A stretch of 64,000 nucleotides of DNA, from positions 66,148-130,147 of the forward strand of contig CAKPDM010000003.1 in assembly GCA_934148995.1 (NCBI GenBank), written 5' to 3'. Made by a program: the position numbers and the translations under genes. The notes under the pieces were generated by a model that did no database searches, was not told the origin of the DNA, and saw only the letters and a list, made by a program, of their open reading frames with translations. The DNA comes from an uncultured Bacilli bacterium. Lineage in GTDB: Bacteria; Bacillota_I; Bacilli_A; RF39; UBA660. This document shows positions 1 through 64,000 of the stretch, in pieces; position 1 is the first letter of the stretch, and each line of letters starts with the position of its first letter.

Positions 1-1
1 A

Positions 2-1267
2 GTCGGACAAACTTCAACTATTCAATATGATTTTTTAGGAAATAATTTAGAAAATATAAGCTTTTCCAGTCAAGATAACAACATCGCTACTGTTGATCAA
101 ACTGGTACTGTTACAGGTGTTTCACTTGGAACAACTGTTATCACTATGTATTATAATGGTGGAAGCTTGCAGTTTCATGTCACTGTTGATAATACTAACA
201 CAAATACTAGTACTGTGAAAAATGCGACAAAAATTCACTTTATATCCCTTAGAACTGCAAATAAAATTAAATTTAAAACTTGTGATGCAATATTATTAGA
301 AAGCAATGGTAAATATGCGTTGATAGACACGGGGTTTTATTCCACAAGAGCAAGCTTATATGACTATTTGATGAATTTTGCCACTGATGGAGTTTTAAAT
401 CTTGAATTTGTTTTAATTACACATAACCATATTGATCATATTGGTGGTCTGAGCTATCTATTAAAAAAAGACAACATTAAAATAAAAACGTTATATTTAA
501 ACAAATATTATAAAAATGATATAAGAGCTTCATTTTTGGGAAATACTAAAGAGGAAAACTATCAGATCTATAATAGTGAAAAAAATAGAAAATATGTTCT
601 TCAAAATCAAGCAAGATATAATAATGTGATAGCATTGATGAAAAAAAGACGTGAAAACGATAATACTAATTTCAAGGTTTACTATCTATCTGGATCTGAT
701 GATACTAGAAGAACTGACGGAGGACTAAAAAACCTTAGCTTTGGAAATTATAATATTAAACTTTATAATACAAAACAACAACTTAAAAGTAATAAAATGG
801 ATTACAAAGGCTTTAATAGTGGTAATTGCTTAAACGAATATTGTCGTAATGCCGATGGAAACGTAAATAGTGTAGTAGCGAAAGTAACAAGTAATGTCAA
901 TGGAATAAAACATACAACTTTACTAACTGGTGATTTGAATTACCCACTTCTTTTAGGAATAACTGAAGATGCCGGACAGGTTGATGTATTTAAAATGCCA
1001 CACCATGGAGTTTTTGATCAAGAAAATAGAAAAGGATTAACCCCATCAGTCATTGAGAACACCTTAGATAATGCCATAGGACGTAAGACAATAGTAGTAG
1101 TTACAACTCTTGAAAGTAAATTTACAAACAGAAATGTATATGGTATGACATATATAAGGGATACTCTAGGTAAACGCCTATATTATACTGGTGGAACAAA
1201 TGGATATGATGGAAGAACTATCGTCATTGATTATTCAAAGACAAATTTAAAGGTTAAATATAATTAA
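2..1267 (+). CDS. Big_2-like Ig domain / MBL-fold metallo-hydrolase protein, 5' end outside window
   Basis: The frame of the tracked ORF (146..1267) stays open back to the window edge and encodes NIATVDQTGTVTGVSLGTTVIT (Big_2-like). Downstream are the HxHxDH zinc motif THNHIDHIGG and MPHHG, typical of MBL/ComEC-C-terminal-type hydrolases. Confidence 0.6.
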   Translation, partial: VGQTSTIQYDFLGNNLENISFSSQDNNIATVDQTGTVTGVSLGTTVITMYYNGGSLQFHVTVDNTNTNTSTVKNATKIHFISLRTANKIKFKTCDAILLESNGKYALIDTGFYSTRASLYDYLMNFATDGVLNLEFVLITHNHIDHIGGLSYLLKKDNIKIKTLYLNKYYKNDIRASFLGNTKEENYQIYNSEKNRKYVLQNQARYNNVIALMKKRRENDNTNFKVYYLSGSDDTRRTDGGLKNLSFGNYNIKLYNTKQQLKSNKMDYKGFNSGNCLNEYCRNADGNVNSVVAKVTSNVNGIKHTTLLTGDLNYPLLLGITEDAGQVDVFKMPHHGVFDQENRKGLTPSVIENTLDNAIGRKTIVVVTTLESKFTNRNVYGMTYIRDTLGKRLYYTGGTNGYDGRTIVIDYSKTNLKVKYN

Positions 1268-1318
1268 TTATTTATTTTTCCACCTCTATCTGTTATATTA
1301 AACTTATTGGAGGAAGTT

Positions 1319-2437
1319 ATGAGATTAAAAGAAATTTGGAAAATGTTTAATTGTAGAGATTATAAAGATATAAATAAGGATAATTCAGCTGATTTTACAG
1401 AAGTAACTGAAAAAGAACCAGAAAATGTTACTAAGAAGGGTGACACTGACGATCAGTTTGCTACTGCATTACTTCGAAAATATCGCGAAAGAGAAATGCA
1501 GTGTAACATTCTTAACTTCAATGATAGAAGTAATTTAATCGATAAAATGGCAGTTATTTATGAAATTATTTATCCAGATGAAACTTTTTCGAATGACGAT
1601 GATCAATTTTCTTCTGATGAATATGTTAATCGTACTATGTTTAGAGAAAATTCGTATTTAAATAGTAAGATTGATGATTTTTCTGTTATTAGCTCCTTAA
1701 ACTGGAATGATTTTTTTAGCGTTGAACTAATGATTAAGTTGCTATCGCCAGAAGAAAGAGAATATTTAAAGAAACCAAGATATGATAACTATATTACATT
1801 AACCGATAGAAATTACTATGGTTACGTGGAGTTATCTAATAAAGGTACGATAACGAAGTCTAATATATGTTCTTCACTAATAAAATCAAAAGATTTATGT
1901 GGCCTTCAAATAGAAGAAGCAATAGAATTATTGAAAAATAAGAAAGTAGCACCTCAGACTTATTTTAAATTAGAAGAAGAGGTATTAAGAGTAAAAAAAC
2001 TAAATTCTGAAAGAGAATTATTACTTGATGGTGTTATGTTTAAAATTCTAGAGCGTGATTCTAGCTATATGGGAACAAGACGTGCTTTACTATTTGCCAA
2101 TGAGTTTAAAAGAGATTTAAATGTTCCACTTGTTCATAAAATATTTAAAACTAGTTATGACGAATCTTCTGAAGCATTTATAGAGAAATACATAGAATTT
2201 GGTGGTGATCCAGAATTAGTAAGAAAACTTATAACTTCACCTGAGTCTAACTATATTTATGACAAAGAAGAACTGGATGAAATACTTAAACCAAGAGAAG
2301 TAAAACAAAAAGAGCAAGAGTTACGCCAAAGACTGGTAACAAGTCTGTATGGAAGTATAAATCAAGAAGAATTAGCACAAGAAAAGGTAAAGCAATTAAG
2401 AATTGAAAGAAAACTAAATAAAAGTAAAAAGAACTAA
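1319..2437 (+). CDS. hypothetical protein
   Basis: Long ORF. GGAGG at 1309-1313 favours ATG 1319 over the tracked TTG 1307. I recognise no motif. Confidence 0.5.
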   Translation: MRLKEIWKMFNCRDYKDINKDNSADFTEVTEKEPENVTKKGDTDDQFATALLRKYREREMQCNILNFNDRSNLIDKMAVIYEIIYPDETFSNDDDQFSSDEYVNRTMFRENSYLNSKIDDFSVISSLNWNDFFSVELMIKLLSPEEREYLKKPRYDNYITLTDRNYYGYVELSNKGTITKSNICSSLIKSKDLCGLQIEEAIELLKNKKVAPQTYFKLEEEVLRVKKLNSERELLLDGVMFKILERDSSYMGTRRALLFANEFKRDLNVPLVHKIFKTSYDESSEAFIEKYIEFGGDPELVRKLITSPESNYIYDKEELDEILKPREVKQKEQELRQRLVTSLYGSINQEELAQEKVKQLRIERKLNKSKKN

Positions 2438-2579
2438 AATTGTTTATCAAATGAACAGTTTTTTCTTCTGTTTTTTTCTTCTGTTTAATATTTTCACTTC
2501 TGTGGTATAATAACTAATGAGATTTGTCTTTAAAAAAAGAAAGAGATATGTTATGATACAATAACTGAAAAGAGGTACT

Positions 2580-3992
2580 ATGAAAAAAATTACAAAAGTT
2601 AATTGGTGGCAGCAAAACAAAGGAAAAGTTTGTCTTGTATTTCTAATTATGCTAGTATTTATTTTACTTGTCTTTTTTCTACTGGTACCAAGAATTACTT
2701 TAAAAGGAAAATCAACTATTGTGGTAAATAGAAATGGTGAATATAAAGAACCGGGTTATAAAGCAAGCTACTTATTCGACAGCTTAACTGATAAAGTAAA
2801 AGTATCAGGAAACGTCGATAGTAAGAAAGATGGCATTTACTATATTACCTATAAAGTAAAAGGACCAATCATTACTATCAGCACCAAACGAAAAGTAGAA
2901 GTTAAAGATATAGAACCCCCTGTTTTAACATTAGACGGGGGAGAAGATGTTTTTATCTGTCCTAATAGTAAATATGAAGAACTAGGTTATAAAGCTAATG
3001 ATAATGTCGATGGTGATATAACTAAAAAAGTAAAAATATCACAGAAAGATAATATAATTACTTATGAAGTAAAAGATAAAGCTGGTAATGAAACTAAAAA
3101 GATGAGAAAAATCAGTCAAGGAGATAAAACACCTCCTGTTTTAACGCTTAATGGTGGAGATATTGTCTTCTCTTATCTTGGTGAGCCTTATGTTGAACCA
3201 GGTTATAAAGCAATTGATAACTGTGAGCAAGACATCACGCAAATGGTCATAACTAGTGGAAGTGTTGATCAAAACAATCCAAATGATCAAGTAATAACCT
3301 ATATGATAGAAGATAAATCTCATAATAAAGCGGAAGCTAAACGAACTGTCAAAATGGTTAGAAGAGATCATGCGGGAACAATTTACTTAACATTTGACGA
3401 TGGACCTAATGCTGGTACTACCAATGTCATCTTAGATATCCTAAAAGAAGAAAATGTTAAAGCTACTTTCTTTGTGACCGGAAAAGGACCAGATGAACTT
3501 ATCAAAAGAGAATATGACGAAGGACATACAGTTGCACTACATACTTTTTCTCATAGCTATCCAGTAGTTTACCAATCTGTAGATGCTTATTTTGATGATC
3601 TAGCTAAAGTTCATGACAGAGTAAAAAGAATAACTGGTTACGATAGTAGAATAATTAGATTCCCTGGTGGAAGTAGTAATACAGTTAGTCGTCATTATCA
3701 AGAAGGAATAATGTCCATCTTAACTAACCAAGTCCTTGAAAGAGGTTACTACTATTATGACTGGAATATTTCTAGTGGAGATGCTGGTGAATATAAAGAT
3801 TCAGAAAGTATTATTAAACAAGTAACAAGAAGCTTATCAAAAGATAGAACTAATATGGTTCTAATGCACGATATTAAACCTTATACAAGAGATGCTCTAA
3901 GAAGTATTATAAAATATGGCAAAGAACATGGTTATCATTTTGATAAAATAACCCCAGGAACCAAAATGGTACGACAAAGAGTTAACAATTAG
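2580..3992 (+). CDS. membrane-anchored polysaccharide (peptidoglycan GlcNAc-type) deacetylase with three Ig-like repeats
   Basis: N-terminal TM helix. Three repeats of the PPVLTL(D/N)GG...GYKA.D...DIT type. C-terminal NodB domain motifs: TFDDGP, HTFSH, LMHD. Confidence 0.8.
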   Translation: MKKITKVNWWQQNKGKVCLVFLIMLVFILLVFFLLVPRITLKGKSTIVVNRNGEYKEPGYKASYLFDSLTDKVKVSGNVDSKKDGIYYITYKVKGPIITISTKRKVEVKDIEPPVLTLDGGEDVFICPNSKYEELGYKANDNVDGDITKKVKISQKDNIITYEVKDKAGNETKKMRKISQGDKTPPVLTLNGGDIVFSYLGEPYVEPGYKAIDNCEQDITQMVITSGSVDQNNPNDQVITYMIEDKSHNKAEAKRTVKMVRRDHAGTIYLTFDDGPNAGTTNVILDILKEENVKATFFVTGKGPDELIKREYDEGHTVALHTFSHSYPVVYQSVDAYFDDLAKVHDRVKRITGYDSRIIRFPGGSSNTVSRHYQEGIMSILTNQVLERGYYYYDWNISSGDAGEYKDSESIIKQVTRSLSKDRTNMVLMHDIKPYTRDALRSIIKYGKEHGYHFDKITPGTKMVRQRVNN

Positions 3993-4002
3993 AGGAGGTA
4001 AC

Positions 4003-4527
4003 ATGTCTAACTATTATAGACCAAATATGTATCTAAAAGATATTTATCAAATACCTATTAAAGATTTGAAACAAAGAAAGATAAAAGCTTTAGTCTTTGA
4101 CCTTGATAATACTATTGTAAGAACAGATGAAAAAGTACCAAGTACTGAAGTAGTTAACTATTTTGCAACCTTAAAGAAAGACTTTGCACTCTTTATTCTT
4201 TCTAATAGTCCAAGTAAAAGAGTAAAACCATTCGGTGATAAATTAAAAGTTAAATACTATTCTTTATCCTTAAAACCAAGTACACGTAATATGAAAAAGC
4301 TTTTAAGAGAAAACAATCTAAAGAAAGACGAAGTCATCTTAATAGGAGATCAGTATATGACTGATATGTTACTAGCAAAAAAACTAAAACTTAACACTAT
4401 ATTAGTAGATCCAATATCTAATAATGAATTTAAAATAACTAGTATTAATAGATTTTTAGAGAAGAAAATTCTAAAGAAATTAAAAGAGGCAAAACTGTTA
4501 GAGAAAGGAAAATATTATTATGAATGA
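4003..4527 (+). CDS. yqeG: YqeG-family HAD-IIIA phosphatase
   Basis: DLDNT HAD motif I, SNS motif II and GDQYMTD motif. It lies directly upstream of and overlapping yqeH, as in Bacillus. Confidence 0.8.
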   Translation: MSNYYRPNMYLKDIYQIPIKDLKQRKIKALVFDLDNTIVRTDEKVPSTEVVNYFATLKKDFALFILSNSPSKRVKPFGDKLKVKYYSLSLKPSTRNMKKLLRENNLKKDEVILIGDQYMTDMLLAKKLKLNTILVDPISNNEFKITSINRFLEKKILKKLKEAKLLEKGKYYYE

Positions 4528-5524
4528 AGAAAAATGTTGTAAAGGATGTGGCATTAAGCTGCAAGATGAAAATGTTTTACAAGAAGGTTATACCGTTAGT
4601 TTAGAACAAGATTACTGTCAAAGATGTTTCAGAATAAAGAACTATGGTGATTATCAAGTAGTTACTAAAAGTAATGATGAATATATTGATATTTTAAAAC
4701 AAGTCGGTGAAACAAAAGACTTAGTTCTATATATAGCAGACTTACTAAACTTAGAAGAAAATTTTGAAGAAATCAGAAAATATATTCCTAATAAGATGAT
4801 TTTAGTTTTAAATAAAAAAGATGTTTTACCAAAGTCAGTTAAAGAAGAAAAGATAATTAATTACTTTGTTAATATGGAAATACCATTTGAAAAGGTAATT
4901 GTAATTAGTGTAGAGAAAAACAAGAACATTGACTATTTATTAAAACAAATTAAACTATATCAAACTAGTAAAGATGTATATGTAGTAGGTCATACTAATG
5001 CCGGAAAAAGTACTTTAATAAACAAACTTATTTCTAACTATTCTGATAATAATGAAGAATTAACAATCTCTCCTTTACCAGCTACTACTTTAAGTACAGT
5101 TAAGATTGAACTTAATGATTATTTAACTTTAATAGATACTCCTGGTTTAGTTGATAATGGCAGTATCGTTAATGTTGTTGATAAAACAGTCCTTAAGAAA
5201 ATAAGTCCACGTAAAGAAATTAAACCAAAGACTTATCAAATCAAAAAAGGACAAAGTATCTTAGTAGATGACTTACTTCGTATTGATTATGTTGAAGGTG
5301 AGAAGAATAGCTTTACTTTCTATATGTCAAATGATTTAAAAATAAGAAAAATAGCAAGCCGGAGAATGGACTTGAAAGAAATGGGAAAAACAACACATCA
5401 GATGAAATTTGATGAAGACTTATGTATCAATGGTTTAGGTTTTATCAAAATGGTTAATCAAGGAACAGTAGATATTTATACTTACCCAAATGTTACAAGT
5501 TATACTAGAAAAAATTTGATATAA
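4520..5524 (+). CDS. yqeH: ribosome biogenesis GTPase YqeH
   Basis: N-terminal zinc ribbon (CKGCG...CQRCF). Circularly permuted GTPase order: NKKD (G4) comes before GHTNAGKST (G1) and DTPG (G3). Confidence 0.85.
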   Translation: MNEEKCCKGCGIKLQDENVLQEGYTVSLEQDYCQRCFRIKNYGDYQVVTKSNDEYIDILKQVGETKDLVLYIADLLNLEENFEEIRKYIPNKMILVLNKKDVLPKSVKEEKIINYFVNMEIPFEKVIVISVEKNKNIDYLLKQIKLYQTSKDVYVVGHTNAGKSTLINKLISNYSDNNEELTISPLPATTLSTVKIELNDYLTLIDTPGLVDNGSIVNVVDKTVLKKISPRKEIKPKTYQIKKGQSILVDDLLRIDYVEGEKNSFTFYMSNDLKIRKIASRRMDLKEMGKTTHQMKFDEDLCINGLGFIKMVNQGTVDIYTYPNVTSYTRKNLI

Positions 5525-5540
5525 GAGGAAGGTGAAAATA

Positions 5541-7280
5541 ATGAATCAACAAGATATCATAAGAGAAATTAGACAAAAAAATGATATAGTTGATATCATT
5601 AGTGAAAAAATTCCTCTTGTTGCTCGTGGTAAAAATTACTTTGGTGTCTGTCCGTTCCACGATGATACTAATCCTTCAATGAGTGTTTCTAGAGAAAAAC
5701 AAATTTATACTTGCTTTTCTTGTCATGCTACAGGTAATGTTTTTAACTTTCTAATGGATTATGAACATAAAGAATTTAGAGAAGTCTTAAAAGAATTAGC
5801 TGATAGAGTAGGAATACCACTTGCAGGTTATCACGAGACAAAAAAAACAACTAAGTACGATGCTTGGTATGATATTTATAATCTAGCATTAAAATATTAC
5901 CAAAACAACTTGATGAGTGGTATGGGAAAAGATGCTAGAAATTATTTGGAAAATAGAAGCATCGATGAAGAAATTATTAAAAAATTTGAACTGGGTTGGT
6001 CCCTAGATGATAATAACTTAACTAATCTTTTAATAAAGAAAGGTTATACAATAGATTTACTTAATCAAGTCGGACTAAGTACTGGTAATAATGATTTATA
6101 TCGAAATAGATTAATGTTTCCTTTGCACGATTTGAATGGTCGTGTAATAGGTTTTAGTGGACGAATTATTACTAATAGCAAACAAAATAAATATTTAAAC
6201 ACCAAAGAAACCGAATTATTTAAAAAAGGAAAACTACTTTATCATTATCATATTGCTAAAGAAGCAGTCAGAATTAGTAAAAATGTTATTATTATGGAAG
6301 GATTTATGGATATAATAAGAGCTAGTATCTATGGCTTTGATAATACAATTGCAACTATGGGAACTGCTCTTACTAAAGACCATATCAGTAATATCAAAAG
6401 ATTATCTCCTAATATAATTCTTTGCTTTGATGGAGATGAAGCTGGTCAAAAAGCGACCATGGCCGCTGGTAACTTATTTGGAGAAGCCGGTATCGAAGTT
6501 AAAGTAATAGAACTTCCCATTGAAGATGATCCTGATAGCTTTTTACTTTCTAGAGGAAAAGACGCTTTTACTAGCTTAATTAACAGTGCAATCTTCTTTA
6601 AAGACTATAAGATAAAACGGTTAAAAAATAAAGTAAACTTTGCTAGCAGTGAAGAAAAAGCTGATTATATTCATAAAGTCTTAGAAGAAACAAAAGAGAT
6701 AGATGACCCGATAAGAATAGAAATAATATTAAAAGACCTTGCAAAAAACTTTGAAATAGGTTATAATACCTTGGAAAAAAGTTTTCAAGAATTAAAAGAT
6801 CAAAAAGAAATAACAACTTTTAAAATTGTGGAAACAAAAGCACCCACTGAAAGATTAGATAAGTATCAAAAAGCTAGCTATGCACTCCTTTCTTATATGC
6901 TTGATTTACCTTGGGTTATAGATGATGTTGAAGAAGCGCATCTTGTTTTTCCAAATAGTAAATTGCGCTTATTAGAAAATGAAATAGTAGCTTATTATAG
7001 AACAAATGGCTTTATAAACTGGGCAGACTTTTACACTTATCTTGGAACAAATGAAGAATTATTGAAACTCTTATCAGAAATCGATTCATATCCATTGAAG
7101 AAGGAAGTAAGCAAGGAAGAAATTTCTAGTTATGAAAGTGTTATTCTAGATTATAGTAGAAAACAACAAATCAAAAGATTAAATAAGAAATTACTTGATA
7201 CAACTGATCCACTGGAACAAGCAAGAATAGCTGAAGAGATAAGAAAATTGAGAATTGGGGAGAAGCAAAATGGTAAATGA
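5541..7280 (+). CDS. dnaG: DNA primase
   Basis: Zinc finger [13 protein letters not shown]...CFSCH and TOPRIM motifs EGFMD and DGDEAGQKA. The GAGGAAGG SD favours ATG 5541 over the tracked GTG 5532. Confidence 0.95.
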
Positions 7281-8364
7281 AATTAAAACTATTGAACAAA
7301 GAAAAGAAAATCTAATCAAAAAAGGTAGTGAAAATGGTTACATTACTTATGAAGAAATGGCCAATGAACTAAAGGGTTTAGAACTAGATAGTGATAGCCT
7401 TGATGATTTATATAATAGTTTAGTAGATGCAGGTATTGAGATAGTTAGTGAAGATGCTAATGATGAAGAAGCTAGTGGCGAAGAAATAACTGATAATACT
7501 TTAGTTGAAAATATTACTCTTTCTAAGGACATTAAGATTAATGACCCAGTTAGAATGTATTTAAAAGAAATTGGTCGTATTCCATTGCTTACTTCTGATG
7601 AAGAATTTGAATATGCAAGACGTGCTGTAGATGGTGATGAAGAAGCTAAAAGAATCTTAGCTGAATCTAACCTACGTCTTGTTGTATCAATTGCTAAACG
7701 TTATGTCGGAAGAGGAATGCTTTTCCTTGATCTTATTCAAGAAGGAAATATTGGTCTTATGAAAGCTGTTGATAAATTTGATCCAGAGAAAGGATATAAA
7801 TTTTCAACTTATGCTACTTGGTGGATTAGACAAGCTATTACTAGAGCTTTAGCTGATCAAGCAAGAACTATTCGTGTTCCTGTTCATATGGTTGAAACTA
7901 TTAATAAGTTAGCACGTGTTCAACGTCAATTAACACAAGACTTAAATAGAGAACCAACTGATGAAGAAATTGCCAAAAAATTAGGAATCTCTGTTGATAA
8001 AGTAAGAGAAGTTTATAAGATAAGTCAAGATCCTGTCTCACTTGAAACACCAATCGGTGAAGAAGATGATTCACATTTGGGTGATTTTATAAGAGATGAA
8101 CGTACTGTTAGTCCTGAAGAATATGCAACAGAAGAATTATTAAAAGAAGAACTAGCAGGTGTTTTACTTACTTTAACTGATCGTGAAGAAAAAGTATTAA
8201 GACTTCGTTTTGGTCTAGATGATGGACAATGTAGAACTCTAGAAGAAGTAGGGCAAATCTTTGGCGTTACTAGAGAAAGAATTAGACAAATAGAAGCCAA
8301 AGCTTTAAGAAAACTAAGACACCCATCTCGCTCTAGAAAATTAAAGGACTTTTTAACTGACTAA
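7270..8364 (+). CDS. sigA: primary RNA polymerase sigma factor SigA/RpoD
   Basis: Canonical regions 1.2-4.2: [72 protein letters not shown] 7270 follows GGGGAG. Classical dnaG-sigA order. Confidence 0.95.
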
Positions 8365-9020
8365 TGAAGATAAATAAACGTTTAAAACAAGTTGGTGATT
8401 ATATTAGTGAGGAAAGTATTCCACTTGATGTTGGATGTGATCACGCCAAGTTATCCATCTATTTGTTAAAAGAGCGAAACTTTCCTTTTGTTTATGCTTC
8501 TGATAATAAGGAAGGACCTTTAAATCAAGCTAAAGAAAACATATCATTTTATAATCTTGTGGATAGAATAAAACTATCAAAGAAAGATGGCTTAGCTTCT
8601 CTTGAAGAAAATATTGATACTATCACTATTACCGGAATGGGTGGACTTACTATTTGTAAGATATTTAAAGAAAATGAAAAAAGTCTTGCAAATATTAAAA
8701 GCATTATTTTATCACCTAATAACTTTGTTAAAGAAGTTAGAGAAACTATTTGTTCTTTAGGGTATTACATTAAAGAGGAAACATTAGTAGTAGAAAACGC
8801 TAAGACTTATCATATACTAGTATTTGCTAAAGGAAAAAAAGATTATTCTTTAAAAGAATTATCTCTTGGTCCGATACTTATGTTGAAAAAAGATAAACTA
8901 GTAAAAGATTATTATCATAATAAATTAAGAGAAGTAAATAATGTACTTCAAAAAAAGATAACGGAAGAAAAACGTGAAGAATTAGAATTACTAAAGAAAT
9001 ATTTAGAAGAAACTTGCTAA
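8364..9020 (+). CDS. trmK: tRNA (adenine22-N1)-methyltransferase TrmK (YqfN-like)
   Basis: N-terminus [10 protein letters not shown]...[13 protein letters not shown] and GMGG motif. Its position downstream of sigA matches Bacillus yqfN. Confidence 0.75.
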
Positions 9021-9067
9021 ATATTCTTTTTTTTAGTATAATATGTGATATTTGTGGGGGATTAGGT

Positions 9068-11125
9068 ATGATATTAAATTATAATGATATAAGAAAAATG
9101 TCTTTTGACAATTTTTATAAAAAATTAGAGAACAATATACAAGAAACTGTAAGTAAATACTCTTATGTTATGGAAGAGCCAAAAAAGCTAAATGAGGTAA
9201 TAAGAACTATCTTAAAAGAACAATATAGCAAAATACTTGCTAGTAGTTCACATAGAGATTTTGATTCTTCGCAATACTTGAGGACTACAATGAACGGGTA
9301 TATAAGACATGTCTTGGAAAAAAGTGATAATGATTCATTAGAATTATTTAATAGATATGTAAGTAATAAAATTGAGATATGTGAAAGAAATAGCAAAAAT
9401 CTTAAACAATTAGAAAAAATAGTTAAATTTTTTGAACGCGTTGATTATGAACCATCGGTAGATGATTATATTGAGTTGATAAAAAACAATAATACATTTA
9501 ACCAAATTATTAAAAGAGTAGTCTCTAAAAATAAAACGTTATTAAGAGTAGAAGGAGCAGAATATTTATCATCAAACTTAGGGGTTGTATCAATAATAGA
9601 GGCATACGCAGTTTGTAATAATATTGATCTAGCGGTTAACAACGAAAAAGATGAAAAATCGTTAAAAATATCAGATAATGTGTATGTAAATGATGACTTA
9701 AGGCTATATTTGAATTCTATAAGTCATTCTGTTTTGACAAGAAAAGAAGAACATGAGTTATTTGAGAGATTAAAATATAATCATGACGAAATGGCTAGAA
9801 AGGAATTAATAGAGAAAAATTTAAGACTGTCAGTGTCAATAGCTAAAAAGCGTCTAGGAAGGGGTGTCCAATTTCTTGATCTGATTCAAGAAGGAAATCT
9901 AGGAATAATAAAAGCTATTGAAAAATTTGATCCAGATAGAGGATATAAATTCTCAACTTATGCTACTTGGTGGATTAAACAATATATAGATAGGTATATT
10001 ATGAATGAAACAGGAACATGTACTACTCCAGTTCATATGCAAGAAAGAATTAATAAATATAACCGAGTTAAAGATGAATTAACAAATAAATTAATGAGAA
10101 CCCCAAGTGATTCTGAAATAGCAAGCCAAATGAGATTATCTGTTGATAAGGTTTCCTATATTTCTTTATTAAATATGAAAGCAGTTAGTATCAATTCGCC
10201 AGTTGCCGAAGATACTAAGGAATCCTGTGAGATTGGAGATCTTATTGCTTCAAATGACGAGCTTACTGAAGCTGTTATAGAAAAAAAGAATTTAGCACAG
10301 CTAATGGAAGAAGTTTTAACAAACTGTATTACTGATGAAAAAAATATAGAAATTATAAAATTAAGAAATGGTTATTATGATAGAAGATATACTCTTGATG
10401 AAATTGCCAAAATGTTTGGAATTTCAAGAGAAAGAGTTAGACAAAGAGAAAAGGAATCATATCTAAAGATATTGAGTTCCACAAAGGATAGAAAGTCAAT
10501 AATTAATTATTTGGATAATCCAGAACAGGCGGAAATAAATGCTCAAAATCTATTAAAAAAATATCGATTAAGGGAGCCAAAAACCCAAACTAAGACTAAC
10601 AGAAATAAGCCAAAATCAGCTGATAACTTATACACTTATTTTGATGAATATCCAAAAGAAACATTAGAGGAAATACTGTCTAATTTGCCAGAAAAGTATT
10701 TAGATCTTCTTCACAAAAGATATGGAATGGATTTAGAGCATCCAACAAATAACTCTACACTTACATATGAAGAAAAACAACCAATATATGGAACGATTAT
10801 TCCGTATATCAAAAGAAGATTGATAGCAAAGAGTGAAACATTTGAAGTTACTTCATATAAGAAAAAAGAAATAGGAGTCTATTATTCTGATATTTCCTCT
10901 GCTGATAAGTATTCAGAAATGAAAGAAATGTTAATTAATAATATATGCAATTATTCTAATAATAAATTAAATAGTGTGTTGTTTGCCTTTTTAGATGCTA
11001 ATGGAATAGATGATGTTACTATTAATGACGAAAGAAGAAAGCTAATAGCAAAGCGACAGGCAAATAAAAAAAATTATCCTGAAAATAAAGAAGCTAAGGT
11101 TCTAGTAAAAAATAACAAAAATTAG
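9068..11125 (+). CDS. atypical sigma-70 family protein (SigA paralog) with long N- and C-terminal extensions
   Basis: Region 2 ([55 protein letters not shown]) and region 4.2 ([18 protein letters not shown]) align to the SigA upstream. About 210 aa precede region 1.2 and about 215 aa follow region 4. ATG 9068 follows GGGGGA. Confidence 0.8.
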
Positions 11126-11146
11126 AGCAATTTACTTCTTTTTTTC

Positions 11147-11174
11147 TTGACTTAAATTTTAATTATGATATTAT
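11147..11174 (+). promoter_or_regulatory. putative sigma-A promoter of the fur-family/rubrerythrin operon
   Basis: TTGACT at 11147-11152, and about 16 nt downstream an extended -10-like TGaTATTAT. Confidence 0.4.
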
Positions 11175-11179
11175 ATTAA

Positions 11180-11196
11180 TTGATAATAATTATCAA
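11180..11196. promoter_or_regulatory. Fur-box-type operator (perfect 8-1-8 palindrome)
   Basis: TTGATAAT-A-ATTATCAA contains the 7-1-7 TGATAATnATTATCA consensus. It sits between the putative -10 and the start codon at 11211. Confidence 0.7.
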
Positions 11197-11210
11197 TAAG
11201 GACTGATTTT

Positions 11211-11591
11211 ATGGAAAGACTAACCAAGCAAAAACAACTCATTTATGAAGTATTGAAGGAATGTCATTTACATCCGACACTATTAGAACTTACTGAGCTA
11301 GTCAAAGAAAAAGACTCTAATATTGGTCAAGCTACTGTTTATCGAACTATCAATAAATTAGTAGAAAAGGGTGAAGTAGCCAAACTAGTATCAGTTGATC
11401 ATAATTATCGCTACGATGTTAGCAAAGATCACTATCACTTTCAGTGTATTAACTGTGGAGTAATAGAAGATATATTTTATAGTAGTGAGGAACTAAAAAA
11501 GGTAAAAGAGTTATTTAAAAATCAAAGTGTTAACAGTATTGATTTAATTGGTTATGGTCTTTGTAAAAAATGTTCTAAGGATAATTGTTAA
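11211..11591 (+). CDS. Fur-family metalloregulator (Fur/PerR-type)
   Basis: Winged-helix QATVYRTINKLVEKGEV and two CxxC pairs (CINCG, CKKCS). Adjacent to rubrerythrin. Confidence 0.85.
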   Translation: MERLTKQKQLIYEVLKECHLHPTLLELTELVKEKDSNIGQATVYRTINKLVEKGEVAKLVSVDHNYRYDVSKDHYHFQCINCGVIEDIFYSSEELKKVKELFKNQSVNSIDLIGYGLCKKCSKDNC

Positions 11592-11609
11592 GAGAAAGAA
11601 GGTATAAAA

Positions 11610-12152
11610 ATGGAACTAAAAGGAAGTAAAACAGAACAAAACTTAATGACAGCATTCGCAGGAGAAAGTCAAGCTAGAAATAAGTATACTTACTATGCTT
11701 CAAAAGCTAGAAAAGATGGTTATGAACAAATAGCAGCTATTTTTGAAGAAACAGCTAATAATGAAAAAGAACACGCTAAACTTTGGTTTAAACAATTACA
11801 TGGTGGAGAAATTCCTGATACTATGCAAAACTTAGAAGATGCTGCCGCTGGTGAAAACTATGAATGGACAGAAATGTACAAAGAATTTGCTGAAGTTGCT
11901 CGTCAAGAAGGGTTTGACAGAATAGCATATTTATTTGAAAGTGTTGGAAAAATTGAAGCAGAACACGAAAAAAGATATTTAACTCTATTAAGAAATGTTA
12001 AAGATGATAAAGTATTCCATAAAGATGGGGATAAGATTTGGATTTGTCGTAATTGTGGACATGTTTATGTTGGAAAAGATGCTTTAGATGTATGTCCAGT
12101 ATGTAATCATAAACAAAGTTTTATGGAAGTAAAAGCTGAAAATTACGAATAA
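11610..12152 (+). CDS. rbr: rubrerythrin
   Basis: Diiron ExxH motifs (EKEHAKLW, EAEHEKRY) and a C-terminal rubredoxin-like CRNCG...CPVCN. Confidence 0.9.
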   Translation: MELKGSKTEQNLMTAFAGESQARNKYTYYASKARKDGYEQIAAIFEETANNEKEHAKLWFKQLHGGEIPDTMQNLEDAAAGENYEWTEMYKEFAEVARQEGFDRIAYLFESVGKIEAEHEKRYLTLLRNVKDDKVFHKDGDKIWICRNCGHVYVGKDALDVCPVCNHKQSFMEVKAENYE

Positions 12153-12156
12153 TCAT

Positions 12157-12343
12157 AAAAAATTAAATTTTTTAAAAAATGGTGATTTTGCAAATTCAGG
12201 TCTAAATTTTCCTGAAAATAGCAAATTCCATAGCTGAAAATGCTAAATTCAGCAAAAAAGAAGGGTGAATTTTAAAAATTCGGTGTTTGCTCTTCTTTTT
12301 TATATGTGTTAGATTAAGTCTCACCGAAGGGAGGTGAGAAAAT
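12157..12343 (+). repeat. conserved leader of the Rpn-like element (copy 1), carrying GCAAATTC-type iterated motifs
   Basis: Blocks are shared with the reverse complement of 53268-53460: AAAAAATTAAATTT, GCAAATTCAGG, GGGTGAATTT, TGTTAGATTAA, GAAGGGAGGTGA. Confidence 0.6.
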
Positions 12344-13273
12344 ATTGTAAATTTAGATAATGGTAGAGTTTTAAAGTTAAAAGAAAAACTCTTAAGAGAA
12401 CATAAGGTTATACCAGCTACCCAAGACTCTGTCTTTAAGATAGTGATGGCTTCTTGTCCTAATTATCTTTCTTTTCTAATTAGTGAGTTTACGGGTGTAT
12501 CAAAAGAAGATATTAAACGTAAATTAGCGATTAAGAATAATGAACTTAATCTAAGTAATGCTAAAGAAAAAAGAAAAATCTCTGATTTTATTGCTGGTAT
12601 TGATAAGTTATTAGTTAATATCGAAATGAATGGCAAATATTATGAATGGTTATTCATGCGAAATGATGCTTATCTAGGAAAGATTGAAGGAGAAAGTTTA
12701 AACTCTGGCAATGACTATAGTACACTTTACTCGTTTTTACAGATTAATCTAAATAATTTTACTTATTTTAAAGGTAATGATTCAGCATTAGAATTTGTTT
12801 ATACTGATAAAAAAAGTAAACAAATTGAAACGGAAAAAGTTAAAAAATATCATATCAGTCTTCCAAAATTAGCTAAGAAATATTATAATGGAGCTAGATT
12901 AAGTAAGCTTGAAAAAGCGTTACTTATACTAAAAATTGATAAGATTAGTGATCTAGAAAAATTAGGGAAAGGAGATAATGACTTGATGGAAGCAGTAGGA
13001 AGAATAAAAGAAGCTTCTCTTGATATTAATACGATTGGACTTTACGATGCTGATTTAGAGCGCGAAAGAATTGAAAATGGTATTAGAAGTATATCATTTA
13101 AAGCTGGAATTGAACGTGGACTTGAACAGGGACTTGAACGCGGACTTGAGCAAGGAAGTACAAAAGAAAGAATTTCTATAATTAGTGCAATGCTTAATAA
13201 TGGAATAAGTCAGGAAGAAGTTACTAAAATGACTGGTATACCAATAAAAGAAGTAAAAGCGATAAAACTTTAG
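12344..13273 (+). CDS. Rpn/YhgA-like PD-(D/E)XK nuclease-family protein (putative transposase-like), copy 1
   Basis: About 60 percent identical by eye to the paralog at 52353-53267. Homology (KVIPATQDSVFKIVMASCP) extends upstream of the tracked GTG 12443 to an ATT at 12344, which lies 7 nt after GGAGGTG. No canonical start occurs in that stretch. Motifs SDFIA...IEMN. C-terminal HTH-like tail ISIISAMLNNGISQEEVTKMTGIP. Confidence 0.6.
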   Translation: MVNLDNGRVLKLKEKLLREHKVIPATQDSVFKIVMASCPNYLSFLISEFTGVSKEDIKRKLAIKNNELNLSNAKEKRKISDFIAGIDKLLVNIEMNGKYYEWLFMRNDAYLGKIEGESLNSGNDYSTLYSFLQINLNNFTYFKGNDSALEFVYTDKKSKQIETEKVKKYHISLPKLAKKYYNGARLSKLEKALLILKIDKISDLEKLGKGDNDLMEAVGRIKEASLDINTIGLYDADLERERIENGIRSISFKAGIERGLEQGLERGLEQGSTKERISIISAMLNNGISQEEVTKMTGIPIKEVKAIKL

Positions 13274-13439
13274 GTTTTATCCTTTTCTATTGGGCAAAGA
13301 TATAACGGGAAAAGCTAAAATTTAAGTAGCTATTAGCAAAAACAAACAAAATAATACTATAATTGTAAGTAGTCTACTTATATTAAAAGTTGATAAAATT
13401 AGTGATTTAGAAGAATTAGGGAAAGGAGATAATGACTTG

Positions 13440-13730
13440 ATGAAAACAGTAGGAAGAATAAAAGAAGCTTCTCTTGATATTAATACGATTGGACTTTACG
13501 ATGCTGATTTAGAGCGCGAAAGAATTGAAAATGGTATTAGAAGTATATCATTTAAAGCTGGAATTGAACGTGGACTTGAACAGGGACTTGAATGCGGACT
13601 TGAGCAAGGAAGTACAAAAGAAAGAATTTCTATAATTAGCGCAATGCTTAATAATGGAATAAGTCAAGAAGAAGTTACTAAAATGACTGGTATACCAATA
13701 AAAGAAGTAAAAGCGATAAGAATTAACTAA
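13440..13730 (+). CDS. stand-alone Rpn C-terminal-domain ORF (partial tandem duplicate of 12986-13273)
   Basis: 13373-13730 is nearly identical to 12921-13273; one difference is ERG to ECG. It has its own AAAGGAGA SD followed by TTG-ATG. It could be a gene fragment or an expressed small protein. Confidence 0.45.
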   Translation: MKTVGRIKEASLDINTIGLYDADLERERIENGIRSISFKAGIERGLEQGLECGLEQGSTKERISIISAMLNNGISQEEVTKMTGIPIKEVKAIRIN

Positions 13731-13734
13731 AACC

Positions 13735-14553
13735 TTACCGCTTTTTATAAATCATTACTCCAGCTTTACTATCATCAAAGTTATAAATTTCCGTATTTGG
13801 AAAATTTAAAGTTTGAAAGATATTAGTATTATAAAGATAAGTCAATATTTCTCCATCATTATTTAATGGTAGAGTAGATAGCAATCTTCTATAACTATCT
13901 TTAGAGTTGTAATACATAATAGAAGAAAGATTAACTAAATCATAACCAGTTTTTAAACTATCAGCAAGCTTAAAAATATCACCTGTTAAATAAGTAATAT
14001 TAACACTACTAATCTTTTCTTGTAGTTTTTGGTAATTAACACTATTTTGAAGATAGATATTTTCACCTTTAATCTGAGTAGTAGAAAAAGGTTCACTAGA
14101 AAATAAAGTAGAATCTCTTAAATCACTATAATCAAAATAATTAAGTAAACTATCCCAAAATAGCCTTGTATCCCTATCTAAATTAGGACAAACCATATCA
14201 TACATATCATCATAATCTAAGTCATCAACATCTTGATAGAAAAATTTCATAAACTCTTCCAAAGAAAAACATTGTAAAGCAGCTATCTGTAAATTCAAAT
14301 AATACTTTGGAAAAGTACTTATATCAAAACCAGTAACATCATTACTACCAGCAAAAATACTATCTAAAATTTGATTACCAGAAGCGATTACAGAAAGAAC
14401 TTTATCCCTACCATTAAGTAAAAACTGGTACTTGCTAATCTCTTCATTAGTAGTTCTATAGATAAAAGAACTATTGTGGTAAGGAGAAGAAGTGACATTT
14501 TTTTTCTTCCTACTCACTATTTCTTGAGCCATTTTTATATCATCATAAAGCAT
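13735..14553 (-). CDS. DUF3419/BtaA-like SAM-dependent methyltransferase-fold protein
   Basis: VLSVIASGNQILDSI...VTGFDIS...YLNLQIAAL resembles the DUF3419 N-terminal SAM-binding region. Recognition is weak. Confidence 0.4.
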   Translation of the reverse strand: MLYDDIKMAQEIVSRKKKNVTSSPYHNSSFIYRTTNEEISKYQFLLNGRDKVLSVIASGNQILDSIFAGSNDVTGFDISTFPKYYLNLQIAALQCFSLEEFMKFFYQDVDDLDYDDMYDMVCPNLDRDTRLFWDSLLNYFDYSDLRDSTLFSSEPFSTTQIKGENIYLQNSVNYQKLQEKISSVNITYLTGDIFKLADSLKTGYDLVNLSSIMYYNSKDSYRRLLSTLPLNNDGEILTYLYNTNIFQTLNFPNTEIYNFDDSKAGVMIYKKR

Positions 14554-14594
14554 TGTAACCCTTCTTTCAATAGTGACTATTCTAACATTAATAA

Positions 14595-14636
14595 AAGAAA
14601 AAATCTATAAAGAACATTTGTACTCTTTATAGATTT
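14595..14636 (-). terminator. rho-independent terminator after the LCP gene
   Basis: Stem ATCTATAAAG / CTTTATAGAT, followed by a T-run on the minus strand. Confidence 0.6.
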
Positions 14637-14652
14637 TCTAACTTATTAATAA

Positions 14653-16698
14653 CTATTCACTAGGTTGATTATTATCTTTTTCTTCGGTTTTACTATCAGT
14701 TTCCGTATTCTTATTATCATCTTTAGAAGTATCAGTTTTATCATCACTCTTACTATCATCAGGAACAGTTGGTACTATATCACTCTTATTATTATCTTTT
14801 ACTGTGCTACCACCATTACTAGTAGTAGTGTTATCTTTAACTGTTGTATTTGATTTACTATCAGTAACAGTAGAAGATTCACTGCTACCACCAGATAAAG
14901 TAAGAACAACAGAACCACTAATTAAATCAATACGTTTATTAGCTGGATAACTTTGTGCAATTACATGACCAGAATTACCTTTAAAAGTAACTCTTACGCC
15001 ATTCCTAGTAGCCCAAGCTTGAGCAGTTGCCATCGTATCTCCAGTAAAATCAGGAAGAAGAGTGTACTTAAAAGCAGTTTTATAAGGACCAGTACCAGTT
15101 ACAACCTTTTCATAAGGAGTATTAATAGAGAAAGAAAACTCTTTAATCATCGTTGGGTCTTTCTTTCCAAGATTAACCTTCATTGCATTGATAATATCTT
15201 TTCTACTTTCCTTATTAGGAATATAATCCCAAAGAACAAGTCTACTTCGCTCATCATAAATCATTTGACCAGTACCAGATAAGAATAACTGTTCAATATT
15301 AAGTAAATCAGCATCATCTTTCTGTAAGGCATTATTAGTAATATCTTTAGCAATATCGTAGAAAGATAAAATTTGTTTTGTCGTAAAGTTAGTATCTAAG
15401 TTATTAGAAATAGCATCTAAAACACCCATTACTTGACTAACACTAGACATATCTTTAACTTTATTAATAAGTCCTTGAATAACAATCTGTTGATTAAGCC
15501 CACGGTCCAAATCACCATTGGCAAGTTGTTTTCTATTTCTAGCAAGAACTAAAGCTTGCTCACCATTTAAATGTTGTAAACCTTGTTTAATACAAATATA
15601 ACCTTCACGATTAGAATCATCAGTACATAAGTCTTTTGGGACTTCAACATCAATTCCACCTAAAGTATTAACTAAAGACACAAGTCCACGGAAGTTAATC
15701 TTCGCATAATAATCAATCTTAACATCAAAATAATTTTCAATCGTACTCATCATACAGTCAGTACCATAAGCAGCTGCATGTGTAATTTTATTTTCTGGAG
15801 TACCACTCCAACAAGAGATTGGTACATAACTATCTCTTGGAATACTAAGCATCGTCGCATTTAAAGTCTTAGGATTAAAAGTAATAAGTATCAAAGAATC
15901 ACCATTTGCAACGGTATTCTTAGATAACCCTTCATCAGTTGAATCAACACCCATTAACAAAATAGTAAACGGTTCACTAATACTCTTACCAGTAGAAGCA
16001 GTTTCTCTTTTACTAGTAGAACTCTTCAATAATTTCTTTTCTTTAGTATAAATAATCTTTGTATCTGTTGCTATATTTTGATAGGTTTCAATACTTTGGA
16101 ACAGACTAGGGTAGTCAGTAGTAATAAAAATAGCATTAATAGTACCATCATATAAATCAGCAATCATTGTACTATAGTCATCATACTTCTTAATCGTATT
16201 ATCACTATCTAAATCATTCTCCTTAATAATTAACTTTGGAATAATATAACCATCGGGAGAAGTCTTATCATTAAGTAAACCAATCTTTGCACTCTTAACA
16301 TCACTAATACTAGTTATACTACTATTCGCCATAGTAACTAAACTGCTAGAATAAGTTACATAAGTTTTATTAACATTTTCAAGTTTGCCATATAAATACA
16401 TAATGACAACACCAATAAACAAACTAAGTAACAAATAAAGTATTAAGAAGAAAGTAAGTAACTTCGCTTTATTTTCCTTCTTCTTTCGCTTCTTTTTCAT
16501 CTTCAAAAAGAAAATTAAATCAATTAATAAAAATACCCCAATAACAATATATCTGATAACTTCTTCAACGGGACCTAATAAATTAATTTCATAGATAGCA
16601 AAAAAGTTCGCAAATAAAGTTATTAAAGTTAAAATAAGTAACCAAAGCCGATACTTTTTCTTCTTTTTTTTCTTGGCTTTTTTTTCATCAATTTCCAT
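14653..16698 (-). CDS. LytR-CpsA-Psr (LCP) family cell-wall glycopolymer ligase with C-terminal PASTA-like domain and Ser/Thr/Asp/Lys-rich tail
   Basis: LCP core LLMGVDS...GDSLILITFNP...LSIPRDSYV...INFRGLVSLVNTLGGIDVEVP. TM helices. GGAGGAAAAGTGT-ATG favours a start at 16698 (MEIDEKK). Confidence 0.85.
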   Translation of the reverse strand: MEIDEKKAKKKKKKKYRLWLLILTLITLFANFFAIYEINLLGPVEEVIRYIVIGVFLLIDLIFFLKMKKKRKKKENKAKLLTFFLILYLLLSLFIGVVIMYLYGKLENVNKTYVTYSSSLVTMANSSITSISDVKSAKIGLLNDKTSPDGYIIPKLIIKENDLDSDNTIKKYDDYSTMIADLYDGTINAIFITTDYPSLFQSIETYQNIATDTKIIYTKEKKLLKSSTSKRETASTGKSISEPFTILLMGVDSTDEGLSKNTVANGDSLILITFNPKTLNATMLSIPRDSYVPISCWSGTPENKITHAAAYGTDCMMSTIENYFDVKIDYYAKINFRGLVSLVNTLGGIDVEVPKDLCTDDSNREGYICIKQGLQHLNGEQALVLARNRKQLANGDLDRGLNQQIVIQGLINKVKDMSSVSQVMGVLDAISNNLDTNFTTKQILSFYDIAKDITNNALQKDDADLLNIEQLFLSGTGQMIYDERSRLVLWDYIPNKESRKDIINAMKVNLGKKDPTMIKEFSFSINTPYEKVVTGTGPYKTAFKYTLLPDFTGDTMATAQAWATRNGVRVTFKGNSGHVIAQSYPANKRIDLISGSVVLTLSGGSSESSTVTDSKSNTTVKDNTTTSNGGSTVKDNNKSDIVPTVPDDSKSDDKTDTSKDDNKNTETDSKTEEKDNNQPSE

Positions 16699-16870
16699 AC
16701 ACTTTTCCTCCACTTATACCCTATAATTATAGCTAATTTTTTCAATACTTTCAACAAACCACCCTAAATAACAGTAAAATCTAGTGTAAAGTTTCATACA
16801 AAATATGAGCAAATAAGACAAATATCATTTATTTAATGATATAATCAAGATACTAGAGGAGGTGCCTTTA

Positions 16871-18679
16871 ATGAAAAGATGGAGTAAATTATCAATTTTC
16901 ATCTTAGTATTATTATTTATGACGCCTACTGTTTCTGCTAAAGAGTATATCGTTTTAAACACACCTAAAGCCTTTAAAGATAAACCAAGTGGTAGTAGAA
17001 TTACCTCTATTGGAGATGAAGGAGTCTTACCAACTCTTAGTAAAGTAGTAGTGCTTGATAAAAATAATAAAAGTGGATATGGTTGTAAATCTGCTTGGTA
17101 TAAAGTATCTTATCAAGATGTTATTGGTTATATTTGTTCAAGTGACCAAGTAATAAAGGAAGAAGTAGAAGTTGATACTGATGGCGACTTTGAAAAGGAA
17201 ATGTTAAGTAAAGGTTTCAATGAAAGCTATTTATCATCACTAAAAAGTCTTCATGAGAAACATCCAAACTGGATATTTAATGCCGTTAAGACTAATCTGG
17301 ATTATAATGATGCCATTACTAATGAAACGATTGGAGAAATATCATTAGTAAATGGAACAGATGAAACTTTAAGAAAGAAAGACGACTATGGAAACTATAT
17401 CGAGTCAGTTAAAGAAAAAGGCTGGTATCAAGCAAGTTCTAGTGCTGTCGGTTATTATATGGACCCTAGAAACTTCTTAACCGAAGAAGGAGTCTTTATG
17501 TTTGAAAACTTACAATATAATAAAGAAATTCAAACGAAAGATGCCCTAAAAAGTATTTTAAAAAACACTTTTATGGATAATGATGAATATGTAAATTACT
17601 TTATGAAAGCAGCTGATAAATCAGGAGCCAGTCCTACATATCTTGCTAGTCGTGTAAGACAAGAAAAAGGTGCAAATGGTTCAACTGGTGTTGATGGTGC
17701 TAAGTTTACTTTTGCTAAAGATAATGAATGTGCTAATCGTTATCGTAATAATGATAACTGGACAATACTTAATAACTGTGGAAATAATCAAGAATATAGT
17801 GGCATTTATAACTTTTATAATATTGGTGCTTATGGAACTTACCAAAGTCCTGTTATTAGAGGCCTAATCTGGGCAAATGGAGGTTATGATGCTAGTGTTA
17901 CTAGTTATATGCGACCTTGGGATAGTAAAGAAAAAGCTATTATCGGTGGAGCCCTTTATATTGTTAATGGTTATATAAATGCTAATCAACATACGCTTTA
18001 CTTCCAAAAATTTAATGTTAGTCCTTCAGCTTTAAACTCCACTTATACGCATCAATATATGTCTAATATTAAAGCCCCAGCCAGCGAAGCCTTATCAATC
18101 TATAAAGGCTATAAGAGTAATGACTTATTAGATAAAACCTATGAATTTTTAATACCAGTTTATGAAAAGATGCCAGGAGTAAGTGAAAGTCCTAAGACTG
18201 ATGATGATAAACCAGTAACACCTCCAGAAGAAGTACCTGTAATTAAGATAGATGATGCTATCATTGCAAGTAGTTATCGCTTAAATAGTAATTACATTTC
18301 TGGAATAGAAGTAAATACCTCTAAGACTAATCTAGAAAATAAATTAAAAACAATCTATGAAGGCTTATCAGTTGTTAGTGTCAAAGATAAATATGGCAAC
18401 AATAAAAATGATGCCTTAGCAACAAATGATGTAATTACTATCTCTAACTCTAAAGATACAAAAGAATATACGGTCGTTATTTATGGTGATAATAATGGTG
18501 ATGGAACAACTAGTATCATTGACTTATTAAGAATTCAAAAGTATCTACTTGGTAATAACAACTTAACCGATGCTGAATTAATCGCTAGTGATTTAGATAA
18601 AGACGGTTTAATAACTGTAGTAGATTTATTAAGAATGCAAAAAAGTTTATTAGGATATAGTAAAATAGAACAGAAATGA
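16871..18679 (+). CDS. secreted SH3b / glucosaminidase-like peptidoglycan hydrolase with C-terminal dockerin module
   Basis: Signal peptide MKRWSKLSIFILVLLFMTPTVSA. SH3b-like WYKVSYQDVIGYICS. Central ASPTYLASRVRQEKG region. Two Ca-binding dockerin repeats: DNNGDGTTSIIDLLRIQKYLLG and DLDKDGLITVVDLLRMQKSLLG. Confidence 0.7.
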   Translation: MKRWSKLSIFILVLLFMTPTVSAKEYIVLNTPKAFKDKPSGSRITSIGDEGVLPTLSKVVVLDKNNKSGYGCKSAWYKVSYQDVIGYICSSDQVIKEEVEVDTDGDFEKEMLSKGFNESYLSSLKSLHEKHPNWIFNAVKTNLDYNDAITNETIGEISLVNGTDETLRKKDDYGNYIESVKEKGWYQASSSAVGYYMDPRNFLTEEGVFMFENLQYNKEIQTKDALKSILKNTFMDNDEYVNYFMKAADKSGASPTYLASRVRQEKGANGSTGVDGAKFTFAKDNECANRYRNNDNWTILNNCGNNQEYSGIYNFYNIGAYGTYQSPVIRGLIWANGGYDASVTSYMRPWDSKEKAIIGGALYIVNGYINANQHTLYFQKFNVSPSALNSTYTHQYMSNIKAPASEALSIYKGYKSNDLLDKTYEFLIPVYEKMPGVSESPKTDDDKPVTPPEEVPVIKIDDAIIASSYRLNSNYISGIEVNTSKTNLENKLKTIYEGLSVVSVKDKYGNNKNDALATNDVITISNSKDTKEYTVVIYGDNNGDGTTSIIDLLRIQKYLLGNNNLTDAELIASDLDKDGLITVVDLLRMQKSLLGYSKIEQK

Positions 18680-18689
18680 GATGATTTAA

Positions 18690-20021
18690 ATGTCTAAAAA
18701 GAAAATATTTGTCTTCCTTCTTTCCTTTTTCTTTTTTTGTGGGGTAGAAGAAGTAAGTGCAGCGACGATTAGTGTAGCTGGAACAACAAGTAGTGGTGTT
18801 GTTGGGGGAACAGTTACTGTCAATGTCACTGTTAATGAACCATCAGGACTAGGAGCTTGGGAGTTCAATGTCGCTTATGATAGTGATATTTTAACTCTTA
18901 CTAGTGGACAAACTCACGTTGTAGATTATGTTCAAAGTCCAGGACAAACAAGAAAAACTTATTCTTATAAGTTCAATATTAAAAAAGAAGGAAATGCTAG
19001 TGTTTCTATCGCTTCTTCAAATTTCGTTTCTTATGATGAACAAACAAGAACAGCTCCTAAGGACTCTACTACTATCAACTGTACTAAAAGAGAAACTGTC
19101 ATCGCTAATTATAGTAGCAATAATAACTTAGCTTCCCTTGGTGTAAAAGATTACCAGATATCTCCTACCTTCAATAAAAATACTCTTAACTATACCCTAG
19201 AAGTAGAACATGATGTCGAAAAAATAACTATCGAAGGAAGCAAAGAAGACTCTAAAAGTAGAGTTACTGGTCTTGGTGAAAAAGAAGTTCACGAAGGAGC
19301 TAACGCTTTCGATATTACTGTTACCGCCGAAAATGGTGCTACTAAAACTTATCACTTAACCGTAACAGTCAAAGAACTAGACCCTATAACCGTTAAAGTC
19401 GATAAAAAAGAAATGACTCTTATTCAACAAGAAAAAGAACTAGAAGGAAAAGTACCAGCTCACTTTGAAAAAACAACAGTAAAAGTAAATGATAAAGATG
19501 TTCTAGCTTATGAAAATAAGACCTTAAAATTAAAAATAGTTGCTCTAAAAGATGATAAAGGTAATATCGATTTCTATGAATATCAAGATAATAACTATAA
19601 ACTATATAATCAAATAAGTAGTGGAAATGTCACAATTCATATCTTAACAGATGAAAAACAAATACCTAAAAACTATAAATTTTACAAATTAAAAATAGAT
19701 AATAAAGAATATATTGGATATAAACTAAATAAGAAAGATGACTTTTTCCTAATTTATGGAGAAAATGTTGAAACTGGTAGAAAAAGTTTATATAATTATG
19801 ATGAGGTAGAAAAAACTGTTCAAAGATATAATAAGGTAGATACTAAAAATAGTGTTAATAACAGTAACCAAGAAAAGTATATTATCTTAGGTTTATTAGG
19901 ACTAGTTTTATTACTTCTTATCATCTTACTAGGACTATTAAATAACAATAAATCTAGTAAGAAGAGACCAAAAATCAAAAAGAGAATTGGAGAAAGAAAC
20001 AATGGACAGAAAGAATTCTAA
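18690..20021 (+). CDS. membrane-anchored cohesin-like / cadherin-like beta-sandwich protein
   Basis: Signal peptide. Cohesin-like GGTVTVNVTVNEPSGLGAWEFNVAYDSDILTL. Cadherin-like-sandwich motif NNNLASLGVKDYQISPTFNKNTLNYTLEV...TYHLTVT. C-terminal TM helix plus a basic tail. Confidence 0.6.
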   Translation: MSKKKIFVFLLSFFFFCGVEEVSAATISVAGTTSSGVVGGTVTVNVTVNEPSGLGAWEFNVAYDSDILTLTSGQTHVVDYVQSPGQTRKTYSYKFNIKKEGNASVSIASSNFVSYDEQTRTAPKDSTTINCTKRETVIANYSSNNNLASLGVKDYQISPTFNKNTLNYTLEVEHDVEKITIEGSKEDSKSRVTGLGEKEVHEGANAFDITVTAENGATKTYHLTVTVKELDPITVKVDKKEMTLIQQEKELEGKVPAHFEKTTVKVNDKDVLAYENKTLKLKIVALKDDKGNIDFYEYQDNNYKLYNQISSGNVTIHILTDEKQIPKNYKFYKLKIDNKEYIGYKLNKKDDFFLIYGENVETGRKSLYNYDEVEKTVQRYNKVDTKNSVNNSNQEKYIILGLLGLVLLLLIILLGLLNNNKSSKKRPKIKKRIGERNNGQKEF

Positions 20022-20568
20022 GAAAAAAGTATTATGGGCTTTGGGTATAGTTTTCCTTTTATTAGTTATTGTTGTTATTATCTATTTTGTAATTGGGTAT
20101 AGAAATGACCAGATAGAGTCAAAGAAAAAAATTGATAGTGTGGTTAGTAGTTACAATACTTTTAAAGAACATATTGATAACTTTAATAAAGAACGTGATA
20201 ACTTCTATCAAGTAGTAATGAAAGATATGTATTACGAAGATTTAAAAAATAATGATACTAAGTATAAAGAGATAATTGAAAGTTATACGGAAACGATTGC
20301 ACCGTTAGAAGAAGATTATAAAGCGTTAAAAGATAAATGTGTTGATATCTTATATCCTGATGTTTCTGTTAATAATAAATGTGAAGCCTTTGTAATCGGA
20401 TATGAGAAAGCAATTAATTCTTATGTAAGTGATATTAAAAAATATAATGATAATATAAAAGATTATAATGATTTACTAGATGAAAATGGCGAGAAGTTAG
20501 AAACTGTTAAGTTAACAGTTGATTATATTGATGTAGATGGTGATAGAAAATATTTAGGAAAGAACTAA
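20002..20568 (+). CDS. hypothetical single-pass membrane protein
   Basis: ORF with an N-terminal TM helix. GGAGAAAG SD before ATG 20002. Confidence 0.5.
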   Translation: MDRKNSKKKVLWALGIVFLLLVIVVIIYFVIGYRNDQIESKKKIDSVVSSYNTFKEHIDNFNKERDNFYQVVMKDMYYEDLKNNDTKYKEIIESYTETIAPLEEDYKALKDKCVDILYPDVSVNNKCEAFVIGYEKAINSYVSDIKKYNDNIKDYNDLLDENGEKLETVKLTVDYIDVDGDRKYLGKN

Positions 20569-20578
20569 AAGGTGAACT

Positions 20579-21670
20579 ATGGAAGATTTAGAAAAAACAG
20601 TTGTGATGCCAAGTATCAAGAAAGAATTAAAAGAAGAGAAAGAAAAAGCTCTAAAGCAAAAGAAAAAGAGTAAGATAAAACCTATTCTTGCTAGTTTAGT
20701 TATTATTGGTAGTAGTTTAGGACTATTCCTTTTCTATGGACCTTTTAGTTTCTTTAGAGAGTTTTGGATAACTTCAGCAATGACAACTATGACTCATCAA
20801 TATTTGGCTACTTGGTTTTATAGTGATGATGTTATAAGTAAGGTAATGGCGAAGAATCAGTTAGTAGAAGTAAATGATACTACTAATCCAGAGTTAGTTA
20901 ATATCAGTGATTATAATACTAATCAAACTATTTACAAAAATGAATATGAAAAACAAATCTTAGAACATGAAGAAAATGCTTTATATAAAGTCATTGATAT
21001 TAAAGGAGCTTCTTACCAAGGTTATTTAGTAGCAATTTATGACCCTTCAAGAATATCAATCGCAACTACTAAGTATTTAGGTAAAAGAGGAGAAGCTATT
21101 ACCACTGTTGCAAAAAGAGAAAATGCTATTATTGCAATGAATGCGGGTGGCTTCTATGACCCTGATTGGAACAGTAATGGAGCACTTCCGCATGGCACAG
21201 TTATTTCTAATGGGGTAGTAGTAAGTGACTTTGATGATGCCAATATGGGTGGTGGCTTTGTTGGGTTCACTAAAGAAAATAAATTAGTACTTGGTAAGTT
21301 TACGAAAGAACAAGCTGTTAGTATGGGAATTCGTGATGCCGTTGAATTTGGACCTTTCTTAATTGTTAATGGTAAGAGTAGTTTCGTTAAAGGAAATGGT
21401 GGTTGGGGTATCGCTCCAAGAACTGCCATTGGTCAGCGAAGTGATGGAATAGTTCTCTTCCTAGTAATTAATGGTCGTCTTGCTACAAGTATTGGAGCTG
21501 ATATGGGTGACTTAACTGAGATTATGGAAAACTATGGTGCGGTTAATGCTGCTAATATGGATGGTGGAAGTTCTTCTGAGTTAGTTATTAATAATAAGAT
21601 AGTAAATCATCCGGTTGCAGCAGGTACTAATGGTTTAAGAGACATGCCTACTTTCTGGGTAGTAAAATAG
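20579..21670 (+). CDS. phosphodiester glycosidase (DUF2233/NAGPA-like) family protein
   Basis: AMNAGGF...HG.VISNG...FGPFLIVNG...PRTAIGQRSDG...NMDGGSSS pattern, with an N-terminal TM anchor. Confidence 0.7.
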   Translation: MEDLEKTVVMPSIKKELKEEKEKALKQKKKSKIKPILASLVIIGSSLGLFLFYGPFSFFREFWITSAMTTMTHQYLATWFYSDDVISKVMAKNQLVEVNDTTNPELVNISDYNTNQTIYKNEYEKQILEHEENALYKVIDIKGASYQGYLVAIYDPSRISIATTKYLGKRGEAITTVAKRENAIIAMNAGGFYDPDWNSNGALPHGTVISNGVVVSDFDDANMGGGFVGFTKENKLVLGKFTKEQAVSMGIRDAVEFGPFLIVNGKSSFVKGNGGWGIAPRTAIGQRSDGIVLFLVINGRLATSIGADMGDLTEIMENYGAVNAANMDGGSSSELVINNKIVNHPVAAGTNGLRDMPTFWVVK

Positions 21671-21730
21671 CACTTAGGTGCTATTTTTGTAATTCTTAAG
21701 GAGAGATAATATTAGAAAAGAGATGGAAAA

Positions 21731-22207
21731 ATGAAAATTAATTATCACAATGAAGATTATAGTACTGAATTATTCAATATAATAATATATATATTAATTC
21801 TAATTTTTTTGATAGTATGGTCAATATTTACTGGAGTTGATATTGGTTCACTTATATTTATAGGAATTTGTATTACCTTTATCATTATTATGCTGTCTTT
21901 TTCTATTAGGCAGTATTTGAAAAAGAAAAATCAGAGAAATTTAAATTTATTTATTATGAAAGAAGGTAAATTAATTCAAGGTAAAATTATTAGAATATAT
22001 GATAATAACAATAATGGTTTTCCAATAGAAAATAAAAAAACGATTCATAATGTAACAGCAGAAATTGAATATACAATTAATAATGATAGAAAAACTATTA
22101 TTGCTGATCACCTAGCAATTAATGTAAATAGATTAGATAACTATACTAGCAAGCAAGTGAAAATTTATGTATATAATAATATGAGTTATATTGATATTAT
22201 TAATTGA
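21731..22207 (+). CDS. hypothetical membrane protein
   Basis: Two N-terminal TM helices. No recognisable motif. Confidence 0.45.
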   Translation: MKINYHNEDYSTELFNIIIYILILIFLIVWSIFTGVDIGSLIFIGICITFIIIMLSFSIRQYLKKKNQRNLNLFIMKEGKLIQGKIIRIYDNNNNGFPIENKKTIHNVTAEIEYTINNDRKTIIADHLAINVNRLDNYTSKQVKIYVYNNMSYIDIIN

Positions 22208-22289
22208 TAAAATGAAGCTTTTTTAATAGAAAACTTTCTATTAAAGATTTTTATAAGTATACTTAAATATAGGGAGCAGGAGTGTATAG

Positions 22290-22746
22290 ATAATTGAACA
22301 CATCATAATAAGACAAGCAATATTAAACGATTTGAATGTAATCCAAAACTTAAACTTTGAATTGTTTAAGTTGGAAAAAGAAAATTATGATCCAACTTTA
22401 GTAATTGACTGGCCTCTATCTGAAGAAGGAAAAAAATATTTTGAAAATTTGATTAACAATGAATATGTTATTGTTGCAATAATAAATAGTAATATAGTAG
22501 GATATTTAGCTGGAACAATTAACGAGCAGGTTTCATATGAGATGAAGCAGTATGGCGAGATAAACAATATGTTTGTATGCGATGAATATAGAGGATTAGG
22601 AATCGGGAAAAAGTTAATTGATAAATTTAAAAAATATTGATAGTTTAAAAGTAGTAGCAAGTATGAAAAATATCAACGTCATAAAATTCTATAAAAAACA
22701 AGAATTAAATGAATTTGATATTACTTTAACATCAAAAATTAAATAA
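22290..22746 (+). pseudogene. GNAT N-acetyltransferase, apparently frameshifted and lacking a canonical start
   Basis: GNAT motif A RGLGIGKKLI lies in the tracked ORF (22332-22640). The expected C-terminus (NVIKFYKKQELNEFD) continues in the +1 frame after an A-run near 22630. The N-terminal IIEHIIIRQAILND stretch has only ATA/ATT codons as possible starts. Confidence 0.55.
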
Positions 22747-22854
22747 AAAAATTTATTATCAAAAGTATCTAATTACACTTGATCATTAAGGAATAAGGCA
22801 GATACCAGCTTTAGAATTTCTAACTGGTGAAATAGAATTGTAGGAGTAGTAAAA

Positions 22855-24720
22855 ATGGTAGAAGAATTAACAAAAGATGAAATGATGGCAGAAGCGCTAT
22901 CAAATAATGAAATACTAGATAGTGTATGTAAAATAGCTACTAATAAAGATTTCTTTGTAGCAAAAGGAGATAAGAAAACAAATCTTGCTGATTGTTTAGC
23001 CGATTTAAGTGATGATGTAATAGATATGTTATATACAAGTTATCAAACAGTTCTAATGAAAAATAAAAATTTAAAAGATTTAACTAGTAGAAAAGAAAAA
23101 GAAGAAAAGCTAAAACAATTAATACCAGAATGTTTTAAAGATTATGAAAAAGGCATCGATTATGCTGAAATAAAAACAATCGAAAAATTATTAATAAATA
23201 AAGCCAAAAAGGAAGAAGTTTTTGATTTTCTATGTGATGGTTTTGCTTATCAATATAGAAAAGATAATAATGATATCTTTGTTTTACCAGATGAATTAGC
23301 AACTATCTATCAAGAATTAAAAGATAATGGGGTAATTGCTAAAAGAGTAGAAGAAATAGGACAAATTTATTTTTCAACTTATCTATTAATTAATGGTGTA
23401 GTAAAAAAGACAGTTATGTATGATATTTTAGTTAATCATCATAAATTACCTTTAACTGAAGAACAAATGGAATCTTTCTTTGAAAAAGAGCTTGATACTC
23501 CGGACTACTATAGTCTTGGTGGGGAAGAGTTAGTAGAACAATTATCAATAATCAAAAATGAAAAAGCTTATTTAAGATTTACTGATGCTGAAATAAATGA
23601 CTATTTTGAATTTATTACTTCCGTTATGAAAAAACTTAGAAATCTATTAAATAATAATCATAAGAATCAAGCACTTGTCTATATGATGATGATATTATCT
23701 TCAGAACTAGATGGTGAAGCAATCAATGATTTAAATTTATCAAAGAAGGAAACAAAAGCTGTACAAGAATTATTAGAAGAATATAAATCTGAGATAAGAT
23801 ATTGGTGTTATGATGGTAGAACAATAGGAGAAGCTGATTTTCTAGAAATAGCAGAAGATGTTGCATTTAAAGAAAAATTAACTCCTTCTACTATTGAAAA
23901 CTGTTTAGCAAATGTTGATGAGTTATATTATGATGAGGCATTATCAAAAGATGATGCTTTAGAAAAATTAGATGAATTATTGGATAGATATATTTATATA
24001 AAACATTTAGCAACTCTTAACAATAAAAGTATATATGAAATAAAAGAAAGTTTTGATTACTTTAGTAAAGGTCTAATATTCTTTTATCATGATGATGATG
24101 TAAAAGACCAATACTTAAATACTTTAGTAACTGACTATCTAGAAATGAATGCAGTTCTTCGTAAAGAAAAGTTACAAGAATTGTTAAAAAGTAATGCCTT
24201 TACAGTTGATATTAAAGAGCTAGATAAATTAGTTAAAGATAATGATTATTATATTTTAAATGACAACTACTATAGTATTTTTGATGAAATGGATGACGAG
24301 GACTTAGGAGAACTATTAAAAACTAAAGATAAATTTTCTAAGTATAAAACAGCAGATTTAGCAAAGTGTAGTGAAGAATTTGATTTTTATGAAAAGCTTT
24401 GGGAATTAGTAAATACTGATATTTCTGATAATAAAGACGAGTTATTTAATGAATTAAGACTTCTTGCTAAAAATAATGGTTTTAGTAAAAGTAATTTAGA
24501 AGAGTTAGCATATAATTATGGTATTAATTTATCAGTTAAAGTTAAAGATAAGCTACTAAAACTATATAATAATTATAAAGATTCAATTGGTATTTGGGAA
24601 TATAACGGTTATACAGCTACCGAATATCTTGCTATGAGAAAGGAAACTAAAAAAGTAGGTCGTAATGAACCCTGTCCATGTGGTTCAGGACTTAAATATA
24701 AAAAATGTTGCGGTAAGTAG
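22855..24720 (+). CDS. SEC-C motif protein of unknown function
   Basis: C-terminal [19 protein letters not shown]. The remainder is unrecognised. Confidence 0.6.
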
Positions 24721-24750
24721 CATAAAAGAAAGGTATTAACAGAAAAGAAT

Positions 24751-25188
24751 ATGTTTAGGATATATATGAAGAGGTTTTTAACTATTGTAGGAAGCACAAT
24801 AGTATCATTAATATTAACATTTGTACTAGCTGAATTATTAAGTTTATATCACTTTGGAACGGTTCCAACAACTCTAACTATAATATATTTAGTTTCTTTA
24901 TTTTGTATTTTTGAATATTTAATACTTGCGGTAAAGTTTATTATTAATAAAAAGAAGAATCATCAAACAACTTCACATAAAAATATCTTTAGTATGATTT
25001 TATTCTTCCTCTCCTTACTACTAGTTTTGTATTTCATTTTTGCTACAAATATTGATTGGTTAAATTGTTATTCAAGAGGAGATTCTGCACCATTTTATTT
25101 GACAATAATAACTAATGGAATAAAAATCTTAATACCATCTATTATTTCATTCTTATTAGGTATATTTATATCAAAGAAGAAAAAGTAA
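24751..25188 (+). CDS. hypothetical polytopic membrane protein
   Basis: Four hydrophobic segments. The start may instead be ATG 24766. Confidence 0.45.
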   Translation: MFRIYMKRFLTIVGSTIVSLILTFVLAELLSLYHFGTVPTTLTIIYLVSLFCIFEYLILAVKFIINKKKNHQTTSHKNIFSMILFFLSLLLVLYFIFATNIDWLNCYSRGDSAPFYLTIITNGIKILIPSIISFLLGIFISKKKK

Positions 25189-25460
25189 TGTACAAATACT
25201 TATTAAAGATACAAAAAAGCATATAAGAAAGCATACAAGATAATCAAATGATAATTATAAAGAAGTTAATCATATATATAAATGATTTAAAATAATATAC
25301 GTTTTTTATGTTATGACTGCGCTTAGAAAGAAACTGTTTTTTATGAATGATTAGCAGTATAAGTTAACATACTTTAACACATATTCTTAAGAGTTTAGAA
25401 GTAATTAATTGTCAGTACTTTTTAGTTAATGTATAATATAAATAGAAAGGAGTAATTAAG

Positions 25461-26144
25461 TTGGAAGTAAAGAAAAACAAGAATGTAGGTTTAATCATCA
25501 TTGTAATTATTTTATTATTAGCATGTATCGGAATGGGAGCATTTATCTTTATCAATAAAGATAAACTAACAGCACAGAAAAACACTACTACAACAATAAC
25601 TAATGATAATAAGAACGTAGAAGATAAAACAACAGAATGTGCTAAGATTAACTATGATCTTGATACAGATCAATATGGTTTCTCAACAAATGTTGTGGGA
25701 ATTAGTGTTTCAGTAGATAAAACAAGAAAAACTGCACGAATTTCATATAATGGTGCTACTGTTTCTAATGCGCTTGGTTTAAATTGGGTTACAGCTACAG
25801 ATACTTCTACTTATGAACTAATTGACACAAAGTCTTTCGATAAGAAAATAGTTCAAGTCTTAATCGATGGTTCCGGACAAGATGCTAGTAGTGTTGCAAT
25901 TTTATATTTAATGGAAGATGGTACTGTTGAATATGTTCCTATTCTAAAAGATATAAATGCTAATTGGAGTCAATCTGATAATACTAAGAAATTTAACTCT
26001 TATGGTAAGCTAAATGAAATATCAGATATTATTAGCTTAGTACCTGCAGAAGCACAAGGATATCATACTGTTCTGGCTAGAAAAGCCGATGGAACTGTAA
26101 TTAACTTAGCTGATACATTTAAAGCAACTGGAAATTTTAATTAA
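25461..26144 (+). CDS. hypothetical membrane-anchored protein
   Basis: AAAGGAG SD, TTG start and an N-terminal TM helix. Confidence 0.5.
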   Translation: MEVKKNKNVGLIIIVIILLLACIGMGAFIFINKDKLTAQKNTTTTITNDNKNVEDKTTECAKINYDLDTDQYGFSTNVVGISVSVDKTRKTARISYNGATVSNALGLNWVTATDTSTYELIDTKSFDKKIVQVLIDGSGQDASSVAILYLMEDGTVEYVPILKDINANWSQSDNTKKFNSYGKLNEISDIISLVPAEAQGYHTVLARKADGTVINLADTFKATGNFN

Positions 26145-26170
26145 AAAAGAATTGTTTTCAATTCTTTTTT
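26145..26170 (+). terminator. rho-independent terminator
   Basis: AAAAGAATTG-tttt-CAATTCTTTT followed by a T-run. Confidence 0.7.
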
Positions 26171-26251
26171 CGTACATAAGAGAAAAGTGCTATCTGAAAT
26201 GTTTAACTAGTAGAAATTAAAAGTTAGTTGCAAATTTTAAGCAATATTTCT

Positions 26252-26280
26252 TTGACAAACAGCTACTTTTATAGTATAGT
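26252..26280 (+). promoter_or_regulatory. sigma-A promoter of rpsO
   Basis: TTGACA, 17 nt, TATAGT. Confidence 0.6.
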
Positions 26281-26372
26281 ATGTACAGTTACCTGTTCCA
26301 ATATTAAGCAGTTCTTCCTACTACTTTTTATTAGAATATGGTGTATTTAAAAAAAGAAAGGAAGTGTTAAAG

Positions 26373-26642
26373 ATGGCTTTAACAAAAGTTGAAAAACAAC
26401 AAATCATCAAAGAATTTGCAAGAGATGAAAAAGATACTGGTTCAACAGAAGTACAAATCGCTATTTTAACAAAAGAAATAGAGAAGTTAACAGCTCACTT
26501 GAAAGAACACAAGCACGATTATCATTCAAACCGTGGACTTTTAGTGAAGGTTGGACAACGTCGTAGCTTACTTAAGTATTTAGCTAAAACTGATGTACAA
26601 AAGTATCGTGAAGTTGTTAAAAAATTAGGACTTAGAAAGTAA
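26373..26642 (+). CDS. rpsO: 30S ribosomal protein S15
   Basis: [33 protein letters not shown]...[13 protein letters not shown] 26373 follows AAAGGAAG. Confidence 0.95.
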
Positions 26643-26667
26643 CACTAGATACTAGTGTTTCTTTTTC
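26641..26667 (+). terminator. rpsO terminator/attenuator ahead of pnp
   Basis: AACACTAG-ata-CTAGTGTT followed by TCTTTTT. Confidence 0.6.
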
Positions 26668-26690
26668 TATAGAGTAGAAATGAGGTATAT

Positions 26691-28832
26691 ATGAAGAAAG
26701 TATTTGAACTTGATTTTCATGGGAGAAAGATAGTTGTAGAACAAGGAGAATTAGCAAAACAAGCAACTGGTTCTGTTTTAGTTCGTTATAATGATACAGT
26801 AATACTTACTGCCGTAGTAGTAGGAAAAACAGCTAACTTATTAAGTGACTTCTTTCCATTAACAGTTAATTATCAAGAAAAACTTTATTCTGTCGGAAAA
26901 ATCCCTGGTGGTTTTATTAAAAGAGAAGGAAGACCAACTGATGCTGCTACTCTTGCAGCTAGAATGATTGATCGTCCAATGCGCCCTTTATTTAAAGAAG
27001 ATTTTAAACATGAAGTTCAAATTATTAATACAGTGTTATCAGTAGACCAAGATTGTTCACCAGAATTAGCTGCTATGTTTGGTTCAAGTCTTGCAACAAT
27101 GTTAACAGGAGCACCATTTGCAGGCCCAGTAGCAGGGGTAAAGATTGGTTATATTAATAATGAATTTGTTGTTAACCCTACACAAGAAGAATTAGCAGAA
27201 AGTACGCTTGACCTTACGGTTGCTGGTACAATTGATGCAATTACTATGGTAGAAGCAGGTAGTAAAGAACTAGATGAAGACACTATGCTTGATGCTTTAA
27301 TGTTAGCTCATGAAGAAATTAAAAAGCTATGTCAGTTCCAATTAGATATTTTGAAGAATTATGATATCAAAGAAATGGAATATGAAAGAATAGAAATTGA
27401 AGATGAGTTAAGAAGTGAAGTAGAAAGTCTTTGTTCTAAAGATATCGATGAAGCTTTAAGAATTAAAGCTAAACAAGAAAGATATCAACGTTTAGATGAA
27501 ATTAAAGAAACTATTCTAGATAAATATAAGGAAGAAAATAAAGATTTAGAAGATATTGATGTTTTACTTTATAAAGTAAATAAAATAATTAGTGATATAG
27601 AATATGAATTATTTAGAAAAATAATTGTTAAAGAAAAACTAAGAAGTGATGGTAGACGTTTTGATGAGATTAGACCGCTTAGTGCTTCTATCGATTTATT
27701 ACCAAGAACTCATGGTTCTGCATTATTTACAAGAGGTGAAACACAAAGTCTATCAGTAACAACACTAGGAGCTTTAGGAGAACATCAAATCTTAGATGGA
27801 CTATCTTTAGAAGATGAAAAAAGATTTATGTTACATTATAACTTTCCACAATTTTCAGTTGGTGAAACAGGAAGATATGGAGCACCAGGAAGACGTGAGA
27901 TAGGCCATGGAGCACTTGGCGAGAGAGCATTATTGCAAGTTATTCCAAGCGAAGAAGAATTTCCTTATACCATAAGGGTTGTATCAGAAATATTAGAAAG
28001 TAATGGAAGTAGTTCCCAAGCCTCTATTTGTGCTGGTTGTATGAGTTTAATGGCAGCAGGAGTTCCTATTAAAGCACCAGTAGCAGGTATCGCCATGGGA
28101 CTAATCACTCATGATGATGATTATATAATTCTAACTGATATAGCAGGTATGGAAGACCACTTAGGAGATATGGACTTTAAAGTAGCAGGTACAGAAGAAG
28201 GTATTTGTGCTTTACAAATGGATATAAAGATTAAAGGAGTTACTAAAGATATCTTAAAACAAGCCTTAGCACAAGCTAAGAAAGCTCGTCATGAGATCCT
28301 TGGAGTAATAACTTCTACCATCAAAGAACCAAGAAGTGAAGTATCCAAATATGCCCCTAAGACAGAAACATTTTATATTTCTCCTAATAAGATAAGAGAC
28401 GTTATCGGTAAAGGTGGAGAAATGATTACTAAAATCATTTGTGAAGCAAGTAATGTCAATGATGTTAATAGTATTGGAGCAGTTAAAGTTGATTTAGAAG
28501 ATGATGGTAGGGTAATTATTTATCATAGTGATAAAGAAGTGATAGATAAAACAAAAGAAATGATCTTAAATGTTTCAAGAGAAGTAGAACAAGGAAAGAT
28601 TTATTCCGTTAAAGTTTTAAAAATAGAAGACTTTGGCTGTGTTATTGAATTATGGCCAGGTTGCGAAGGCTTTGTTCACATCTCACAATTAGATAAGGAA
28701 CGTGTCAATAAGACAGAAGACGTTGTAAGTGTAGGAGATACAATCTTAGTTAAAGCAATGGGATTAGATAAAAGAGGAAAACAAAGCTTTTCAAGAAAAG
28801 AAGCAATGAAAGAAATGAAACAGTCAAAGTAA
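26691..28832 (+). CDS. pnp: polynucleotide phosphorylase
   Basis: Two RNase PH domains, then KH (GKGGEMITKI) and S1 (GKIYSVKVLKIEDFGCVIEL) domains. Classical rpsO-pnp order. Confidence 0.95.
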   Translation: MKKVFELDFHGRKIVVEQGELAKQATGSVLVRYNDTVILTAVVVGKTANLLSDFFPLTVNYQEKLYSVGKIPGGFIKREGRPTDAATLAARMIDRPMRPLFKEDFKHEVQIINTVLSVDQDCSPELAAMFGSSLATMLTGAPFAGPVAGVKIGYINNEFVVNPTQEELAESTLDLTVAGTIDAITMVEAGSKELDEDTMLDALMLAHEEIKKLCQFQLDILKNYDIKEMEYERIEIEDELRSEVESLCSKDIDEALRIKAKQERYQRLDEIKETILDKYKEENKDLEDIDVLLYKVNKIISDIEYELFRKIIVKEKLRSDGRRFDEIRPLSASIDLLPRTHGSALFTRGETQSLSVTTLGALGEHQILDGLSLEDEKRFMLHYNFPQFSVGETGRYGAPGRREIGHGALGERALLQVIPSEEEFPYTIRVVSEILESNGSSSQASICAGCMSLMAAGVPIKAPVAGIAMGLITHDDDYIILTDIAGMEDHLGDMDFKVAGTEEGICALQMDIKIKGVTKDILKQALAQAKKARHEILGVITSTIKEPRSEVSKYAPKTETFYISPNKIRDVIGKGGEMITKIICEASNVNDVNSIGAVKVDLEDDGRVIIYHSDKEVIDKTKEMILNVSREVEQGKIYSVKVLKIEDFGCVIELWPGCEGFVHISQLDKERVNKTEDVVSVGDTILVKAMGLDKRGKQSFSRKEAMKEMKQSK

Positions 28833-28848
28833 AGTGACTGCTTTTTTC
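28821..28848 (+). terminator. pnp terminator
   Basis: CAGTCA-aagtaaag-TGACTG followed by CTTTTTT. Confidence 0.6.
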
Positions 28849-28910
28849 TTGCAAAAGGACTAGTATAATTAAAAAAAATTTGCTATACTTTAACTAGATT
28901 AAGAAGATAG

Positions 28911-30536
28911 GTGATTAAATTGGCAGAATTTAAAAGAAGAAAAAAAAGACAAGATTTTAAAGAAAAAAATTATAAAAATAATACTAATGACTACCACGAA
29001 ATATCTTTAACAAAAATGGGTAAAAGACAGTTAGTGCTCACTGTATTATCTATTTTTGGAGTAACAATGTTGTCAATAGGCAGTACCTTCGCTATATTTA
29101 CAGTATCATCTAAATCTGCCGAATACAATGTAATTAAAACAGGTACTTTAAACATCAACTTTGCAGCAGATGCATCCTCAACCGTAGGACTTAATAATGC
29201 GCTACCAATGTCTGATACAGATGGCTTTGCACAGTCAGGAACTACTTTCACCATAACAAACACCGGAAGTCTACCTGCAAATTATTCGGTATCTTTAAAA
29301 GATGATACCGATATGGTAACCCAAGATAATTGTAGTGCTAAGCAATTAGCAAAAACAAATATTAAATACAGCTTAGACGGTTCAACCGCCAGTCTTTTAT
29401 CAACAGCAATTGATAGTGAATTAATAAGTGGAACATTAAATTCAGGAGAAAGTAAAACATTTACCTTAAAACTATGGATAAAAGAAGATGCTACTAACGA
29501 AGTATTAAATAAACATTATCACGGAAAAATAGTAGTAGATGCTATACAAGAAGGTGCACCAGTTCTTGCTACTACAGCATTAATTAAAAAAGCAAATCCA
29601 GAAAGCTTAGATTATAATAGTGCAACAGATGAACAAAAGAATCAAATGTGGACATTTACTCATGAAGCAACAACTCAATTAGGAGCAACTACAGATTATC
29701 GTTATATCGGAGCAAATCCTAATAACTACGTCAAATTTAATGATGAATTATGGCGAATAATCGGTGTCTTCGATGTCGATGATGGAACAGGGAAAATAGA
29801 GAAAAGATTAAAGATTATAAGAAATGAATCAATAGGTAATTATTCGTGGGACAATAAGGATACATCAACAGGAGCAGAAACTGATTATGGAAAAAATAAT
29901 TGGCCTGACGCTAGACTTAATTATTTACTAAATGAAGACCATGATAGTGAAACCTATGGTGGAAGTTTATATTGGAATCGAAAAAGTGGAACTTGCTATA
30001 TAGGTCAAAATAATGCAACTACTTCCTGTGATTTCACGTCTGCTGGTTTAAGTGATAGTGCTAAAGAAATGATCGGGGATGCCAAGTGGTACTTGGGAAG
30101 TACTGCTAGTTATACTAGCTCATCAAACGGATTAGCATCACATTTTTATGGATATGAGAGAGGAACAACAGTATATAGTGGAAGAAGTACATCATGGATA
30201 GGAAAAGTAGGATTAATGTATCCAAGTGATTATGGATATGCAACAAGTGGAAATAGTTCCACATCAAGAGCAACATGCTTAGCCAAAGCGATGTATAGCT
30301 GGGATGGAGCAAGTGCATGTTATGAAAATGATTGGTTGTCTAAATCCAGTTATATGTGGTCCCTTTCGCCTTACTCGTCTAATGGTGGCTACGTGTTCGG
30401 TGTCCGCAGTAGTGGGTATGTCTACCGCGATGATGCGAACTATGCTTACGGCGTGTGGCCAGTCGTTTATCTAAAGTCAACAATTAAGGTGACCACAGGA
30501 ACAGGAAGTAGTGATTCACCATTCATTCTAGAATGA
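28911..30536 (+). CDS. secreted protein: TasA/camelysin-like N-terminal domain plus C-terminal lectin-like domain with an A-depleted 3' tract
   Basis: Signal anchor ending SIGSTFAIFT, then KTGTLNINF and NALPMSD...TFTITNTGSLPANY (compare TasA GGGTWAAFND...SGTLDL). C-terminus WSLSP...GVWPVVYLKS. The start is uncertain: GTG 28911, TTG 28920 or ATG 29016. Confidence 0.65.
   Translation: MIKLAEFKRRKKRQDFKEKNYKNNTNDYHEISLTKMGKRQLVLTVLSIFGVTMLSIGSTFAIFTVSSKSAEYNVIKTGTLNINFAADASSTVGLNNALPMSDTDGFAQSGTTFTITNTGSLPANYSVSLKDDTDMVTQDNCSAKQLAKTNIKYSLDGSTASLLSTAIDSELISGTLNSGESKTFTLKLWIKEDATNEVLNKHYHGKIVVDAIQEGAPVLATTALIKKANPESLDYNSATDEQKNQMWTFTHEATTQLGATTDYRYIGANPNNYVKFNDELWRIIGVFDVDDGTGKIEKRLKIIRNESIGNYSWDNKDTSTGAETDYGKNNWPDARLNYLLNEDHDSETYGGSLYWNRKSGTCYIGQNNATTSCDFTSAGLSDSAKEMIGDAKWYLGSTASYTSSSNGLASHFYGYERGTTVYSGRSTSWIGKVGLMYPSDYGYATSGNSSTSRATCLAKAMYSWDGASACYENDWLSKSSYMWSLSPYSSNGGYVFGVRSSGYVYRDDANYAYGVWPVVYLKSTIKVTTGTGSSDSPFILE
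30357..30472 (+). other. adenine-depleted, GC-enriched tract (candidate DGR-type variable region)
   Basis: By hand count, about 16 A in about 116 nt. Codons such as tcg, gtg, ggc, cgc and gcg are rare elsewhere in the window. The tract encodes WSLSPYSSNGGYVFGVRSSGYVYRDDANYAYGVWPVVY. Confidence 0.45.
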
Positions 30537-30577
30537 GAGTGATGAGATCTTAAAACTTCGACTAATACATAAAATAG

Positions 30578-30617
30578 ATCTAAAGTTATTTAAAAGATTG
30601 ACTTTAGATTTTTTTAT
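30578..30617 (+). terminator. rho-independent terminator
   Basis: ATCTAAAGT ... ACTTTAGAT followed by TTTTTTT. Confidence 0.6.
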
Positions 30618-30755
30618 GAGAAAAGATAAATTATCAGGATAAAAAAACTGGTAGCATGTTTATTTTTAGAACTTGAAAATTTAACAGATGTTTCAAATAT
30701 ATAATATTTTTATCTAGATTTATGATATATTAGTTGTAGTTAGTGAGGGATTAAT

Positions 30756-31946
30756 ATGAAGTGTAATATTGTTTCTTATGACCATTTTGGTAGAGGTATT
30801 ACTTATATAGATGGAAAAATAACTTTTATTAAAGGTGTAAGAATTGGTGATGAAGTAGAAATAGAATTAATTAAGGATAAGAAAAAATATTCTGTTGGAA
30901 AAGTTAAAGAAACTAAGAATTATTCTAGTATTTTTTGTCCTTATTATTATACTTGTGGTGGTTGTCAGATAGAGCAGATGACTTATCAAGAACAACTAGA
31001 ATTTAAGAAAAAGAAAGCTCTTGATATATTAACAAGATATGCTGGTATTAATCTAAATAAAATAGATATTATTCCTAGTAAAGAAAAGTATTATCGTAAT
31101 AAAGTTATTTTTCACATCGAAGAAGATAAAATTGGTTTTTATGAAGAAGAAAGTAATAAACTACTAGATATTGATAAATGTTATTTAGTAAATGATAAGA
31201 TAAATGAAATATATTTAGCTATTAAAGAATTTATTAAAGAAAATAGAAATCTAAAAGAGGTAATGATAAGAAGTTTTGATACAGAAAGTATGCTTGCTTT
31301 TAAAGGTAAATGTGAGGTGACTAATCTTTATTACTTTAAAGATAAAGTTAGTTCTTGTTATTTAAACGATAAATTGGTATTTGGTAGTGATAAGATAAAA
31401 ACTAAGATATTTACTATGGACTTTTATGTTGGACGTGATGCTTTCTTTCAAGTTAATTCTAAAGGACTTGAAAGTATCTATCGTGAAGTTATTGAAATAG
31501 TTAAGAATAAAGATATAAATACTATTTTAGATTTATATTGTGGAACAGGTACTATTTCTTTATTAGTATCACCTTATGTTAAAAAAGTTTATGGAGTAGA
31601 AATAGTTGAAGAAGCAATAGTAGATGCTAATTATAATAAGAAGGTAAATAACATTTCTAATACAGAATTTTTCTGTATGGATGCTAAAGATTTTTTAGAA
31701 AAGTATAATAAAGAGATAGATATGATTATAGTTGATCCACCAAGAAGTGGTCTATCAAGTAATGCTAGAAAACTATTACTTGCTAAAGAATGTGATAATA
31801 TTATTTATGTTTCTTGTGATTTAATGAGTTTTGCAAGAGACATAAAAGAACTAGGTGAGAAGTATAGGATAGAATCAATTAAACTAGTAGATGAATTTCC
31901 TAATACCTATCATTGTGAAAGTATTGCTGTTTTAAAAAGAAGATAA
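30756..31946 (+). CDS. 23S rRNA (uracil-C5)-methyltransferase, RlmCD/RumA family
   Basis: TRAM domain, Fe-S cysteines CPYYYTCGGCQ, SAM motif DLYCGTG, VDPPRSG and the catalytic C-terminal YHCES. Confidence 0.8.
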   Translation: MKCNIVSYDHFGRGITYIDGKITFIKGVRIGDEVEIELIKDKKKYSVGKVKETKNYSSIFCPYYYTCGGCQIEQMTYQEQLEFKKKKALDILTRYAGINLNKIDIIPSKEKYYRNKVIFHIEEDKIGFYEEESNKLLDIDKCYLVNDKINEIYLAIKEFIKENRNLKEVMIRSFDTESMLAFKGKCEVTNLYYFKDKVSSCYLNDKLVFGSDKIKTKIFTMDFYVGRDAFFQVNSKGLESIYREVIEIVKNKDINTILDLYCGTGTISLLVSPYVKKVYGVEIVEEAIVDANYNKKVNNISNTEFFCMDAKDFLEKYNKEIDMIIVDPPRSGLSSNARKLLLAKECDNIIYVSCDLMSFARDIKELGEKYRIESIKLVDEFPNTYHCESIAVLKRR

Positions 31947-32137
31947 TTTTTTTAAGTTTATGTTGCATGAAAAACAAATGTTTGTTATGATGTAACTGTA
32001 TTAATTACTTGGCACGTTAATATGACAATTGAGACGATAAAGTATGTAATTTTTAGCCAAGAAAAATTACATGCATGCTGCGGGTATACCTTTTCGAAGG
32101 AGAGGTGTACCTTTTTTGTATAGAAAGGAAAAATGAT

Positions 32138-33004
32138 ATGAATGATATTTTAAAAGAAGAAAAAATAGAAAATATGATATATGAGGTAAGAGGTAAACAG
32201 GTAATGCTTGATTCTGATTTAGCAAGATTATATGGTTGTAAGAATGGTACAAAAGAAGTAAATCAAGCAGTAAAAAATAATATTGATAAATTTCCTGTAA
32301 GATATAGTTTTCAACTTACCGATGAGGAAAGTAATAACTTGAAGTCAAAATTTTTGACCTCAAGTTTAGATAATAATTATGGTGGAAGAAGAAATAATCC
32401 AAGAGTTTTTACAGAGCAGGGAGTATATATGCTTGCAACTATACTAAAAGGAAAAAAAGCGACTAGTATGACATTATATATTATGGATGCTTTTATAGTT
32501 ATGAAAAAGTACATTTCAAATGATTTATTTAAAAATAATAATATTCTAATTAATCATGAAAATAGAATACTAAAATTAGAAGAATCATTTGATAAGTTAT
32601 CATCAAAACAATCATCTATTATTTATGATGGTAAAATATACGATGCTTATAGCATTTTAGTTGATATATTAAATAAATCAAGAGAAGAAATTATAATTAT
32701 AGATAATTATGCTAATAAAGAGTTGTTAGATGTATTAAGAAACATTAATAAAAATATCGTTATATTATCTAAGAATTTAGATTCAATTTTAATAAAAAAA
32801 TATAATAATCAGTATGATAATATTTCGTTTGTAGACAATAATCCATTCCATGACAGATACATAATTTTAGATAAAAAAGATGTTTATGTAAGTGGAATGA
32901 GTTTAAAAGATATTGGTAAAAAATATAGCTATATCTATAAGATAACCGAAGAGTTATTTATAAATGAGTTGTTAAAAAGAATAGACGGCATATTAAAAAC
33001 GTGA
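32138..33004 (+). CDS. ORF6N (KilA-N-like) domain protein with PLD-like C-terminal region
   Basis: IYEVRGKQVMLDSDLARLYG...NAVKRN-like NQAVKNNIDKFP...FTEQGVYMLATILK. C-terminal FHDRYIILD...GMSLKDIGKK. The start is taken at ATG 32138. Confidence 0.6.
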   Translation: MNDILKEEKIENMIYEVRGKQVMLDSDLARLYGCKNGTKEVNQAVKNNIDKFPVRYSFQLTDEESNNLKSKFLTSSLDNNYGGRRNNPRVFTEQGVYMLATILKGKKATSMTLYIMDAFIVMKKYISNDLFKNNNILINHENRILKLEESFDKLSSKQSSIIYDGKIYDAYSILVDILNKSREEIIIIDNYANKELLDVLRNINKNIVILSKNLDSILIKKYNNQYDNISFVDNNPFHDRYIILDKKDVYVSGMSLKDIGKKYSYIYKITEELFINELLKRIDGILKT

Positions 33005-33054
33005 ATAATATAGAAAAAAACGGTATCATATAGTAAAATATGTATTAGGCGGGA

Positions 33055-33606
33055 GTGATTAAAATTATAAGATGTAAATGGTGTAATCTAGATAATCCGT
33101 TATATGTTAAGTATCACGATGAAGAGTGGTGTCATCTTAACCTAGATGATAATTATCTATTTGAAATGTTATTATTAGAATCATTTCAAGCTGGACTTTC
33201 GTGGGAATGTGTCTTAAATAAAAGAGAAGCCTTTAGAAAAGCTTATGATAACTTTGATTTAGATAAGATATGTAGTTATAGTGATGATAAAATTAATGAG
33301 TTATTAAATAATAAAGATATTATTAGAAATAAGTTAAAAATTAAAGCAAGTATTAATAATGCTAGAATATTTAGAGATATCAAAAAAGAATATGGTAGCT
33401 TTAAAACCTATTTAAAAACATTTACTAATGAAAAAGTAATTTATGAAATTGCTAAAACAACTAATGAATTGTCTGATAATCTCTCTAAAGATTTACAAAG
33501 CCGTGGGATGAAATTTGTCGGAAGTGTTATTATCTATTCATATTTGCAAGCGATAGGTATTATCTATTCGCATGATAAAGAGTGTTATTTATATAAAAAG
33601 AAGTAA
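33055..33606 (+). CDS. tag: DNA-3-methyladenine glycosylase I
   Basis: CKWC...YHDEEWC zinc site and LFEMLLLESFQAGLSW. Confidence 0.85.
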   Translation: MIKIIRCKWCNLDNPLYVKYHDEEWCHLNLDDNYLFEMLLLESFQAGLSWECVLNKREAFRKAYDNFDLDKICSYSDDKINELLNNKDIIRNKLKIKASINNARIFRDIKKEYGSFKTYLKTFTNEKVIYEIAKTTNELSDNLSKDLQSRGMKFVGSVIIYSYLQAIGIIYSHDKECYLYKKK

Positions 33607-33626
33607 AGAGGTTGTAGTAAGGTAGT

Positions 33627-34262
33627 ATGAAAGAGAAGTATTTAAAATATTTAAATGAAGATATAAAATTTGATAAGACAACAATGATAGGAATATTTAG
33701 TTTGCTAATAGTAATAACAGGAATATTTGGTTTTCTTTATGAATTTATCTTCTATTATTTTAATGGAGGAATGAAAACTTTTTATTGGCGAGGTGGTAAT
33801 TTTTTACCTTGGATTAATATCTATGCCACAGGATCAATTATGATTTATTTTTTAACTTATAAGGATAGAAAGAAACCAATAAAAGTCTTTCTACTTAGTG
33901 TTATTTCTACAGGAATACTTGAATATTTTTCAGGACTTGGTATGTATAAGATTGCTGGTAAAAGGTGTTGGGATTATAATCAAGAAATATTAAATTTTGG
34001 TAATATTGATGGCTTTGTTTGCTTAAGAAGTGTTTTAATCTTTGGTATATTTGCCTTATTACTTATGTATATAGTTTTACCACTTTGTTTTTATATAGCA
34101 AAGAAATCTAATAAAAAGGTATTTGTTACTATTAGTGTTATTCTATGTTCTATAATTATGATAGATGAATTTTATAACCTGTTAATAGCGAGAATTTTTC
34201 ATCTACCGAGAGCCTATAATGTTTATTCTAAGTTAGGTGTTCCATATGTTAAATTTAAATAG
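33627..34262 (+). CDS. polytopic membrane protein (putative ABC-transporter type IV / DUF1113-like)
   Basis: GFLYEFIFYYF...PWINIYATGS pattern and five hydrophobic segments. Recognition is weak. Confidence 0.4.
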   Translation: MKEKYLKYLNEDIKFDKTTMIGIFSLLIVITGIFGFLYEFIFYYFNGGMKTFYWRGGNFLPWINIYATGSIMIYFLTYKDRKKPIKVFLLSVISTGILEYFSGLGMYKIAGKRCWDYNQEILNFGNIDGFVCLRSVLIFGIFALLLMYIVLPLCFYIAKKSNKKVFVTISVILCSIIMIDEFYNLLIARIFHLPRAYNVYSKLGVPYVKFK

Positions 34263-34395
34263 TTTTTGACATTATTTTTAGTTTCGTGCAAAAAGAAACT
34301 AAGAATGTAAATTAGTATTAACTTTTTTCTAATGTAAAAATATATATTAAATTTTAAAAAATGGTTTATAATAGACGTAATAGGAGGAAAATAAT

Positions 34396-35283
34396 ATGGA
34401 AAAAGCAAAAGTTTATTTTACAAAAAATATCACTAGTGAAGGACTAATAAAAATTTATGACGCCTTAAATAGAGAACTAAAAGGAAAAGTAGCCGTTAAA
34501 ATATCAACTGGTGAAATGGGAGGACATAATTATCTTGATCCTAATTTGATTAAAGATTTAGTGCATAAACTAAATGGAACAATTGTTGAGTGTAATACTG
34601 CCTATCCTGGTAAAAGAATGAAAACAGAAGACCATTTAGCAACTGCTAAAGCACATGGATTTTGTGATATAGCAGAAGTTGATATTATGGATAGTGAAGG
34701 TAGTGTTGAAATACCTGTTAATTATGAAGGTCATTTACAAAATAAAAATATAGTAGGAAGTCACATTAACAATTATGATTCAATGTTAATGCTATCACAC
34801 TTCAAAGGTCATGCTATGGGAGGTTTTGGTGGAGCTTTAAAAAATATGAGTATCGGCGTTGCTTCTAGTAACGGAAAAGCTTGGATTCACTCTGTTGGTA
34901 GAACAACTTCACCTGCTGAATTATGGAATTATACTGAAGACCAAGATGGTTTCTTAGAGAGTATGGCAGAAGCAGATAAAGCCGTTGTTGAACATTTTGG
35001 TAGTGATAATATGGCTTATATCAATGTAGCTAACAAAATTTCTATTGATTGTGACTGTGACTCTAATCCAAGTGATCCAGAAATGGCTGATATTGGAATT
35101 TATGCTAGTTTAGACCCAGTTGCTCTTGATAGATGTTGTTATGATGCTATTATTAATTCTTTAGATGAAGGCAAAGCTTCACTAATCAAAAGAATGGAAG
35201 AAAAACATGCTATTCATATTGTAGAAACAGCCGAAAAACTTGGTATCGGTACTACTGATTATGAAGTAATTAATATTGATTAA
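34396..35283 (+). CDS. DUF362 domain protein
   Basis: KVYFT...VAVKISTGE...IVECNTAY N-terminus and CDCD-containing C-terminus, typical of DUF362. Confidence 0.55.
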   Translation: MEKAKVYFTKNITSEGLIKIYDALNRELKGKVAVKISTGEMGGHNYLDPNLIKDLVHKLNGTIVECNTAYPGKRMKTEDHLATAKAHGFCDIAEVDIMDSEGSVEIPVNYEGHLQNKNIVGSHINNYDSMLMLSHFKGHAMGGFGGALKNMSIGVASSNGKAWIHSVGRTTSPAELWNYTEDQDGFLESMAEADKAVVEHFGSDNMAYINVANKISIDCDCDSNPSDPEMADIGIYASLDPVALDRCCYDAIINSLDEGKASLIKRMEEKHAIHIVETAEKLGIGTTDYEVINID

Positions 35284-35298
35284 TAATTAATTGGAGTA

Positions 35299-36348
35299 AT
35301 GATGTATACCATAGTTGATTATTTAAATTACTATAAAGATTTAACATTAGAAGAAGCGGTATTTAATAAAATTGATGATTTATTATTTGCCATACTAGTA
35401 TATCTACCAGTAGAATCTTTTAAAGGAGAAATTACTTTTGAAGAATTCTATCTTCTAGCTAAGAAATATCAGCAAGAAAATATTGGTGTTATGGTTCCTA
35501 AAGCGTATGAGTTATTAGAAATAATAAATAATTCTAAAAGATATAAAAATTTAAAAATAGCAAATTTTATTAGAAGAAGAGATAGTGATACCCAGTTTGG
35601 TGCTGCTACCTTTATCTTAGATGATAAGAAAATAATTAGTTTTAAAGGAACAGACGGCTCTTTGATTGGTTGGATTGAAAATATTAGAATATCTTATAAG
35701 TATCTAACAACAACTCAGAGCCTTGCAGTTTCTTATCTTAAAGATAATATCAAAGAAATAGATAAAACAGTATATGTCACTGGACACTCTAAAGGAGGAA
35801 ATCTTGCTTTAGTAAGTGTCATGGAACTAGATGATGAATCTTTCCAAAAGATAGTAGCAGTAGATAACTTTGATGGACCTGGTTTGAGATTAAGTGAATA
35901 TAACTCTTTAAAATATGAAAGGGTATTACCTAAACTTAATAATATTGTTCCAGCAATGTCTTGTGTTGGTATATTATTAAATAATAGTAATTATCAAGTA
36001 GTAGCTAGTAATCTTTTTGCTTTTGAACAACATTATCCAACTTCTTGGAATGTTTTTGGACAGCTGTTTGTAGAAGCCGAGTTAGCAAAATCTAGTATTC
36101 AGTTACATGAATCTACTACTGCTGGACTTGAAAATTTAAACCAAGAGAAAATAGAATATGCTTTTGAAACTTTATTTACAAATCTAGGAAAAGAATATAC
36201 TCAACCAGTAAAAGTTACAATGGAAGACATAAAAAATATTTTAAAGAATATGAAAAATATAGATAGAGAAGTCTATAGTTATATGGAAACTATACTAAGT
36301 GCAATGTTTAGTGTTTCCTATAAAGATAGCGATTTAGAGGTATTATGA
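35299..36348 (+). CDS. DUF2974 (Mbeg1-like) alpha/beta-hydrolase protein
   Basis: ISFKGTDGSLIGWIEN and the nucleophile elbow TGHSKGGNLA. Confidence 0.65.
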   Translation: MMYTIVDYLNYYKDLTLEEAVFNKIDDLLFAILVYLPVESFKGEITFEEFYLLAKKYQQENIGVMVPKAYELLEIINNSKRYKNLKIANFIRRRDSDTQFGAATFILDDKKIISFKGTDGSLIGWIENIRISYKYLTTTQSLAVSYLKDNIKEIDKTVYVTGHSKGGNLALVSVMELDDESFQKIVAVDNFDGPGLRLSEYNSLKYERVLPKLNNIVPAMSCVGILLNNSNYQVVASNLFAFEQHYPTSWNVFGQLFVEAELAKSSIQLHESTTAGLENLNQEKIEYAFETLFTNLGKEYTQPVKVTMEDIKNILKNMKNIDREVYSYMETILSAMFSVSYKDSDLEVL

Positions 36349-37079
36349 AAAAGAAAATATTAATTACCATAGCAGTTGTTATTGTTATTTTAATAGTTAC
36401 TTTTTCAGTTATAATCGGTCATTTCGTAAAAAGTGATTTAACGATGGAAAGTGATTTAACAAAAGAAATAACAGAAATTAATTTATTAATAGAAAACAAT
36501 AGTAAAGATACTAGTAGTATTGATCAAAGATTAAATACTATCAATACTAGTGGAGATTATGTTTTGGTAGAGAAAGCTGCTAAAAGATATTTAAAAGATA
36601 AGAAAGAACTATTTACATCTTTATATGCTACTTTAGATAATACTGATAAGATAGAAAAGGTCTTAACGATTGAAAATATTAAAGCTGATGCTAAAAACTT
36701 TACTAATACAATGAATCTTTTAAATACAACTGGTTTAGAACTAACTAGTCTAAGAGAAAAGTATGTTAATTTAACTAGTGAGAAAACTATTCTTAGCTAT
36801 TTAAATAAGAATTTAAGAGAAGATAATTACTATAAAGAATATTATCTTAACGAATTAATGCAAGATATGACTAAGAATGAAGAAGATTTAAAAGCAATTG
36901 ATGATTTATTAGATACAATTGTTGATTTAAAAGAAGTATTTAACTTTTTAATAACAAATCAAAATAACTGGAATATAGAAAATGATAAAATAATGTTTAG
37001 TAGTGAAGAGTTATATAATACTTATAAACGGTTATTAACTAGCATAAGTGAAGAAACCAAAACTACTAATAACATATAA
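36345..37079 (+). CDS. hypothetical membrane-anchored protein
   Basis: N-terminal TM helix. Overlaps the stop of the upstream gene. Confidence 0.5.
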   Translation: MKKKILITIAVVIVILIVTFSVIIGHFVKSDLTMESDLTKEITEINLLIENNSKDTSSIDQRLNTINTSGDYVLVEKAAKRYLKDKKELFTSLYATLDNTDKIEKVLTIENIKADAKNFTNTMNLLNTTGLELTSLREKYVNLTSEKTILSYLNKNLREDNYYKEYYLNELMQDMTKNEEDLKAIDDLLDTIVDLKEVFNFLITNQNNWNIENDKIMFSSEELYNTYKRLLTSISEETKTTNNI

Positions 37080-37186
37080 TTTACAGAAAGGTTGTCAATT
37101 ATAAATTATCACTTTTAAAATATTAGAAAATTCTTGCTAGTATTAAGTATCTTATGATAATCTTTAAAAGAAAAAGGTGATGCTAG

Positions 37187-37687
37187 ATGGATGAAGAGTT
37201 TTTAGATATTATTAAAGATATAATAGAAAATGATGAAGTTAAGAAGATGAAAAATTATCGTCAACATGCTGATACTAGTTGTTACGAACATTGCTATAAT
37301 GCTGCATATTACTGTTATTTACTTTCTAAAAAATTTAATTTAGATTATAAATCTTGTGCTAGAGCAGCTATGCTTCATGATTTCTATTTATATGACTGGC
37401 GCGTAAAAGATAAAGCTCATAAATGGCACGCTTTTACTCATCCAAGAAAAGCTTTAGATAAATCTCTTTCTATCTTTTCCCTAAATGAAACAGAAAAAGA
37501 TATTATCATAAACCATATGTGGCCTGTAACAATTAAACTACCAAGGACAAAAGAAGCCTTGATATTAACTTTAGTAGATAAATACTGTGCTACTTATGAA
37601 ACATCTAACTATTTTTTAAAACAATTAAAAAAGAAACCAACCTGGCAATATGCTTACTTAATGCTTTGGTTAGTTATTAGAAAATAA
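37187..37687 (+). CDS. HD-domain phosphohydrolase
   Basis: H...HD (AAMLHDFYLYD) and downstream His residues. Confidence 0.65.
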   Translation: MDEEFLDIIKDIIENDEVKKMKNYRQHADTSCYEHCYNAAYYCYLLSKKFNLDYKSCARAAMLHDFYLYDWRVKDKAHKWHAFTHPRKALDKSLSIFSLNETEKDIIINHMWPVTIKLPRTKEALILTLVDKYCATYETSNYFLKQLKKKPTWQYAYLMLWLVIRK

Positions 37688-37725
37688 AGAAGAAATGCTT
37701 ATTATTCAAGTATTTCTTCTTTTTA
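37687..37725 (+). terminator. rho-independent terminator
   Basis: AAGAAGAAAT ... ATTTCTTCTT followed by TTTT. Confidence 0.65.
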
Positions 37726-37854
37726 ATAGTACGGGAAAAGCTAAAATGTTTCTATTTTATTGTTTATAATAATCATTAATAGTATAATAGCGACGGAAAT
37801 ACTTAATAATTAGAGTGCTTGCCTTTTTTCTTTAAGGAAAGGAGGCTTGATATT

Positions 37855-37928
37855 ATGTCAAAAAAGACTTTTTAATACCATTTTTAGTAATAATTATCAT
37901 TTTACTAATCGGCCTACTTTATAGATAG
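37855..37928 (+). other. small hydrophobic-peptide ORF (type I toxin-like), out of frame at an A6 run
   Basis: Strong SD AAGGAAAGGAGG, then ATG TCA AAA AAG ACT TTT TAA. Adding one A would give MSKKDFLIPFLVIIIILLIGLLYR*. The SD can pair with GCCTTTTTTC just upstream. A 15-nt inverted repeat (37795-37809 / 38003-38017) plus a T-run brackets the unit. Confidence 0.3.
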
Positions 37929-38141
37929 ACCAGTAAAAAAGCACTCAATCTAATAGATTGTAGTGCTAACCAAAACTTAAAAAGTAAGTACTCAAAATCT
38001 GGATATTAAGTATTTCCTTTTTTATTATATGAAGTCTCCTTCATCTATATATATACATAGTAACATAGACCTACCTTTTCAGCAAGTAGATTGCTAAAAA
38101 AGTAAAAACATGTTAAAATACGTAGGAAGGGAGATTTTTTT

Positions 38142-38810
38142 GTGGAAGAATTATTTGAAAAATTAAAAATAAGTCCTAAGAATCTTACACTTTATAATAC
38201 AGCAGTATCTCACTCATCATATGCTAATGAACATAAAGCTAAAAAAGATTATGAAAGATTAGAATTTTTGGGAGATGCTGTAGTTGATTTAGTAGTTGCT
38301 GATTATTTATATCGTTATGAAAAAGAAACTGAAGGAGAAATGACTAAAGTAAGAGCAAGCTACGTTTGTGAAAATGCTTTATATAGATATTCAATGGATA
38401 TGGGTTTTAATAACTATATAAAAGTAGGTCATGGAGAAGAAAATAGTGGAGGAAAATATAAAAAAGCAATTGTTGCTGATATATTTGAAGCTATTATGGG
38501 AGCTATTTATTTAGACCTTGGTTATGAAACTGTTAGAAGAGTAATACTAGATATAGTAGTACCATATATTCAAAATCCAAATATAGTTTTCTTTGAAGAC
38601 TATAAATCAGCACTTCAACAAGCAGTACAAACAACAAGACAAAGTGTAATTTATGAAGTAGTAAAAGAAGAAGGACCAGCACACGATAAAACATTTACAA
38701 TCGAAGCAAAAGTAGATGGAATTATCTATGGTAAAGGGGTAGGCAGTAGTAAAAAAGATGCTGAACAAATAGCAGCAAAAGATGCTTTAGAGAAGTTGGC
38801 AAAGAATTGA
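38142..38810 (+). CDS. rnc: ribonuclease III
   Basis: Signature ERLEFLGDAVVDLVV and a C-terminal dsRBD (GPAHDKTF...GSSKKDAEQIAAKDALEKL). GTG start after GGAAGGGAG. Confidence 0.9.
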   Translation: MEELFEKLKISPKNLTLYNTAVSHSSYANEHKAKKDYERLEFLGDAVVDLVVADYLYRYEKETEGEMTKVRASYVCENALYRYSMDMGFNNYIKVGHGEENSGGKYKKAIVADIFEAIMGAIYLDLGYETVRRVILDIVVPYIQNPNIVFFEDYKSALQQAVQTTRQSVIYEVVKEEGPAHDKTFTIEAKVDGIIYGKGVGSSKKDAEQIAAKDALEKLAKN

Positions 38811-39268
38811 AAGTAGAGCATTTAAGAATATTTTCATTCTTAAAAAATTCCTGTATATCACAACAGGAACAAATTGATAGATCCAAAATGATACTAGTAA
38901 AGGATTTATTAGTTAATGGTGATTTGTTAGAAAATGAAGAAATTAAGATGATCTCTGCTAAACTAACCACTACTTATAATAATGGTAGTGAAATAGTAGA
39001 ATTTTATAAAGAGTTTATCGATGAACTAGAAGAAACTAGTAGTACTTTATTACTTGGAAGTTTATTGACTGATAACATTGCAGTTGAGAATTATTTGATT
39101 TATCAAGAAAAATATCATGAGTTATTTTATCGCTATTTAGAAACTGATATAGATGATGTAATTTCTGTTTTTTCTAATCGTGAACAAGAAAAAATATTAT
39201 CTAACACAATAGATGTGGAAGAGAAAAAACTATATAAAAAAATAAAAACTTATAAGGAGGGAAAATAA
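38807..39268 (+). CDS. hypothetical protein
   Basis: ORF translationally coupled between rnc and the RNase J gene. No motif recognised. Confidence 0.45.
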   Translation: MKVEHLRIFSFLKNSCISQQEQIDRSKMILVKDLLVNGDLLENEEIKMISAKLTTTYNNGSEIVEFYKEFIDELEETSSTLLLGSLLTDNIAVENYLIYQEKYHELFYRYLETDIDDVISVFSNREQEKILSNTIDVEEKKLYKKIKTYKEGK

Positions 39269-40921
39269 ATGAGTAAAATTAAAATATTTAGTTTAGGTGG
39301 ACTAAACGAAAATGGTAAAAATATGTATATCGTTGATGTCGATAAATCATTATATATATTTGATGCCGGTTTAAAATATGATGTTGAAATGAATCTTGGA
39401 ATAGATTATATTATTCCAAATTTTGATTACTTAGTAAAAAATAAAAAAAGAATAAAAGGAATTTTCTTAAGTCACGGTCATGAAGGAAATATTGGTGCTG
39501 TACCAGATTTAGTAAATAAACTAGGTGATGTTCCAATCTATGGTGGAAAGTTAACACTTGAAATATTAAGAATAGATTTAGAAGAAGCAGGAATTAAAAA
39601 AGCTAATTTACATGAGATTAAAGCACATCGAAAATTAAACTTTGGTAGTGAAAGTATTTTTCCAATTGCTATGACTCATTCTATTCCAGATGCTTTCTGT
39701 TATGTTCTATACACTAAAGATGGAGCAATTGTTTATACTGGAGACTTTACTTTTGACCATGCTACTAGAAGTTTATATCAAACCGATTTAGGGAAATTAG
39801 CTTATGTTGGGAAGCAAGGAGTTTTATGTTTATTAGCTGAATCATTATATGCTGCTCGTCCTGGTTATACTAGTCCAAACCATCGTGTACAAGACTTTAT
39901 TAGAACAGTACTTACTAAGAATGAGGATAGAATAATTGTGACAATCTTTCCAGCCCATTTCTATCGTATTCAAGAGTTATTCGATGAAATATCACAAACC
40001 CATCGTAAGATTGTTATCATGGGAAAAAGTTTACAAAGTATGATTAACTATGGAATTGAAAATAAATACTTAGAAATAAATCCTAAAGTTATCGGAGATT
40101 TATCTAACTTAAATGATAAAGACGTAGTAGTATTTATTTCCGATGAGAGAGAAAAACCATTCGCTAATTTAGAAAGAATCATTAAAGGTTACGATAAATT
40201 CATTAAGCTAAAAGATACAGATACTATCTTTATTAGTGAACCAAGTGCTGAAGGAATGGAACGTCGTCTTGCTCTTATTATGGATGAAATTGCTATGTTA
40301 GGAGTTAATGCTATCAGCTTATCAAGTAAAAAACATCTTTTACATCACGCTTCTAGTGAAGACTTAAAGATGATGCTTAACTTATTAAGACCAAAATATC
40401 TATTTCCTGTAAAAGGTGAATATCGTAATCAATACGCGTTTGCAGAGATAGCAGAAGAAATGAATATTCCTAAAGAAAATATCTTTTTAAAACAAAATGG
40501 TGATGTTGTAACATTAGAAGACGGCATCTTTAAAGATACAAATGAACATATCAATGTTGATGAAGTATTAATAGATGGAAAAGATTCTAGTGATATCGGT
40601 AACCTAGTCTTAAAAGATCGTGAAATGTTAGGAGAGAATGGAATCGTTATTATCAGTTGTACTTTAGATAGAGAAACTAAAGAAGTAATAGCAGGACCGA
40701 AAATCTTAACAAGAGGATTTATCTATGTAAAAGAAAATCAAGATTTAGTAGAAAATATTAAGAATCTTTCTAAAGAAGTAATTGAATCTAATATTGAAAC
40801 AGGTACTAAAAAAGTTGATTATGCTAAGATAAAAGCTGATGTTAGGGACCAGCTTGGCAAGTATTTATATCAAGAAATTGGTTCTAAACCAATGATTATT
40901 ACTGTAGTACAAGAAGTGTAG
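39269..40921 (+). CDS. ribonuclease J family protein with degenerate metal-binding motif II
   Basis: MBL/beta-CASP layout: IFSLGGLNENGKNMY, THSIPDA, TGDFTFD, HHASSEDL. SHGHEGNIG replaces the canonical HGHEDHIG. Confidence 0.8.
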   Translation: MSKIKIFSLGGLNENGKNMYIVDVDKSLYIFDAGLKYDVEMNLGIDYIIPNFDYLVKNKKRIKGIFLSHGHEGNIGAVPDLVNKLGDVPIYGGKLTLEILRIDLEEAGIKKANLHEIKAHRKLNFGSESIFPIAMTHSIPDAFCYVLYTKDGAIVYTGDFTFDHATRSLYQTDLGKLAYVGKQGVLCLLAESLYAARPGYTSPNHRVQDFIRTVLTKNEDRIIVTIFPAHFYRIQELFDEISQTHRKIVIMGKSLQSMINYGIENKYLEINPKVIGDLSNLNDKDVVVFISDEREKPFANLERIIKGYDKFIKLKDTDTIFISEPSAEGMERRLALIMDEIAMLGVNAISLSSKKHLLHHASSEDLKMMLNLLRPKYLFPVKGEYRNQYAFAEIAEEMNIPKENIFLKQNGDVVTLEDGIFKDTNEHINVDEVLIDGKDSSDIGNLVLKDREMLGENGIVIISCTLDRETKEVIAGPKILTRGFIYVKENQDLVENIKNLSKEVIESNIETGTKKVDYAKIKADVRDQLGKYLYQEIGSKPMIITVVQEV

Positions 40922-40947
40922 TTTTAGGTTGAAACACACTTCTTTTT
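40911..40947 (+). terminator. rho-independent terminator
   Basis: AAGAAGTGT ... ACACTTCTT followed by TTT. Confidence 0.6.
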
Positions 40948-40992
40948 GTGATAAAATTTTTTTAGAAATAAGAATAGAGGTGTGTTATAAAA

Positions 40993-41895
40993 ATGAACAA
41001 AAGCAAATTAGCTATAGTAATCGCTTTAATAGCAGTTAGTATGGTTACTTTAGTAGGCAGTAGTTATGCATTATTTACCAAAAGTTTAGAAGGAACGAAA
41101 AAAGTATCAATTCAAACTGGAACTTTAAAGGTGGATTTTTCAGAAGGAGATAGCATCAAATTAGAAAACTCTGCTCCCATGAGTGATAGTGCTGGAACGA
41201 ATACTACTCCTTATACTTTTACTATAGAAAATACAGGTAATGTAAATGCTTTCTATACAATTAGAAATGAGGAAGACAGTGCTAGTACACTAGATACTGT
41301 TTATCTAAAATATAGATTAGTAGGTGATAATGGCTATGACTCTGGTATAAGAGTGTTATCAGCAGCGGGAACTGATGGTTATTTAGCAACTACTTCAACT
41401 TTAGATACAGGAAAGACTGTTACTTATAAGTTATATATGTGGATTTCTCAAGATGCCACAAATGATATTCAAGATAAGATTTATCAAAGTAAAATAGTTG
41501 TTCAAAGTGTAAGTAATCTAGTAAGTCACTATGCTTTTGGAAATCCAACAGAAGCTGATAAGATTAACTATCTAGATGTCATTAATGCGAATGGTTATAA
41601 AGTATTAAATAGATTGTATGGAACAGAAAAAGCTGTTTGTATCTATAAAGATGATACTTTAGAATGTTTCAAAGAAAATAATTATCAAGAAGAGGCTAGT
41701 CATTTAAAAAGTGTCTTTGGAGAGAGTAATTGTACTACTACTGAATCTGGTACTAGTTGTACTGTAACAACAAATAATGATACATTCTACTGTAATGCTG
41801 ATAGTAGCTCATTATATTGTGTTTATAACTCAGAAGCAGCTGTTTGTAAAATTGACAGTTCAGGTACAGCTTCTTGTTCAACAAGTGTTAAATAA
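40993..41895 (+). CDS. secreted TasA/camelysin-like N-domain protein with Cys-rich C-terminus
   Basis: LVGSSYALFT...QTGTLKVDF...NSAPMSD...YTFTIENTGNVNAFY. The C-terminal 90 aa contain about 10 Cys. Confidence 0.6.
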   Translation: MNKSKLAIVIALIAVSMVTLVGSSYALFTKSLEGTKKVSIQTGTLKVDFSEGDSIKLENSAPMSDSAGTNTTPYTFTIENTGNVNAFYTIRNEEDSASTLDTVYLKYRLVGDNGYDSGIRVLSAAGTDGYLATTSTLDTGKTVTYKLYMWISQDATNDIQDKIYQSKIVVQSVSNLVSHYAFGNPTEADKINYLDVINANGYKVLNRLYGTEKAVCIYKDDTLECFKENNYQEEASHLKSVFGESNCTTTESGTSCTVTTNNDTFYCNADSSSLYCVYNSEAAVCKIDSSGTASCSTSVK

Positions 41896-41926
41896 TAAAA
41901 AAACTCTAGGCATTTCTCCTGGAGTT

Positions 41927-43312
41927 TTAATTTTCATCTATTTCAGTTTCATCAGTTTCTATCTTTGGAAGATCTGATTGTGTTTCTTCATCATCTGGAT
42001 CATTAATAGGAATTATCTCTGGAACTTCATCATCATTGTCTTCATTTTCTTCCTGTTCATTCTTTTGAGAAATAACAGTGGCATCTTCACTAATTAAACC
42101 AATCTTCATCAAAGTATCTAAGTCATCATCAATATCAATAATACGATAAATTTCTTCAAAGGAAGTAGTACCATCAAGGACTTTATAAAGACCATCTTGT
42201 AACATCGTAATAACATCAGAGTTGTAAACTATTTTCTGAAGATTTTCTTTCTTCATTTCCTCTTCATTTAAAGCATTTCTAATTTCATCGTTAATCATTA
42301 ATACTTCTTGAATTGCAACACGGTCGTGATAACCACCAGAACAGTATTCACATCCATCATGATTAGCAACATAAGTTTCTTCTACATCTTGATGAAGTGC
42401 TAATCTAAATACTTTCTTTTGATATGGAGTAGTAGCTTCCTTCTTGCGGCAATGTTTACAAAGCATTTTTGCAAGTCGTTGAGAAATAATTCCTGTTAAA
42501 GCACTAGATAATAAGTATCTTTCAACATTCATATCAAGTAGACGTTCGATAGTGCTTAATGAGTTATTAGTATGGACAGTTGATAAAACCAAATGGCCAG
42601 TGATAGAGGCACGAACAGCGATTTTTGCTGTTTCACTATCACGAATTTCTCCGATAAGTATGACATTCGGGTCCTGACGTAAGATAGATCTTAAAACAGT
42701 CGCAAAGTCAAGACCAATTTCACTATTAACTTGGACTTGATTTAAACCTTCAAGATTCATTTCGATTGGGTCTTCAACTGTTATAATGTTAGTTTCCTTC
42801 TTATTAAGAACTTGTAATATTGAGTAAACAGTTGTACTTTTACCAGAACCAGTAGCCCCAGTTATTAAGATAATACCATTTGGTTCTTGAATCATCTTTT
42901 TAAGTTTTACTAAGTTTTTTTCATTAAATCCTAAAGAATCAATACCTGCTAAGCTTCTTGAATAGTCAAGAATACGGATAACGCACTTTTCTCCTTCATT
43001 AGTTGGAAGGGTAGAAACACGAGTTTCCATTGGAACTCCTTTAATTACTCCCTTGATAGCACCATCTTGCGGAAGACGACTTTCCGTAATATTCATATTA
43101 GCTAGCAGTTTAATTCTAGTGATTAAATTTCTTTCATATATTTTGTCAATTTTTGTATAATCTCTTAAATCTCCATCGACACGCATACGTACCATCAAGT
43201 ATTCTTCTCGAGGGTCAAAGTGAATATCACTTGTACCATGAGTAGCGCCATATGCTAAGATATCATCAACGACATTAACGACGGGAGTTTTAGTCATATC
43301 ATAAGAAACCAT
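41927..43312 (-). CDS. type II/IV secretion ATPase (PilB/GspE/ComGA-like) with acidic C-terminal tail
   Basis: Walker A GATGSGKST, Asp box, Walker B ILIGEIRD, His box, tetracysteine CKHC...CEYC, and a roughly 60-aa D/E-rich tail. Confidence 0.85.
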   Translation of the reverse strand: MVSYDMTKTPVVNVVDDILAYGATHGTSDIHFDPREEYLMVRMRVDGDLRDYTKIDKIYERNLITRIKLLANMNITESRLPQDGAIKGVIKGVPMETRVSTLPTNEGEKCVIRILDYSRSLAGIDSLGFNEKNLVKLKKMIQEPNGIILITGATGSGKSTTVYSILQVLNKKETNIITVEDPIEMNLEGLNQVQVNSEIGLDFATVLRSILRQDPNVILIGEIRDSETAKIAVRASITGHLVLSTVHTNNSLSTIERLLDMNVERYLLSSALTGIISQRLAKMLCKHCRKKEATTPYQKKVFRLALHQDVEETYVANHDGCEYCSGGYHDRVAIQEVLMINDEIRNALNEEEMKKENLQKIVYNSDVITMLQDGLYKVLDGTTSFEEIYRIIDIDDDLDTLMKIGLISEDATVISQKNEQEENEDNDDEVPEIIPINDPDDEETQSDLPKIETDETEIDEN

Positions 43313-43397
43313 GTTATCAACCCCTTCAATTTTGATATGGTATTTTACTATAATCTATTATATAATAGGTTTAAGATTGGTGCAAGGGGTGAGATGT

Positions 43398-43937
43398 GTG
43401 AAAAGAAAACATCCATTAAACAAAAGAGGCTTTATGCTTTTAGAAACCTTAATTGTTAGCATTTTTGTAATGACTATTTTTGCAATGCTTTACACTAATT
43501 TATTTCCATTACTTGGTGAATACGAACGATATCGAACTTATGATAGTGTGGAAGGAACTTATATTGCACACTGGGCGAGAAAAATAGTTTTAAATGGTTT
43601 AGGTGATTGGTTATTTACAACTGCAGATAATAATGGTTATGTCAATATTTCTGATTGTAAACTGTATACTAAAAATGAAATGGATAGCTGGTGTGCTAAT
43701 TTCAAAAGAACTAATAAAGTGTCAAAGATCTATTTAACTACTTACTCAACGCAAAAATTTAAGAATCATGTTAATAGTACATCTTATCAACGTGACTTTA
43801 AAGATTACGCCAGTTATATACCGACATATAGTAGAAATACTACAAAGATAAATAACGGTAAGTATTATCATGTTATTGTTGAATATGCCAAAAATGATAC
43901 TAATAACTATGGAATAATGGAGGTTAATAGGAACTAA
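43398..43937 (+). CDS. prepilin-type (pseudopilin) protein
   Basis: Class III leader KRG/FMLLETLIV. GTG 43398 follows AAGGGGTGAG. The tracked upstream extension overlaps the ATPase gene. Confidence 0.65.
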   Translation: MKRKHPLNKRGFMLLETLIVSIFVMTIFAMLYTNLFPLLGEYERYRTYDSVEGTYIAHWARKIVLNGLGDWLFTTADNNGYVNISDCKLYTKNEMDSWCANFKRTNKVSKIYLTTYSTQKFKNHVNSTSYQRDFKDYASYIPTYSRNTTKINNGKYYHVIVEYAKNDTNNYGIMEVNRN

Positions 43938-44500
43938 TGAAGATTAATAATAAAGGAATGACTTCTATTGAACTCTTAATCACTTTTGCTATTTTGTCAT
44001 TTGTTGTAACTGGTATGTTTGATGTTGTTTTAAACTATAAAGATAAAGAACAGATAGAGTCAATTAGAGGAAGTGTTGTTCAATATGAGAACAGCTTAGA
44101 AAAATTAATACAAGATGATTTCATAAAAGGTCATTTAAAAAGTGTAGCAGTAAATACTACTAATACAAACTTACTAACTGCTACTTTTCAGATGGAAAAA
44201 GATGTGACTACTGGTAGTGCTTATGCCACCACTCTTCAAATCGATATTGTAAATGGCGTAATTAGTTATGGTAAAACTGCTGAAGTCATTAAGTACCCAA
44301 TCCCAAAGTTTGATACTAGTTATGGAAGTAATTCGACTATAACATTAGCAATTGATAAGAGTAGAACGTTGATTGAGACTAGCGGCGATAGTAAAAATCA
44401 ATTTGTTAAAATAAATATTGCTTTTACTCATCCGAACTTCGAGGATGGCGAATTAACTTTCACCATTGCTAGTCCGGTTAATTACCCTTATAATCTTTAA
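43937..44500 (+). CDS. prepilin-type (pseudopilin) protein
   Basis: NKG/MTSIELLITFAIL N-terminal cleavage/methylation-type motif. Confidence 0.65.
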   Translation: MKINNKGMTSIELLITFAILSFVVTGMFDVVLNYKDKEQIESIRGSVVQYENSLEKLIQDDFIKGHLKSVAVNTTNTNLLTATFQMEKDVTTGSAYATTLQIDIVNGVISYGKTAEVIKYPIPKFDTSYGSNSTITLAIDKSRTLIETSGDSKNQFVKINIAFTHPNFEDGELTFTIASPVNYPYNL

Positions 44501-45411
44501 CAAAGGAAAAGGATAGAAGCGATTACTGATTGTAGGACTCTACCGATTAAGAAGTTATAATAAGATAGGTCAGTCTTCTTAATTGCATTAATAACTTGTA
44601 AATGCACCGATAAGCTTCCAAAAGTAATAAAATTTAACATGATTAAAGCTTTTATTTTCAAAGAAAAATCAAGTGTTGGAACAAGACTTATTCCCGTAGT
44701 AAGGTCCATGAAACCAGAAAAGATTACTTTCGTAAAGTTAGATTCGTTAAAAAAGAGAAGGAAGCAATTAGTAAAAAACTGAAAGATAGTGATAGAACCC
44801 AGCATAAAGATTAATACTTGCATAGCTTCATTTATAGCATCAGGTAGAAATAATAAAATATTAGGAGTAGGAGGAAGTTCTACTTCTTTTTTAACGGTTT
44901 CTTTTCTAACTTTAGGTCTTAATAAAATACCAAGAACAATATTAGATATTAGTTGAATAATAAATATTTTATAAGCAAGTCTTTTATTTCCTAGAAGTAA
45001 GCCACAAGTTCCAAGAACAAATAATGGATTAGCAAAATGTGTAAATACTAATAAATTATTTCCTTCATCTTTACTTATATAACCAGCTTCATAATCTTTA
45101 ACAATATATTTAGCACCAGAAGGAAAACCAGAAATCATACTCATCAACAGAATAAAACTTGAATTTTCTCCAAGATGAAAAATACAATTCATTATCTTCT
45201 TAAAATATTTACTAAGTATAACTGGATAACCCATATTGATAAATAAGAATGATAAAACAAAAAAGGGAAAGATAGAGGGAAATATTTTTTCTCTAAAAAT
45301 AAGTAGGGCATTAATAGATGTATCAATCATTACTGTTGGAAAACAAAATATTCCAAAGTAAGCAAATAAAAGGATAATCGCTCCTAGCAAATAGTAATAT
45401 TTTTTCTTCAT
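44497..45411 (-). CDS. nucleoside-recognition (Gate) domain membrane protein, YlbJ-like
   Basis: Polytopic. IFPSIFPFFVLS motif. Divergent from a ylbL-like gene, as in Bacillus. Confidence 0.45.
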   Translation of the reverse strand: MKKKYYYLLGAIILLFAYFGIFCFPTVMIDTSINALLIFREKIFPSIFPFFVLSFLFINMGYPVILSKYFKKIMNCIFHLGENSSFILLMSMISGFPSGAKYIVKDYEAGYISKDEGNNLLVFTHFANPLFVLGTCGLLLGNKRLAYKIFIIQLISNIVLGILLRPKVRKETVKKEVELPPTPNILLFLPDAINEAMQVLIFMLGSITIFQFFTNCFLLFFNESNFTKVIFSGFMDLTTGISLVPTLDFSLKIKALIMLNFITFGSLSVHLQVINAIKKTDLSYYNFLIGRVLQSVIASILFLC

Positions 45412-45456
45412 ATTTTTTAAACCTCTGCTATAATGTATTATAAAGGTGTTGATAAA

Positions 45457-46479
45457 ATGTTTAATAAACTATATGAAAAATTTAAAAACTTTATGTCAGA
45501 AAATCTAAAAACTATCATTGTTTTTCTTCTCCTTTATTTAGTATTAACGATACCATTACCTTATTATGTCTATGCTGGTGGTGGTACCATCGATATAAGT
45601 AGTAGAGTAAATGTTAAAAGTTCTAAGAAAAATAAAATTGATGGCAAAATGTACTTTGCTTATGTAAGAGAATTAAAAGGAAATACAGCTACTTATCTGT
45701 TATCAAAAATAATAAAAGATTGGGATTTAGAAAAAGAGGAAGATGTAACTCTTACTGATGATGAAACAATGGAAGATGTTACTTTTAGAGACCGTATTTA
45801 TCTAAAAAGTGCTAATCAAAGTGCTATTTTACAAGCTTATCAAAAAGCGGGTAAGAAGGTCACAATCAAAGCAAGTCATCCTTATGTTTTATATGTCACT
45901 GAAAAAGAAGAGAATGGTCTTAGAGTAGGGGATGAAGTCGTTAGTGTTGAGAATGAGAAATATGTTGATATTACAGAATTTAGAAAGTTAATTAATAGCA
46001 AAGAAGTCGGCGATAAGATAAATTTAGTAGTTAAAAGAGATAAAAAGGAAAAAAATGTTACTGTCACTATTAAGGAAAATGAAGGCACTAAACAAGCAGG
46101 TGTTAGTATCATGACGATTTATGATTATGATACTGATCCTAAAATAGAGTTAAAATTCAAACAAAGTGAAAGTGGTCCATCTGGTGGATTAATGTTAACG
46201 CTTGCTATTTATAATAATTTAACAAAGAAAGATATTACTAATGGTAAAAAAATCGTCGGTACTGGAACTATTGAAGAAGATGGTAGTGTCGGAAGTATCG
46301 GTGGTGTTAAATATAAATTGAATGGAGCAGTAAGACAAAAAGCTGATGTATTTTTAGTGCCTGCTGGTGAAAACTATGAAGAAGCGATGAAGGAAAAAAA
46401 GAGAAAAGGCTATTCAATTAGAATAGAAGCAGTAGCAACTTTTGATGATGCTCTAAAAGTTTTAGAAAAATTTTCTTAA
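45457..46479 (+). CDS. YlbL/SepM-type PDZ plus Lon-like serine protease
   Basis: TM anchor, PDZ (LRVGDEVVSVEN) and Lon-C-like domain SGPSGGLMLTLAIY...GTGTIEEDGSVGSIGGVKYK. Confidence 0.75.
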   Translation: MFNKLYEKFKNFMSENLKTIIVFLLLYLVLTIPLPYYVYAGGGTIDISSRVNVKSSKKNKIDGKMYFAYVRELKGNTATYLLSKIIKDWDLEKEEDVTLTDDETMEDVTFRDRIYLKSANQSAILQAYQKAGKKVTIKASHPYVLYVTEKEENGLRVGDEVVSVENEKYVDITEFRKLINSKEVGDKINLVVKRDKKEKNVTVTIKENEGTKQAGVSIMTIYDYDTDPKIELKFKQSESGPSGGLMLTLAIYNNLTKKDITNGKKIVGTGTIEEDGSVGSIGGVKYKLNGAVRQKADVFLVPAGENYEEAMKEKKRKGYSIRIEAVATFDDALKVLEKFS

Positions 46480-46518
46480 ACTATAGTGTATAATATTAAA
46501 TAAAGGAAGTGATTTTTA

Positions 46519-47259
46519 GTGGACTTGAAAAAATTAAAAACTGAATTAATTGAACAGAAAAAGTCAAAGTTTAAAGGAAATATCTATCATTTTTCCCAAG
46601 TTAACTTTGCTTTTAACTCTAATAAAATAGAAGGTGGACACTTAACAGAAGATGAAACCGAAGAAATCTTTGAAACTAATTCATTTATTCCCAAGGCTGA
46701 TGATGCTATAAAACTTGACGACTTAATTGAAATGAAAAATCATTTTCGTTTGTTCGATTATATGTTAGATATCATTGATGAGGAACTTAGTAAAGAAAAT
46801 ATCATTGAAATGAATAAAATTTTAAAGAGAAATACTACTGATGAAGACAATCCAAGATATAATGTTGGTGGTTTTAAAGTAGTTCCAAATAAAATAGGGC
46901 TAATCAATGTCATTAACACTTCATCGCCTGCTGATGTAGAAAAAGATATAGAAACTTTATTAGAATGGTATAAAAGTATAGAAAATGTAACACTAGAAGA
47001 TATTATCGAATTTCACGTAAGATTTGAAAGAATTCATCCCTTCGGTGATGGCAATGGTCGTGTCGGCAGAATAATAATGTTTAAAGAGTGTCTAAAAAAT
47101 AATATACTTCCTTTTATCGTTTTAGATACTGATAAGCCATACTATATGAGGGGATTAAAAGAATATAAAAACGATAAGATGTATTTAATAGATACTATAA
47201 AAAATGAACAAGATATCTATGAACAAGTCTGTAATCAGTTACTTGATTTCGAATTATAA
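46519..47259 (+). CDS. Fic-family protein with intramolecular inhibitory motif
   Basis: Fic motif HPFGDGNGRVGR and an N-terminal SNKIEG matching the (S/T)xxxE(G/N) inhibitory helix. Confidence 0.8.
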   Translation: MDLKKLKTELIEQKKSKFKGNIYHFSQVNFAFNSNKIEGGHLTEDETEEIFETNSFIPKADDAIKLDDLIEMKNHFRLFDYMLDIIDEELSKENIIEMNKILKRNTTDEDNPRYNVGGFKVVPNKIGLINVINTSSPADVEKDIETLLEWYKSIENVTLEDIIEFHVRFERIHPFGDGNGRVGRIIMFKECLKNNILPFIVLDTDKPYYMRGLKEYKNDKMYLIDTIKNEQDIYEQVCNQLLDFEL

Positions 47260-47309
47260 ATTATTAAGACATATAAAAAATTCTAAAGATATACTCTCTA
47301 GAATTTTTC

Positions 47310-47996
47310 TTATAATAAAGATAAACAAATCAAGATACTGTTATGTATCATGTGCATCATAATAGAAGTAAATACCGTATCTGTTTCATAATCAGCTAGT
47401 GCAAAGACAAATCCTAGGGCACCATATGGGACGATATAAAGAAGTTCTAATGGATTGGTACTATTCATAACATGAAGATATCCAAATACTAGAAAGGAAA
47501 TAATTGCAAAGACCCACTTGTTCTTGAAAATCGTTTGGAAAGTCTTTCTAAAAGTAATCTCTTCTAGGATTGGTGCAAATATTCCTGCTGCAATAAACAT
47601 AAGTATTGGACTAGCTGGTATTAAACTTTGGACATTTTGCTCATTAGTAGAATTACTTAATGATGTAAAAAGAGAAATTGCTATATTAGAAGTCATCATA
47701 ATACCAAGACCTATCAACCAGTATTTTAAACCAGTATCGAAACATTTAGCAAAATTATCTTTGAATCTTTTAAACTCTCTTTTTAAATCCTTTCGATAGA
47801 TGAAATAAAACATAAAAAATAACACAATATCAGATAAAACAGTTAAGATTAAAAAATTTAAATCAGAAATATGTTTTAAATCAATTCTTAGAATTACTGC
47901 AAAAAAAACTTTAAAATAACTAGATGCAAAGAAAAGCAAGATAACACTAATCGCTTTAACTATATATATAATCTTTTCTTTAAGAGTATCACTCAT
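47310..47996 (-). CDS. CPBP-family intramembrane glutamic endopeptidase
   Basis: EEITFRKTF, FGYLH and HMIHN motifs in a polytopic protein. Confidence 0.8.
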   Translation of the reverse strand: MSDTLKEKIIYIVKAISVILLFFASSYFKVFFAVILRIDLKHISDLNFLILTVLSDIVLFFMFYFIYRKDLKREFKRFKDNFAKCFDTGLKYWLIGLGIMMTSNIAISLFTSLSNSTNEQNVQSLIPASPILMFIAAGIFAPILEEITFRKTFQTIFKNKWVFAIISFLVFGYLHVMNSTNPLELLYIVPYGALGFVFALADYETDTVFTSIMMHMIHNSILICLSLL

Positions 47997-48133
47997 ATGT
48001 CCACCTCACTATAAATATAATACCATCAGCAAAAAGAAAAAACTAGACAAAATTAAATTATTTGGTTATAATGAGTAGTAAGAAAGGAGTGGGAACTAAA
48101 ATGATCCCACTCTTTCTAGTTGAAGGAGGTACT

Positions 48134-48391
48134 ATGGAAGAAGAAATTAAAAGCTTAATAAGTGATGCCATCAAAGACCTTAATCTTAGAGTAAGTAGTG
48201 TTTATGACTCTAATGAAGAAGGGGTTAAAACAAGAAATATTGAGCTTGATAGCGATGAAGTTATTGATGTTGAAAAAATAACTTTAGCAACAAAAATAAT
48301 TAATCCAATACTAGATAAAACTAATCTTTTAAATGATGTAGAAGTATTAGATATTCATTCTAAAGAGAAAGGAGATATAAACAATGAATAG
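48134..48391 (+). CDS. short RimP-like protein (N-terminal domain only)
   Basis: Position immediately upstream of and overlapping nusA. GAAGGAGG SD before ATG 48134. Only 85 aa. Confidence 0.45.
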   Translation: MEEEIKSLISDAIKDLNLRVSSVYDSNEEGVKTRNIELDSDEVIDVEKITLATKIINPILDKTNLLNDVEVLDIHSKEKGDINNE

Positions 48392-49583
48392 TAAAGAGTT
48401 TTTAAAAGCAGTTGATAATATTGTAAAAGAAAAGAATATTGACAAAAGTATAGTTTATGAAGCTATGCAACAAGCACTAACTTCTGCTTATAAGAAAAAC
48501 TATAATACAAAGAATAGTAATGTAAAAGTATTAATTAATGAAAAAACAGGAGAGATAAAAGTATATTCTTATTTAACCGTAGTTGAAGATGAAAAGATGA
48601 CTAGAGAAGAATATGAAGATTATCTATTTGAACATTATACAGATGAAGATGAGGAAGAAGGAATAGAATCTAAAGAAGAGGATGAGGAGCAAGAAGAAAA
48701 AGAAAAAATTAGTTTCTTTAATCCAGAATGTGAAATTAGATTAACTGATGCTAGAAAGATAGATAAAAGTTTAAATATTGGTGATACTATTGATACTGAA
48801 GTAACTCCTCATGATTTTGGAAGAGTAGCTGCTTCTACTGCTAAACAAGTTGTAGTTCAAAAGATAAGAGAAGCTGAAAGAAATAGTATTATGGCAGAGT
48901 TTGGTGATAAACAAGATGAATTATTAATCGGAACAGTTGCTTTAGAAGATACTGATAATTATTATATTGATTTAGGACGTTGTAACGGTATTTTACCAAA
49001 GAAAGATATTATTCCTGGTGAAAAGATTGAGATGGGAAGTCAGTTAAAAGTATATGTTAGTAAAGTTGATAATAATGGACGTAGCTTATTAGTATTACTT
49101 TCTAGAACACATTATGGTTTTGTTAAACGTTTATTTGAACATGAAATACCAGAACTTAGAGATGGTACTGTTTTAATGTATGCTGTTGCAAGAGATGCTG
49201 GTAACCGTAGTAAAGTAGCAGTTTACTCTGAAAATAATAATGTAGATCCAATCGGTGCTTGTATTGGTGAAAAGGGAAGTCGTATTGCTAATATAATTAC
49301 AGAATTACATGGTGAAAAAGTAGATATTATTAAATATGATAAAGACCCAGTAGAATTTATTCGTAATGCTTTATCACCTGCTAAAGATTTAACTGTATTA
49401 TTAACAGACCCTAATAAAAAAGAAGCAATTGTAATAGCAGATGGTGATAATTTCTCTTTAGCAATTGGTAAAAGAGGAATGAATGCTAAACTTGCTAGTC
49501 GTTTAACTAAATATAATATTGATATTAAAACAAGAGAACAAGCAAAAGAGTTAGGAATTAATATTAAAAAAGAAGGTGAGTAA
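48384..49583 (+). CDS. nusA: transcription termination/antitermination factor NusA
   Basis: N-terminal domain, acidic insert, S1 and two KH domains (IGACIGEKGSRI, LAIGKRGMNAKLASRL). Confidence 0.9.
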   Translation: MNSKEFLKAVDNIVKEKNIDKSIVYEAMQQALTSAYKKNYNTKNSNVKVLINEKTGEIKVYSYLTVVEDEKMTREEYEDYLFEHYTDEDEEEGIESKEEDEEQEEKEKISFFNPECEIRLTDARKIDKSLNIGDTIDTEVTPHDFGRVAASTAKQVVVQKIREAERNSIMAEFGDKQDELLIGTVALEDTDNYYIDLGRCNGILPKKDIIPGEKIEMGSQLKVYVSKVDNNGRSLLVLLSRTHYGFVKRLFEHEIPELRDGTVLMYAVARDAGNRSKVAVYSENNNVDPIGACIGEKGSRIANIITELHGEKVDIIKYDKDPVEFIRNALSPAKDLTVLLTDPNKKEAIVIADGDNFSLAIGKRGMNAKLASRLTKYNIDIKTREQAKELGINIKKEGE

Positions 49584-49586
49584 GAG

Positions 49587-49850
49587 ATGAAAGTAAGAAA
49601 AATACCTTACAGAACTTGCTCCGTTACTGGTGAGAAACTAGAAAAGAAAGACCTTCTTCGTATAGTTAGAAACAAAGAAGGAGAGGTCTTTGTTGATATA
49701 ACTGGAAAGAAAAACGGTCGTGGCGCATATATTAAAAAAGACTTAGAAGTCTTAAAAGAAGCCAAGAAAAGAAAAAGTCTAGAAAGAAAGTTAGAATGTA
49801 CTATTCCTGATAGTATATATGAGGAAATTGAAAAAATAATTGAAAATTAA
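49587..49850 (+). CDS. ylxR: YlxR/RnpM (DUF448) RNA-binding protein
   Basis: RTCSVTGEK...LLRIV...GRGAYI. Confidence 0.85.
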   Translation: MKVRKIPYRTCSVTGEKLEKKDLLRIVRNKEGEVFVDITGKKNGRGAYIKKDLEVLKEAKKRKSLERKLECTIPDSIYEEIEKIIEN

Positions 49851-49867
49851 AGAAAGAGGTGAAGTGT

Positions 49868-51988
49868 ATGAATATACAAGATTATGCTTTAGATATTGGA
49901 AAGAGTGTAGAAGATGTTTTAGCTAAGATGGCTACTTTAAAACTTATCACTACTGATCCTAATCGCCTTTTAAGTGATGATGAGGTTATTCTTCTTGATA
50001 ATGCTTTTCAAGATGAAGAGGATTATGTTCCAAGTGAAGATGTGAATGATGAGATAGTAGAAGATATTGCACTTTCTATGAAAGCTGAAGAAATTGCTTA
50101 TGGTAATAGTTCTTATAATAAGGAGAGTAAGAAACCTTCTAAAAAGAACAAGGTAACTAAAGGTTCTAATACTAAATTTAGAGAAGAAAGAAAAAAACTT
50201 TACAAGCATAGAGAAAAATTACAAAGTAATGAAACAGCCAAAGATGATTCTGTTATTCTTTATAAAGAAGGAATGACAGTAGGAGATGTGGCAAATTGTG
50301 CTAATGTTTCTCCTAGTGAAGTTATTAAGAAACTTATGGGTTTAGGAATCTTAGCAACAGTTAATAAAACATTATCGTTTGATGATGTTGAAGTTCTTGC
50401 TTTAGAGTTTAATAAAACTGTTAAAAAGGAAGAAACCCAAGATATCTCTAATTTTGAAAATTATGAACTTGTAGATAGTGATGATGATTTAGTAGAACGT
50501 CCACCAGTAGTAACTATTATGGGACATGTTGATCATGGTAAAACTACTTTACTTGATTATTTAAGAAAAAGTAGTGTAGCTAGTGGTGAAGCTGGTGGTA
50601 TCACTCAAGCAATCGGTGCTTATCAAGTAAAATGTAAAGGTAAAGATATAACCTTTATTGACACACCTGGTCATGAAGCTTTTACCGAAATGCGAGCTAG
50701 AGGAGCATCTGTTACTGATATAGTTATAATTATAGTAGCAGCAGATGATGGAGTAAAACCTCAAACTAAAGAAGCAATTGATCATGCTAAAGCAGCAAAA
50801 GTTCCAATTATTGTTGCAATTAATAAGATTGATAAACCAGAAGCTAATATTGATAGAGTAATGACGGGTTTAGTAGATGCTGGACTTACTCCAGAAGAAT
50901 GGGGTGGAGATACTCTAGTTAATAAAATATCAGCAGTTACTGGTGAAGGTGTTGAAGATTTACTTGAAAACATTTTATTAATAGCAGAAATGCAAGAGTT
51001 AAAAGCTAACCCGAAAAGATATGCAACCGGAGCTGTTTTAGAAAGTCAAATGGATAAGCATATGGGTAGTGTTGTAACTTTATTAATTCAAAATGGTACT
51101 TTAAGATTAGGTGATCCAATCGTAGTTGGTACATCTTTTGGCAAAGTTAGAACATTAAAGAATGATTTAGGTCAAAATATTGTTTCGGCGACACCATCTA
51201 TGCCAGTAGAAATTACTGGATTATCTGAAACACCAAAAGCGGGCGATAAATTTATGGCTTTTGAAACAGAAAAACAAGCTAAATCTATCGCTGAAGAACG
51301 TAGTTTAAGAGCTAAAGAAGCGGATACTAATCGTACTGGTATGACTCTTGATGATTTATTTGGTCAAATAAATGAAGGGTTAAAAGAGATTAATATTGTT
51401 TTAAAAACAGATGTTACTGGTAGTTTAGAAGCTGTAAGACAATCTCTTGAAAAAATTGATGTTGAAGGAGTTAAGGTTAATATCATAAGAGCAAGTGTTG
51501 GGGCTATTACAGAAAGCGATATTGTTCTTGCTCAAGCTTCAAATGCCATTATTATTGGTTTTAATGTAAGAGGTAGTGGCAAAGTAATGGACCTAGCTAA
51601 AGAATATGGTGTATCTATTAGAACTTATGATATTATTTATAAAGTAGTTGAAGAGATGGAAGCTGCTATGAAAGGTATGTTAGAACCTGAGTACGAAGAA
51701 GTTGTTACTGGTAACTTAGAAATTCGTCAAATATTCAAATTTTCTAAGGTTGGTTTAATTGCAGGTTGTCACGTAACTAACGGAACTATTAAAATGGGAG
51801 AAAATGCTAGACTTATTCGTGATGGTATAGTTGTTTATCAAGGCAAAATCAAGTCACTTCAACGTGGTAAAGATAATGCTAAAGAAGTTAGCAAGGGTAT
51901 GGATTGTGGACTTACTTTAGAAAATTGTCAAGACTACAAAGAAAATGATCAGATTGAAGTGTATGATTTAGTAGAAGTTAAAAGATAA
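49868..51988 (+). CDS. infB: translation initiation factor IF-2
   Basis: G domain RPPVVTIMGHVDHGKTTLLD, DTPGHEAF and NKID, plus conserved C-terminal domains. Confidence 0.95.
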   Translation: MNIQDYALDIGKSVEDVLAKMATLKLITTDPNRLLSDDEVILLDNAFQDEEDYVPSEDVNDEIVEDIALSMKAEEIAYGNSSYNKESKKPSKKNKVTKGSNTKFREERKKLYKHREKLQSNETAKDDSVILYKEGMTVGDVANCANVSPSEVIKKLMGLGILATVNKTLSFDDVEVLALEFNKTVKKEETQDISNFENYELVDSDDDLVERPPVVTIMGHVDHGKTTLLDYLRKSSVASGEAGGITQAIGAYQVKCKGKDITFIDTPGHEAFTEMRARGASVTDIVIIIVAADDGVKPQTKEAIDHAKAAKVPIIVAINKIDKPEANIDRVMTGLVDAGLTPEEWGGDTLVNKISAVTGEGVEDLLENILLIAEMQELKANPKRYATGAVLESQMDKHMGSVVTLLIQNGTLRLGDPIVVGTSFGKVRTLKNDLGQNIVSATPSMPVEITGLSETPKAGDKFMAFETEKQAKSIAEERSLRAKEADTNRTGMTLDDLFGQINEGLKEINIVLKTDVTGSLEAVRQSLEKIDVEGVKVNIIRASVGAITESDIVLAQASNAIIIGFNVRGSGKVMDLAKEYGVSIRTYDIIYKVVEEMEAAMKGMLEPEYEEVVTGNLEIRQIFKFSKVGLIAGCHVTNGTIKMGENARLIRDGIVVYQGKIKSLQRGKDNAKEVSKGMDCGLTLENCQDYKENDQIEVYDLVEVKR

Positions 51989-51992
51989 GAAA

Positions 51993-52025
51993 AAGAATGA
52001 ACCTATAACTGGCTCATTCTTTTTA
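51993..52025. terminator. bidirectional hairpin between infB and the antisense Rpn fragment
   Basis: AAGAATGA ... TCATTCTT followed by TTT. Confidence 0.5.
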
Positions 52026-52239
52026 TATCTTCTAATGATATATTAATCATTCTTGAAATTTCTTCTAGTGTTAAACCATAATTAAGCATCTTTGAAATTG
52101 CTTCTCGTCGACCTTCTTCGTATCCGATTTTCTCGGCATATTCCATCTTTGCTCTTTCTTTCCACTTCCTATCTTTCTCCGCATCATAAAGACCAATAGT
52201 GTTGATATCAAAAGTATCTTTTTCAATTTCTTTTTCCAT
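52003..52239 (-). CDS. stand-alone Rpn C-terminal-domain ORF (diverged copy)
   Basis: MEKEIEKDTFDINTIGLYDAEKDRKWKE... parallels residues about 235-305 of the adjacent full-length gene. It has its own AAGGGAGAG SD. A degenerate trace of more upstream Rpn coding sequence is visible at 52270-52305. Confidence 0.45.
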   Translation of the reverse strand: MEKEIEKDTFDINTIGLYDAEKDRKWKERAKMEYAEKIGYEEGRREAISKMLNYGLTLEEISRMINISLEDIKRMSQL

Positions 52240-52352
52240 TTCTTTTGTCTCTCCCTTTTAAATCTTATTATAGTATTTCTTTTCTAACTTTTGAAGATTG
52301 TAGAGTATTTTCTGGGATTTCCCGTTATATTTTTTTCATAGTAAAAGATGGA

Positions 52353-53267
52353 TTATAATAAACCTATCTTTTTAACTTTCTCAAATGGAACTCCAGTCAT
52401 TTCTACTATGTTTTTTGGTTTTATACCATTATTAAGCATTGTAGTAATGATAGAAGCCTGTCCTTCTTCACGTCCAAGTTCAATACCTTCTTCACGTCCG
52501 ATTTTTTCTCGGTAAGCTAATTTTGCTTCTTCTTTCCATTTTCTATCTTTCTCTGCATCATAAAGACCGATAGTATTGATATCGAAAGTTGCTTCTTTAA
52601 TTTTTTCTACTGCTTCCATTAAATCTTCATCTCCTTTGCTAATTTCTTCTAAATCACTGATTTTATCAAGCTTAAGGATAAGTAAAGCTTTTTCAAGTTT
52701 ACTTAACTTATCCCCATTATAGTATTTCTTTTCTAACTTGGGAAGACTGATGTGATATTTTTTAAGATTTTCCGTTTCAATTTCTAATGTATCTTTATCT
52801 GTATAAACGAATTCAAGGATTGGTTTATCACTTTTAAAGTGCGTAAAATTATTGAAATTCACTTGTAAAAATCTTTGCATGTTACTAAAACTTTCAGAAA
52901 CATTCAAACTTTCTCCTTCAAGTTTTCCAAGATAAGCTTGATTTCTGATTAGTAGACCATCATAGTATTCACTATTCATCTCAAAGTTTATTAAAGACTT
53001 ATCAATCTTAGCGATAAAGTCAGATATCTTCTTTCGCTCTTTAGCATTACTAAGTGGTAACTCATTGTTTTGAATAATAATATTCTTAAGCAAATCATCT
53101 TTATCAATATTAGTAAATTCACTAATTAGAAAAGTAACATAAGCAGGACAAGAAGACATAACAATCTTGAACATAGTATCAGTAGTAGCAGGGATAACCT
53201 TACCATCTTTGATAAGTTGTTCTTTTATTTTGTTAAGCTTTTTAGAAATGTCAATCTCTTTCGTCAT
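52353..53267 (-). CDS. Rpn/YhgA-like PD-(D/E)XK nuclease-family protein, copy 2
   Basis: Paralog of 12344-13273: IPATTDTMFKIVMSSCP, SDFIAKIDKSLINFEMN, DINTIGLYDAEKD. ATG 53267 (MTKEIDIS) follows GGGGGTGAT. Confidence 0.65.
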   Translation of the reverse strand: MTKEIDISKKLNKIKEQLIKDGKVIPATTDTMFKIVMSSCPAYVTFLISEFTNIDKDDLLKNIIIQNNELPLSNAKERKKISDFIAKIDKSLINFEMNSEYYDGLLIRNQAYLGKLEGESLNVSESFSNMQRFLQVNFNNFTHFKSDKPILEFVYTDKDTLEIETENLKKYHISLPKLEKKYYNGDKLSKLEKALLILKLDKISDLEEISKGDEDLMEAVEKIKEATFDINTIGLYDAEKDRKWKEEAKLAYREKIGREEGIELGREEGQASIITTMLNNGIKPKNIVEMTGVPFEKVKKIGLL

Positions 53268-53460
53268 GGTGTCATCACCCCCTTTCGCCATTAATCTAAC
53301 ATAAGAAAGATTAGAACGCAAAAAGGGAAAAATGACAAATTCACCCCCTAAAAACTCCTGAATTTGCTAAATTGCTCGGTGAATTTGTTAAATTCCGCAC
53401 TATAACATGCCTGAAAATGACAAATTGACCTTAAAAAGCATAAATTTAATTTTTTTAAAA
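53268..53460 (-). repeat. conserved leader of the Rpn-like element (copy 2)
   Basis: See 12157-12343. Multiple GCAAATTC/GAATTTGC-type motifs. Confidence 0.6.
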
Positions 53461-53531
53461 CTACCATATTGACTTCCTTTTTTTACGGCCTGATGTTATA
53501 CTATTCTTGGTTAAGGGAGGAGAAAGGTTTT

Positions 53532-53900
53532 ATGGCTAATATTAAAATAGAGAGAATTAATCATGCCGTTCAAGAAGAACTAATGAGTATTTTATTCTTA
53601 GAAGCAAAAGATGAATTATTAAAAAAAGTTACTATTACTGATTGTGAAGTATCAAGTGATTTAGGTTATTGTAAAGTATATGTAACAGTGATGAATGATG
53701 AGGAAAAAGGAGCAATACTAAAAGCATTAAATGATGCTAAGAGTTTCTTAAGAGGGGAGTTAAGTAAAAGAATAGATATTAGACATACTCCAGAATTAAC
53801 GTTTATATATGATGATTCTATCGCTTATGGATCTAGAATTGATGAAGTATTAGAAAAAATAGAGGATGAGAAGAATGAATTATCAGGTTCTAATAAATAG
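53532..53900 (+). CDS. rbfA: ribosome-binding factor A
   Basis: RINHAVQEELMSIL...VTITDCEVSSDLGYCKVYV...RHTPELTFIYD. ATG 53532 follows AAGGGAGGAG. Confidence 0.9.
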   Translation: MANIKIERINHAVQEELMSILFLEAKDELLKKVTITDCEVSSDLGYCKVYVTVMNDEEKGAILKALNDAKSFLRGELSKRIDIRHTPELTFIYDDSIAYGSRIDEVLEKIEDEKNELSGSNK

Positions 53901-55248
53901 AGAAAATGAGTATGAAAAGCAAGACTTTCAAAATGCTAAGTATGCAACTTATACTAATAGTTTAGGAGAAGATATCATCTTAGAAAAAAGGACATTACAA
54001 GCATTTTTTAATCTACAAAGTGAATTTATGGCAGATATTAAACTAGATATAAATAGTGGGTATCGAACAATAGAAGAACAAGAAAAAATTTATAATGAAG
54101 ATAAAATTTATGCGGCAGAACCAGGTTTTAGTGAACATCATTCTGGACTTTGCTTTGATTTGTTTTTAATTGATAATGGGGTAGTAGTAGATGATAATGA
54201 AACACTAAAAAGTGCTAAGTATCAAGAATTTTTCAAAAAAGTAGAGAAGAAAGCTAGTAAATATGGACTTATTTTAAGATATCCATTAGGTAGAGAAGTA
54301 ATAACTACTTATCCATATGAGCCTTGGCATTATCGTTATGTTACTATTTCTACTGCAAAGATTATTTATGATAAGAAAATAACTTTAGAAGAGTATCATA
54401 GGTTATTCCGTCGTAGTGGTATCTTATTACTTAATAAGAAAAAAGGTATGACTTCAAGAGATGTAGTAAATATTGTTAGTAAAAGATTTGATACTAAGAA
54501 AGTAGGACATAATGGAACACTTGATCCATTAGCAACTGGTTTATTAGTAGTAACGATTAATAATGCTACTAAAATTAATGAGTTTTTAACTGCATATGAA
54601 AAAGAGTATGAAGCGAAAGTACTTATCGGTACTAGAACAGATACAGGAGATGTTACTGGTAAGGTCTTAGCAAAAGAAGAAGTAACTTTATCAAAAGAGC
54701 AAATAGTAAAGATGATAAATGAATTTCCAAAAGAGTATTTGCAAGAAGTACCAATCTATTCAGCTGTTAAGATTAATGGAAAGAAACTATATCAATATGC
54801 TAGAAATGGTGAAGAAGTAGAACTTCCTAAAAGACAAGTTGAAATAAAGAGTCTAGAATTACTAGCAACAACCCCAACAACATTTTCTTTTAGAACAACC
54901 GTATCTAAAGGTTGCTATATAAGAAGTGTAATAGAAGATATGGGTAAAATATTAGGAGTTCCTCTTACTATGTCTGCTCTTAAAAGAACAAAACAAGGTG
55001 ATTTTTCTTTAAAAGATGCTTACAACTTAGCAGGAGTAGATGAGAATGTAGAACTTATTACTATTACAGATGCTTTACAAGTGAAAACTGAAGAGTTAGA
55101 TAAAACCTTAGCAAAAAAGATTAAATCTGGTAATAAAATAAGAATAGATGAAAATATGGTTTTATTCTTAGAAGATGGTAAGGAACTAGCTTTATATTTA
55201 AAAACTGGTGAATATGCTAAACCTTTAAAAATGTTTAGTAATAAATAG
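53866..55248 (+). CDS. truB: fusion protein: M15B (VanY-like) D,D-peptidase domain plus tRNA pseudouridine-55 synthase TruB
   Basis: N-terminal 180 aa carry SGYRT, SEHHSGLCFDL and EPWHYRYV. From about 54410 comes canonical TruB: GILLLNKKKGMTSRDVV...GHNGTLDPLATGLLVV. It is a single uninterrupted frame. Confidence 0.8.
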   Translation: MRRMNYQVLINRENEYEKQDFQNAKYATYTNSLGEDIILEKRTLQAFFNLQSEFMADIKLDINSGYRTIEEQEKIYNEDKIYAAEPGFSEHHSGLCFDLFLIDNGVVVDDNETLKSAKYQEFFKKVEKKASKYGLILRYPLGREVITTYPYEPWHYRYVTISTAKIIYDKKITLEEYHRLFRRSGILLLNKKKGMTSRDVVNIVSKRFDTKKVGHNGTLDPLATGLLVVTINNATKINEFLTAYEKEYEAKVLIGTRTDTGDVTGKVLAKEEVTLSKEQIVKMINEFPKEYLQEVPIYSAVKINGKKLYQYARNGEEVELPKRQVEIKSLELLATTPTTFSFRTTVSKGCYIRSVIEDMGKILGVPLTMSALKRTKQGDFSLKDAYNLAGVDENVELITITDALQVKTEELDKTLAKKIKSGNKIRIDENMVLFLEDGKELALYLKTGEYAKPLKMFSNK

Positions 55249-55383
55249 AAAAATTTTCTTATTGTTAAATGTCAAAGATTATGATATTATTAAAATGTCA
55301 AAAATACTGATATTTGATAATAAGGAAGGTAGGAGACAGTTGTGGTAGTAGTAAAAAACTGTCAGCAATTAAATTCTGATTCA

Positions 55384-55411
55384 AGAAGTAGTAAACCTAC
55401 TTTCTTTTTTC
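55384..55411 (+). terminator. terminator downstream of truB
   Basis: AAGTAG-taaac-CTACTT followed by TCTTTTTT. Confidence 0.5.
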
Positions 55412-55488
55412 AATGATAGATTAATATCAAAAAGGTATAAATCTATCTTTTTTGTTAAATACTAAAATAGAAAGTGTAGGTTTTGATC

Positions 55489-57357
55489 ATGAAGAATAAA
55501 AAGAAAGATTTCATTTTAATATTAATAGCTTTTGTCTTACTAATAGCAATAGTAGGTATCAGTTATGCAGCATTTAACTATGTGGGAACTGGTCAAAAAT
55601 TAAATACAATCACAACCGGTACAATAACTATGGAATATGTAGAAAGTACCAATGTTATTTCTATGAATAATGCCCTTCCAACAACAGATGCAACAGGAAA
55701 GAAAAGGCTAAATACTGGAGAATATTTTGATTTTACAGTTAAATCATCAATTGCAGGAAATACCGATATCAACTATGAAATAGCAGCCAAAGAAGAAAGT
55801 GGAAATACTTTTAGCGGAAGTAATATCAGATATTATTTGACAACAGTAGATGCCAATGGAAAAGAAACAGAGGTAATGGCACCTCGTACATATTATGAAG
55901 AACCATCAGGTAATGGATATACAGGCCGCCCTGCTGATATGATGAGTCTATATACTGGAAACTTAAATCAACAAGGAACAACAGAAGTAAAATATAGATT
56001 AAGATTATGGGTAGATGAAAGTTACAATCCTCAAAATGATAATGGAGGACTAATTTACAAAGTAAAAGTAAATGTTTATGGTCAAACAAGTGACACTGTA
56101 GCTCAAGCAGAAGATACATATTGTAAAGATAATGGCTTTACAAAACTATCAGATTGTATGCTTGTTATGAACAATCACGAAGCATCAGCAGATGCAGCAG
56201 GAGCAGCAATCGTAGCAAAAGGAACACCAAACTTTGCAAAAATTGCACCCAATAGTAGTGAAACAGATGGATTATATGCAGCAGACGATGATGATGGAAC
56301 CAGTTATTATTATCGAGGAGCAGTAAGAAACAACTATGTATCATTCGCTGGATTTATGTGGAGAATAATCCGTCGAAATGGTGATGGAAGTATTCGTTTG
56401 ATCTATTCAGGAAAAACAACATCAGATACAGGAACAGCAGTAACAATTGGAAACTCACAATATAATGAAAAATATTGGGATCCAACATATGTAGGATATA
56501 AATATAACGAGAAGTTCTCACTACATGAAAGTAATGGAACAACAGGATATAATTGGTTTACCAATACACAAAAATATAACTATGGAACAGGTTATACATT
56601 TGATGAATCAACGAAGAAATTCACATTAACAGGAGAGATCAAGCAACTAACCTGGAAAGATAATCATGACGAAATAGTAAAAAATAATTTATATAGTTGC
56701 TTAAATACCTCATGTAACGTAGTTTATAAAGTAACAGGATATCAGAATGAAACAACAATGACGGTACAACCAATCTCATATAGTAGTGATAGTTATGCTG
56801 ATACTTTAACTAATACAACAAACTCAACAATAAAGACAACATTAGATACATGGTATAAGAATAACATGACAGCATATACATCATACTTAGCAGACACAAC
56901 ATTCTGTAATGATAGAAGTATAAATTGGGGATCAGGATATTTAACAACACCAACTACCACATATGGTGCATATGGACGTTTAGCAGAAAGAAGAACACCA
57001 AGCTTAAAATGTGCACAAGCTAATGATAAATTTACACTTACAAATGAGAGTGCAAAATTAGATTATCCAGTGTCATTAATAACAGCAGATGAGGCATCAA
57101 TGGCCGGAGGAGTTTATAATATAGCAAATAGTAATTATTATCTATATAATGGCCAATACACCTGGACGCTGTCTCCGTCTAGCTTCCGTTCTAACAACTC
57201 TATTGCGTACGTTTGGAGCGTGCGTCCTTCGGGCAGTTTGTACGCTTGGTATGACGTTACTGGTCCCATCGGGGCCCGTCCAGTTATCAACCTAAAGGCA
57301 GATACACAGATAACTAAGGGAGATGGAACCTCCTTAAATCCATATGTTGTTAAATAA
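55489..57357 (+). CDS. secreted TasA-like N-domain / lectin-like C-domain protein, tandem paralog A
   Basis: IVGISYAAFN...TTGTITMEY...NALPTTD. Central YYYRGAVRNNYVSFAGFMWRIIRRNGDGSIRLIYSG. C-terminus WTLSPS...GARPVINLKAD. Confidence 0.7.
   Translation: MKNKKKDFILILIAFVLLIAIVGISYAAFNYVGTGQKLNTITTGTITMEYVESTNVISMNNALPTTDATGKKRLNTGEYFDFTVKSSIAGNTDINYEIAAKEESGNTFSGSNIRYYLTTVDANGKETEVMAPRTYYEEPSGNGYTGRPADMMSLYTGNLNQQGTTEVKYRLRLWVDESYNPQNDNGGLIYKVKVNVYGQTSDTVAQAEDTYCKDNGFTKLSDCMLVMNNHEASADAAGAAIVAKGTPNFAKIAPNSSETDGLYAADDDDGTSYYYRGAVRNNYVSFAGFMWRIIRRNGDGSIRLIYSGKTTSDTGTAVTIGNSQYNEKYWDPTYVGYKYNEKFSLHESNGTTGYNWFTNTQKYNYGTGYTFDESTKKFTLTGEIKQLTWKDNHDEIVKNNLYSCLNTSCNVVYKVTGYQNETTMTVQPISYSSDSYADTLTNTTNSTIKTTLDTWYKNNMTAYTSYLADTTFCNDRSINWGSGYLTTPTTTYGAYGRLAERRTPSLKCAQANDKFTLTNESAKLDYPVSLITADEASMAGGVYNIANSNYYLYNGQYTWTLSPSSFRSNNSIAYVWSVRPSGSLYAWYDVTGPIGARPVINLKADTQITKGDGTSLNPYVVK
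57163..57285 (+). other. adenine-depleted hypervariable tract (candidate DGR variable region) of paralog A
   Basis: By hand count, about 16 A in about 123 nt. Invariant codons avoid A: tgg acg ctg tct ccg tct, gcg tac gtt tgg, cct tcg ggc, ggg gcc cgt. Confidence 0.5.
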
Positions 57358-57377
57358 TAGAAAGGAGGAAACATTTT

Positions 57378-59246
57378 ATGAAAAAACGAAGAAAAGAATT
57401 TTTAATGATCTTGTTTGTTTTAGTTTTATTAATTACTATAGTAGGTATCAGTTATGCAGCATTTAACTACGCGGGAACTGGTCAAAAGTTAAATACAATC
57501 ACAACTGGTACAATAACTATGGAATATGTAGAAAGTACAAACACAATTGCAATGACAGATGCATTGCCCACAACAATAGCAACCGGAAAAACAAGGTTGA
57601 AAGCTGGTGAATATTTTGATTTTACAGTAAAATCATCAATCACCGGTAATACAGATATCAACTATGAAATAGCAGCCAAAGAAGAGAATGGAAATACTTT
57701 TAGCGGAAGTAATATCAGATATTATTTGACAACAGTAGATGAAAACGGAAAAGAAACAGAAGTAATGGCACCTCGTACATATTATGAAGAAACATCAGGT
57801 AATGGATATACAGGTCGTCCTGCTGATATGATGAGTCTATATACAGGAAACTTAAATCAACAAGGAACAACAGAAGTAAAATATAGATTAAGATTATGGG
57901 TCGATGAAAGTTACAATCCTCAAAATGATAATGGAGGACTAATTTACAAAGTAAAAGTAAATGTTTACGGTCAAACAAGTGACACTGTAGCTCAAGCAGA
58001 AGATACTTATTGTAAAGATAATGGTTTTACAAAACTATCAGATTGTATGCTTGTTATGAATAATCATGAAGCATCAGCAGATCTAGCAGGAGCAGCAATC
58101 GTAGCCAAAGGAACACCAAACTTTGCACAAATTGCACCAAATAGTGATGAGACTGATGGCTTATATGCAGCAGACGATGATGATGGAACAAGCTATTATT
58201 ATCGAGGAGCAGTAAGAAATAATTATGTGTCATTCGCTGGATTTATGTGGAGAATTATCCGTCGAAATGGTGATGGAAGTATTCGTTTGATCTATTCAGG
58301 AAAAACAACATCAGATACAGGAACAGCAGTAACAATTGGAAATTCACAGTATAACGGAAAGTATTGGGATCCAACATATGTAGGATATAAATATAACGAG
58401 AAGTTCTCACTACATGAAAGCAATGGAACAACAGGATATAACTGGTTTACCAATACTCAAAAATATAATTTTGGAACAGGCTACAGTTTTGACGAATCAA
58501 CAAAGAAATTCACTTTAACAGGAGATATCAAGCAACTAACCTGGAAAGATAATCATGACGAAATAGTAAAAAATAATTTATATAGTTGCTTAAATACATC
58601 ATGTAACGTAGTTTATAAAGTAACAGGATATCAGAATGAAACAACAATGACGGTACAACCAATCTCATATAGTAGTGATAGTTATGCTGATACTTTAACT
58701 AATACAACAAACTCAACAATAAAGACAACATTAGATACATGGTATAAGAATAACATGACAGCATATACATCATACTTAGCAGACACAACATTCTGTAATG
58801 ATAGAAGTATAAATTGGGGATCAGGATATTTAACAACACCAACTACCACATATGGGGCATATGGACGTTTAGCAGAAAGAAGAACACCAAGCTTAAAATG
58901 TGCACAAGCCAATGATAAATTTACACTTACAAACGAAAGTGCAAAATTAGATTACCCAGTGTCATTAATAACAGCAGATGAAGCATCAATGGCTGGAGGC
59001 GTTTATGGAATAGCAAATAGTAATTATTATCTATATAATGGACAATACACCTGGACGCTGTCTCCGTCTTACTTCTACTCTTACTACTCTTTTGCGTACG
59101 TTTGGCGCGTCGGACCTTCGGGCAGCTTGGACGTTAGTATTGTCTCAAATTCCTTCGGGGCCCGTCCAGTTATCAACCTAAAGGCTGATACACAGATAAC
59201 TAAGGGAGATGGAACAGTTCTAAATCCATATGTTGTTAAGTCTTGA
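57378..59246 (+). CDS. secreted TasA-like N-domain / lectin-like C-domain protein, tandem paralog B
   Basis: Near-identical to paralog A, except the first roughly 100 aa (scattered changes) and the 3' tract. GAAAGGAGG SD. Confidence 0.75.
   Translation: MKKRRKEFLMILFVLVLLITIVGISYAAFNYAGTGQKLNTITTGTITMEYVESTNTIAMTDALPTTIATGKTRLKAGEYFDFTVKSSITGNTDINYEIAAKEENGNTFSGSNIRYYLTTVDENGKETEVMAPRTYYEETSGNGYTGRPADMMSLYTGNLNQQGTTEVKYRLRLWVDESYNPQNDNGGLIYKVKVNVYGQTSDTVAQAEDTYCKDNGFTKLSDCMLVMNNHEASADLAGAAIVAKGTPNFAQIAPNSDETDGLYAADDDDGTSYYYRGAVRNNYVSFAGFMWRIIRRNGDGSIRLIYSGKTTSDTGTAVTIGNSQYNGKYWDPTYVGYKYNEKFSLHESNGTTGYNWFTNTQKYNFGTGYSFDESTKKFTLTGDIKQLTWKDNHDEIVKNNLYSCLNTSCNVVYKVTGYQNETTMTVQPISYSSDSYADTLTNTTNSTIKTTLDTWYKNNMTAYTSYLADTTFCNDRSINWGSGYLTTPTTTYGAYGRLAERRTPSLKCAQANDKFTLTNESAKLDYPVSLITADEASMAGGVYGIANSNYYLYNGQYTWTLSPSYFYSYYSFAYVWRVGPSGSLDVSIVSNSFGARPVINLKADTQITKGDGTVLNPYVVKS
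59052..59171 (+). other. adenine-depleted hypervariable tract (candidate DGR variable region) of paralog B
   Basis: Same scaffold as 57163-57285, with about half of the intervening codons different and one codon fewer. Confidence 0.5.
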
Positions 59247-59266
59247 AAAAAATAAATATTAGAATA

Positions 59267-59296
59267 GAAAACGACAAATTTCTCGTTTTCTTTTTT
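59267..59296 (+). terminator. rho-independent terminator
   Basis: GAAAACGA-caaatttc-TCGTTTTC followed by TTTTTT. Confidence 0.75.
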
Positions 59297-59319
59297 GTAT
59301 GATGAAAATGGAGGTAGGA

Positions 59320-60069
59320 ATGAAAGTTTATCTAGACCTTGTTTTTATACTTAACTTTTGTTATGATTTTCTTCTTCTCTTATCTGTAACAATAGAAACT
59401 AAAACTTATCCTAAGATTAAAATGCTAATATCAGGTGGTTTAGTTGGTTCTTTGACACTCTCTCTTTTGTTCCTACCCTTAAATAATTTTTCTTTACTAA
59501 TTGCTAAAATATCAACTAGTATCTTGATGATATTAGTATCATTTGGAAGAAAAAATATTACTAAATATCTAAAATCATTCTACGGGAATAGTATTATTCT
59601 TGGGGGAATTCTTTATGCTTTAGATCTTACTTTTAATACCTCTAAAAACACTGCTATCTTGTTATTACTAATCGTAATTGCTCCCTTAATTCTTTTTCTT
59701 TATTTAAAGGGACGAAAAACTGATATTATTAAACAAAATTACTTACATAATATTAGTTTTAAATATCAAGATAAGACATATAATCTAGTAGCATTTTTAG
59801 ATACTGGTAATAAAGTACAAGATCCATATAAAAAAAGAAATGTAATAGTAGCTTTTCTTGATGATTTAGATATTGCTGATATTGATACTATCTATGTACC
59901 GTATGAAACATTAAGTGGGAAGGGTATTTTACCTTGCATAAAAATAGAAGAGTTAAGAGTAGATGATAAAACAATAGATAGTAGTAAATATCTAATAGGA
60001 AAGAGTAAAGAAAAAATTAATTTATATGGTGCTAGTTGTATAATACCAGAAATATTAAAGGAGGAATAA
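59320..60069 (+). CDS. spoIIGA: sigma-E processing peptidase SpoIIGA
   Basis: Five N-terminal TM segments and the aspartic protease motif FLDTGN. Immediately upstream of sigE. ATG 59320 follows GGAGGTAGGA. Confidence 0.85.
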
Positions 60070-60071
60070 AT

Positions 60072-60764
60072 TTGATTAGCTTATTGCTACTGATTGGTAG
60101 TATTATAACTCATAGTAGTTATCTATATTATATAGGAAGTAGTGATACCTTACCTGAACCTTTATCGAAAGAAGAAGAGGAAGGGTATTTGATAAGAGCT
60201 GAAGATGGGGAAGTATTTGCTCGTGATAAATTAATTGAACATAACTTACGCTTAGTCGTTTTCCTTGCGAAGAAGTATGAAAATACAGGAGTGGATTTAG
60301 AAGACTTAGTAAGTATTGGAACGATTGGTTTAATTAAAGGGATAAATACTTTTCATAGAGATAAAAATATAAAACTAGCAACTTATGCTTCAAGATGTAT
60401 TGATAATGAGATATTAATGCATTTAAGAAAAATAAAAAAAGTAAAAACAGAAGTGTCAATTGATGCTTCACTTAGTTATGATCAAGATGGTAACGAATTA
60501 AGACTTGAAGATATTTTAGGAACTGATGCTGATTTAGTAACTAAGGGAGTAGAAACAGAAGATGATAAAAAAGTAATGATTAATGAAGTATTAAGATTAG
60601 ATCCAAGAGATAGAGATATTATGATATTAAGATATGGTCTTTTAGGACAAGAAGAGAAAACTCAAAAAGAAGTTGCTGATATGCTAGGAATAAGTCAGTC
60701 TTATATATCAAGAATAGAAAAGAAAGTAATAAAAAGACTAAGAAGTTTAGTCCATTATAGTTAG
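60072..60764 (+). CDS. sigE: sporulation sigma factor SigE (pro-sigma-E)
   Basis: Hydrophobic pro-sequence, then [17 protein letters not shown]...[16 protein letters not shown]...[12 protein letters not shown] and region 4 [21 protein letters not shown] 60072 follows AAGGAGG. Confidence 0.9.
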
Positions 60765-60886
60765 GAGATATGAATGATGAATGTTAAACAGTATTTTTTT
60801 GAAAAACAATTAGAGTGGGGATTTTTAGAAAAATTTGACCATTTTGCTTACCAAAAACTATATCAAATTAATAATAAAAATTAGTT

Positions 60887-60916
60887 TTGACGTTTACCAT
60901 CTATTTGTGTTATAGT
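60887..60916 (+). promoter_or_regulatory. putative sigma-A promoter
   Basis: TTGACG, about 18 nt, extended -10 TGtTATAGT. Confidence 0.45.
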
Positions 60917-60948
60917 AGTAATAGAATAGAAAGGTGAGGTAAAGTAGA

Positions 60949-61539
60949 ATGAAGAAGAACATGTCGAAAAAGAGAGTTGTTAAAAAAGAAGAAATAGGTT
61001 CATGGGTATATATCCTTTTATTAACTTCTATTACAATTCTTGGCTGGGTTCTAGGTAAATTTGATTTTACTATTGGAAAAGCAACCTTAACAGTAGCTGT
61101 ATTTGCTTATCCATTCCGTTATTTTGTAGCTAATATTATTACTAAAAAGTATGGTTATAAAGAAACAATGAATGGTATTAGTTATTCTGCTTGTTTACTA
61201 CTATTATTTGCTATCGTAGCAGGTCTTTTAGGAGAACAAGATATCAACTATATTCCACTTACAGGTGAATTATTTGGTTATATGTTAAGTCAAATGCTTA
61301 ACTTATCAATTTATTACTACTTATTAATAAATTCTGATAATAGTAAATTCCCATACTTAGGTTCATATGTTGCTGCAATGCTTGCTGATACACTAGTTAG
61401 TATGTTATTTGCTAGTCGCTTAGTAATACTAACAAACTTCTGGAGAACATATTTTGTAACTGTTTGTATTGAAGCAATCATTTCTATTTTCTTAATTTAC
61501 TTTGATGATAAGAAAATATATAATCCAAAGAAAAAATAG
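60949..61539 (+). CDS. VUT/YhhQ (DUF165)-like membrane transporter (queuosine-precursor transporter family)
   Basis: Polytopic. AYPFRYFVANIITKKYGYKET resembles the YhhQ signature. Confidence 0.5.
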   Translation: MKKNMSKKRVVKKEEIGSWVYILLLTSITILGWVLGKFDFTIGKATLTVAVFAYPFRYFVANIITKKYGYKETMNGISYSACLLLLFAIVAGLLGEQDINYIPLTGELFGYMLSQMLNLSIYYYLLINSDNSKFPYLGSYVAAMLADTLVSMLFASRLVILTNFWRTYFVTVCIEAIISIFLIYFDDKKIYNPKKK

Positions 61540-61557
61540 ATAAATGAAAAAAGTAAT

Positions 61558-61839
61558 CTATAGAAAGAACTGTAGGTTACTTTTTTCTTGTTGATTAGTC
61601 GTTTGATAATTGTTATTATTAGGCGTATTGTTGCTTTCGGGTTCATTGACAGCATCAGCAATTCTAAATAAAGTTCTAGCATTAGACACAAGTGGTTTAA
61701 CTTGATAAATAATAGGTATTGCTTGGTTAATAACATTTAAAGTTTTTTGAGTATTGTTTAAAATATTACTCCAGTTAACTCTTTTAAAAGCACTAAGACC
61801 GGTCCCTGGCATTTGATAGGGATTAAACTGATTATACAT
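61558..61839 (-). CDS. yqfQ: YqfQ/VrrA-family protein
   Basis: NILNNTQKTLNVINQAIPIIYQVKPLVSNARTLFRI matches the YqfQ core. ATG 61839 follows AAGGGTGG. Confidence 0.55.
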   Translation of the reverse strand: MYNQFNPYQMPGTGLSAFKRVNWSNILNNTQKTLNVINQAIPIIYQVKPLVSNARTLFRIADAVNEPESNNTPNNNNYQTTNQQEKSNLQFFL

Positions 61840-61935
61840 TTTTACCACCCTTATTTTAATATATGTTAGTTTTATTATCTTGTGTCATTTTCCTAATAAT
61901 GATATAATTTAAATAGTAGGAAGGTGCTTAAATTT

Positions 61936-63369
61936 ATGGAAAAAGCGATGCAACCATTTATCTATGTTTATCATGCTGTTATGTATGTATTTTCAATTCC
62001 TTCTAAGATTTTGTCATATTCTTATAAAGGATTTCTTGCCTTTTTATCACTCTTTAAATTAGATAAAAATACCAAAAGTGATAGTGAAGCAGCGATAGAA
62101 GAAGCAGAAGTTAAGAAGCTGATGGAAGCAAGAAAAGTCGAACAACCAACCAAGGAAGAGCCTTTATTTTCCTATCGTTATAAAGCCAAAGGCATTAACG
62201 GAAAGATCTTTAATGCTACTATGGAAGGAAGTAGTATATCTGATGTTACAGAATTTTTAAAAAATGAAGGTTATGAAGTTATTGATGTTCAACCTAGAAA
62301 GGCTTATGATATTGATATCAATATTGGCGGTAAGTTTGGTGCAGCGGATTTATCCTTTACATTGACTCAACTATCAACTTATATAAAAGCTGGAATTTCT
62401 TTGATTGATTCAGTTAGAATTCTTGAAAAACAAGCTGAAAAACCTGAGCATAGAAAAGTTTATCAAAAGATGGTTTATGAACTATTAAAAGGAGAAAGCC
62501 TATCTGTTGCCATGGAAAAACAACAAGATAAGTTTCCAAAATTATTAGTAAATATGGTTAAGACTAGTGAACTTACTGGTGATTTAACATCGGTTTTAGA
62601 TGATATGGCTGACTATTATACTTCTAAGGAAGAAACTAGAAAAACGATGATTTCAGCAATGACTTACCCAGTTATTGTTCTATTGATTGCTATTTGTGTA
62701 GTTGTTTTTATCCTTACTTCAATAGTCCCTAAATTTGTTGATATGTATAGTGCAAATGACGCTACAATTCCAGCTATTACACAAATGGTTATGGGAATTA
62801 GCAACTTTTTAACCCAAAAGTATTTAATTTTAATTGCCATTATTGTTGGTTTAGTAGGATCTTTCGTTTTATTATATAAGCATGTTCAAACTTTTCGTAA
62901 AACTGTTCAAATTATAATGATGCACGTTCCTGTTATGAGTAAAATAATTATCTATAATGAAGTTTATAATTTTACTAAAACTTTTGCTTCCCTTTTAAAT
63001 CACGGTGTATTTATTACTGATAGTATGGAAATACTTGCTAAGATTACTAATAATGAAGTTTATAAAGGATTAATCAATAAAACAATAATAAACTTAAATA
63101 AGGGTGCTAATATATCAGAGTCATTTAAAGGATCATGGGCTTTCCCTGTTGCTGCTTATGAAATGATTGTAACAGGAGAGTCAACTGGACAGCTTGGCTT
63201 GATGATGGAAAAAGTAGCAAATTACTATCAAACATTACATAAAAACTTAGTTAAACAATTACAAAGTTTACTAGAACCAATGATGATTGGTTTCCTAGCC
63301 CTGGTAGTAGGTATTATCTTATTATCAGTAGTTATGCCAATGTTTGATATTTATGGAAAGATTCAGTAG
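61936..63369 (+). CDS. type II secretion system F family platform protein (PilC/ComGB-like)
   Basis: Two T2SSF repeats, three TM segments and an extended N-terminus. Confidence 0.8.
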   Translation: MEKAMQPFIYVYHAVMYVFSIPSKILSYSYKGFLAFLSLFKLDKNTKSDSEAAIEEAEVKKLMEARKVEQPTKEEPLFSYRYKAKGINGKIFNATMEGSSISDVTEFLKNEGYEVIDVQPRKAYDIDINIGGKFGAADLSFTLTQLSTYIKAGISLIDSVRILEKQAEKPEHRKVYQKMVYELLKGESLSVAMEKQQDKFPKLLVNMVKTSELTGDLTSVLDDMADYYTSKEETRKTMISAMTYPVIVLLIAICVVVFILTSIVPKFVDMYSANDATIPAITQMVMGISNFLTQKYLILIAIIVGLVGSFVLLYKHVQTFRKTVQIIMMHVPVMSKIIIYNEVYNFTKTFASLLNHGVFITDSMEILAKITNNEVYKGLINKTIINLNKGANISESFKGSWAFPVAAYEMIVTGESTGQLGLMMEKVANYYQTLHKNLVKQLQSLLEPMMIGFLALVVGIILLSVVMPMFDIYGKIQ

Positions 63370-63377
63370 GTGGTTTG

Positions 63378-64000
63378 ATGGAAAATATTTATTTAATCTT
63401 TTTCTTCATTTTAGGGCTTGCTATGGGCTCTTTTCTTTGTGTTGTAGGACTAAGACTTGGTAGAGAAGAGGATTTTATTAAAGGAAGAAGTTATTGTGAT
63501 TATTGTCATCATGAACTTCAAACTTTGGACTTAATTCCTCTTTTTTCTTATTTATTTTTAAAAGGAAAATGTCGCTATTGCAAAAATAAGATTAGTCCAC
63601 TATCATTCTTTTTAGAACTCTTCACAGGGCTTCTATATATGATCGCTTTCTATTCCTTTGGCTTTAGTTTAGAGTTTATTATTGTCTTGCTAGCAATTAG
63701 TTTATCAATGATTATTTTTGCTAGTGATTTAACTTATTTAATCATTCCTGATGAGGTTTTAATTTTCTTTGGAATTGTTTTTTTTATCATGGAATTATTA
63801 CTTAGGGGACCAATTGGAGCAATAAAAATGTTATTTAGTGGTATATTTTTATTCTCTATAATGTATATAATAATGTTGATTGGTAATTTTATTTTTGAAA
63901 AAGAGAGCCTTGGCGGAGGGGACATAAAGCTTTTATTCGTGATTGGCATAGTTTTAGAGCCGCTTCTTGGGGTGATTGATATTTTTTTAGCTAGCTTTAT
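63378..64000 (+). CDS. prepilin peptidase (A24 family, PilD/ComC-like), 3' end outside window
   Basis: The frame is open to the window end. N-terminal Cys pairs CDYC...CRYC. Catalytic Asp contexts LIIPDE and LGGGDIKLL. Confidence 0.8.
   Translation, partial: MENIYLIFFFILGLAMGSFLCVVGLRLGREEDFIKGRSYCDYCHHELQTLDLIPLFSYLFLKGKCRYCKNKISPLSFFLELFTGLLYMIAFYSFGFSLEFIIVLLAISLSMIIFASDLTYLIIPDEVLIFFGIVFFIMELLLRGPIGAIKMLFSGIFLFSIMYIIMLIGNFIFEKESLGGGDIKLLFVIGIVLEPLLGVIDIFLASF

Follow-up and report, generated by a model that had tools for sequence, protein, structure and literature searches.

A probable DGR variable region without a neighboring cassette in a surface-protein gene of an uncultured human-gut Bacilli lineage

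[quoted passage not shown] The tract analyzed here, located at the 3' end of a surface-protein gene within a 64-kb stretch of DNA (hereafter the window), resembles this system in several respects: TR and VR differ almost solely at TR adenines, which fall on the first two positions of AAC/AAT codons; the VR occupies the extreme C-terminus of a predicted lectin-like domain; an Avd-like accessory gene accompanies a reverse transcriptase (RT) with the YMDD and IGxxxSQ motifs (here in orthologous loci); the sequences of VR and TR diverge at a GC-rich 3' boundary in the position of IMH/IMH*; and the target is followed by a GC-rich inverted repeat (here in cassette-bearing loci). In contrast to BPP-1, the element sits in the chromosome, without phage genes visible in its vicinity; its RT operon is convergent, being encoded on the other strand than TR and target; two additional ORFs are present, a small one with a weak MutS_I match and one of 103 aa; and the whole cassette together with the hairpin is absent from the window.

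Cellular DGR targets that lie tens to hundreds of kb from their RT and TR are still diversified, with distances of >100 kb documented (Treponema denticola TvpA, Lineage 4 DGRs; Wu et al. 2018, PMC5758913). The situation here would be the same if the genome carried a template at some other site; unlike those remote targets, the cassette-less alleles of our gene look static across samples, and neither TR nor RT is present in the 64-kb window. At the level of the target protein, DUF6273 has been modeled as a C-type-lectin-like fold carrying the VR in gut phage tentaclins (PMC10743442) and in Faecalibacterium prophages (PMC11792537). The variable domain described below is related to DUF6273 transitively, through paralogs, and differs from these phage targets in carrying a large insertion, in falling below Pfam thresholds, and in belonging to a chromosomal, membrane-anchored protein with an Ig-like N-terminal domain and no phage homolog. 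Bacteroides DGRs, in turn, diversify type V pilus adhesins (bioRxiv 10.1101/2024.11.15.621889). Both cases concern a gut commensal in which a chromosomal element diversifies a surface or adhesive protein at its tip, here with paralogs beside pilus-type genes, whereas phylum, protein family, and pilus type are different; by this analogy, the target protein may act as an adhesin. Since gut Firmicutes are rich in DGRs, a new target among them is unsurprising, and the identification of the tract as such a target, in a human-gut Bacilli lineage that is uncultured and in a protein family without Pfam assignment, is well supported by the analyses presented below.

The adenine-poor tract and its host gene

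The segment 30357-30472 of the window, which forms the 3' end of the ORF 28911-30536, contains A16 C28 G34 T38 across 116 nt (GC 53%) against a whole-window background of 39% A and 29% G+C. Among all 116-nt segments, 16 or fewer A occur in just 0.05% and a G+C content at least as high in 0.07%, and the combination of A<=18 with GC>=50 is confined to three places, 30344-30474, 57150-57293, and 59043-59180, of which the latter two are the corresponding tracts of paralogs. The exact recount of 16 A agrees with the hand count of about 16 in the reading made from the letters of the window alone (the sequence-only reading), and the A-containing codons of the tract do encode Y/N/S/D as stated there, plus one CCA. 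The coordinates of all features are collected in table 1.

Table 1. Features of the target locus and of its paralogs in the window
Feature	Position	Strand	Description
Target gene	28920..30536	+	538 aa; best start TTG 28920, preceded by an AGGTGA RBS; mechanical ORF start GTG 28911
DUF6273-like (C-type-lectin-like) domain, predicted	29697..30485	+	~110-aa insertion; approximate boundaries aa ~228-490 counted from ATG 29016
VR	30359..30465	+	Homologous to TR L018:848-954 of the DGR cassette of a related genome; BLAST of L018 against the window
Variable-site span	30372..30448	+	Positions matching 31 template adenines (AAC/AAT codons in TR); vary between strains
VR/TR 3' divergence point	30466..30480	+	VR GGCCAG then TCGTTTATCTAAAG; TR GGCCAG then CCGATAAATTTAGG
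Intergenic junction to tRNA/rRNA methyltransferase gene	30537..30755		Without GC-rich hairpin, TR, or cassette
Two tandem paralogous targets	55483..59246	+	VRs ~57163-57283 and 59052-59169; belong to a second, separate DGR

From N- to C-terminus, the encoded protein consists of a basic segment, a hydrophobic anchor, an Ig-like β-sandwich, and a DUF6273-like C-terminal half with the VR at its end. Its 7628 homologs all derive from metagenomes or MAGs and none of them bears a Pfam domain; likewise, Pfam and NCBIfam family scans of the target and of the two paralogous proteins returned nothing useful. The direct comparison of the window protein with PF19789 (DUF6273) gave no match at E<=0.1, and weak DUF6273 matches were detected in 10 of 43 family members (best E 0.0016). 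The assignment is therefore transitive: tandem paralogs on a further contig (L045) match DUF6273 at 42 bits, above the cut-off of 23.5, and the window protein aligns to both ends of their DUF6273 domain (E 1e-24 and 7e-8), placing the VR at the end of a predicted DUF6273-like domain. Structure prediction was less informative for this part of the protein, as AlphaFold2 reached a pLDDT of 45 for the full-length sequence (43 sequences), with a variable domain too poor to use, and of 38 for the C-terminal domain (46 sequences including the paralog family), too poor for a fold. The N-terminal domain was modeled as a β-sandwich with pLDDT 70-84, for which a fold search with the first model yielded generic Ig-like (MSP/PapD-like) matches alone (E>0.002), and a profile search of PDB sequences with the target protein gave nothing at E<=10. 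Membership in TasA/camelysin (Peptidase_M73) was not supported, given the lack of a Pfam, NCBIfam, or PDB profile match and the generic nature of the fold matches, and the label "TasA-like" of the sequence-only reading finds no support in any of these searches; the N-terminal anchor presumably resembles the TasA signal peptide.

A prophage origin of the target was rejected because the scan of viral contigs with the VR/TR pattern gave zero matches and no phage homolog of the protein was found. Dating of the last rewriting with a synonymous-site clock was abandoned, since recombination has made the gene a mosaic and, in addition, the 70 nt located 3' of the VR are unusually conserved. This mosaicism is visible in the sequence comparison of alleles, among which the window gene and that of contig L001 are identical apart from the VR and a 55-nt patch at 30074-30128 with mostly synonymous changes, a trace of short-tract recombination in the target gene.

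The variable region and its template in related genomes

Scanning species-representative genomes with the VR/TR pattern revealed a single locus (L018) with two copies 393 nt apart, namely the VR of the target's ortholog and an adenine-rich TR. In related gut Bacilli, the TR spans 105 nt rich in AAC/AAT codons and begins ~290 nt after the ortholog's VR (393 nt start to start). Beside it, an operon on the opposite strand encodes a small MutS_I-like ORF (123 aa, weak match), a bAvd-like gene, the RT, and a 103-aa ORF. The L018-type RT matches RVT_1 (E 2.7e-16) and carries the motifs YMDD and IGNYSSQ (IGxxxSQ). Its best PDB match, far above group II intron and retron RTs, is 8ub7, a 328-aa reverse transcriptase (E 1.4e-24) that we take to be the Bordetella DGR RT, and matches to Bordetella and Faecalibacterium phage RTs were found as well. 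The bAvd-like ORF (111-113 aa) matches Pfam bAvd at 3.8e-6 and NCBIfam DGR Avd at 1.4e-8, both below the curated cut-offs. A metagenome scan using the TR 3' flank returned eight loci, comprising four real TRs and four chance matches, the latter being three marine TARA-type contigs and an unrelated 342,812-nt metagenome contig (L044). The same RT and TR were found in many samples, with a different VR in each.

The comparison of VR and TR revealed a pronounced adenine bias. Over a 104-nt core, the window VR and the TR of L018, which is a related gut MAG and not the window's own genome, differ by 18 mismatches, 17 of them at TR adenines (hypergeometric P=2.9e-10), and 70 of the 71 non-adenine positions are identical in a gene that is just 83.5% identical overall. 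The same trend holds for 11 distinct TR-VR pairs from cassette-bearing contigs, in which 170 mismatches fall at TR adenines and 2 elsewhere. Among codon positions 1, 2, and 3, the TR adenines are split 17:13:1, and all 21 VR substitutions between the window and the 96%-identical L001 allele lie at codon positions 1 or 2, within 30372-30448. Third codon positions differ at 0-1 of 37 sites inside the VR and at 25-47% outside it in the same lineage comparisons. Column entropy among 60 homologs peaks at aa 441-480, and pairs of protein clusters exhibit 10-15 differences inside the VR with 0-1 outside, so that variation among strains is concentrated in the tract, the hypervariable part of the protein, in line with what the sequence-only reading had proposed to compare. 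Its non-adenine sites show no decay. The window VR appears to have been written from a template near-identical to the L018 TR, with a single differing position at which the L018 TR has ACC and the window VR implies AAC.

The two repeats also part in a characteristic manner at their 3' ends, where all VRs finish in ...CCAGTCG and all TRs in ...CCAGCCG, the TR-type flank being GGCCAGCCGATAAATTTAGG / TGGCCAGCCGATAAATTTAGG. This boundary occupies the position of a candidate IMH/IMH* pair, with which the pattern is compatible. Overall, the tract is almost certainly a VR written by a DGR. Its earlier interpretation as a footprint of adenine-specific mutagenic retrohoming is borne out by the 17 of 18 VR-TR mismatches at TR adenines and by the cognate TR and RT in relatives.

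A compositional island of non-DGR origin, whether acquired GC-rich DNA, the codon usage of a Gly/Tyr/Ser-rich loop, or a cassette-type gene-conversion site, is by comparison most improbable. The 64-kb window does lack both TR and RT, and the 55-nt patch shows that short tracts have recombined in the target gene; such an origin is at odds, however, with the near-perfect template that orthologous loci carry beside their RT and Avd-like gene, with the mismatch ratios on template adenines of 17:1 here and 170:2 in cassette-bearing contigs, with the limitation of VR variation to codon positions 1 and 2, and with the non-diversified DUF6273 paralogs (L045 genes 2-5), which are without the GC-rich, A-poor signature. 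The adenine-specific pattern leaves this explanation effectively refuted.

Under DGR origin, and by analogy with BPP-1, the RT would copy the TR transcript with random misincorporation opposite adenines, and the resulting cDNA would replace the VR from its 3' boundary. About 15 codons would be recoded in this way at the tip of the DUF6273 (C-lectin-like) domain in a surface protein that is either anchored in the membrane or secreted, probably altering what the protein binds.

The cassette-less locus and the present state of its variable region

Within the 64-kb window, scanning all ORFs >=120 aa for Y.DD gave chance matches alone and hence no RT, sensitive blastn (word 7) detected neither a second copy of the tract nor a TR, no Avd-like gene was present, and no cassette remnants were found at up to 5 substitutions. 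The cognate repeat near an RT sought by the sequence-only reading exists beside the ortholog in related genomes, but not within the window. A GC-rich hairpin follows the stop codon in L018, L037, L007, and L017, although with z-scores of just -1.7 to -2.7; it folds in L018, L007, and L017 and not in the window or L001, and AT-rich sequence replaces it in the window, L001, and L048. We consider it very probable that the tract is a DGR VR whose cassette is absent from the locus.

Because the retroelement is missing from the 64-kb window, the tract is probably frozen or rarely rewritten, and the last step of the proposed mechanism would be that the disappearance of cassette, TR, and hairpin from locus and window has left the VR orphaned. 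Population data point in the same direction. The cassette-less P0007 allele is unchanged in 33 contigs, its length variant P0248 having an identical VR, and the P0009 and P0001 alleles recur in 21 and 9 contigs, respectively, on backbones differing by <=15 aa, while the window's own allele was found in 3 contigs, all with the reservation that the counts of such "frozen" alleles rest partly on exact-match look-ups and few clusters. In cassette-bearing lineages, by contrast, VRs on 100%-identical backbones are separated by 11-17 differences. These observations suggest that the tract is static in cassette-less lineages, and we lean slightly toward a window VR that is currently static or orphaned, rewritten rarely at most. 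The alternative of an inactive relic, raised from the outset, thus stays a live reading for this genome, with no TR or RT in the window and static cassette-less alleles, although the DGR origin of the tract stands.

A different picture emerges from the junction downstream of the gene. The cassette-less alleles of the window, L001, and L048 have this junction in common and nonetheless carry unrelated VRs that differ solely at template-adenine sites. Furthermore, all four cassette-less VRs (window, L001, L048, and L007) imply the AAC template variant, which is absent from every sampled cassette. The simplest explanation for the combination of a shared junction, unrelated VRs, and an unseen AAC template is that retrohoming took place once the junction had formed, which would imply a template acting in trans. 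The VR may accordingly be an active remote target, rewritten in trans by a same-type cassette with an AAC template located >29 kb upstream or >33 kb downstream, at a slower pace than by target-adjacent cassettes; we regard this as possible, if doubtful. Besides the three alleles on one junction and the common template variant, the identity of the window and L001 genes outside the VR and the 55-nt patch speaks for it, as does the lack of decay at fixed VR positions. Remote targets are known for cellular DGRs (PMC5758913), and cassettes are easily missed in MAGs because RT-bearing contigs assemble poorly, reaching 6.6 kb at most. On the other hand, every cassette-less allele stays the same in many samples and on divergent backbones, whereas cassette-adjacent alleles do differ between samples on identical backbones; the GC-rich hairpin of all cassette-bearing loci is deleted in the window; and the target gene is visibly mosaic, which allows for a spread of the junction, or an import of VRs, by recombination.

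Irrespective of which state applies to the window, the same target gene offers a natural comparison, among closely related lineages, between loci with an adjacent cassette, where VRs differ on identical backbones, and loci without it, where one VR recurs in dozens of contigs. This comparison provides a handle on how fast a DGR target freezes after the loss of its template and also bears on whether remote targeting requires the downstream hairpin.

Paralogous genes and the second DGR

The tandem genes at 55483-59246 share protein-level resemblance with the target, as had been noted from the tracts at 57163 and 59052, with 36% identity over 74 aa. Contrary to the view that the target represents a different scaffold, the whole architecture is common to it and these genes, with the VR at the end of the DUF6273-like domain. 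The fixed nucleotides, however, do differ from those of the 57163 and 59052 tracts, and the expectation of a separate template proved right: the TR of the target differs from the templates of the paralogs at 57-59 kb, which, together with their RT, just 42% identical to the first one, were seen in related contigs (L046 and L047). This second DGR, to which the other two VR genes of the window belong, carries its 7-17 distinct templates in tandem arrays, observed solely in related contigs, and array units beyond the RT-proximal one demonstrably serve as templates. No description of tandem arrays of distinct DGR templates was found in the literature searched.

The existence of such arrays raises the question of whether the second, multi-template DGR of the clade rewrites the target VR from a matching array unit. 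A contig of the same sample as a cassette-less ortholog, with similar coverage, carries the second DGR with 17 different template units, and non-RT-proximal units are used as templates, as described above. Nevertheless, none of the 24 array units seen has the end sequences of the target VR (CCCTTTCGCCT ... GGCGTGTGGCCAG), the second RT is just 42% identical to the first, and the P0007 allele, present in that very sample, is unchanged in 33 contigs, while the target-protein clusters of the second DGR are hypervariable. Rewriting by the second DGR is therefore very unlikely.

Returning to a same-type cassette acting in trans, a broader scenario would have the genome keep a distant DGR with the unseen AAC-variant template, rewriting the VR despite the lost hairpin. 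In that case, two separate DGRs of the clade would act on a single family of paralogous surface proteins: a single-template one (adjacent or remote), and one whose tandem arrays of 7-17 different templates exchange entire VR frameworks and give rise to mosaic VRs. This combined scenario is put forward tentatively and, taken as a whole, seems rather unlikely.

As for the surroundings of these genes, a PilB-like ATPase and prepilin-like genes are encoded at 41927-44500, on the side of the paralogs, and N_methyl proteins were observed downstream in L007 and L017.

Template matching of the adenine-poor tract

The adenine-poor tract at window 30357-30472 holds 16 A, 28 C, 34 G and 38 T and closes the target ORF (table), and the sequence-only reading had described it accurately, down to its count of 16 A. 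The likely start of this ORF is the TTG at 28920, preceded by an AGGTGA ribosome-binding site, giving a protein of 538 aa. The whole window has 39% A and 29% G+C, and when it was scanned throughout, just 0.05% of 116-nt windows were this low in A; low A together with high GC occurred in three places only, namely the tract, 57150-57293 and 59043-59180.

That reading had proposed a diversity-generating retroelement (DGR), with a cognate repeat to be sought near a reverse transcriptase (RT) gene. Scanning one genome per species with a pattern in which the inferred fixed positions were specified and the variable codon positions left open returned one locus, with two matches 393 nt apart. This locus, L018, is a contig of the related MAG 'Bacilli bacterium HGM10844'; it harbors an orthologue of the window gene (83.5% nucleotide identity) with a variable region (VR) and, downstream, a copy rich in adenine (31 A in 104 nt), the template repeat (TR), beside an RT gene. 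The solved structure nearest to this RT was 8ub7, a 328-aa reverse transcriptase (E 1.4e-24), which we take to be the Bordetella DGR enzyme; group II intron and retron RTs reached 5e-6 at best, and Bordetella and Faecalibacterium phage RTs were also matched at ~30% identity.

Window 30359-30465 aligns gap-free to the L018 TR, and in the 104-nt core 17 of the 18 mismatches fall at the 31 TR adenines (hypergeometric P = 2.9e-10). At the sole non-adenine mismatch, the TR has ACC where the window has AAC; the other 70 of 71 non-adenine positions are identical despite the 83.5% gene identity. Because this codon position is A in the window and in the related loci L001 and L048, and G in the related L007 (AGC), these four alleles, which lack the cassette (TR and RT operon) beside the target, were presumably written from an AAC template. 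Third codon positions differ at 0-1 of 37 sites within the VR, compared with 25-47% elsewhere in the same lineages' genes. After GGCCAG, every VR continues with TCGTTTATCTAAAG and every TR with CCGATAAATTTAGG, a divergence point that occupies the position of the IMH/IMH* pair and is a candidate for it. Since nearly all mismatches lie on TR adenines, the fixed positions are kept and third positions are spared, these alignments make the tract almost certainly a DGR variable region, and its identification as a new one on a DUF6273-like surface protein is supported. Under the established DGR model, the RT would misincorporate adenine-specifically on the TR transcript, and the resulting cDNA would then replace the VR.

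The ~70 nt between VR and stop codon (window 30466-30536), which the TR does not template, are near-identical in L018, L007, L017 and L037, loci whose genes differ at 25-47% of third positions; this stretch may be constrained for target recognition or have been carried with the cassette by recombination.

Features of the target gene, the related cassettes and the second system
Feature	Location	Size	Strand	Observation
Target ORF	window 28911-30536			tract at its end
MutS_I-like ORF	L018	123 aa	opposite to TR	weak MutS_I match
bAvd-like protein	L018	113 aa	opposite to TR	Pfam 3.8e-6, NCBIfam DGR Avd 1.4e-8, both under curated cut-offs
Reverse transcriptase	L018	368 aa	opposite to TR	RVT_1 2.7e-16; motifs YMDD and IGNYSSQ
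ORF	L018	103/109 aa	opposite to TR	
Palindrome	L018:738-770	15 bp		perfect
Terminator-like hairpin	L018:1091-1123			
Arrangement 1	L018, L019, L037, L040, L041			target, then hairpin, TR, cassette, PFOR
Arrangement 2	L007, L017			target, then hairpin, large prepilin-like genes, methyltransferase
Arrangement 3	window, L001, L048			target, then methyltransferase directly
PilB/GspE-like ATPase	window 41927-43312		minus	
Two prepilin-like genes	window 43311-44500			
PilC/GspF-like gene	window 61924-63369			
Template array	L046:11878-21300	17 units		
Template array	L047:11878-15373	7 units		
VR	L046, at 11683			matches unit at 12481
VR	L047, at 8634			matches unit at 12856

Cassette-bearing and cassette-less loci

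In L018, the orthologue's own VR differs from the TR at TR adenines only. The identical RT protein and identical TR were found in contigs from >20 samples, and the seven of these contigs that extend into the VR each carry a different one. The same behaviour was seen in a second cassette lineage, whose RT is 86% identical and whose TR differs, and with a third type of TR; the cassette-bearing contigs gave 11 distinct TR-VR pairs in all, in which 170 mismatches fall at TR adenines and 2 at other positions. The operon (MutS_I-like ORF, accessory variability determinant (Avd)-like gene, RT, 103-aa ORF; L018:633-3164, also L019-L036) runs against both target and TR and converges on the TR, which in L018 is bracketed, together with its spacer, by the palindrome and the terminator-like hairpin. 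The mutated adenines are on the target coding strand, and therefore the template RNA must be transcribed separately, against the RT operon. None of the contigs with the RTs closest to that of L018 exceeds 6.6 kb, and several among L027-L036 stop in the target gene at one common point, which lies ~200 nt upstream of its VR. Assembly from short reads apparently fails across these cassettes, so a MAG without a cassette only weakly indicates that the cassette is truly missing.

In the 64-kb window we found no RT-like ORF, no second copy of the tract and, at up to 5 substitutions, no remnants of TR flanks, spacer or hairpin; in this genome, template and RT are not at the locus. Homology between the window and the cassette-bearing loci extends no further than the stop codon. 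In L018, L037, L007 and L017 the gene has a conserved GC-rich hairpin (CCGCC..CTGATGGGCGACGTCCATCAAGGCGG) on its 3' side, and in the window, L001 and L048 the place of this hairpin is taken by AT-rich sequence running into the methyltransferase gene. The related loci L037 and L017 share 98.4% identity as far as 149 nt beyond the stop, with a TR in one and none in the other.

As to variation across strains, which the sequence-only reading had named as a check, the tract proved to be the hypervariable part of the protein: an alignment of 60 relatives revealed a well-conserved backbone and hypervariability in fixed columns of WSLSPxSSxxxxVFxVxxxGxVxxxxAxx..xGVWPVV. Across the 1.6-kb gene, the closest allele, L001 (96% protein identity), differs from the window by a 55-nt patch, a 6-nt indel, 21 substitutions in 30372-30448 and one at 30468, all substitutions in or after the tract being at codon positions 1 or 2. 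The patch (window 30074-30128) comprises 15 changes, mostly third-position or synonymous, and the gene bodies are otherwise identical. L048, for which window 29311-30311 is the stretch concerned, is identical in the first 400 nt of the gene at the 5' end, ~20% diverged in the centre and near-identical in the 3' flank. The target gene is thus a recombination mosaic, because of which junctions or VRs may have moved by recombination; this limits the weight of both a frozen and an active reading of the window VR.

When alleles were grouped in 90%-identity clusters, those without a cassette kept one VR while the backbone changed: protein allele P0001 (9 contigs) shows 4-15 backbone differences and 0 in the VR, P0009 spans 21 contigs, P0007 spans 33 with a length variant (P0248) of the same VR, and the window's own allele (P0241) spans 3. 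By contrast, in clusters from lineages with known cassette-bearing contigs the 10-16 differences fall wholly or almost wholly within the VR, and 11-17 VR nucleotides distinguish contigs whose upstream sequence is 100% identical. This pattern favours a frozen window VR. Its standing as an active remote target is a tentative proposition, albeit one with observations of its own: the window, L001 and L048 share one common junction and carry unrelated VRs that differ only at template-adenine sites, the window and L001 genes match outside the differences listed above, all cassette-less VRs point to one common template variant absent from the sampled cassettes, and remote targets are documented for cellular DGRs (PMC5758913). 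On balance, we are mildly inclined to regard the window VR as static or orphaned.

Architecture and family of the target protein

The target protein comprises, in order, a basic N-terminal segment, a hydrophobic anchor, an Ig-like beta-sandwich (model pLDDT 70-84, with generic fold matches only) and a C-terminal half with YRYIGANPNNYVKFNDELWRIIG at its start and the VR at its end. Its 7628 detectable relatives, all from metagenomes or MAGs and mostly from human gut (Hadza and other cohorts), yielded no Pfam domain; weak DUF6273 matches occur in 10 of 43 relatives, and tandem paralogues in the related contig L045 score 42 bits for DUF6273, which is above the Pfam threshold. Both ends of the L045 domain are matched by the window protein (E 1e-24 and 7e-8), on which ground the VR is assigned to the final strands of a DUF6273-like domain that contains an insertion. 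Published models give DUF6273 a C-type-lectin-like fold, and in gut phages it has been reported as a domain targeted by DGRs (PMC10743442). The tandem paralogues at window 55483-59246 are 22% identical to the target in the N-terminal 300 aa and 36% identical in the VR region; because their architecture is the same, the scaffold is not the different one that had been supposed, and no Pfam, NCBIfam, PDB profile or fold search supported the label 'TasA-like'. A surface or adhesin role is suggested by the anchor, the lectin-like tip and the neighbouring pilus-type genes.

L045 (188,854 nt) carries five tandem paralogues at 10001-19731 (620, 605, 602, 614 and 616 aa), of which the first only has the VR signature of high GC and low A; each of the remaining four contains two DUF6273-type domains and is unremarkable in composition. 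These four serve as an internal control, indicating that DGR-targeted copies are the ones that the signature marks. Within window 40993-44500, a 300-aa paralogue consists of the anchor and N-terminal beta-sandwich only, without the VR domain, and adjoins the PilB/GspE-like ATPase and prepilin-like genes; a PilC/GspF-like gene lies further on, and the target gene of L007 and L017 precedes genes for 908-980-aa proteins that carry prepilin N-methylation motifs. There are hints that the family works with a type IV pilus-like apparatus. SpoIIGA-like and sigma-E-like genes directly after the second paralogue (window 59299-60764) suggest that the lineage forms spores, although the related MAG is labelled 'Bacilli bacterium'. 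In the related locus L010, the target-PNPase region is present twice (1322-2938 and 10001-11617), inverted and with identical VRs, most likely a palindromic scaffolding artefact.

A second system with template arrays

The system serving the paralogues at 55483-59246, a second DGR, was seen in two related contigs, L046 and L047, as non-coding template arrays flanked by target genes. The units, spaced ~425 nt apart, each combine a framework sequence of their own with a conserved promoter-like element and a TR-type 3' flank (GGGGCCCGTCCAG-ATTCCTACTAC). The arrays are succeeded downstream by a MutS_I-like ORF, a bAvd gene and, in L047, a 375-aa RT that shares 42% identity with the first RT; in L046, the RT position falls beyond the end of the locus sequence examined. 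In the first paralogue, window 56169-56291 is T-poor and GC-enriched, encodes a linker rich in Ala, Gly and Lys (..ADAAGAAIVAKGTPNF..) and has 92% identity to its counterpart in the second; it is not a template repeat.

No description of tandem arrays of distinct templates turned up in the literature searched, though this does not prove that they are new. The VRs pair with units inside the array rather than with the unit nearest the RT, at 0-1 non-adenine mismatches, and one VR is cleanly composed of parts of two units, which suggests that the array templates are used interchangeably. Almost every target protein of this type occurs only once among the samples.

Follow-up and report, generated by a model that had tools for sequence, protein, structure and literature searches.

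Tandem envelope-protein genes of an uncultured gut Bacilli bacterium end in probable variable regions of a chromosomal diversity-generating retroelement

Why should two adjacent and otherwise nearly identical genes in an A+T-rich genome part company in a short G+C-rich tract close to their 3' ends? This question is raised by genes A and B (Table 1), which lie in a 64,000-nucleotide stretch (hereafter the window) of contig CAKPDM010000003.1 from an uncultured Bacilli bacterium. A sequence-only reading of the locus had proposed that the tracts are variable regions (VRs) of a diversity-generating retroelement (DGR) whose reverse transcriptase (RT) and template repeat (TR) lie outside the window. 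The sharp split between the tandem genes in an adenine-poor 3' tract is borne out by the ORFs, by protein comparison and by composition. The products (622–624 aa from the ORF translations) differ at 20 of the 100 N-terminal residues and then at only 11 positions between residues 100 and 560. Past the motif WTLSPS, the A tract reads SFRSNNSIAYVWSVRPSGSLYAWYDVTGPI and the B tract YFYSYYSFAYVWRVGPSGSLDVSIVSNSF, and the two come together again at GGGGCCCGTCCAGTTATCAACC (positions 57271 and 59157); 26 differences fall in 114 aligned tract nucleotides versus 38 in the 900 nt upstream. Adenines number 16 in the 123 nt of 57163–57285 (13% A, 55% G+C) and 15 in the 120 nt of 59052–59171, in agreement with an earlier hand count of about 15–16 in about 120 nt; the tracts are thus 12–13% A, versus 42% A and 33% G+C for the remainder of gene A and 29% G+C for the whole window. 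The 18-mer and 22-mer that flank the tract occur exactly twice each in the window, where 0.00–0.01 copies are expected. The caveats attached to the sequence-only reading, namely a one-codon difference in length, differences at third codon positions and the absent cassette, are real and important: variable region B is one codon shorter because a conserved TGG codon is absent, and besides this deletion the tracts differ at no fewer than four third-codon positions.

Table 1. Features of the locus (window coordinates).
Feature	Position	Strand	Remarks
Distant paralog (third gene)	28911..30536	+	24% identity; own probable VR at ~30357-30460, on a different scaffold
Target gene A	55489..57357	+	ORF; alternative TTG start at 55483
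Variable region A	57167..57283	+	117 nt; collinear with relatives' template repeats (CGCTGTCTCCGTCT ... GGGGCCCGTCCAG)
Variable part of variable region A	57181-57270	+	
G+C-rich 3' end of VR/TR homology (GGGGCCCGTCCAG)	57271..57283; second copy 59157-59169	+	IMH-like boundary position
Inverted repeat AGTTATC / GATAACT	57282..57315; second copy 59168-59201	+	20-nt loop; starts at the homology boundary
Target gene B	57378..59246	+	ORF; begins 20 nt past the end of gene A
Variable region B	59056..59169	+	114 nt
Terminator-like hairpin 3' of gene B	59266..59291	+	follows B only

Genes A and B are set among housekeeping genes, in the order truB-A-B-spoIIGA/sigE, and are probably co-transcribed; the terminator-like hairpin follows B only, with none between A and B. 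The gene A product recurs unchanged as protein P0593 on a public contig of 138,928 nt, and its homologues fall into over 3000 clusters at the 90% identity level, without a Pfam family. From the N-terminus, the product consists of a hydrophobic anchor or signal, an N-domain rich in beta structure, a long middle part without annotation and a C-terminal module resembling DUF6273. The resemblance of the N-domain to TasA consists of a short motif only, AAFN...GT[IL], read straight from the sequence.

As the sequence-only reading had stated, the 64-kb window holds no template repeat (nhmmer) and no RT, Avd or MutS-like gene (tblastn). A complete cassette is found in relatives. The 18-mer flanking the tract has 3, 4 and 7 sites in three related "Bacilli bacterium" MAGs, all in paralogous genes, and nhmmer added two further scaffold copies in the MAG from the Hadza. 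In relatives, one family member directly precedes a 117-nt TR carrying AAC or AAT at the variable codons, and the TR is followed by a MutS-domain gene, Avd and RT. The cassette locus of the Hadza MAG (L010) has an extra scaffold copy that lies in no target gene and carries AAC/AAT where the codons vary; downstream of it come genes for a MutS_I protein (Pfam E 3.5e-8), an Avd (NCBIfam DivGenRetAVD E 1.9e-10; bAvd E 1.1e-8) and an RT (RVT_1 E 4.8e-20, motifs IGNMTSQ and YMDD). Each of the 27 other TR-bearing loci whose flanks are long enough has the order TR-MutS_I-Avd-RT as well, and rsmD adjoins the cassette in relatives. From RT P0511, which is 95% identical, we infer that MAG SUG1206 also carries the cassette. 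In a tblastn search, the relatives' RT shares less than 33% identity with every phage RT of the collection; RTs of Bordetella phages are among the matches. A cassette of the same kind probably resides elsewhere in the genome of the window and would act in trans.

Cognate VR/TR pairs in several relatives differ only at template adenines. Mismatches occupy 15 of 30 TR-A sites and none of 87 non-A sites at L023, and 18 of 34 and none of 83, respectively, at L026. Four more loci come from different metagenomes: L040, L041 and L043 share the same TR and have 17, 14 and 15 mismatches at TR-A sites with 0 at non-A sites, and L042, with a TR one base off, has 11 and 1. Activity is visible between the close strains of L040 and L042, whose VRs differ at 21 of 117 positions versus only 9 of 1465 positions downstream, and strain variation in the L020-type lineage is confined to template-adenine sites. 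When 17 unique VRs are compared, TR-A sites have an entropy of 1.44 bits and all other sites one of 0.35 bits (p 2.6e-12). In the closest lineage (L010 and L033), the TR-adjacent VR has 15–16 non-A mismatches.

The window tracts show the same preference in a less exclusive form. The relatives' TRs (L010, L033, L037, L044 and others) were aligned to variable region A, and the differences between A and B fall at 14–16 of about 25 TR-A sites versus 10–12 of about 88 other sites (p ~1e-5). Set against the TRs of other genomes, the window tracts have 13–19 A-site and 8–20 non-A mismatches, a bias that is significant but not exclusive, and no TR found explains either tract by adenine changes alone, since non-A mismatches to the TRs found number 8–11 for A and 6–14 for B (first 75 nt). 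The family consensus is WTLSPSxFxSxxSxAxVWxVxPSGSLxxWxxVxxSFGARPVINL, in which x marks template AAY codons. At the 3' limit of the homology, GGGGCCCGTCCAG is common to the relatives' TRs and both window VRs, which part directly beyond it, and in each of the relatives TR and VR stay identical as far as ...CCAG, past which their sequences are unrelated. GGGGCCCGTCCAG occupies the position of an IMH-like boundary and may act as one. Studied DGRs carry a hairpin downstream of their VRs, and the AGTTATC/GATAACT inverted repeat is a candidate counterpart; it overlaps conserved coding sequence and, by eye, is missing in some paralogs.

These observations support the proposal of DGR variable regions with RT and template outside the window, and they make it highly probable that A and B belong to a multi-copy, envelope-anchored family whose last ~35 codons were written by a chromosomal DGR. 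In such elements the TR is transcribed, an Avd-assisted RT copies it while misincorporating opposite template adenines, and the cDNA replaces the homologous VR up to a G+C-rich 3' boundary. With AAC or AAT placed at chosen template codons, those residues alone would be randomised, and no stop codons would arise because the variable codons are of this type. The scarcity of adenine in the invariant scaffold also accounts for its high G+C content within a genome rich in A+T. The A and B tracts themselves appear to derive from earlier or different template alleles and to be rewritten rarely now, if at all. The two genes fit the known DGR model, and no new mechanism is indicated.

How far the process is still alive is the point at which another explanation must be weighed. 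Both tracts could be fossils, written by a past DGR whose cassette was lost or whose template changed, so that A and B are no longer rewritten and present change reflects ordinary mutation, small indels and recombination among paralogs; we regard this as possible but less likely than not. In its favour are the cassette-free window, the 8–12 non-A mismatches that remain with every TR found, the codon deletion in B and the differences at third positions. The non-A differences often fall where TR alleles themselves vary (GAG/AAT/AGT, GTG/GTC, TCA/TCG, CTG/TTG), which suggests template turnover. Counting against the fossil reading, no more than 7 of the differences between A and B are left unexplained if all positions with A in at least one known TR allele are allowed for. 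Close relatives retain identical VR peptides on protein backbones that otherwise differ by 1–19 residues, pairs with 10 or fewer backbone differences have VR peptides differing by at most one residue, and the same VR sits on the different backbones P0125 and P0143. This stability speaks against frequent rewriting of A/B-type VRs in the lineage of the window. The other contigs with exact A or B tracts (L049, L050 and L058) are identical or near-identical to the window and so add no information; on L058, a near-copy of the 3' part of A and the first 500 nt of B runs into a different paralog. Given the 8–12 non-A mismatches and the identical tracts in close relatives, the A and B copies look rarely rewritten, and they do not have the appearance of recent copies of one template. 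Complete loss of activity is opposed by the cassettes shown (Hadza, L010) or inferred (SUG1206) in two of the three related MAGs, and by the third gene. The earlier mention of a related tract at 30357 on a different scaffold proved accurate: that tract is likewise G+C-rich and A-poor (56% G+C, 13% A), it contains hypervariable columns at the family level, and the substitutions that separate it from another strain of the same species, at 30372–30448, are all at codon positions 1–2, a pattern that suggests DGR activity in the species.

Two further explanations would dispense with a retroelement or with the locus itself. A hypervariable loop could in principle arise by positive selection and gene conversion among paralogs, perhaps from a G+C-richer donor, and the many paralogs available as donors as well as the VRs common to different backbones speak for it. 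We nonetheless judge this highly improbable: the G+C-rich scaffold is common to all paralogs, which makes a donor richer in G+C unnecessary, variation tracks template adenines rather than codon degeneracy, and relatives have, next to an RT, a non-coding copy that carries A precisely where the VRs vary, so that the relatives' TR-RT cassettes count strongly against it. Extremely improbable, in turn, is an assembly artefact in which the tandem pair or its divergent ends are a chimera of a repeated gene family in a metagenome. Contigs L049 and L050 do break inside gene B, and the L058 junction with a different paralog, in a different downstream context, comes from the same sample. Yet the independent ENA and Logan assemblies give the B tract and the spoIIGA junction base for base, L058 reproduces the A tract, tandem pairs occur in other MAGs too (L011, L015 and L048), and the way in which the genes are joined has no bearing on the tracts themselves.

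The predicted nature of the target proteins fared unevenly. The sequence-only reading had placed the tract in a C-type-lectin-fold or DUF1566-like domain. DUF6273 is matched by 22 of the 50 homologs taken as representative for the C-terminal 100 aa (best E 2.6e-8), and in P0367 the same residues score 32.4 bits, above the cut-off of 23.5; DUF6273 is a described DGR target domain with a predicted C-lectin fold (PMC10743442, PMC11792537). DUF1566, by contrast with that expectation, has no Pfam match, either in the window proteins or among the homologs sampled, and the A and B proteins themselves have no Pfam match even at E 10 and no NCBIfam match. The suggested structure prediction for a CLec-like fold was run, and the AlphaFold2 models are too poor to reveal the fold (pLDDT 43.9 and 56.6, with the C-terminal part below 50); the target proteins have no PDB sequence match and, in a fold search on these low-pLDDT models, no PDB fold match. 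The proposal of a TasA-like, fibre-forming N-domain gained no support, as no TasA/camelysin (Peptidase_M73) or SipW-signal match emerged from Pfam and NCBIfam at E up to 10 or from PDB sequences, and a fold search with the N-domain (pLDDT 65–83) returned only generic beta-sandwich matches at E >1e-3, with TasA absent. The accompanying idea of a new kind of diversified surface display found no support.

The closest parallels lie in systems already described. MutS-like accessory genes and remote targets are both documented DGR features (PMC5758913). The TvpA DGR of Treponema denticola is likewise chromosomal and non-phage, with one cassette-adjacent target, several scattered remote paralogous targets and a VR that lies C-terminally in a surface protein (PMC5758913). 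It differs in that the cassette of the relatives has a MutS-like gene beside Avd, many A/B-family copies carry non-adenine mismatches, and the A/B family is without sequence match to solved structures and links to DUF6273. The combination of Avd, a small MutS-domain protein (MSL) and RT is shared with the DGR of Legionella pneumophila and other MSL DGRs (Wu et al. 2018; PMC5758913), from which the present system departs in host lineage, target protein, the order target-TR-MSL-Avd-RT and its many trans targets. Gut phage DUF6273 targets (the tentaclins and those of a Faecalibacterium prophage) also place the VR at the C-terminal end in a predicted C-type-lectin-like module (PMC10743442, PMC11792537), but they are phage proteins diversified in cis, whereas A and B sit among housekeeping genes, the window proteins themselves reach no Pfam match, and the relatives' RT has the low identity to phage RTs given above. 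With Mtd/Brt/Avd of Bordetella phage BPP-1 the system has in common adenine-specific transfer from TR to VR, which stops at a G+C-rich boundary, as well as codons of the AAC type. BPP-1, however, diversifies one cis target in a phage tail-fibre setting and lacks a MutS-like gene, and sequence similarity is very low.

These results give a very large unannotated family of human-gut Bacilli proteins a mechanism and, in all likelihood, a part in variable ligand binding on the cell surface. Genes such as A and B are overlooked by metagenome surveys that require a VR beside the RT (PMC8144416). The presence of active and frozen copies in one family could illuminate how DGR targets are retained or abandoned and what the MutS-like protein does. 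It is enticing to go further and, with somewhat less than even confidence, to envisage an uncultured, spore-forming lineage of gut Bacilli in which one chromosomal MSL-Avd-RT cassette diversifies a very large envelope repertoire in trans; the evidence points to at least 5 family members in the genome of the window, and the two unrelated VR scaffolds imply two templates. Successive template alleles would then leave a readable record of 'frozen' older VRs. If this were true, it would exceed every trans-acting DGR target set so far described and be a natural system for the study of target choice and retirement. As it stands, one related MAG has up to 9 VR copies, compared with seven non-adjacent targets in Treponema (PMC5758913).

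The window, 29% G+C overall, has a standard chromosomal gene content (pnp, rbfA, truB, spoIIGA, and sigE) in addition to the tandem genes A and B. Within residues 1–100 the two proteins of this pair disagree at 20 positions, and over residues 100–560 at only 11; past the motif WTLSPS, approximately half of the codons differ, and both genes re-converge at GGGGCCCGTCCAGTTATCAACC. The divergent tracts are 53–55% G+C and 12–13% A, as compared with 33% G+C and 42% A in the remainder of the gene, and tract B is shorter than tract A by one codon. The sequence-only reading had described the pair in these terms, and its descriptive statements all hold upon a check of the ORFs, residue differences, composition, and codon deletion in B. 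[quoted passage not shown] One-codon deletions recur at the same spot of the variable region (VR), around the conserved W after SGxLxx, in tract B (~59130) and in proteins P0130, P0132, P0141, P0147, P0149, P0151, and P0153 of the family; indels are not expected from DGR copying.

Coordinates of features discussed in the text (positions in the window)
Feature	Position	Strand	Remark
PDDEXK_2 gene	12443-13273	+	
Dockerin and cohesin/cadherin-like genes	16862-20021		
Third gene	28911-30536	+	
Patch in third gene	30074-30128		
Tract of third gene	~30357-30460		
PDDEXK_2 gene	52353-53321	-	
VanY/TruB ORF	53866-55248		
Gene A (ORF)	55489-57357	+	20 nt before gene B
Tract A	57167-57283		
Gene B (ORF)	57378-59246	+	terminator-like hairpin after B only, not after A
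Tract B	59056-59169		

The 18-mer that precedes the tract was used to scan a genome collection, and three related MAGs labeled ‘Bacilli bacterium’ proved to contain it 3, 4, and 7 times; nhmmer added two further copies in the Hadza MAG. All copies form the 3′ ends of paralogous genes, with an identical invariant scaffold and variable codons of the form NNC/NNT. Because the 18-mer lies partly outside the TR, the collection scan recovered VRs only. When a profile of the tracts was run with nhmmer, however, an extra copy emerged in L010, a locus of the Hadza MAG. This copy, the TR, carries AAC or AAT at the variable codons and lies outside any family member, separated by ~270 nt from the target gene upstream of it. 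Adjoining it are genes for a 157-aa MutS-domain-I protein, a 118-aa Avd, and a 375-aa RT with IGNMTSQ and YMDD motifs. The order target–TR–MSL–Avd–RT was found in 27 of 27 other TR-bearing loci with enough flank, obtained through RT homologs and a TR-pattern scan of metagenomes. The latter yielded 18 loci, none of them from the window’s species, for whose own TR CCGTCTAACTTCNNNTCNAACAACTCNAAYGC would serve as a query; two viral-contig scans gave no match. With housekeeping genes as neighbors of the cassette, and with no phage RT in the collection reaching 33% identity to its RT, the relatives’ system is a cellular DGR. The cassette was seen in the Hadza MAG itself, and we infer its presence in a second MAG, SUG1206, from an RT (P0511, 95% identical) encoded on a contig of the same length as the one that carries the SUG1206 locus L008. 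In each cassette, the MSL gene (3042–3515 on the minus strand of L010, and its equivalents), conserved at 58–100% identity, separates the TR from Avd.

Adenine specificity is sharp in several of these relatives. In L023, the VR adjoining the TR has mismatches at 15 of 30 template adenines and at 0 of 87 other bases, and in L026 at 18 of 34 and 0 of 83, respectively. Four metagenome contigs, three with an identical TR and the other (L042) with one base different, have VRs that all differ, with VR–TR mismatches (adenine/other) of 17/0, 14/0, 15/0, and 11/1; between two of these relatives, L040 and L042, 21 of 117 VR positions differ as against only 9 of 1465 positions downstream. Among 17 unique VRs that share the scaffold type of the window, template-adenine columns have an entropy of 1.44 bits and the remaining columns 0.35 (p = 2.6e-12). 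In the lineage closest to the window, represented by L010 and L033, the VR beside the TR has 15–16 mismatches at non-adenine sites. None of the nine VRs in the Hadza MAG is perfect either, and those seven that are in register with the 18-mer have 2–16 such mismatches.

The window’s genome belongs to a species distinct from the three MAGs (~80–89% nucleotide identity), and its closest TR-bearing contig is L033 (target 91% identical). Tract A has 13–15 adenine-site and 8–11 other mismatches to the nearest TRs, and tract B is similar. Differences between A and B fall at 14–16 of ~25 template-adenine sites versus 10–12 of ~88 other sites (p about 1e-5); the background over the 900 nt upstream is 38 differences. 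Known TR alleles vary at many of the sites with non-adenine differences (GAG/AAT/AGT, GTG/GTC, TCA/TCG, and CTG/TTG), and only 7 differences are left once sites that are A in any known TR allele are allowed. We read the non-adenine mismatches as template turnover, whereby each VR would retain the scaffold of whichever template allele wrote it last. Two other accounts were considered and rejected. Chance likeness of the two copies fails because the flanking 18-mer and 22-mer each occur twice in the window, compared with 0.00–0.01 expected, and gene conversion from a G+C-richer paralog fails because the same invariant scaffold is present in all paralog copies. The proposal that the tracts are DGR-style VRs thus gains support from the TR–MSL–Avd–RT cassette in relatives, from VR–TR mismatches confined to adenines, and from the bias of A-versus-B differences toward template-adenine sites; the tracts are very probably DGR-written. 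Of the genes that neighbor the relatives’ cassette, rsmD, ylbF-like, Fic, rhomboid, Zip, and UvrD are absent from the window, and LytR is present. LytR has no cassette beside it here, which says little, as the cassette’s position differs between lineages; this genome may well still carry one.

Whether A and B are being diversified at present is a separate matter. Exact look-ups of gene A gave no match, and spoIIGA as query recovered only contigs identical to the window. Protein A is identical to P0593, which is encoded on a 138,928-nt public contig. Contigs of ENA assembly ERZ27287414 and Logan run ERR7747615 match the window exactly across tract B, and tract A is unchanged in a third contig, also from ERZ27287414, so the recovered contigs afford no population contrast. 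The pair L048 and L057, a potential strain-level comparison for A-type VRs, is 95% identical at a different locus and too diverged for a clean one. Among the closest family members, VR peptides are identical while backbones differ by 1–19 residues, and pairs with at most 10 backbone differences have VR peptides that differ by at most one residue. VR peptides this steady on drifting backbones suggest that the A/B type of VR is probably rewritten only rarely in this lineage, and ongoing diversification of A and B seems rather unlikely. The contig that carries tract A unchanged, L058 (ENA ERZ27287414 k141_578038), comes from the window’s own sample and aligns over 1–2892 with window positions 56368–59254; it matches the 3′ part of A and the first 500 nt of B with only 4 SNPs, one making a stop, and then runs into a different paralog (P0143), with different genes downstream (arsR-like, a P-type ATPase, mgsA, and mutS). 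Either a second locus or a chimeric assembly would account for this contig. At locus L051, in a public assembly, a run of Ns (~715–741, a scaffold gap) lies inside a VR, consistent with within-sample heterogeneity breaking the assembly.

The third gene is a distant paralog with its own G+C-rich, A-poor tract and hypervariable columns at the family level. Compared with another strain of the same species, the region is 97.3% identical over 4.6 kb, with zero differences in 29011–30010, whereas 30372–30448 holds about 21 substitutions, all at positions 1–2 of NNC/NNT codons. Judged from these substitutions, the tract bears a DGR signature at the strain level on a scaffold different from that of A and B, bearing out an earlier caveat on this point. 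Its template was not found among the sequences searched, and the tract is probably the VR of a second template, for which GTGTTCGGTGTCAAYAGTRGTGG is an example query. The two strains also show 15 differences, mostly at third codon positions, in a short stretch upstream that is surrounded by 1.1 kb of otherwise identical sequence and looks like a recombination patch.

More than 3000 clusters at 90% identity, nearly all singletons, reach E 1e-20 with the target family, and none has a Pfam domain. The C-terminal 100 aa constitute a module that forms part of many architectures and, clustered at 50%, has 7751 representatives; of 50 sampled, 22 match Pfam DUF6273, and in one the score over the same residues exceeds the gathering cut-off. 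Giant proteins, P0361 (4905 aa) and P0362 (3528 aa), carry as many as 11 copies of the module in a single chain. For the C-terminal domain, two AlphaFold2 models were too poor to show a fold, two PDB fold searches gave nothing usable, and a PDB sequence search with the family profile had no match. At the N-terminus, a hydrophobic anchor or signal leads into a beta-rich domain; the suggestion that this domain is TasA-like was not upheld, as profile, PDB sequence, and fold searches revealed no TasA or camelysin homology.

DGRs with MutS-like accessory genes, with Avd, and with remote or multiple targets have all been described, the reported maximum being seven non-adjacent targets, in Treponema (PMC5758913), and so the present finding fits a known kind; by their design, large surveys overlook remote targets (PMC8144416). 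The system is a cellular MSL–Avd–RT DGR of uncultured gut Bacilli whose target family is unusually large, multi-copy, and unannotated. The window holds two of its targets, probably rewritten only seldom, together with a third that probably belongs to another template.

Other features of the window include a single ORF combining a VanY D-Ala-D-Ala carboxypeptidase domain with TruB pseudouridine synthase domains, and two PD-(D/E)XK transposase-family (PDDEXK_2) genes, one of them ~2 kb upstream of genes A and B; MAG SUG1206 has a related copy (L009, 89% nucleotide identity). Finally, a dockerin-containing gene adjoins a cohesin/cadherin-like gene, which suggests that this gut bacterium assembles a cellulosome-like structure at its surface.
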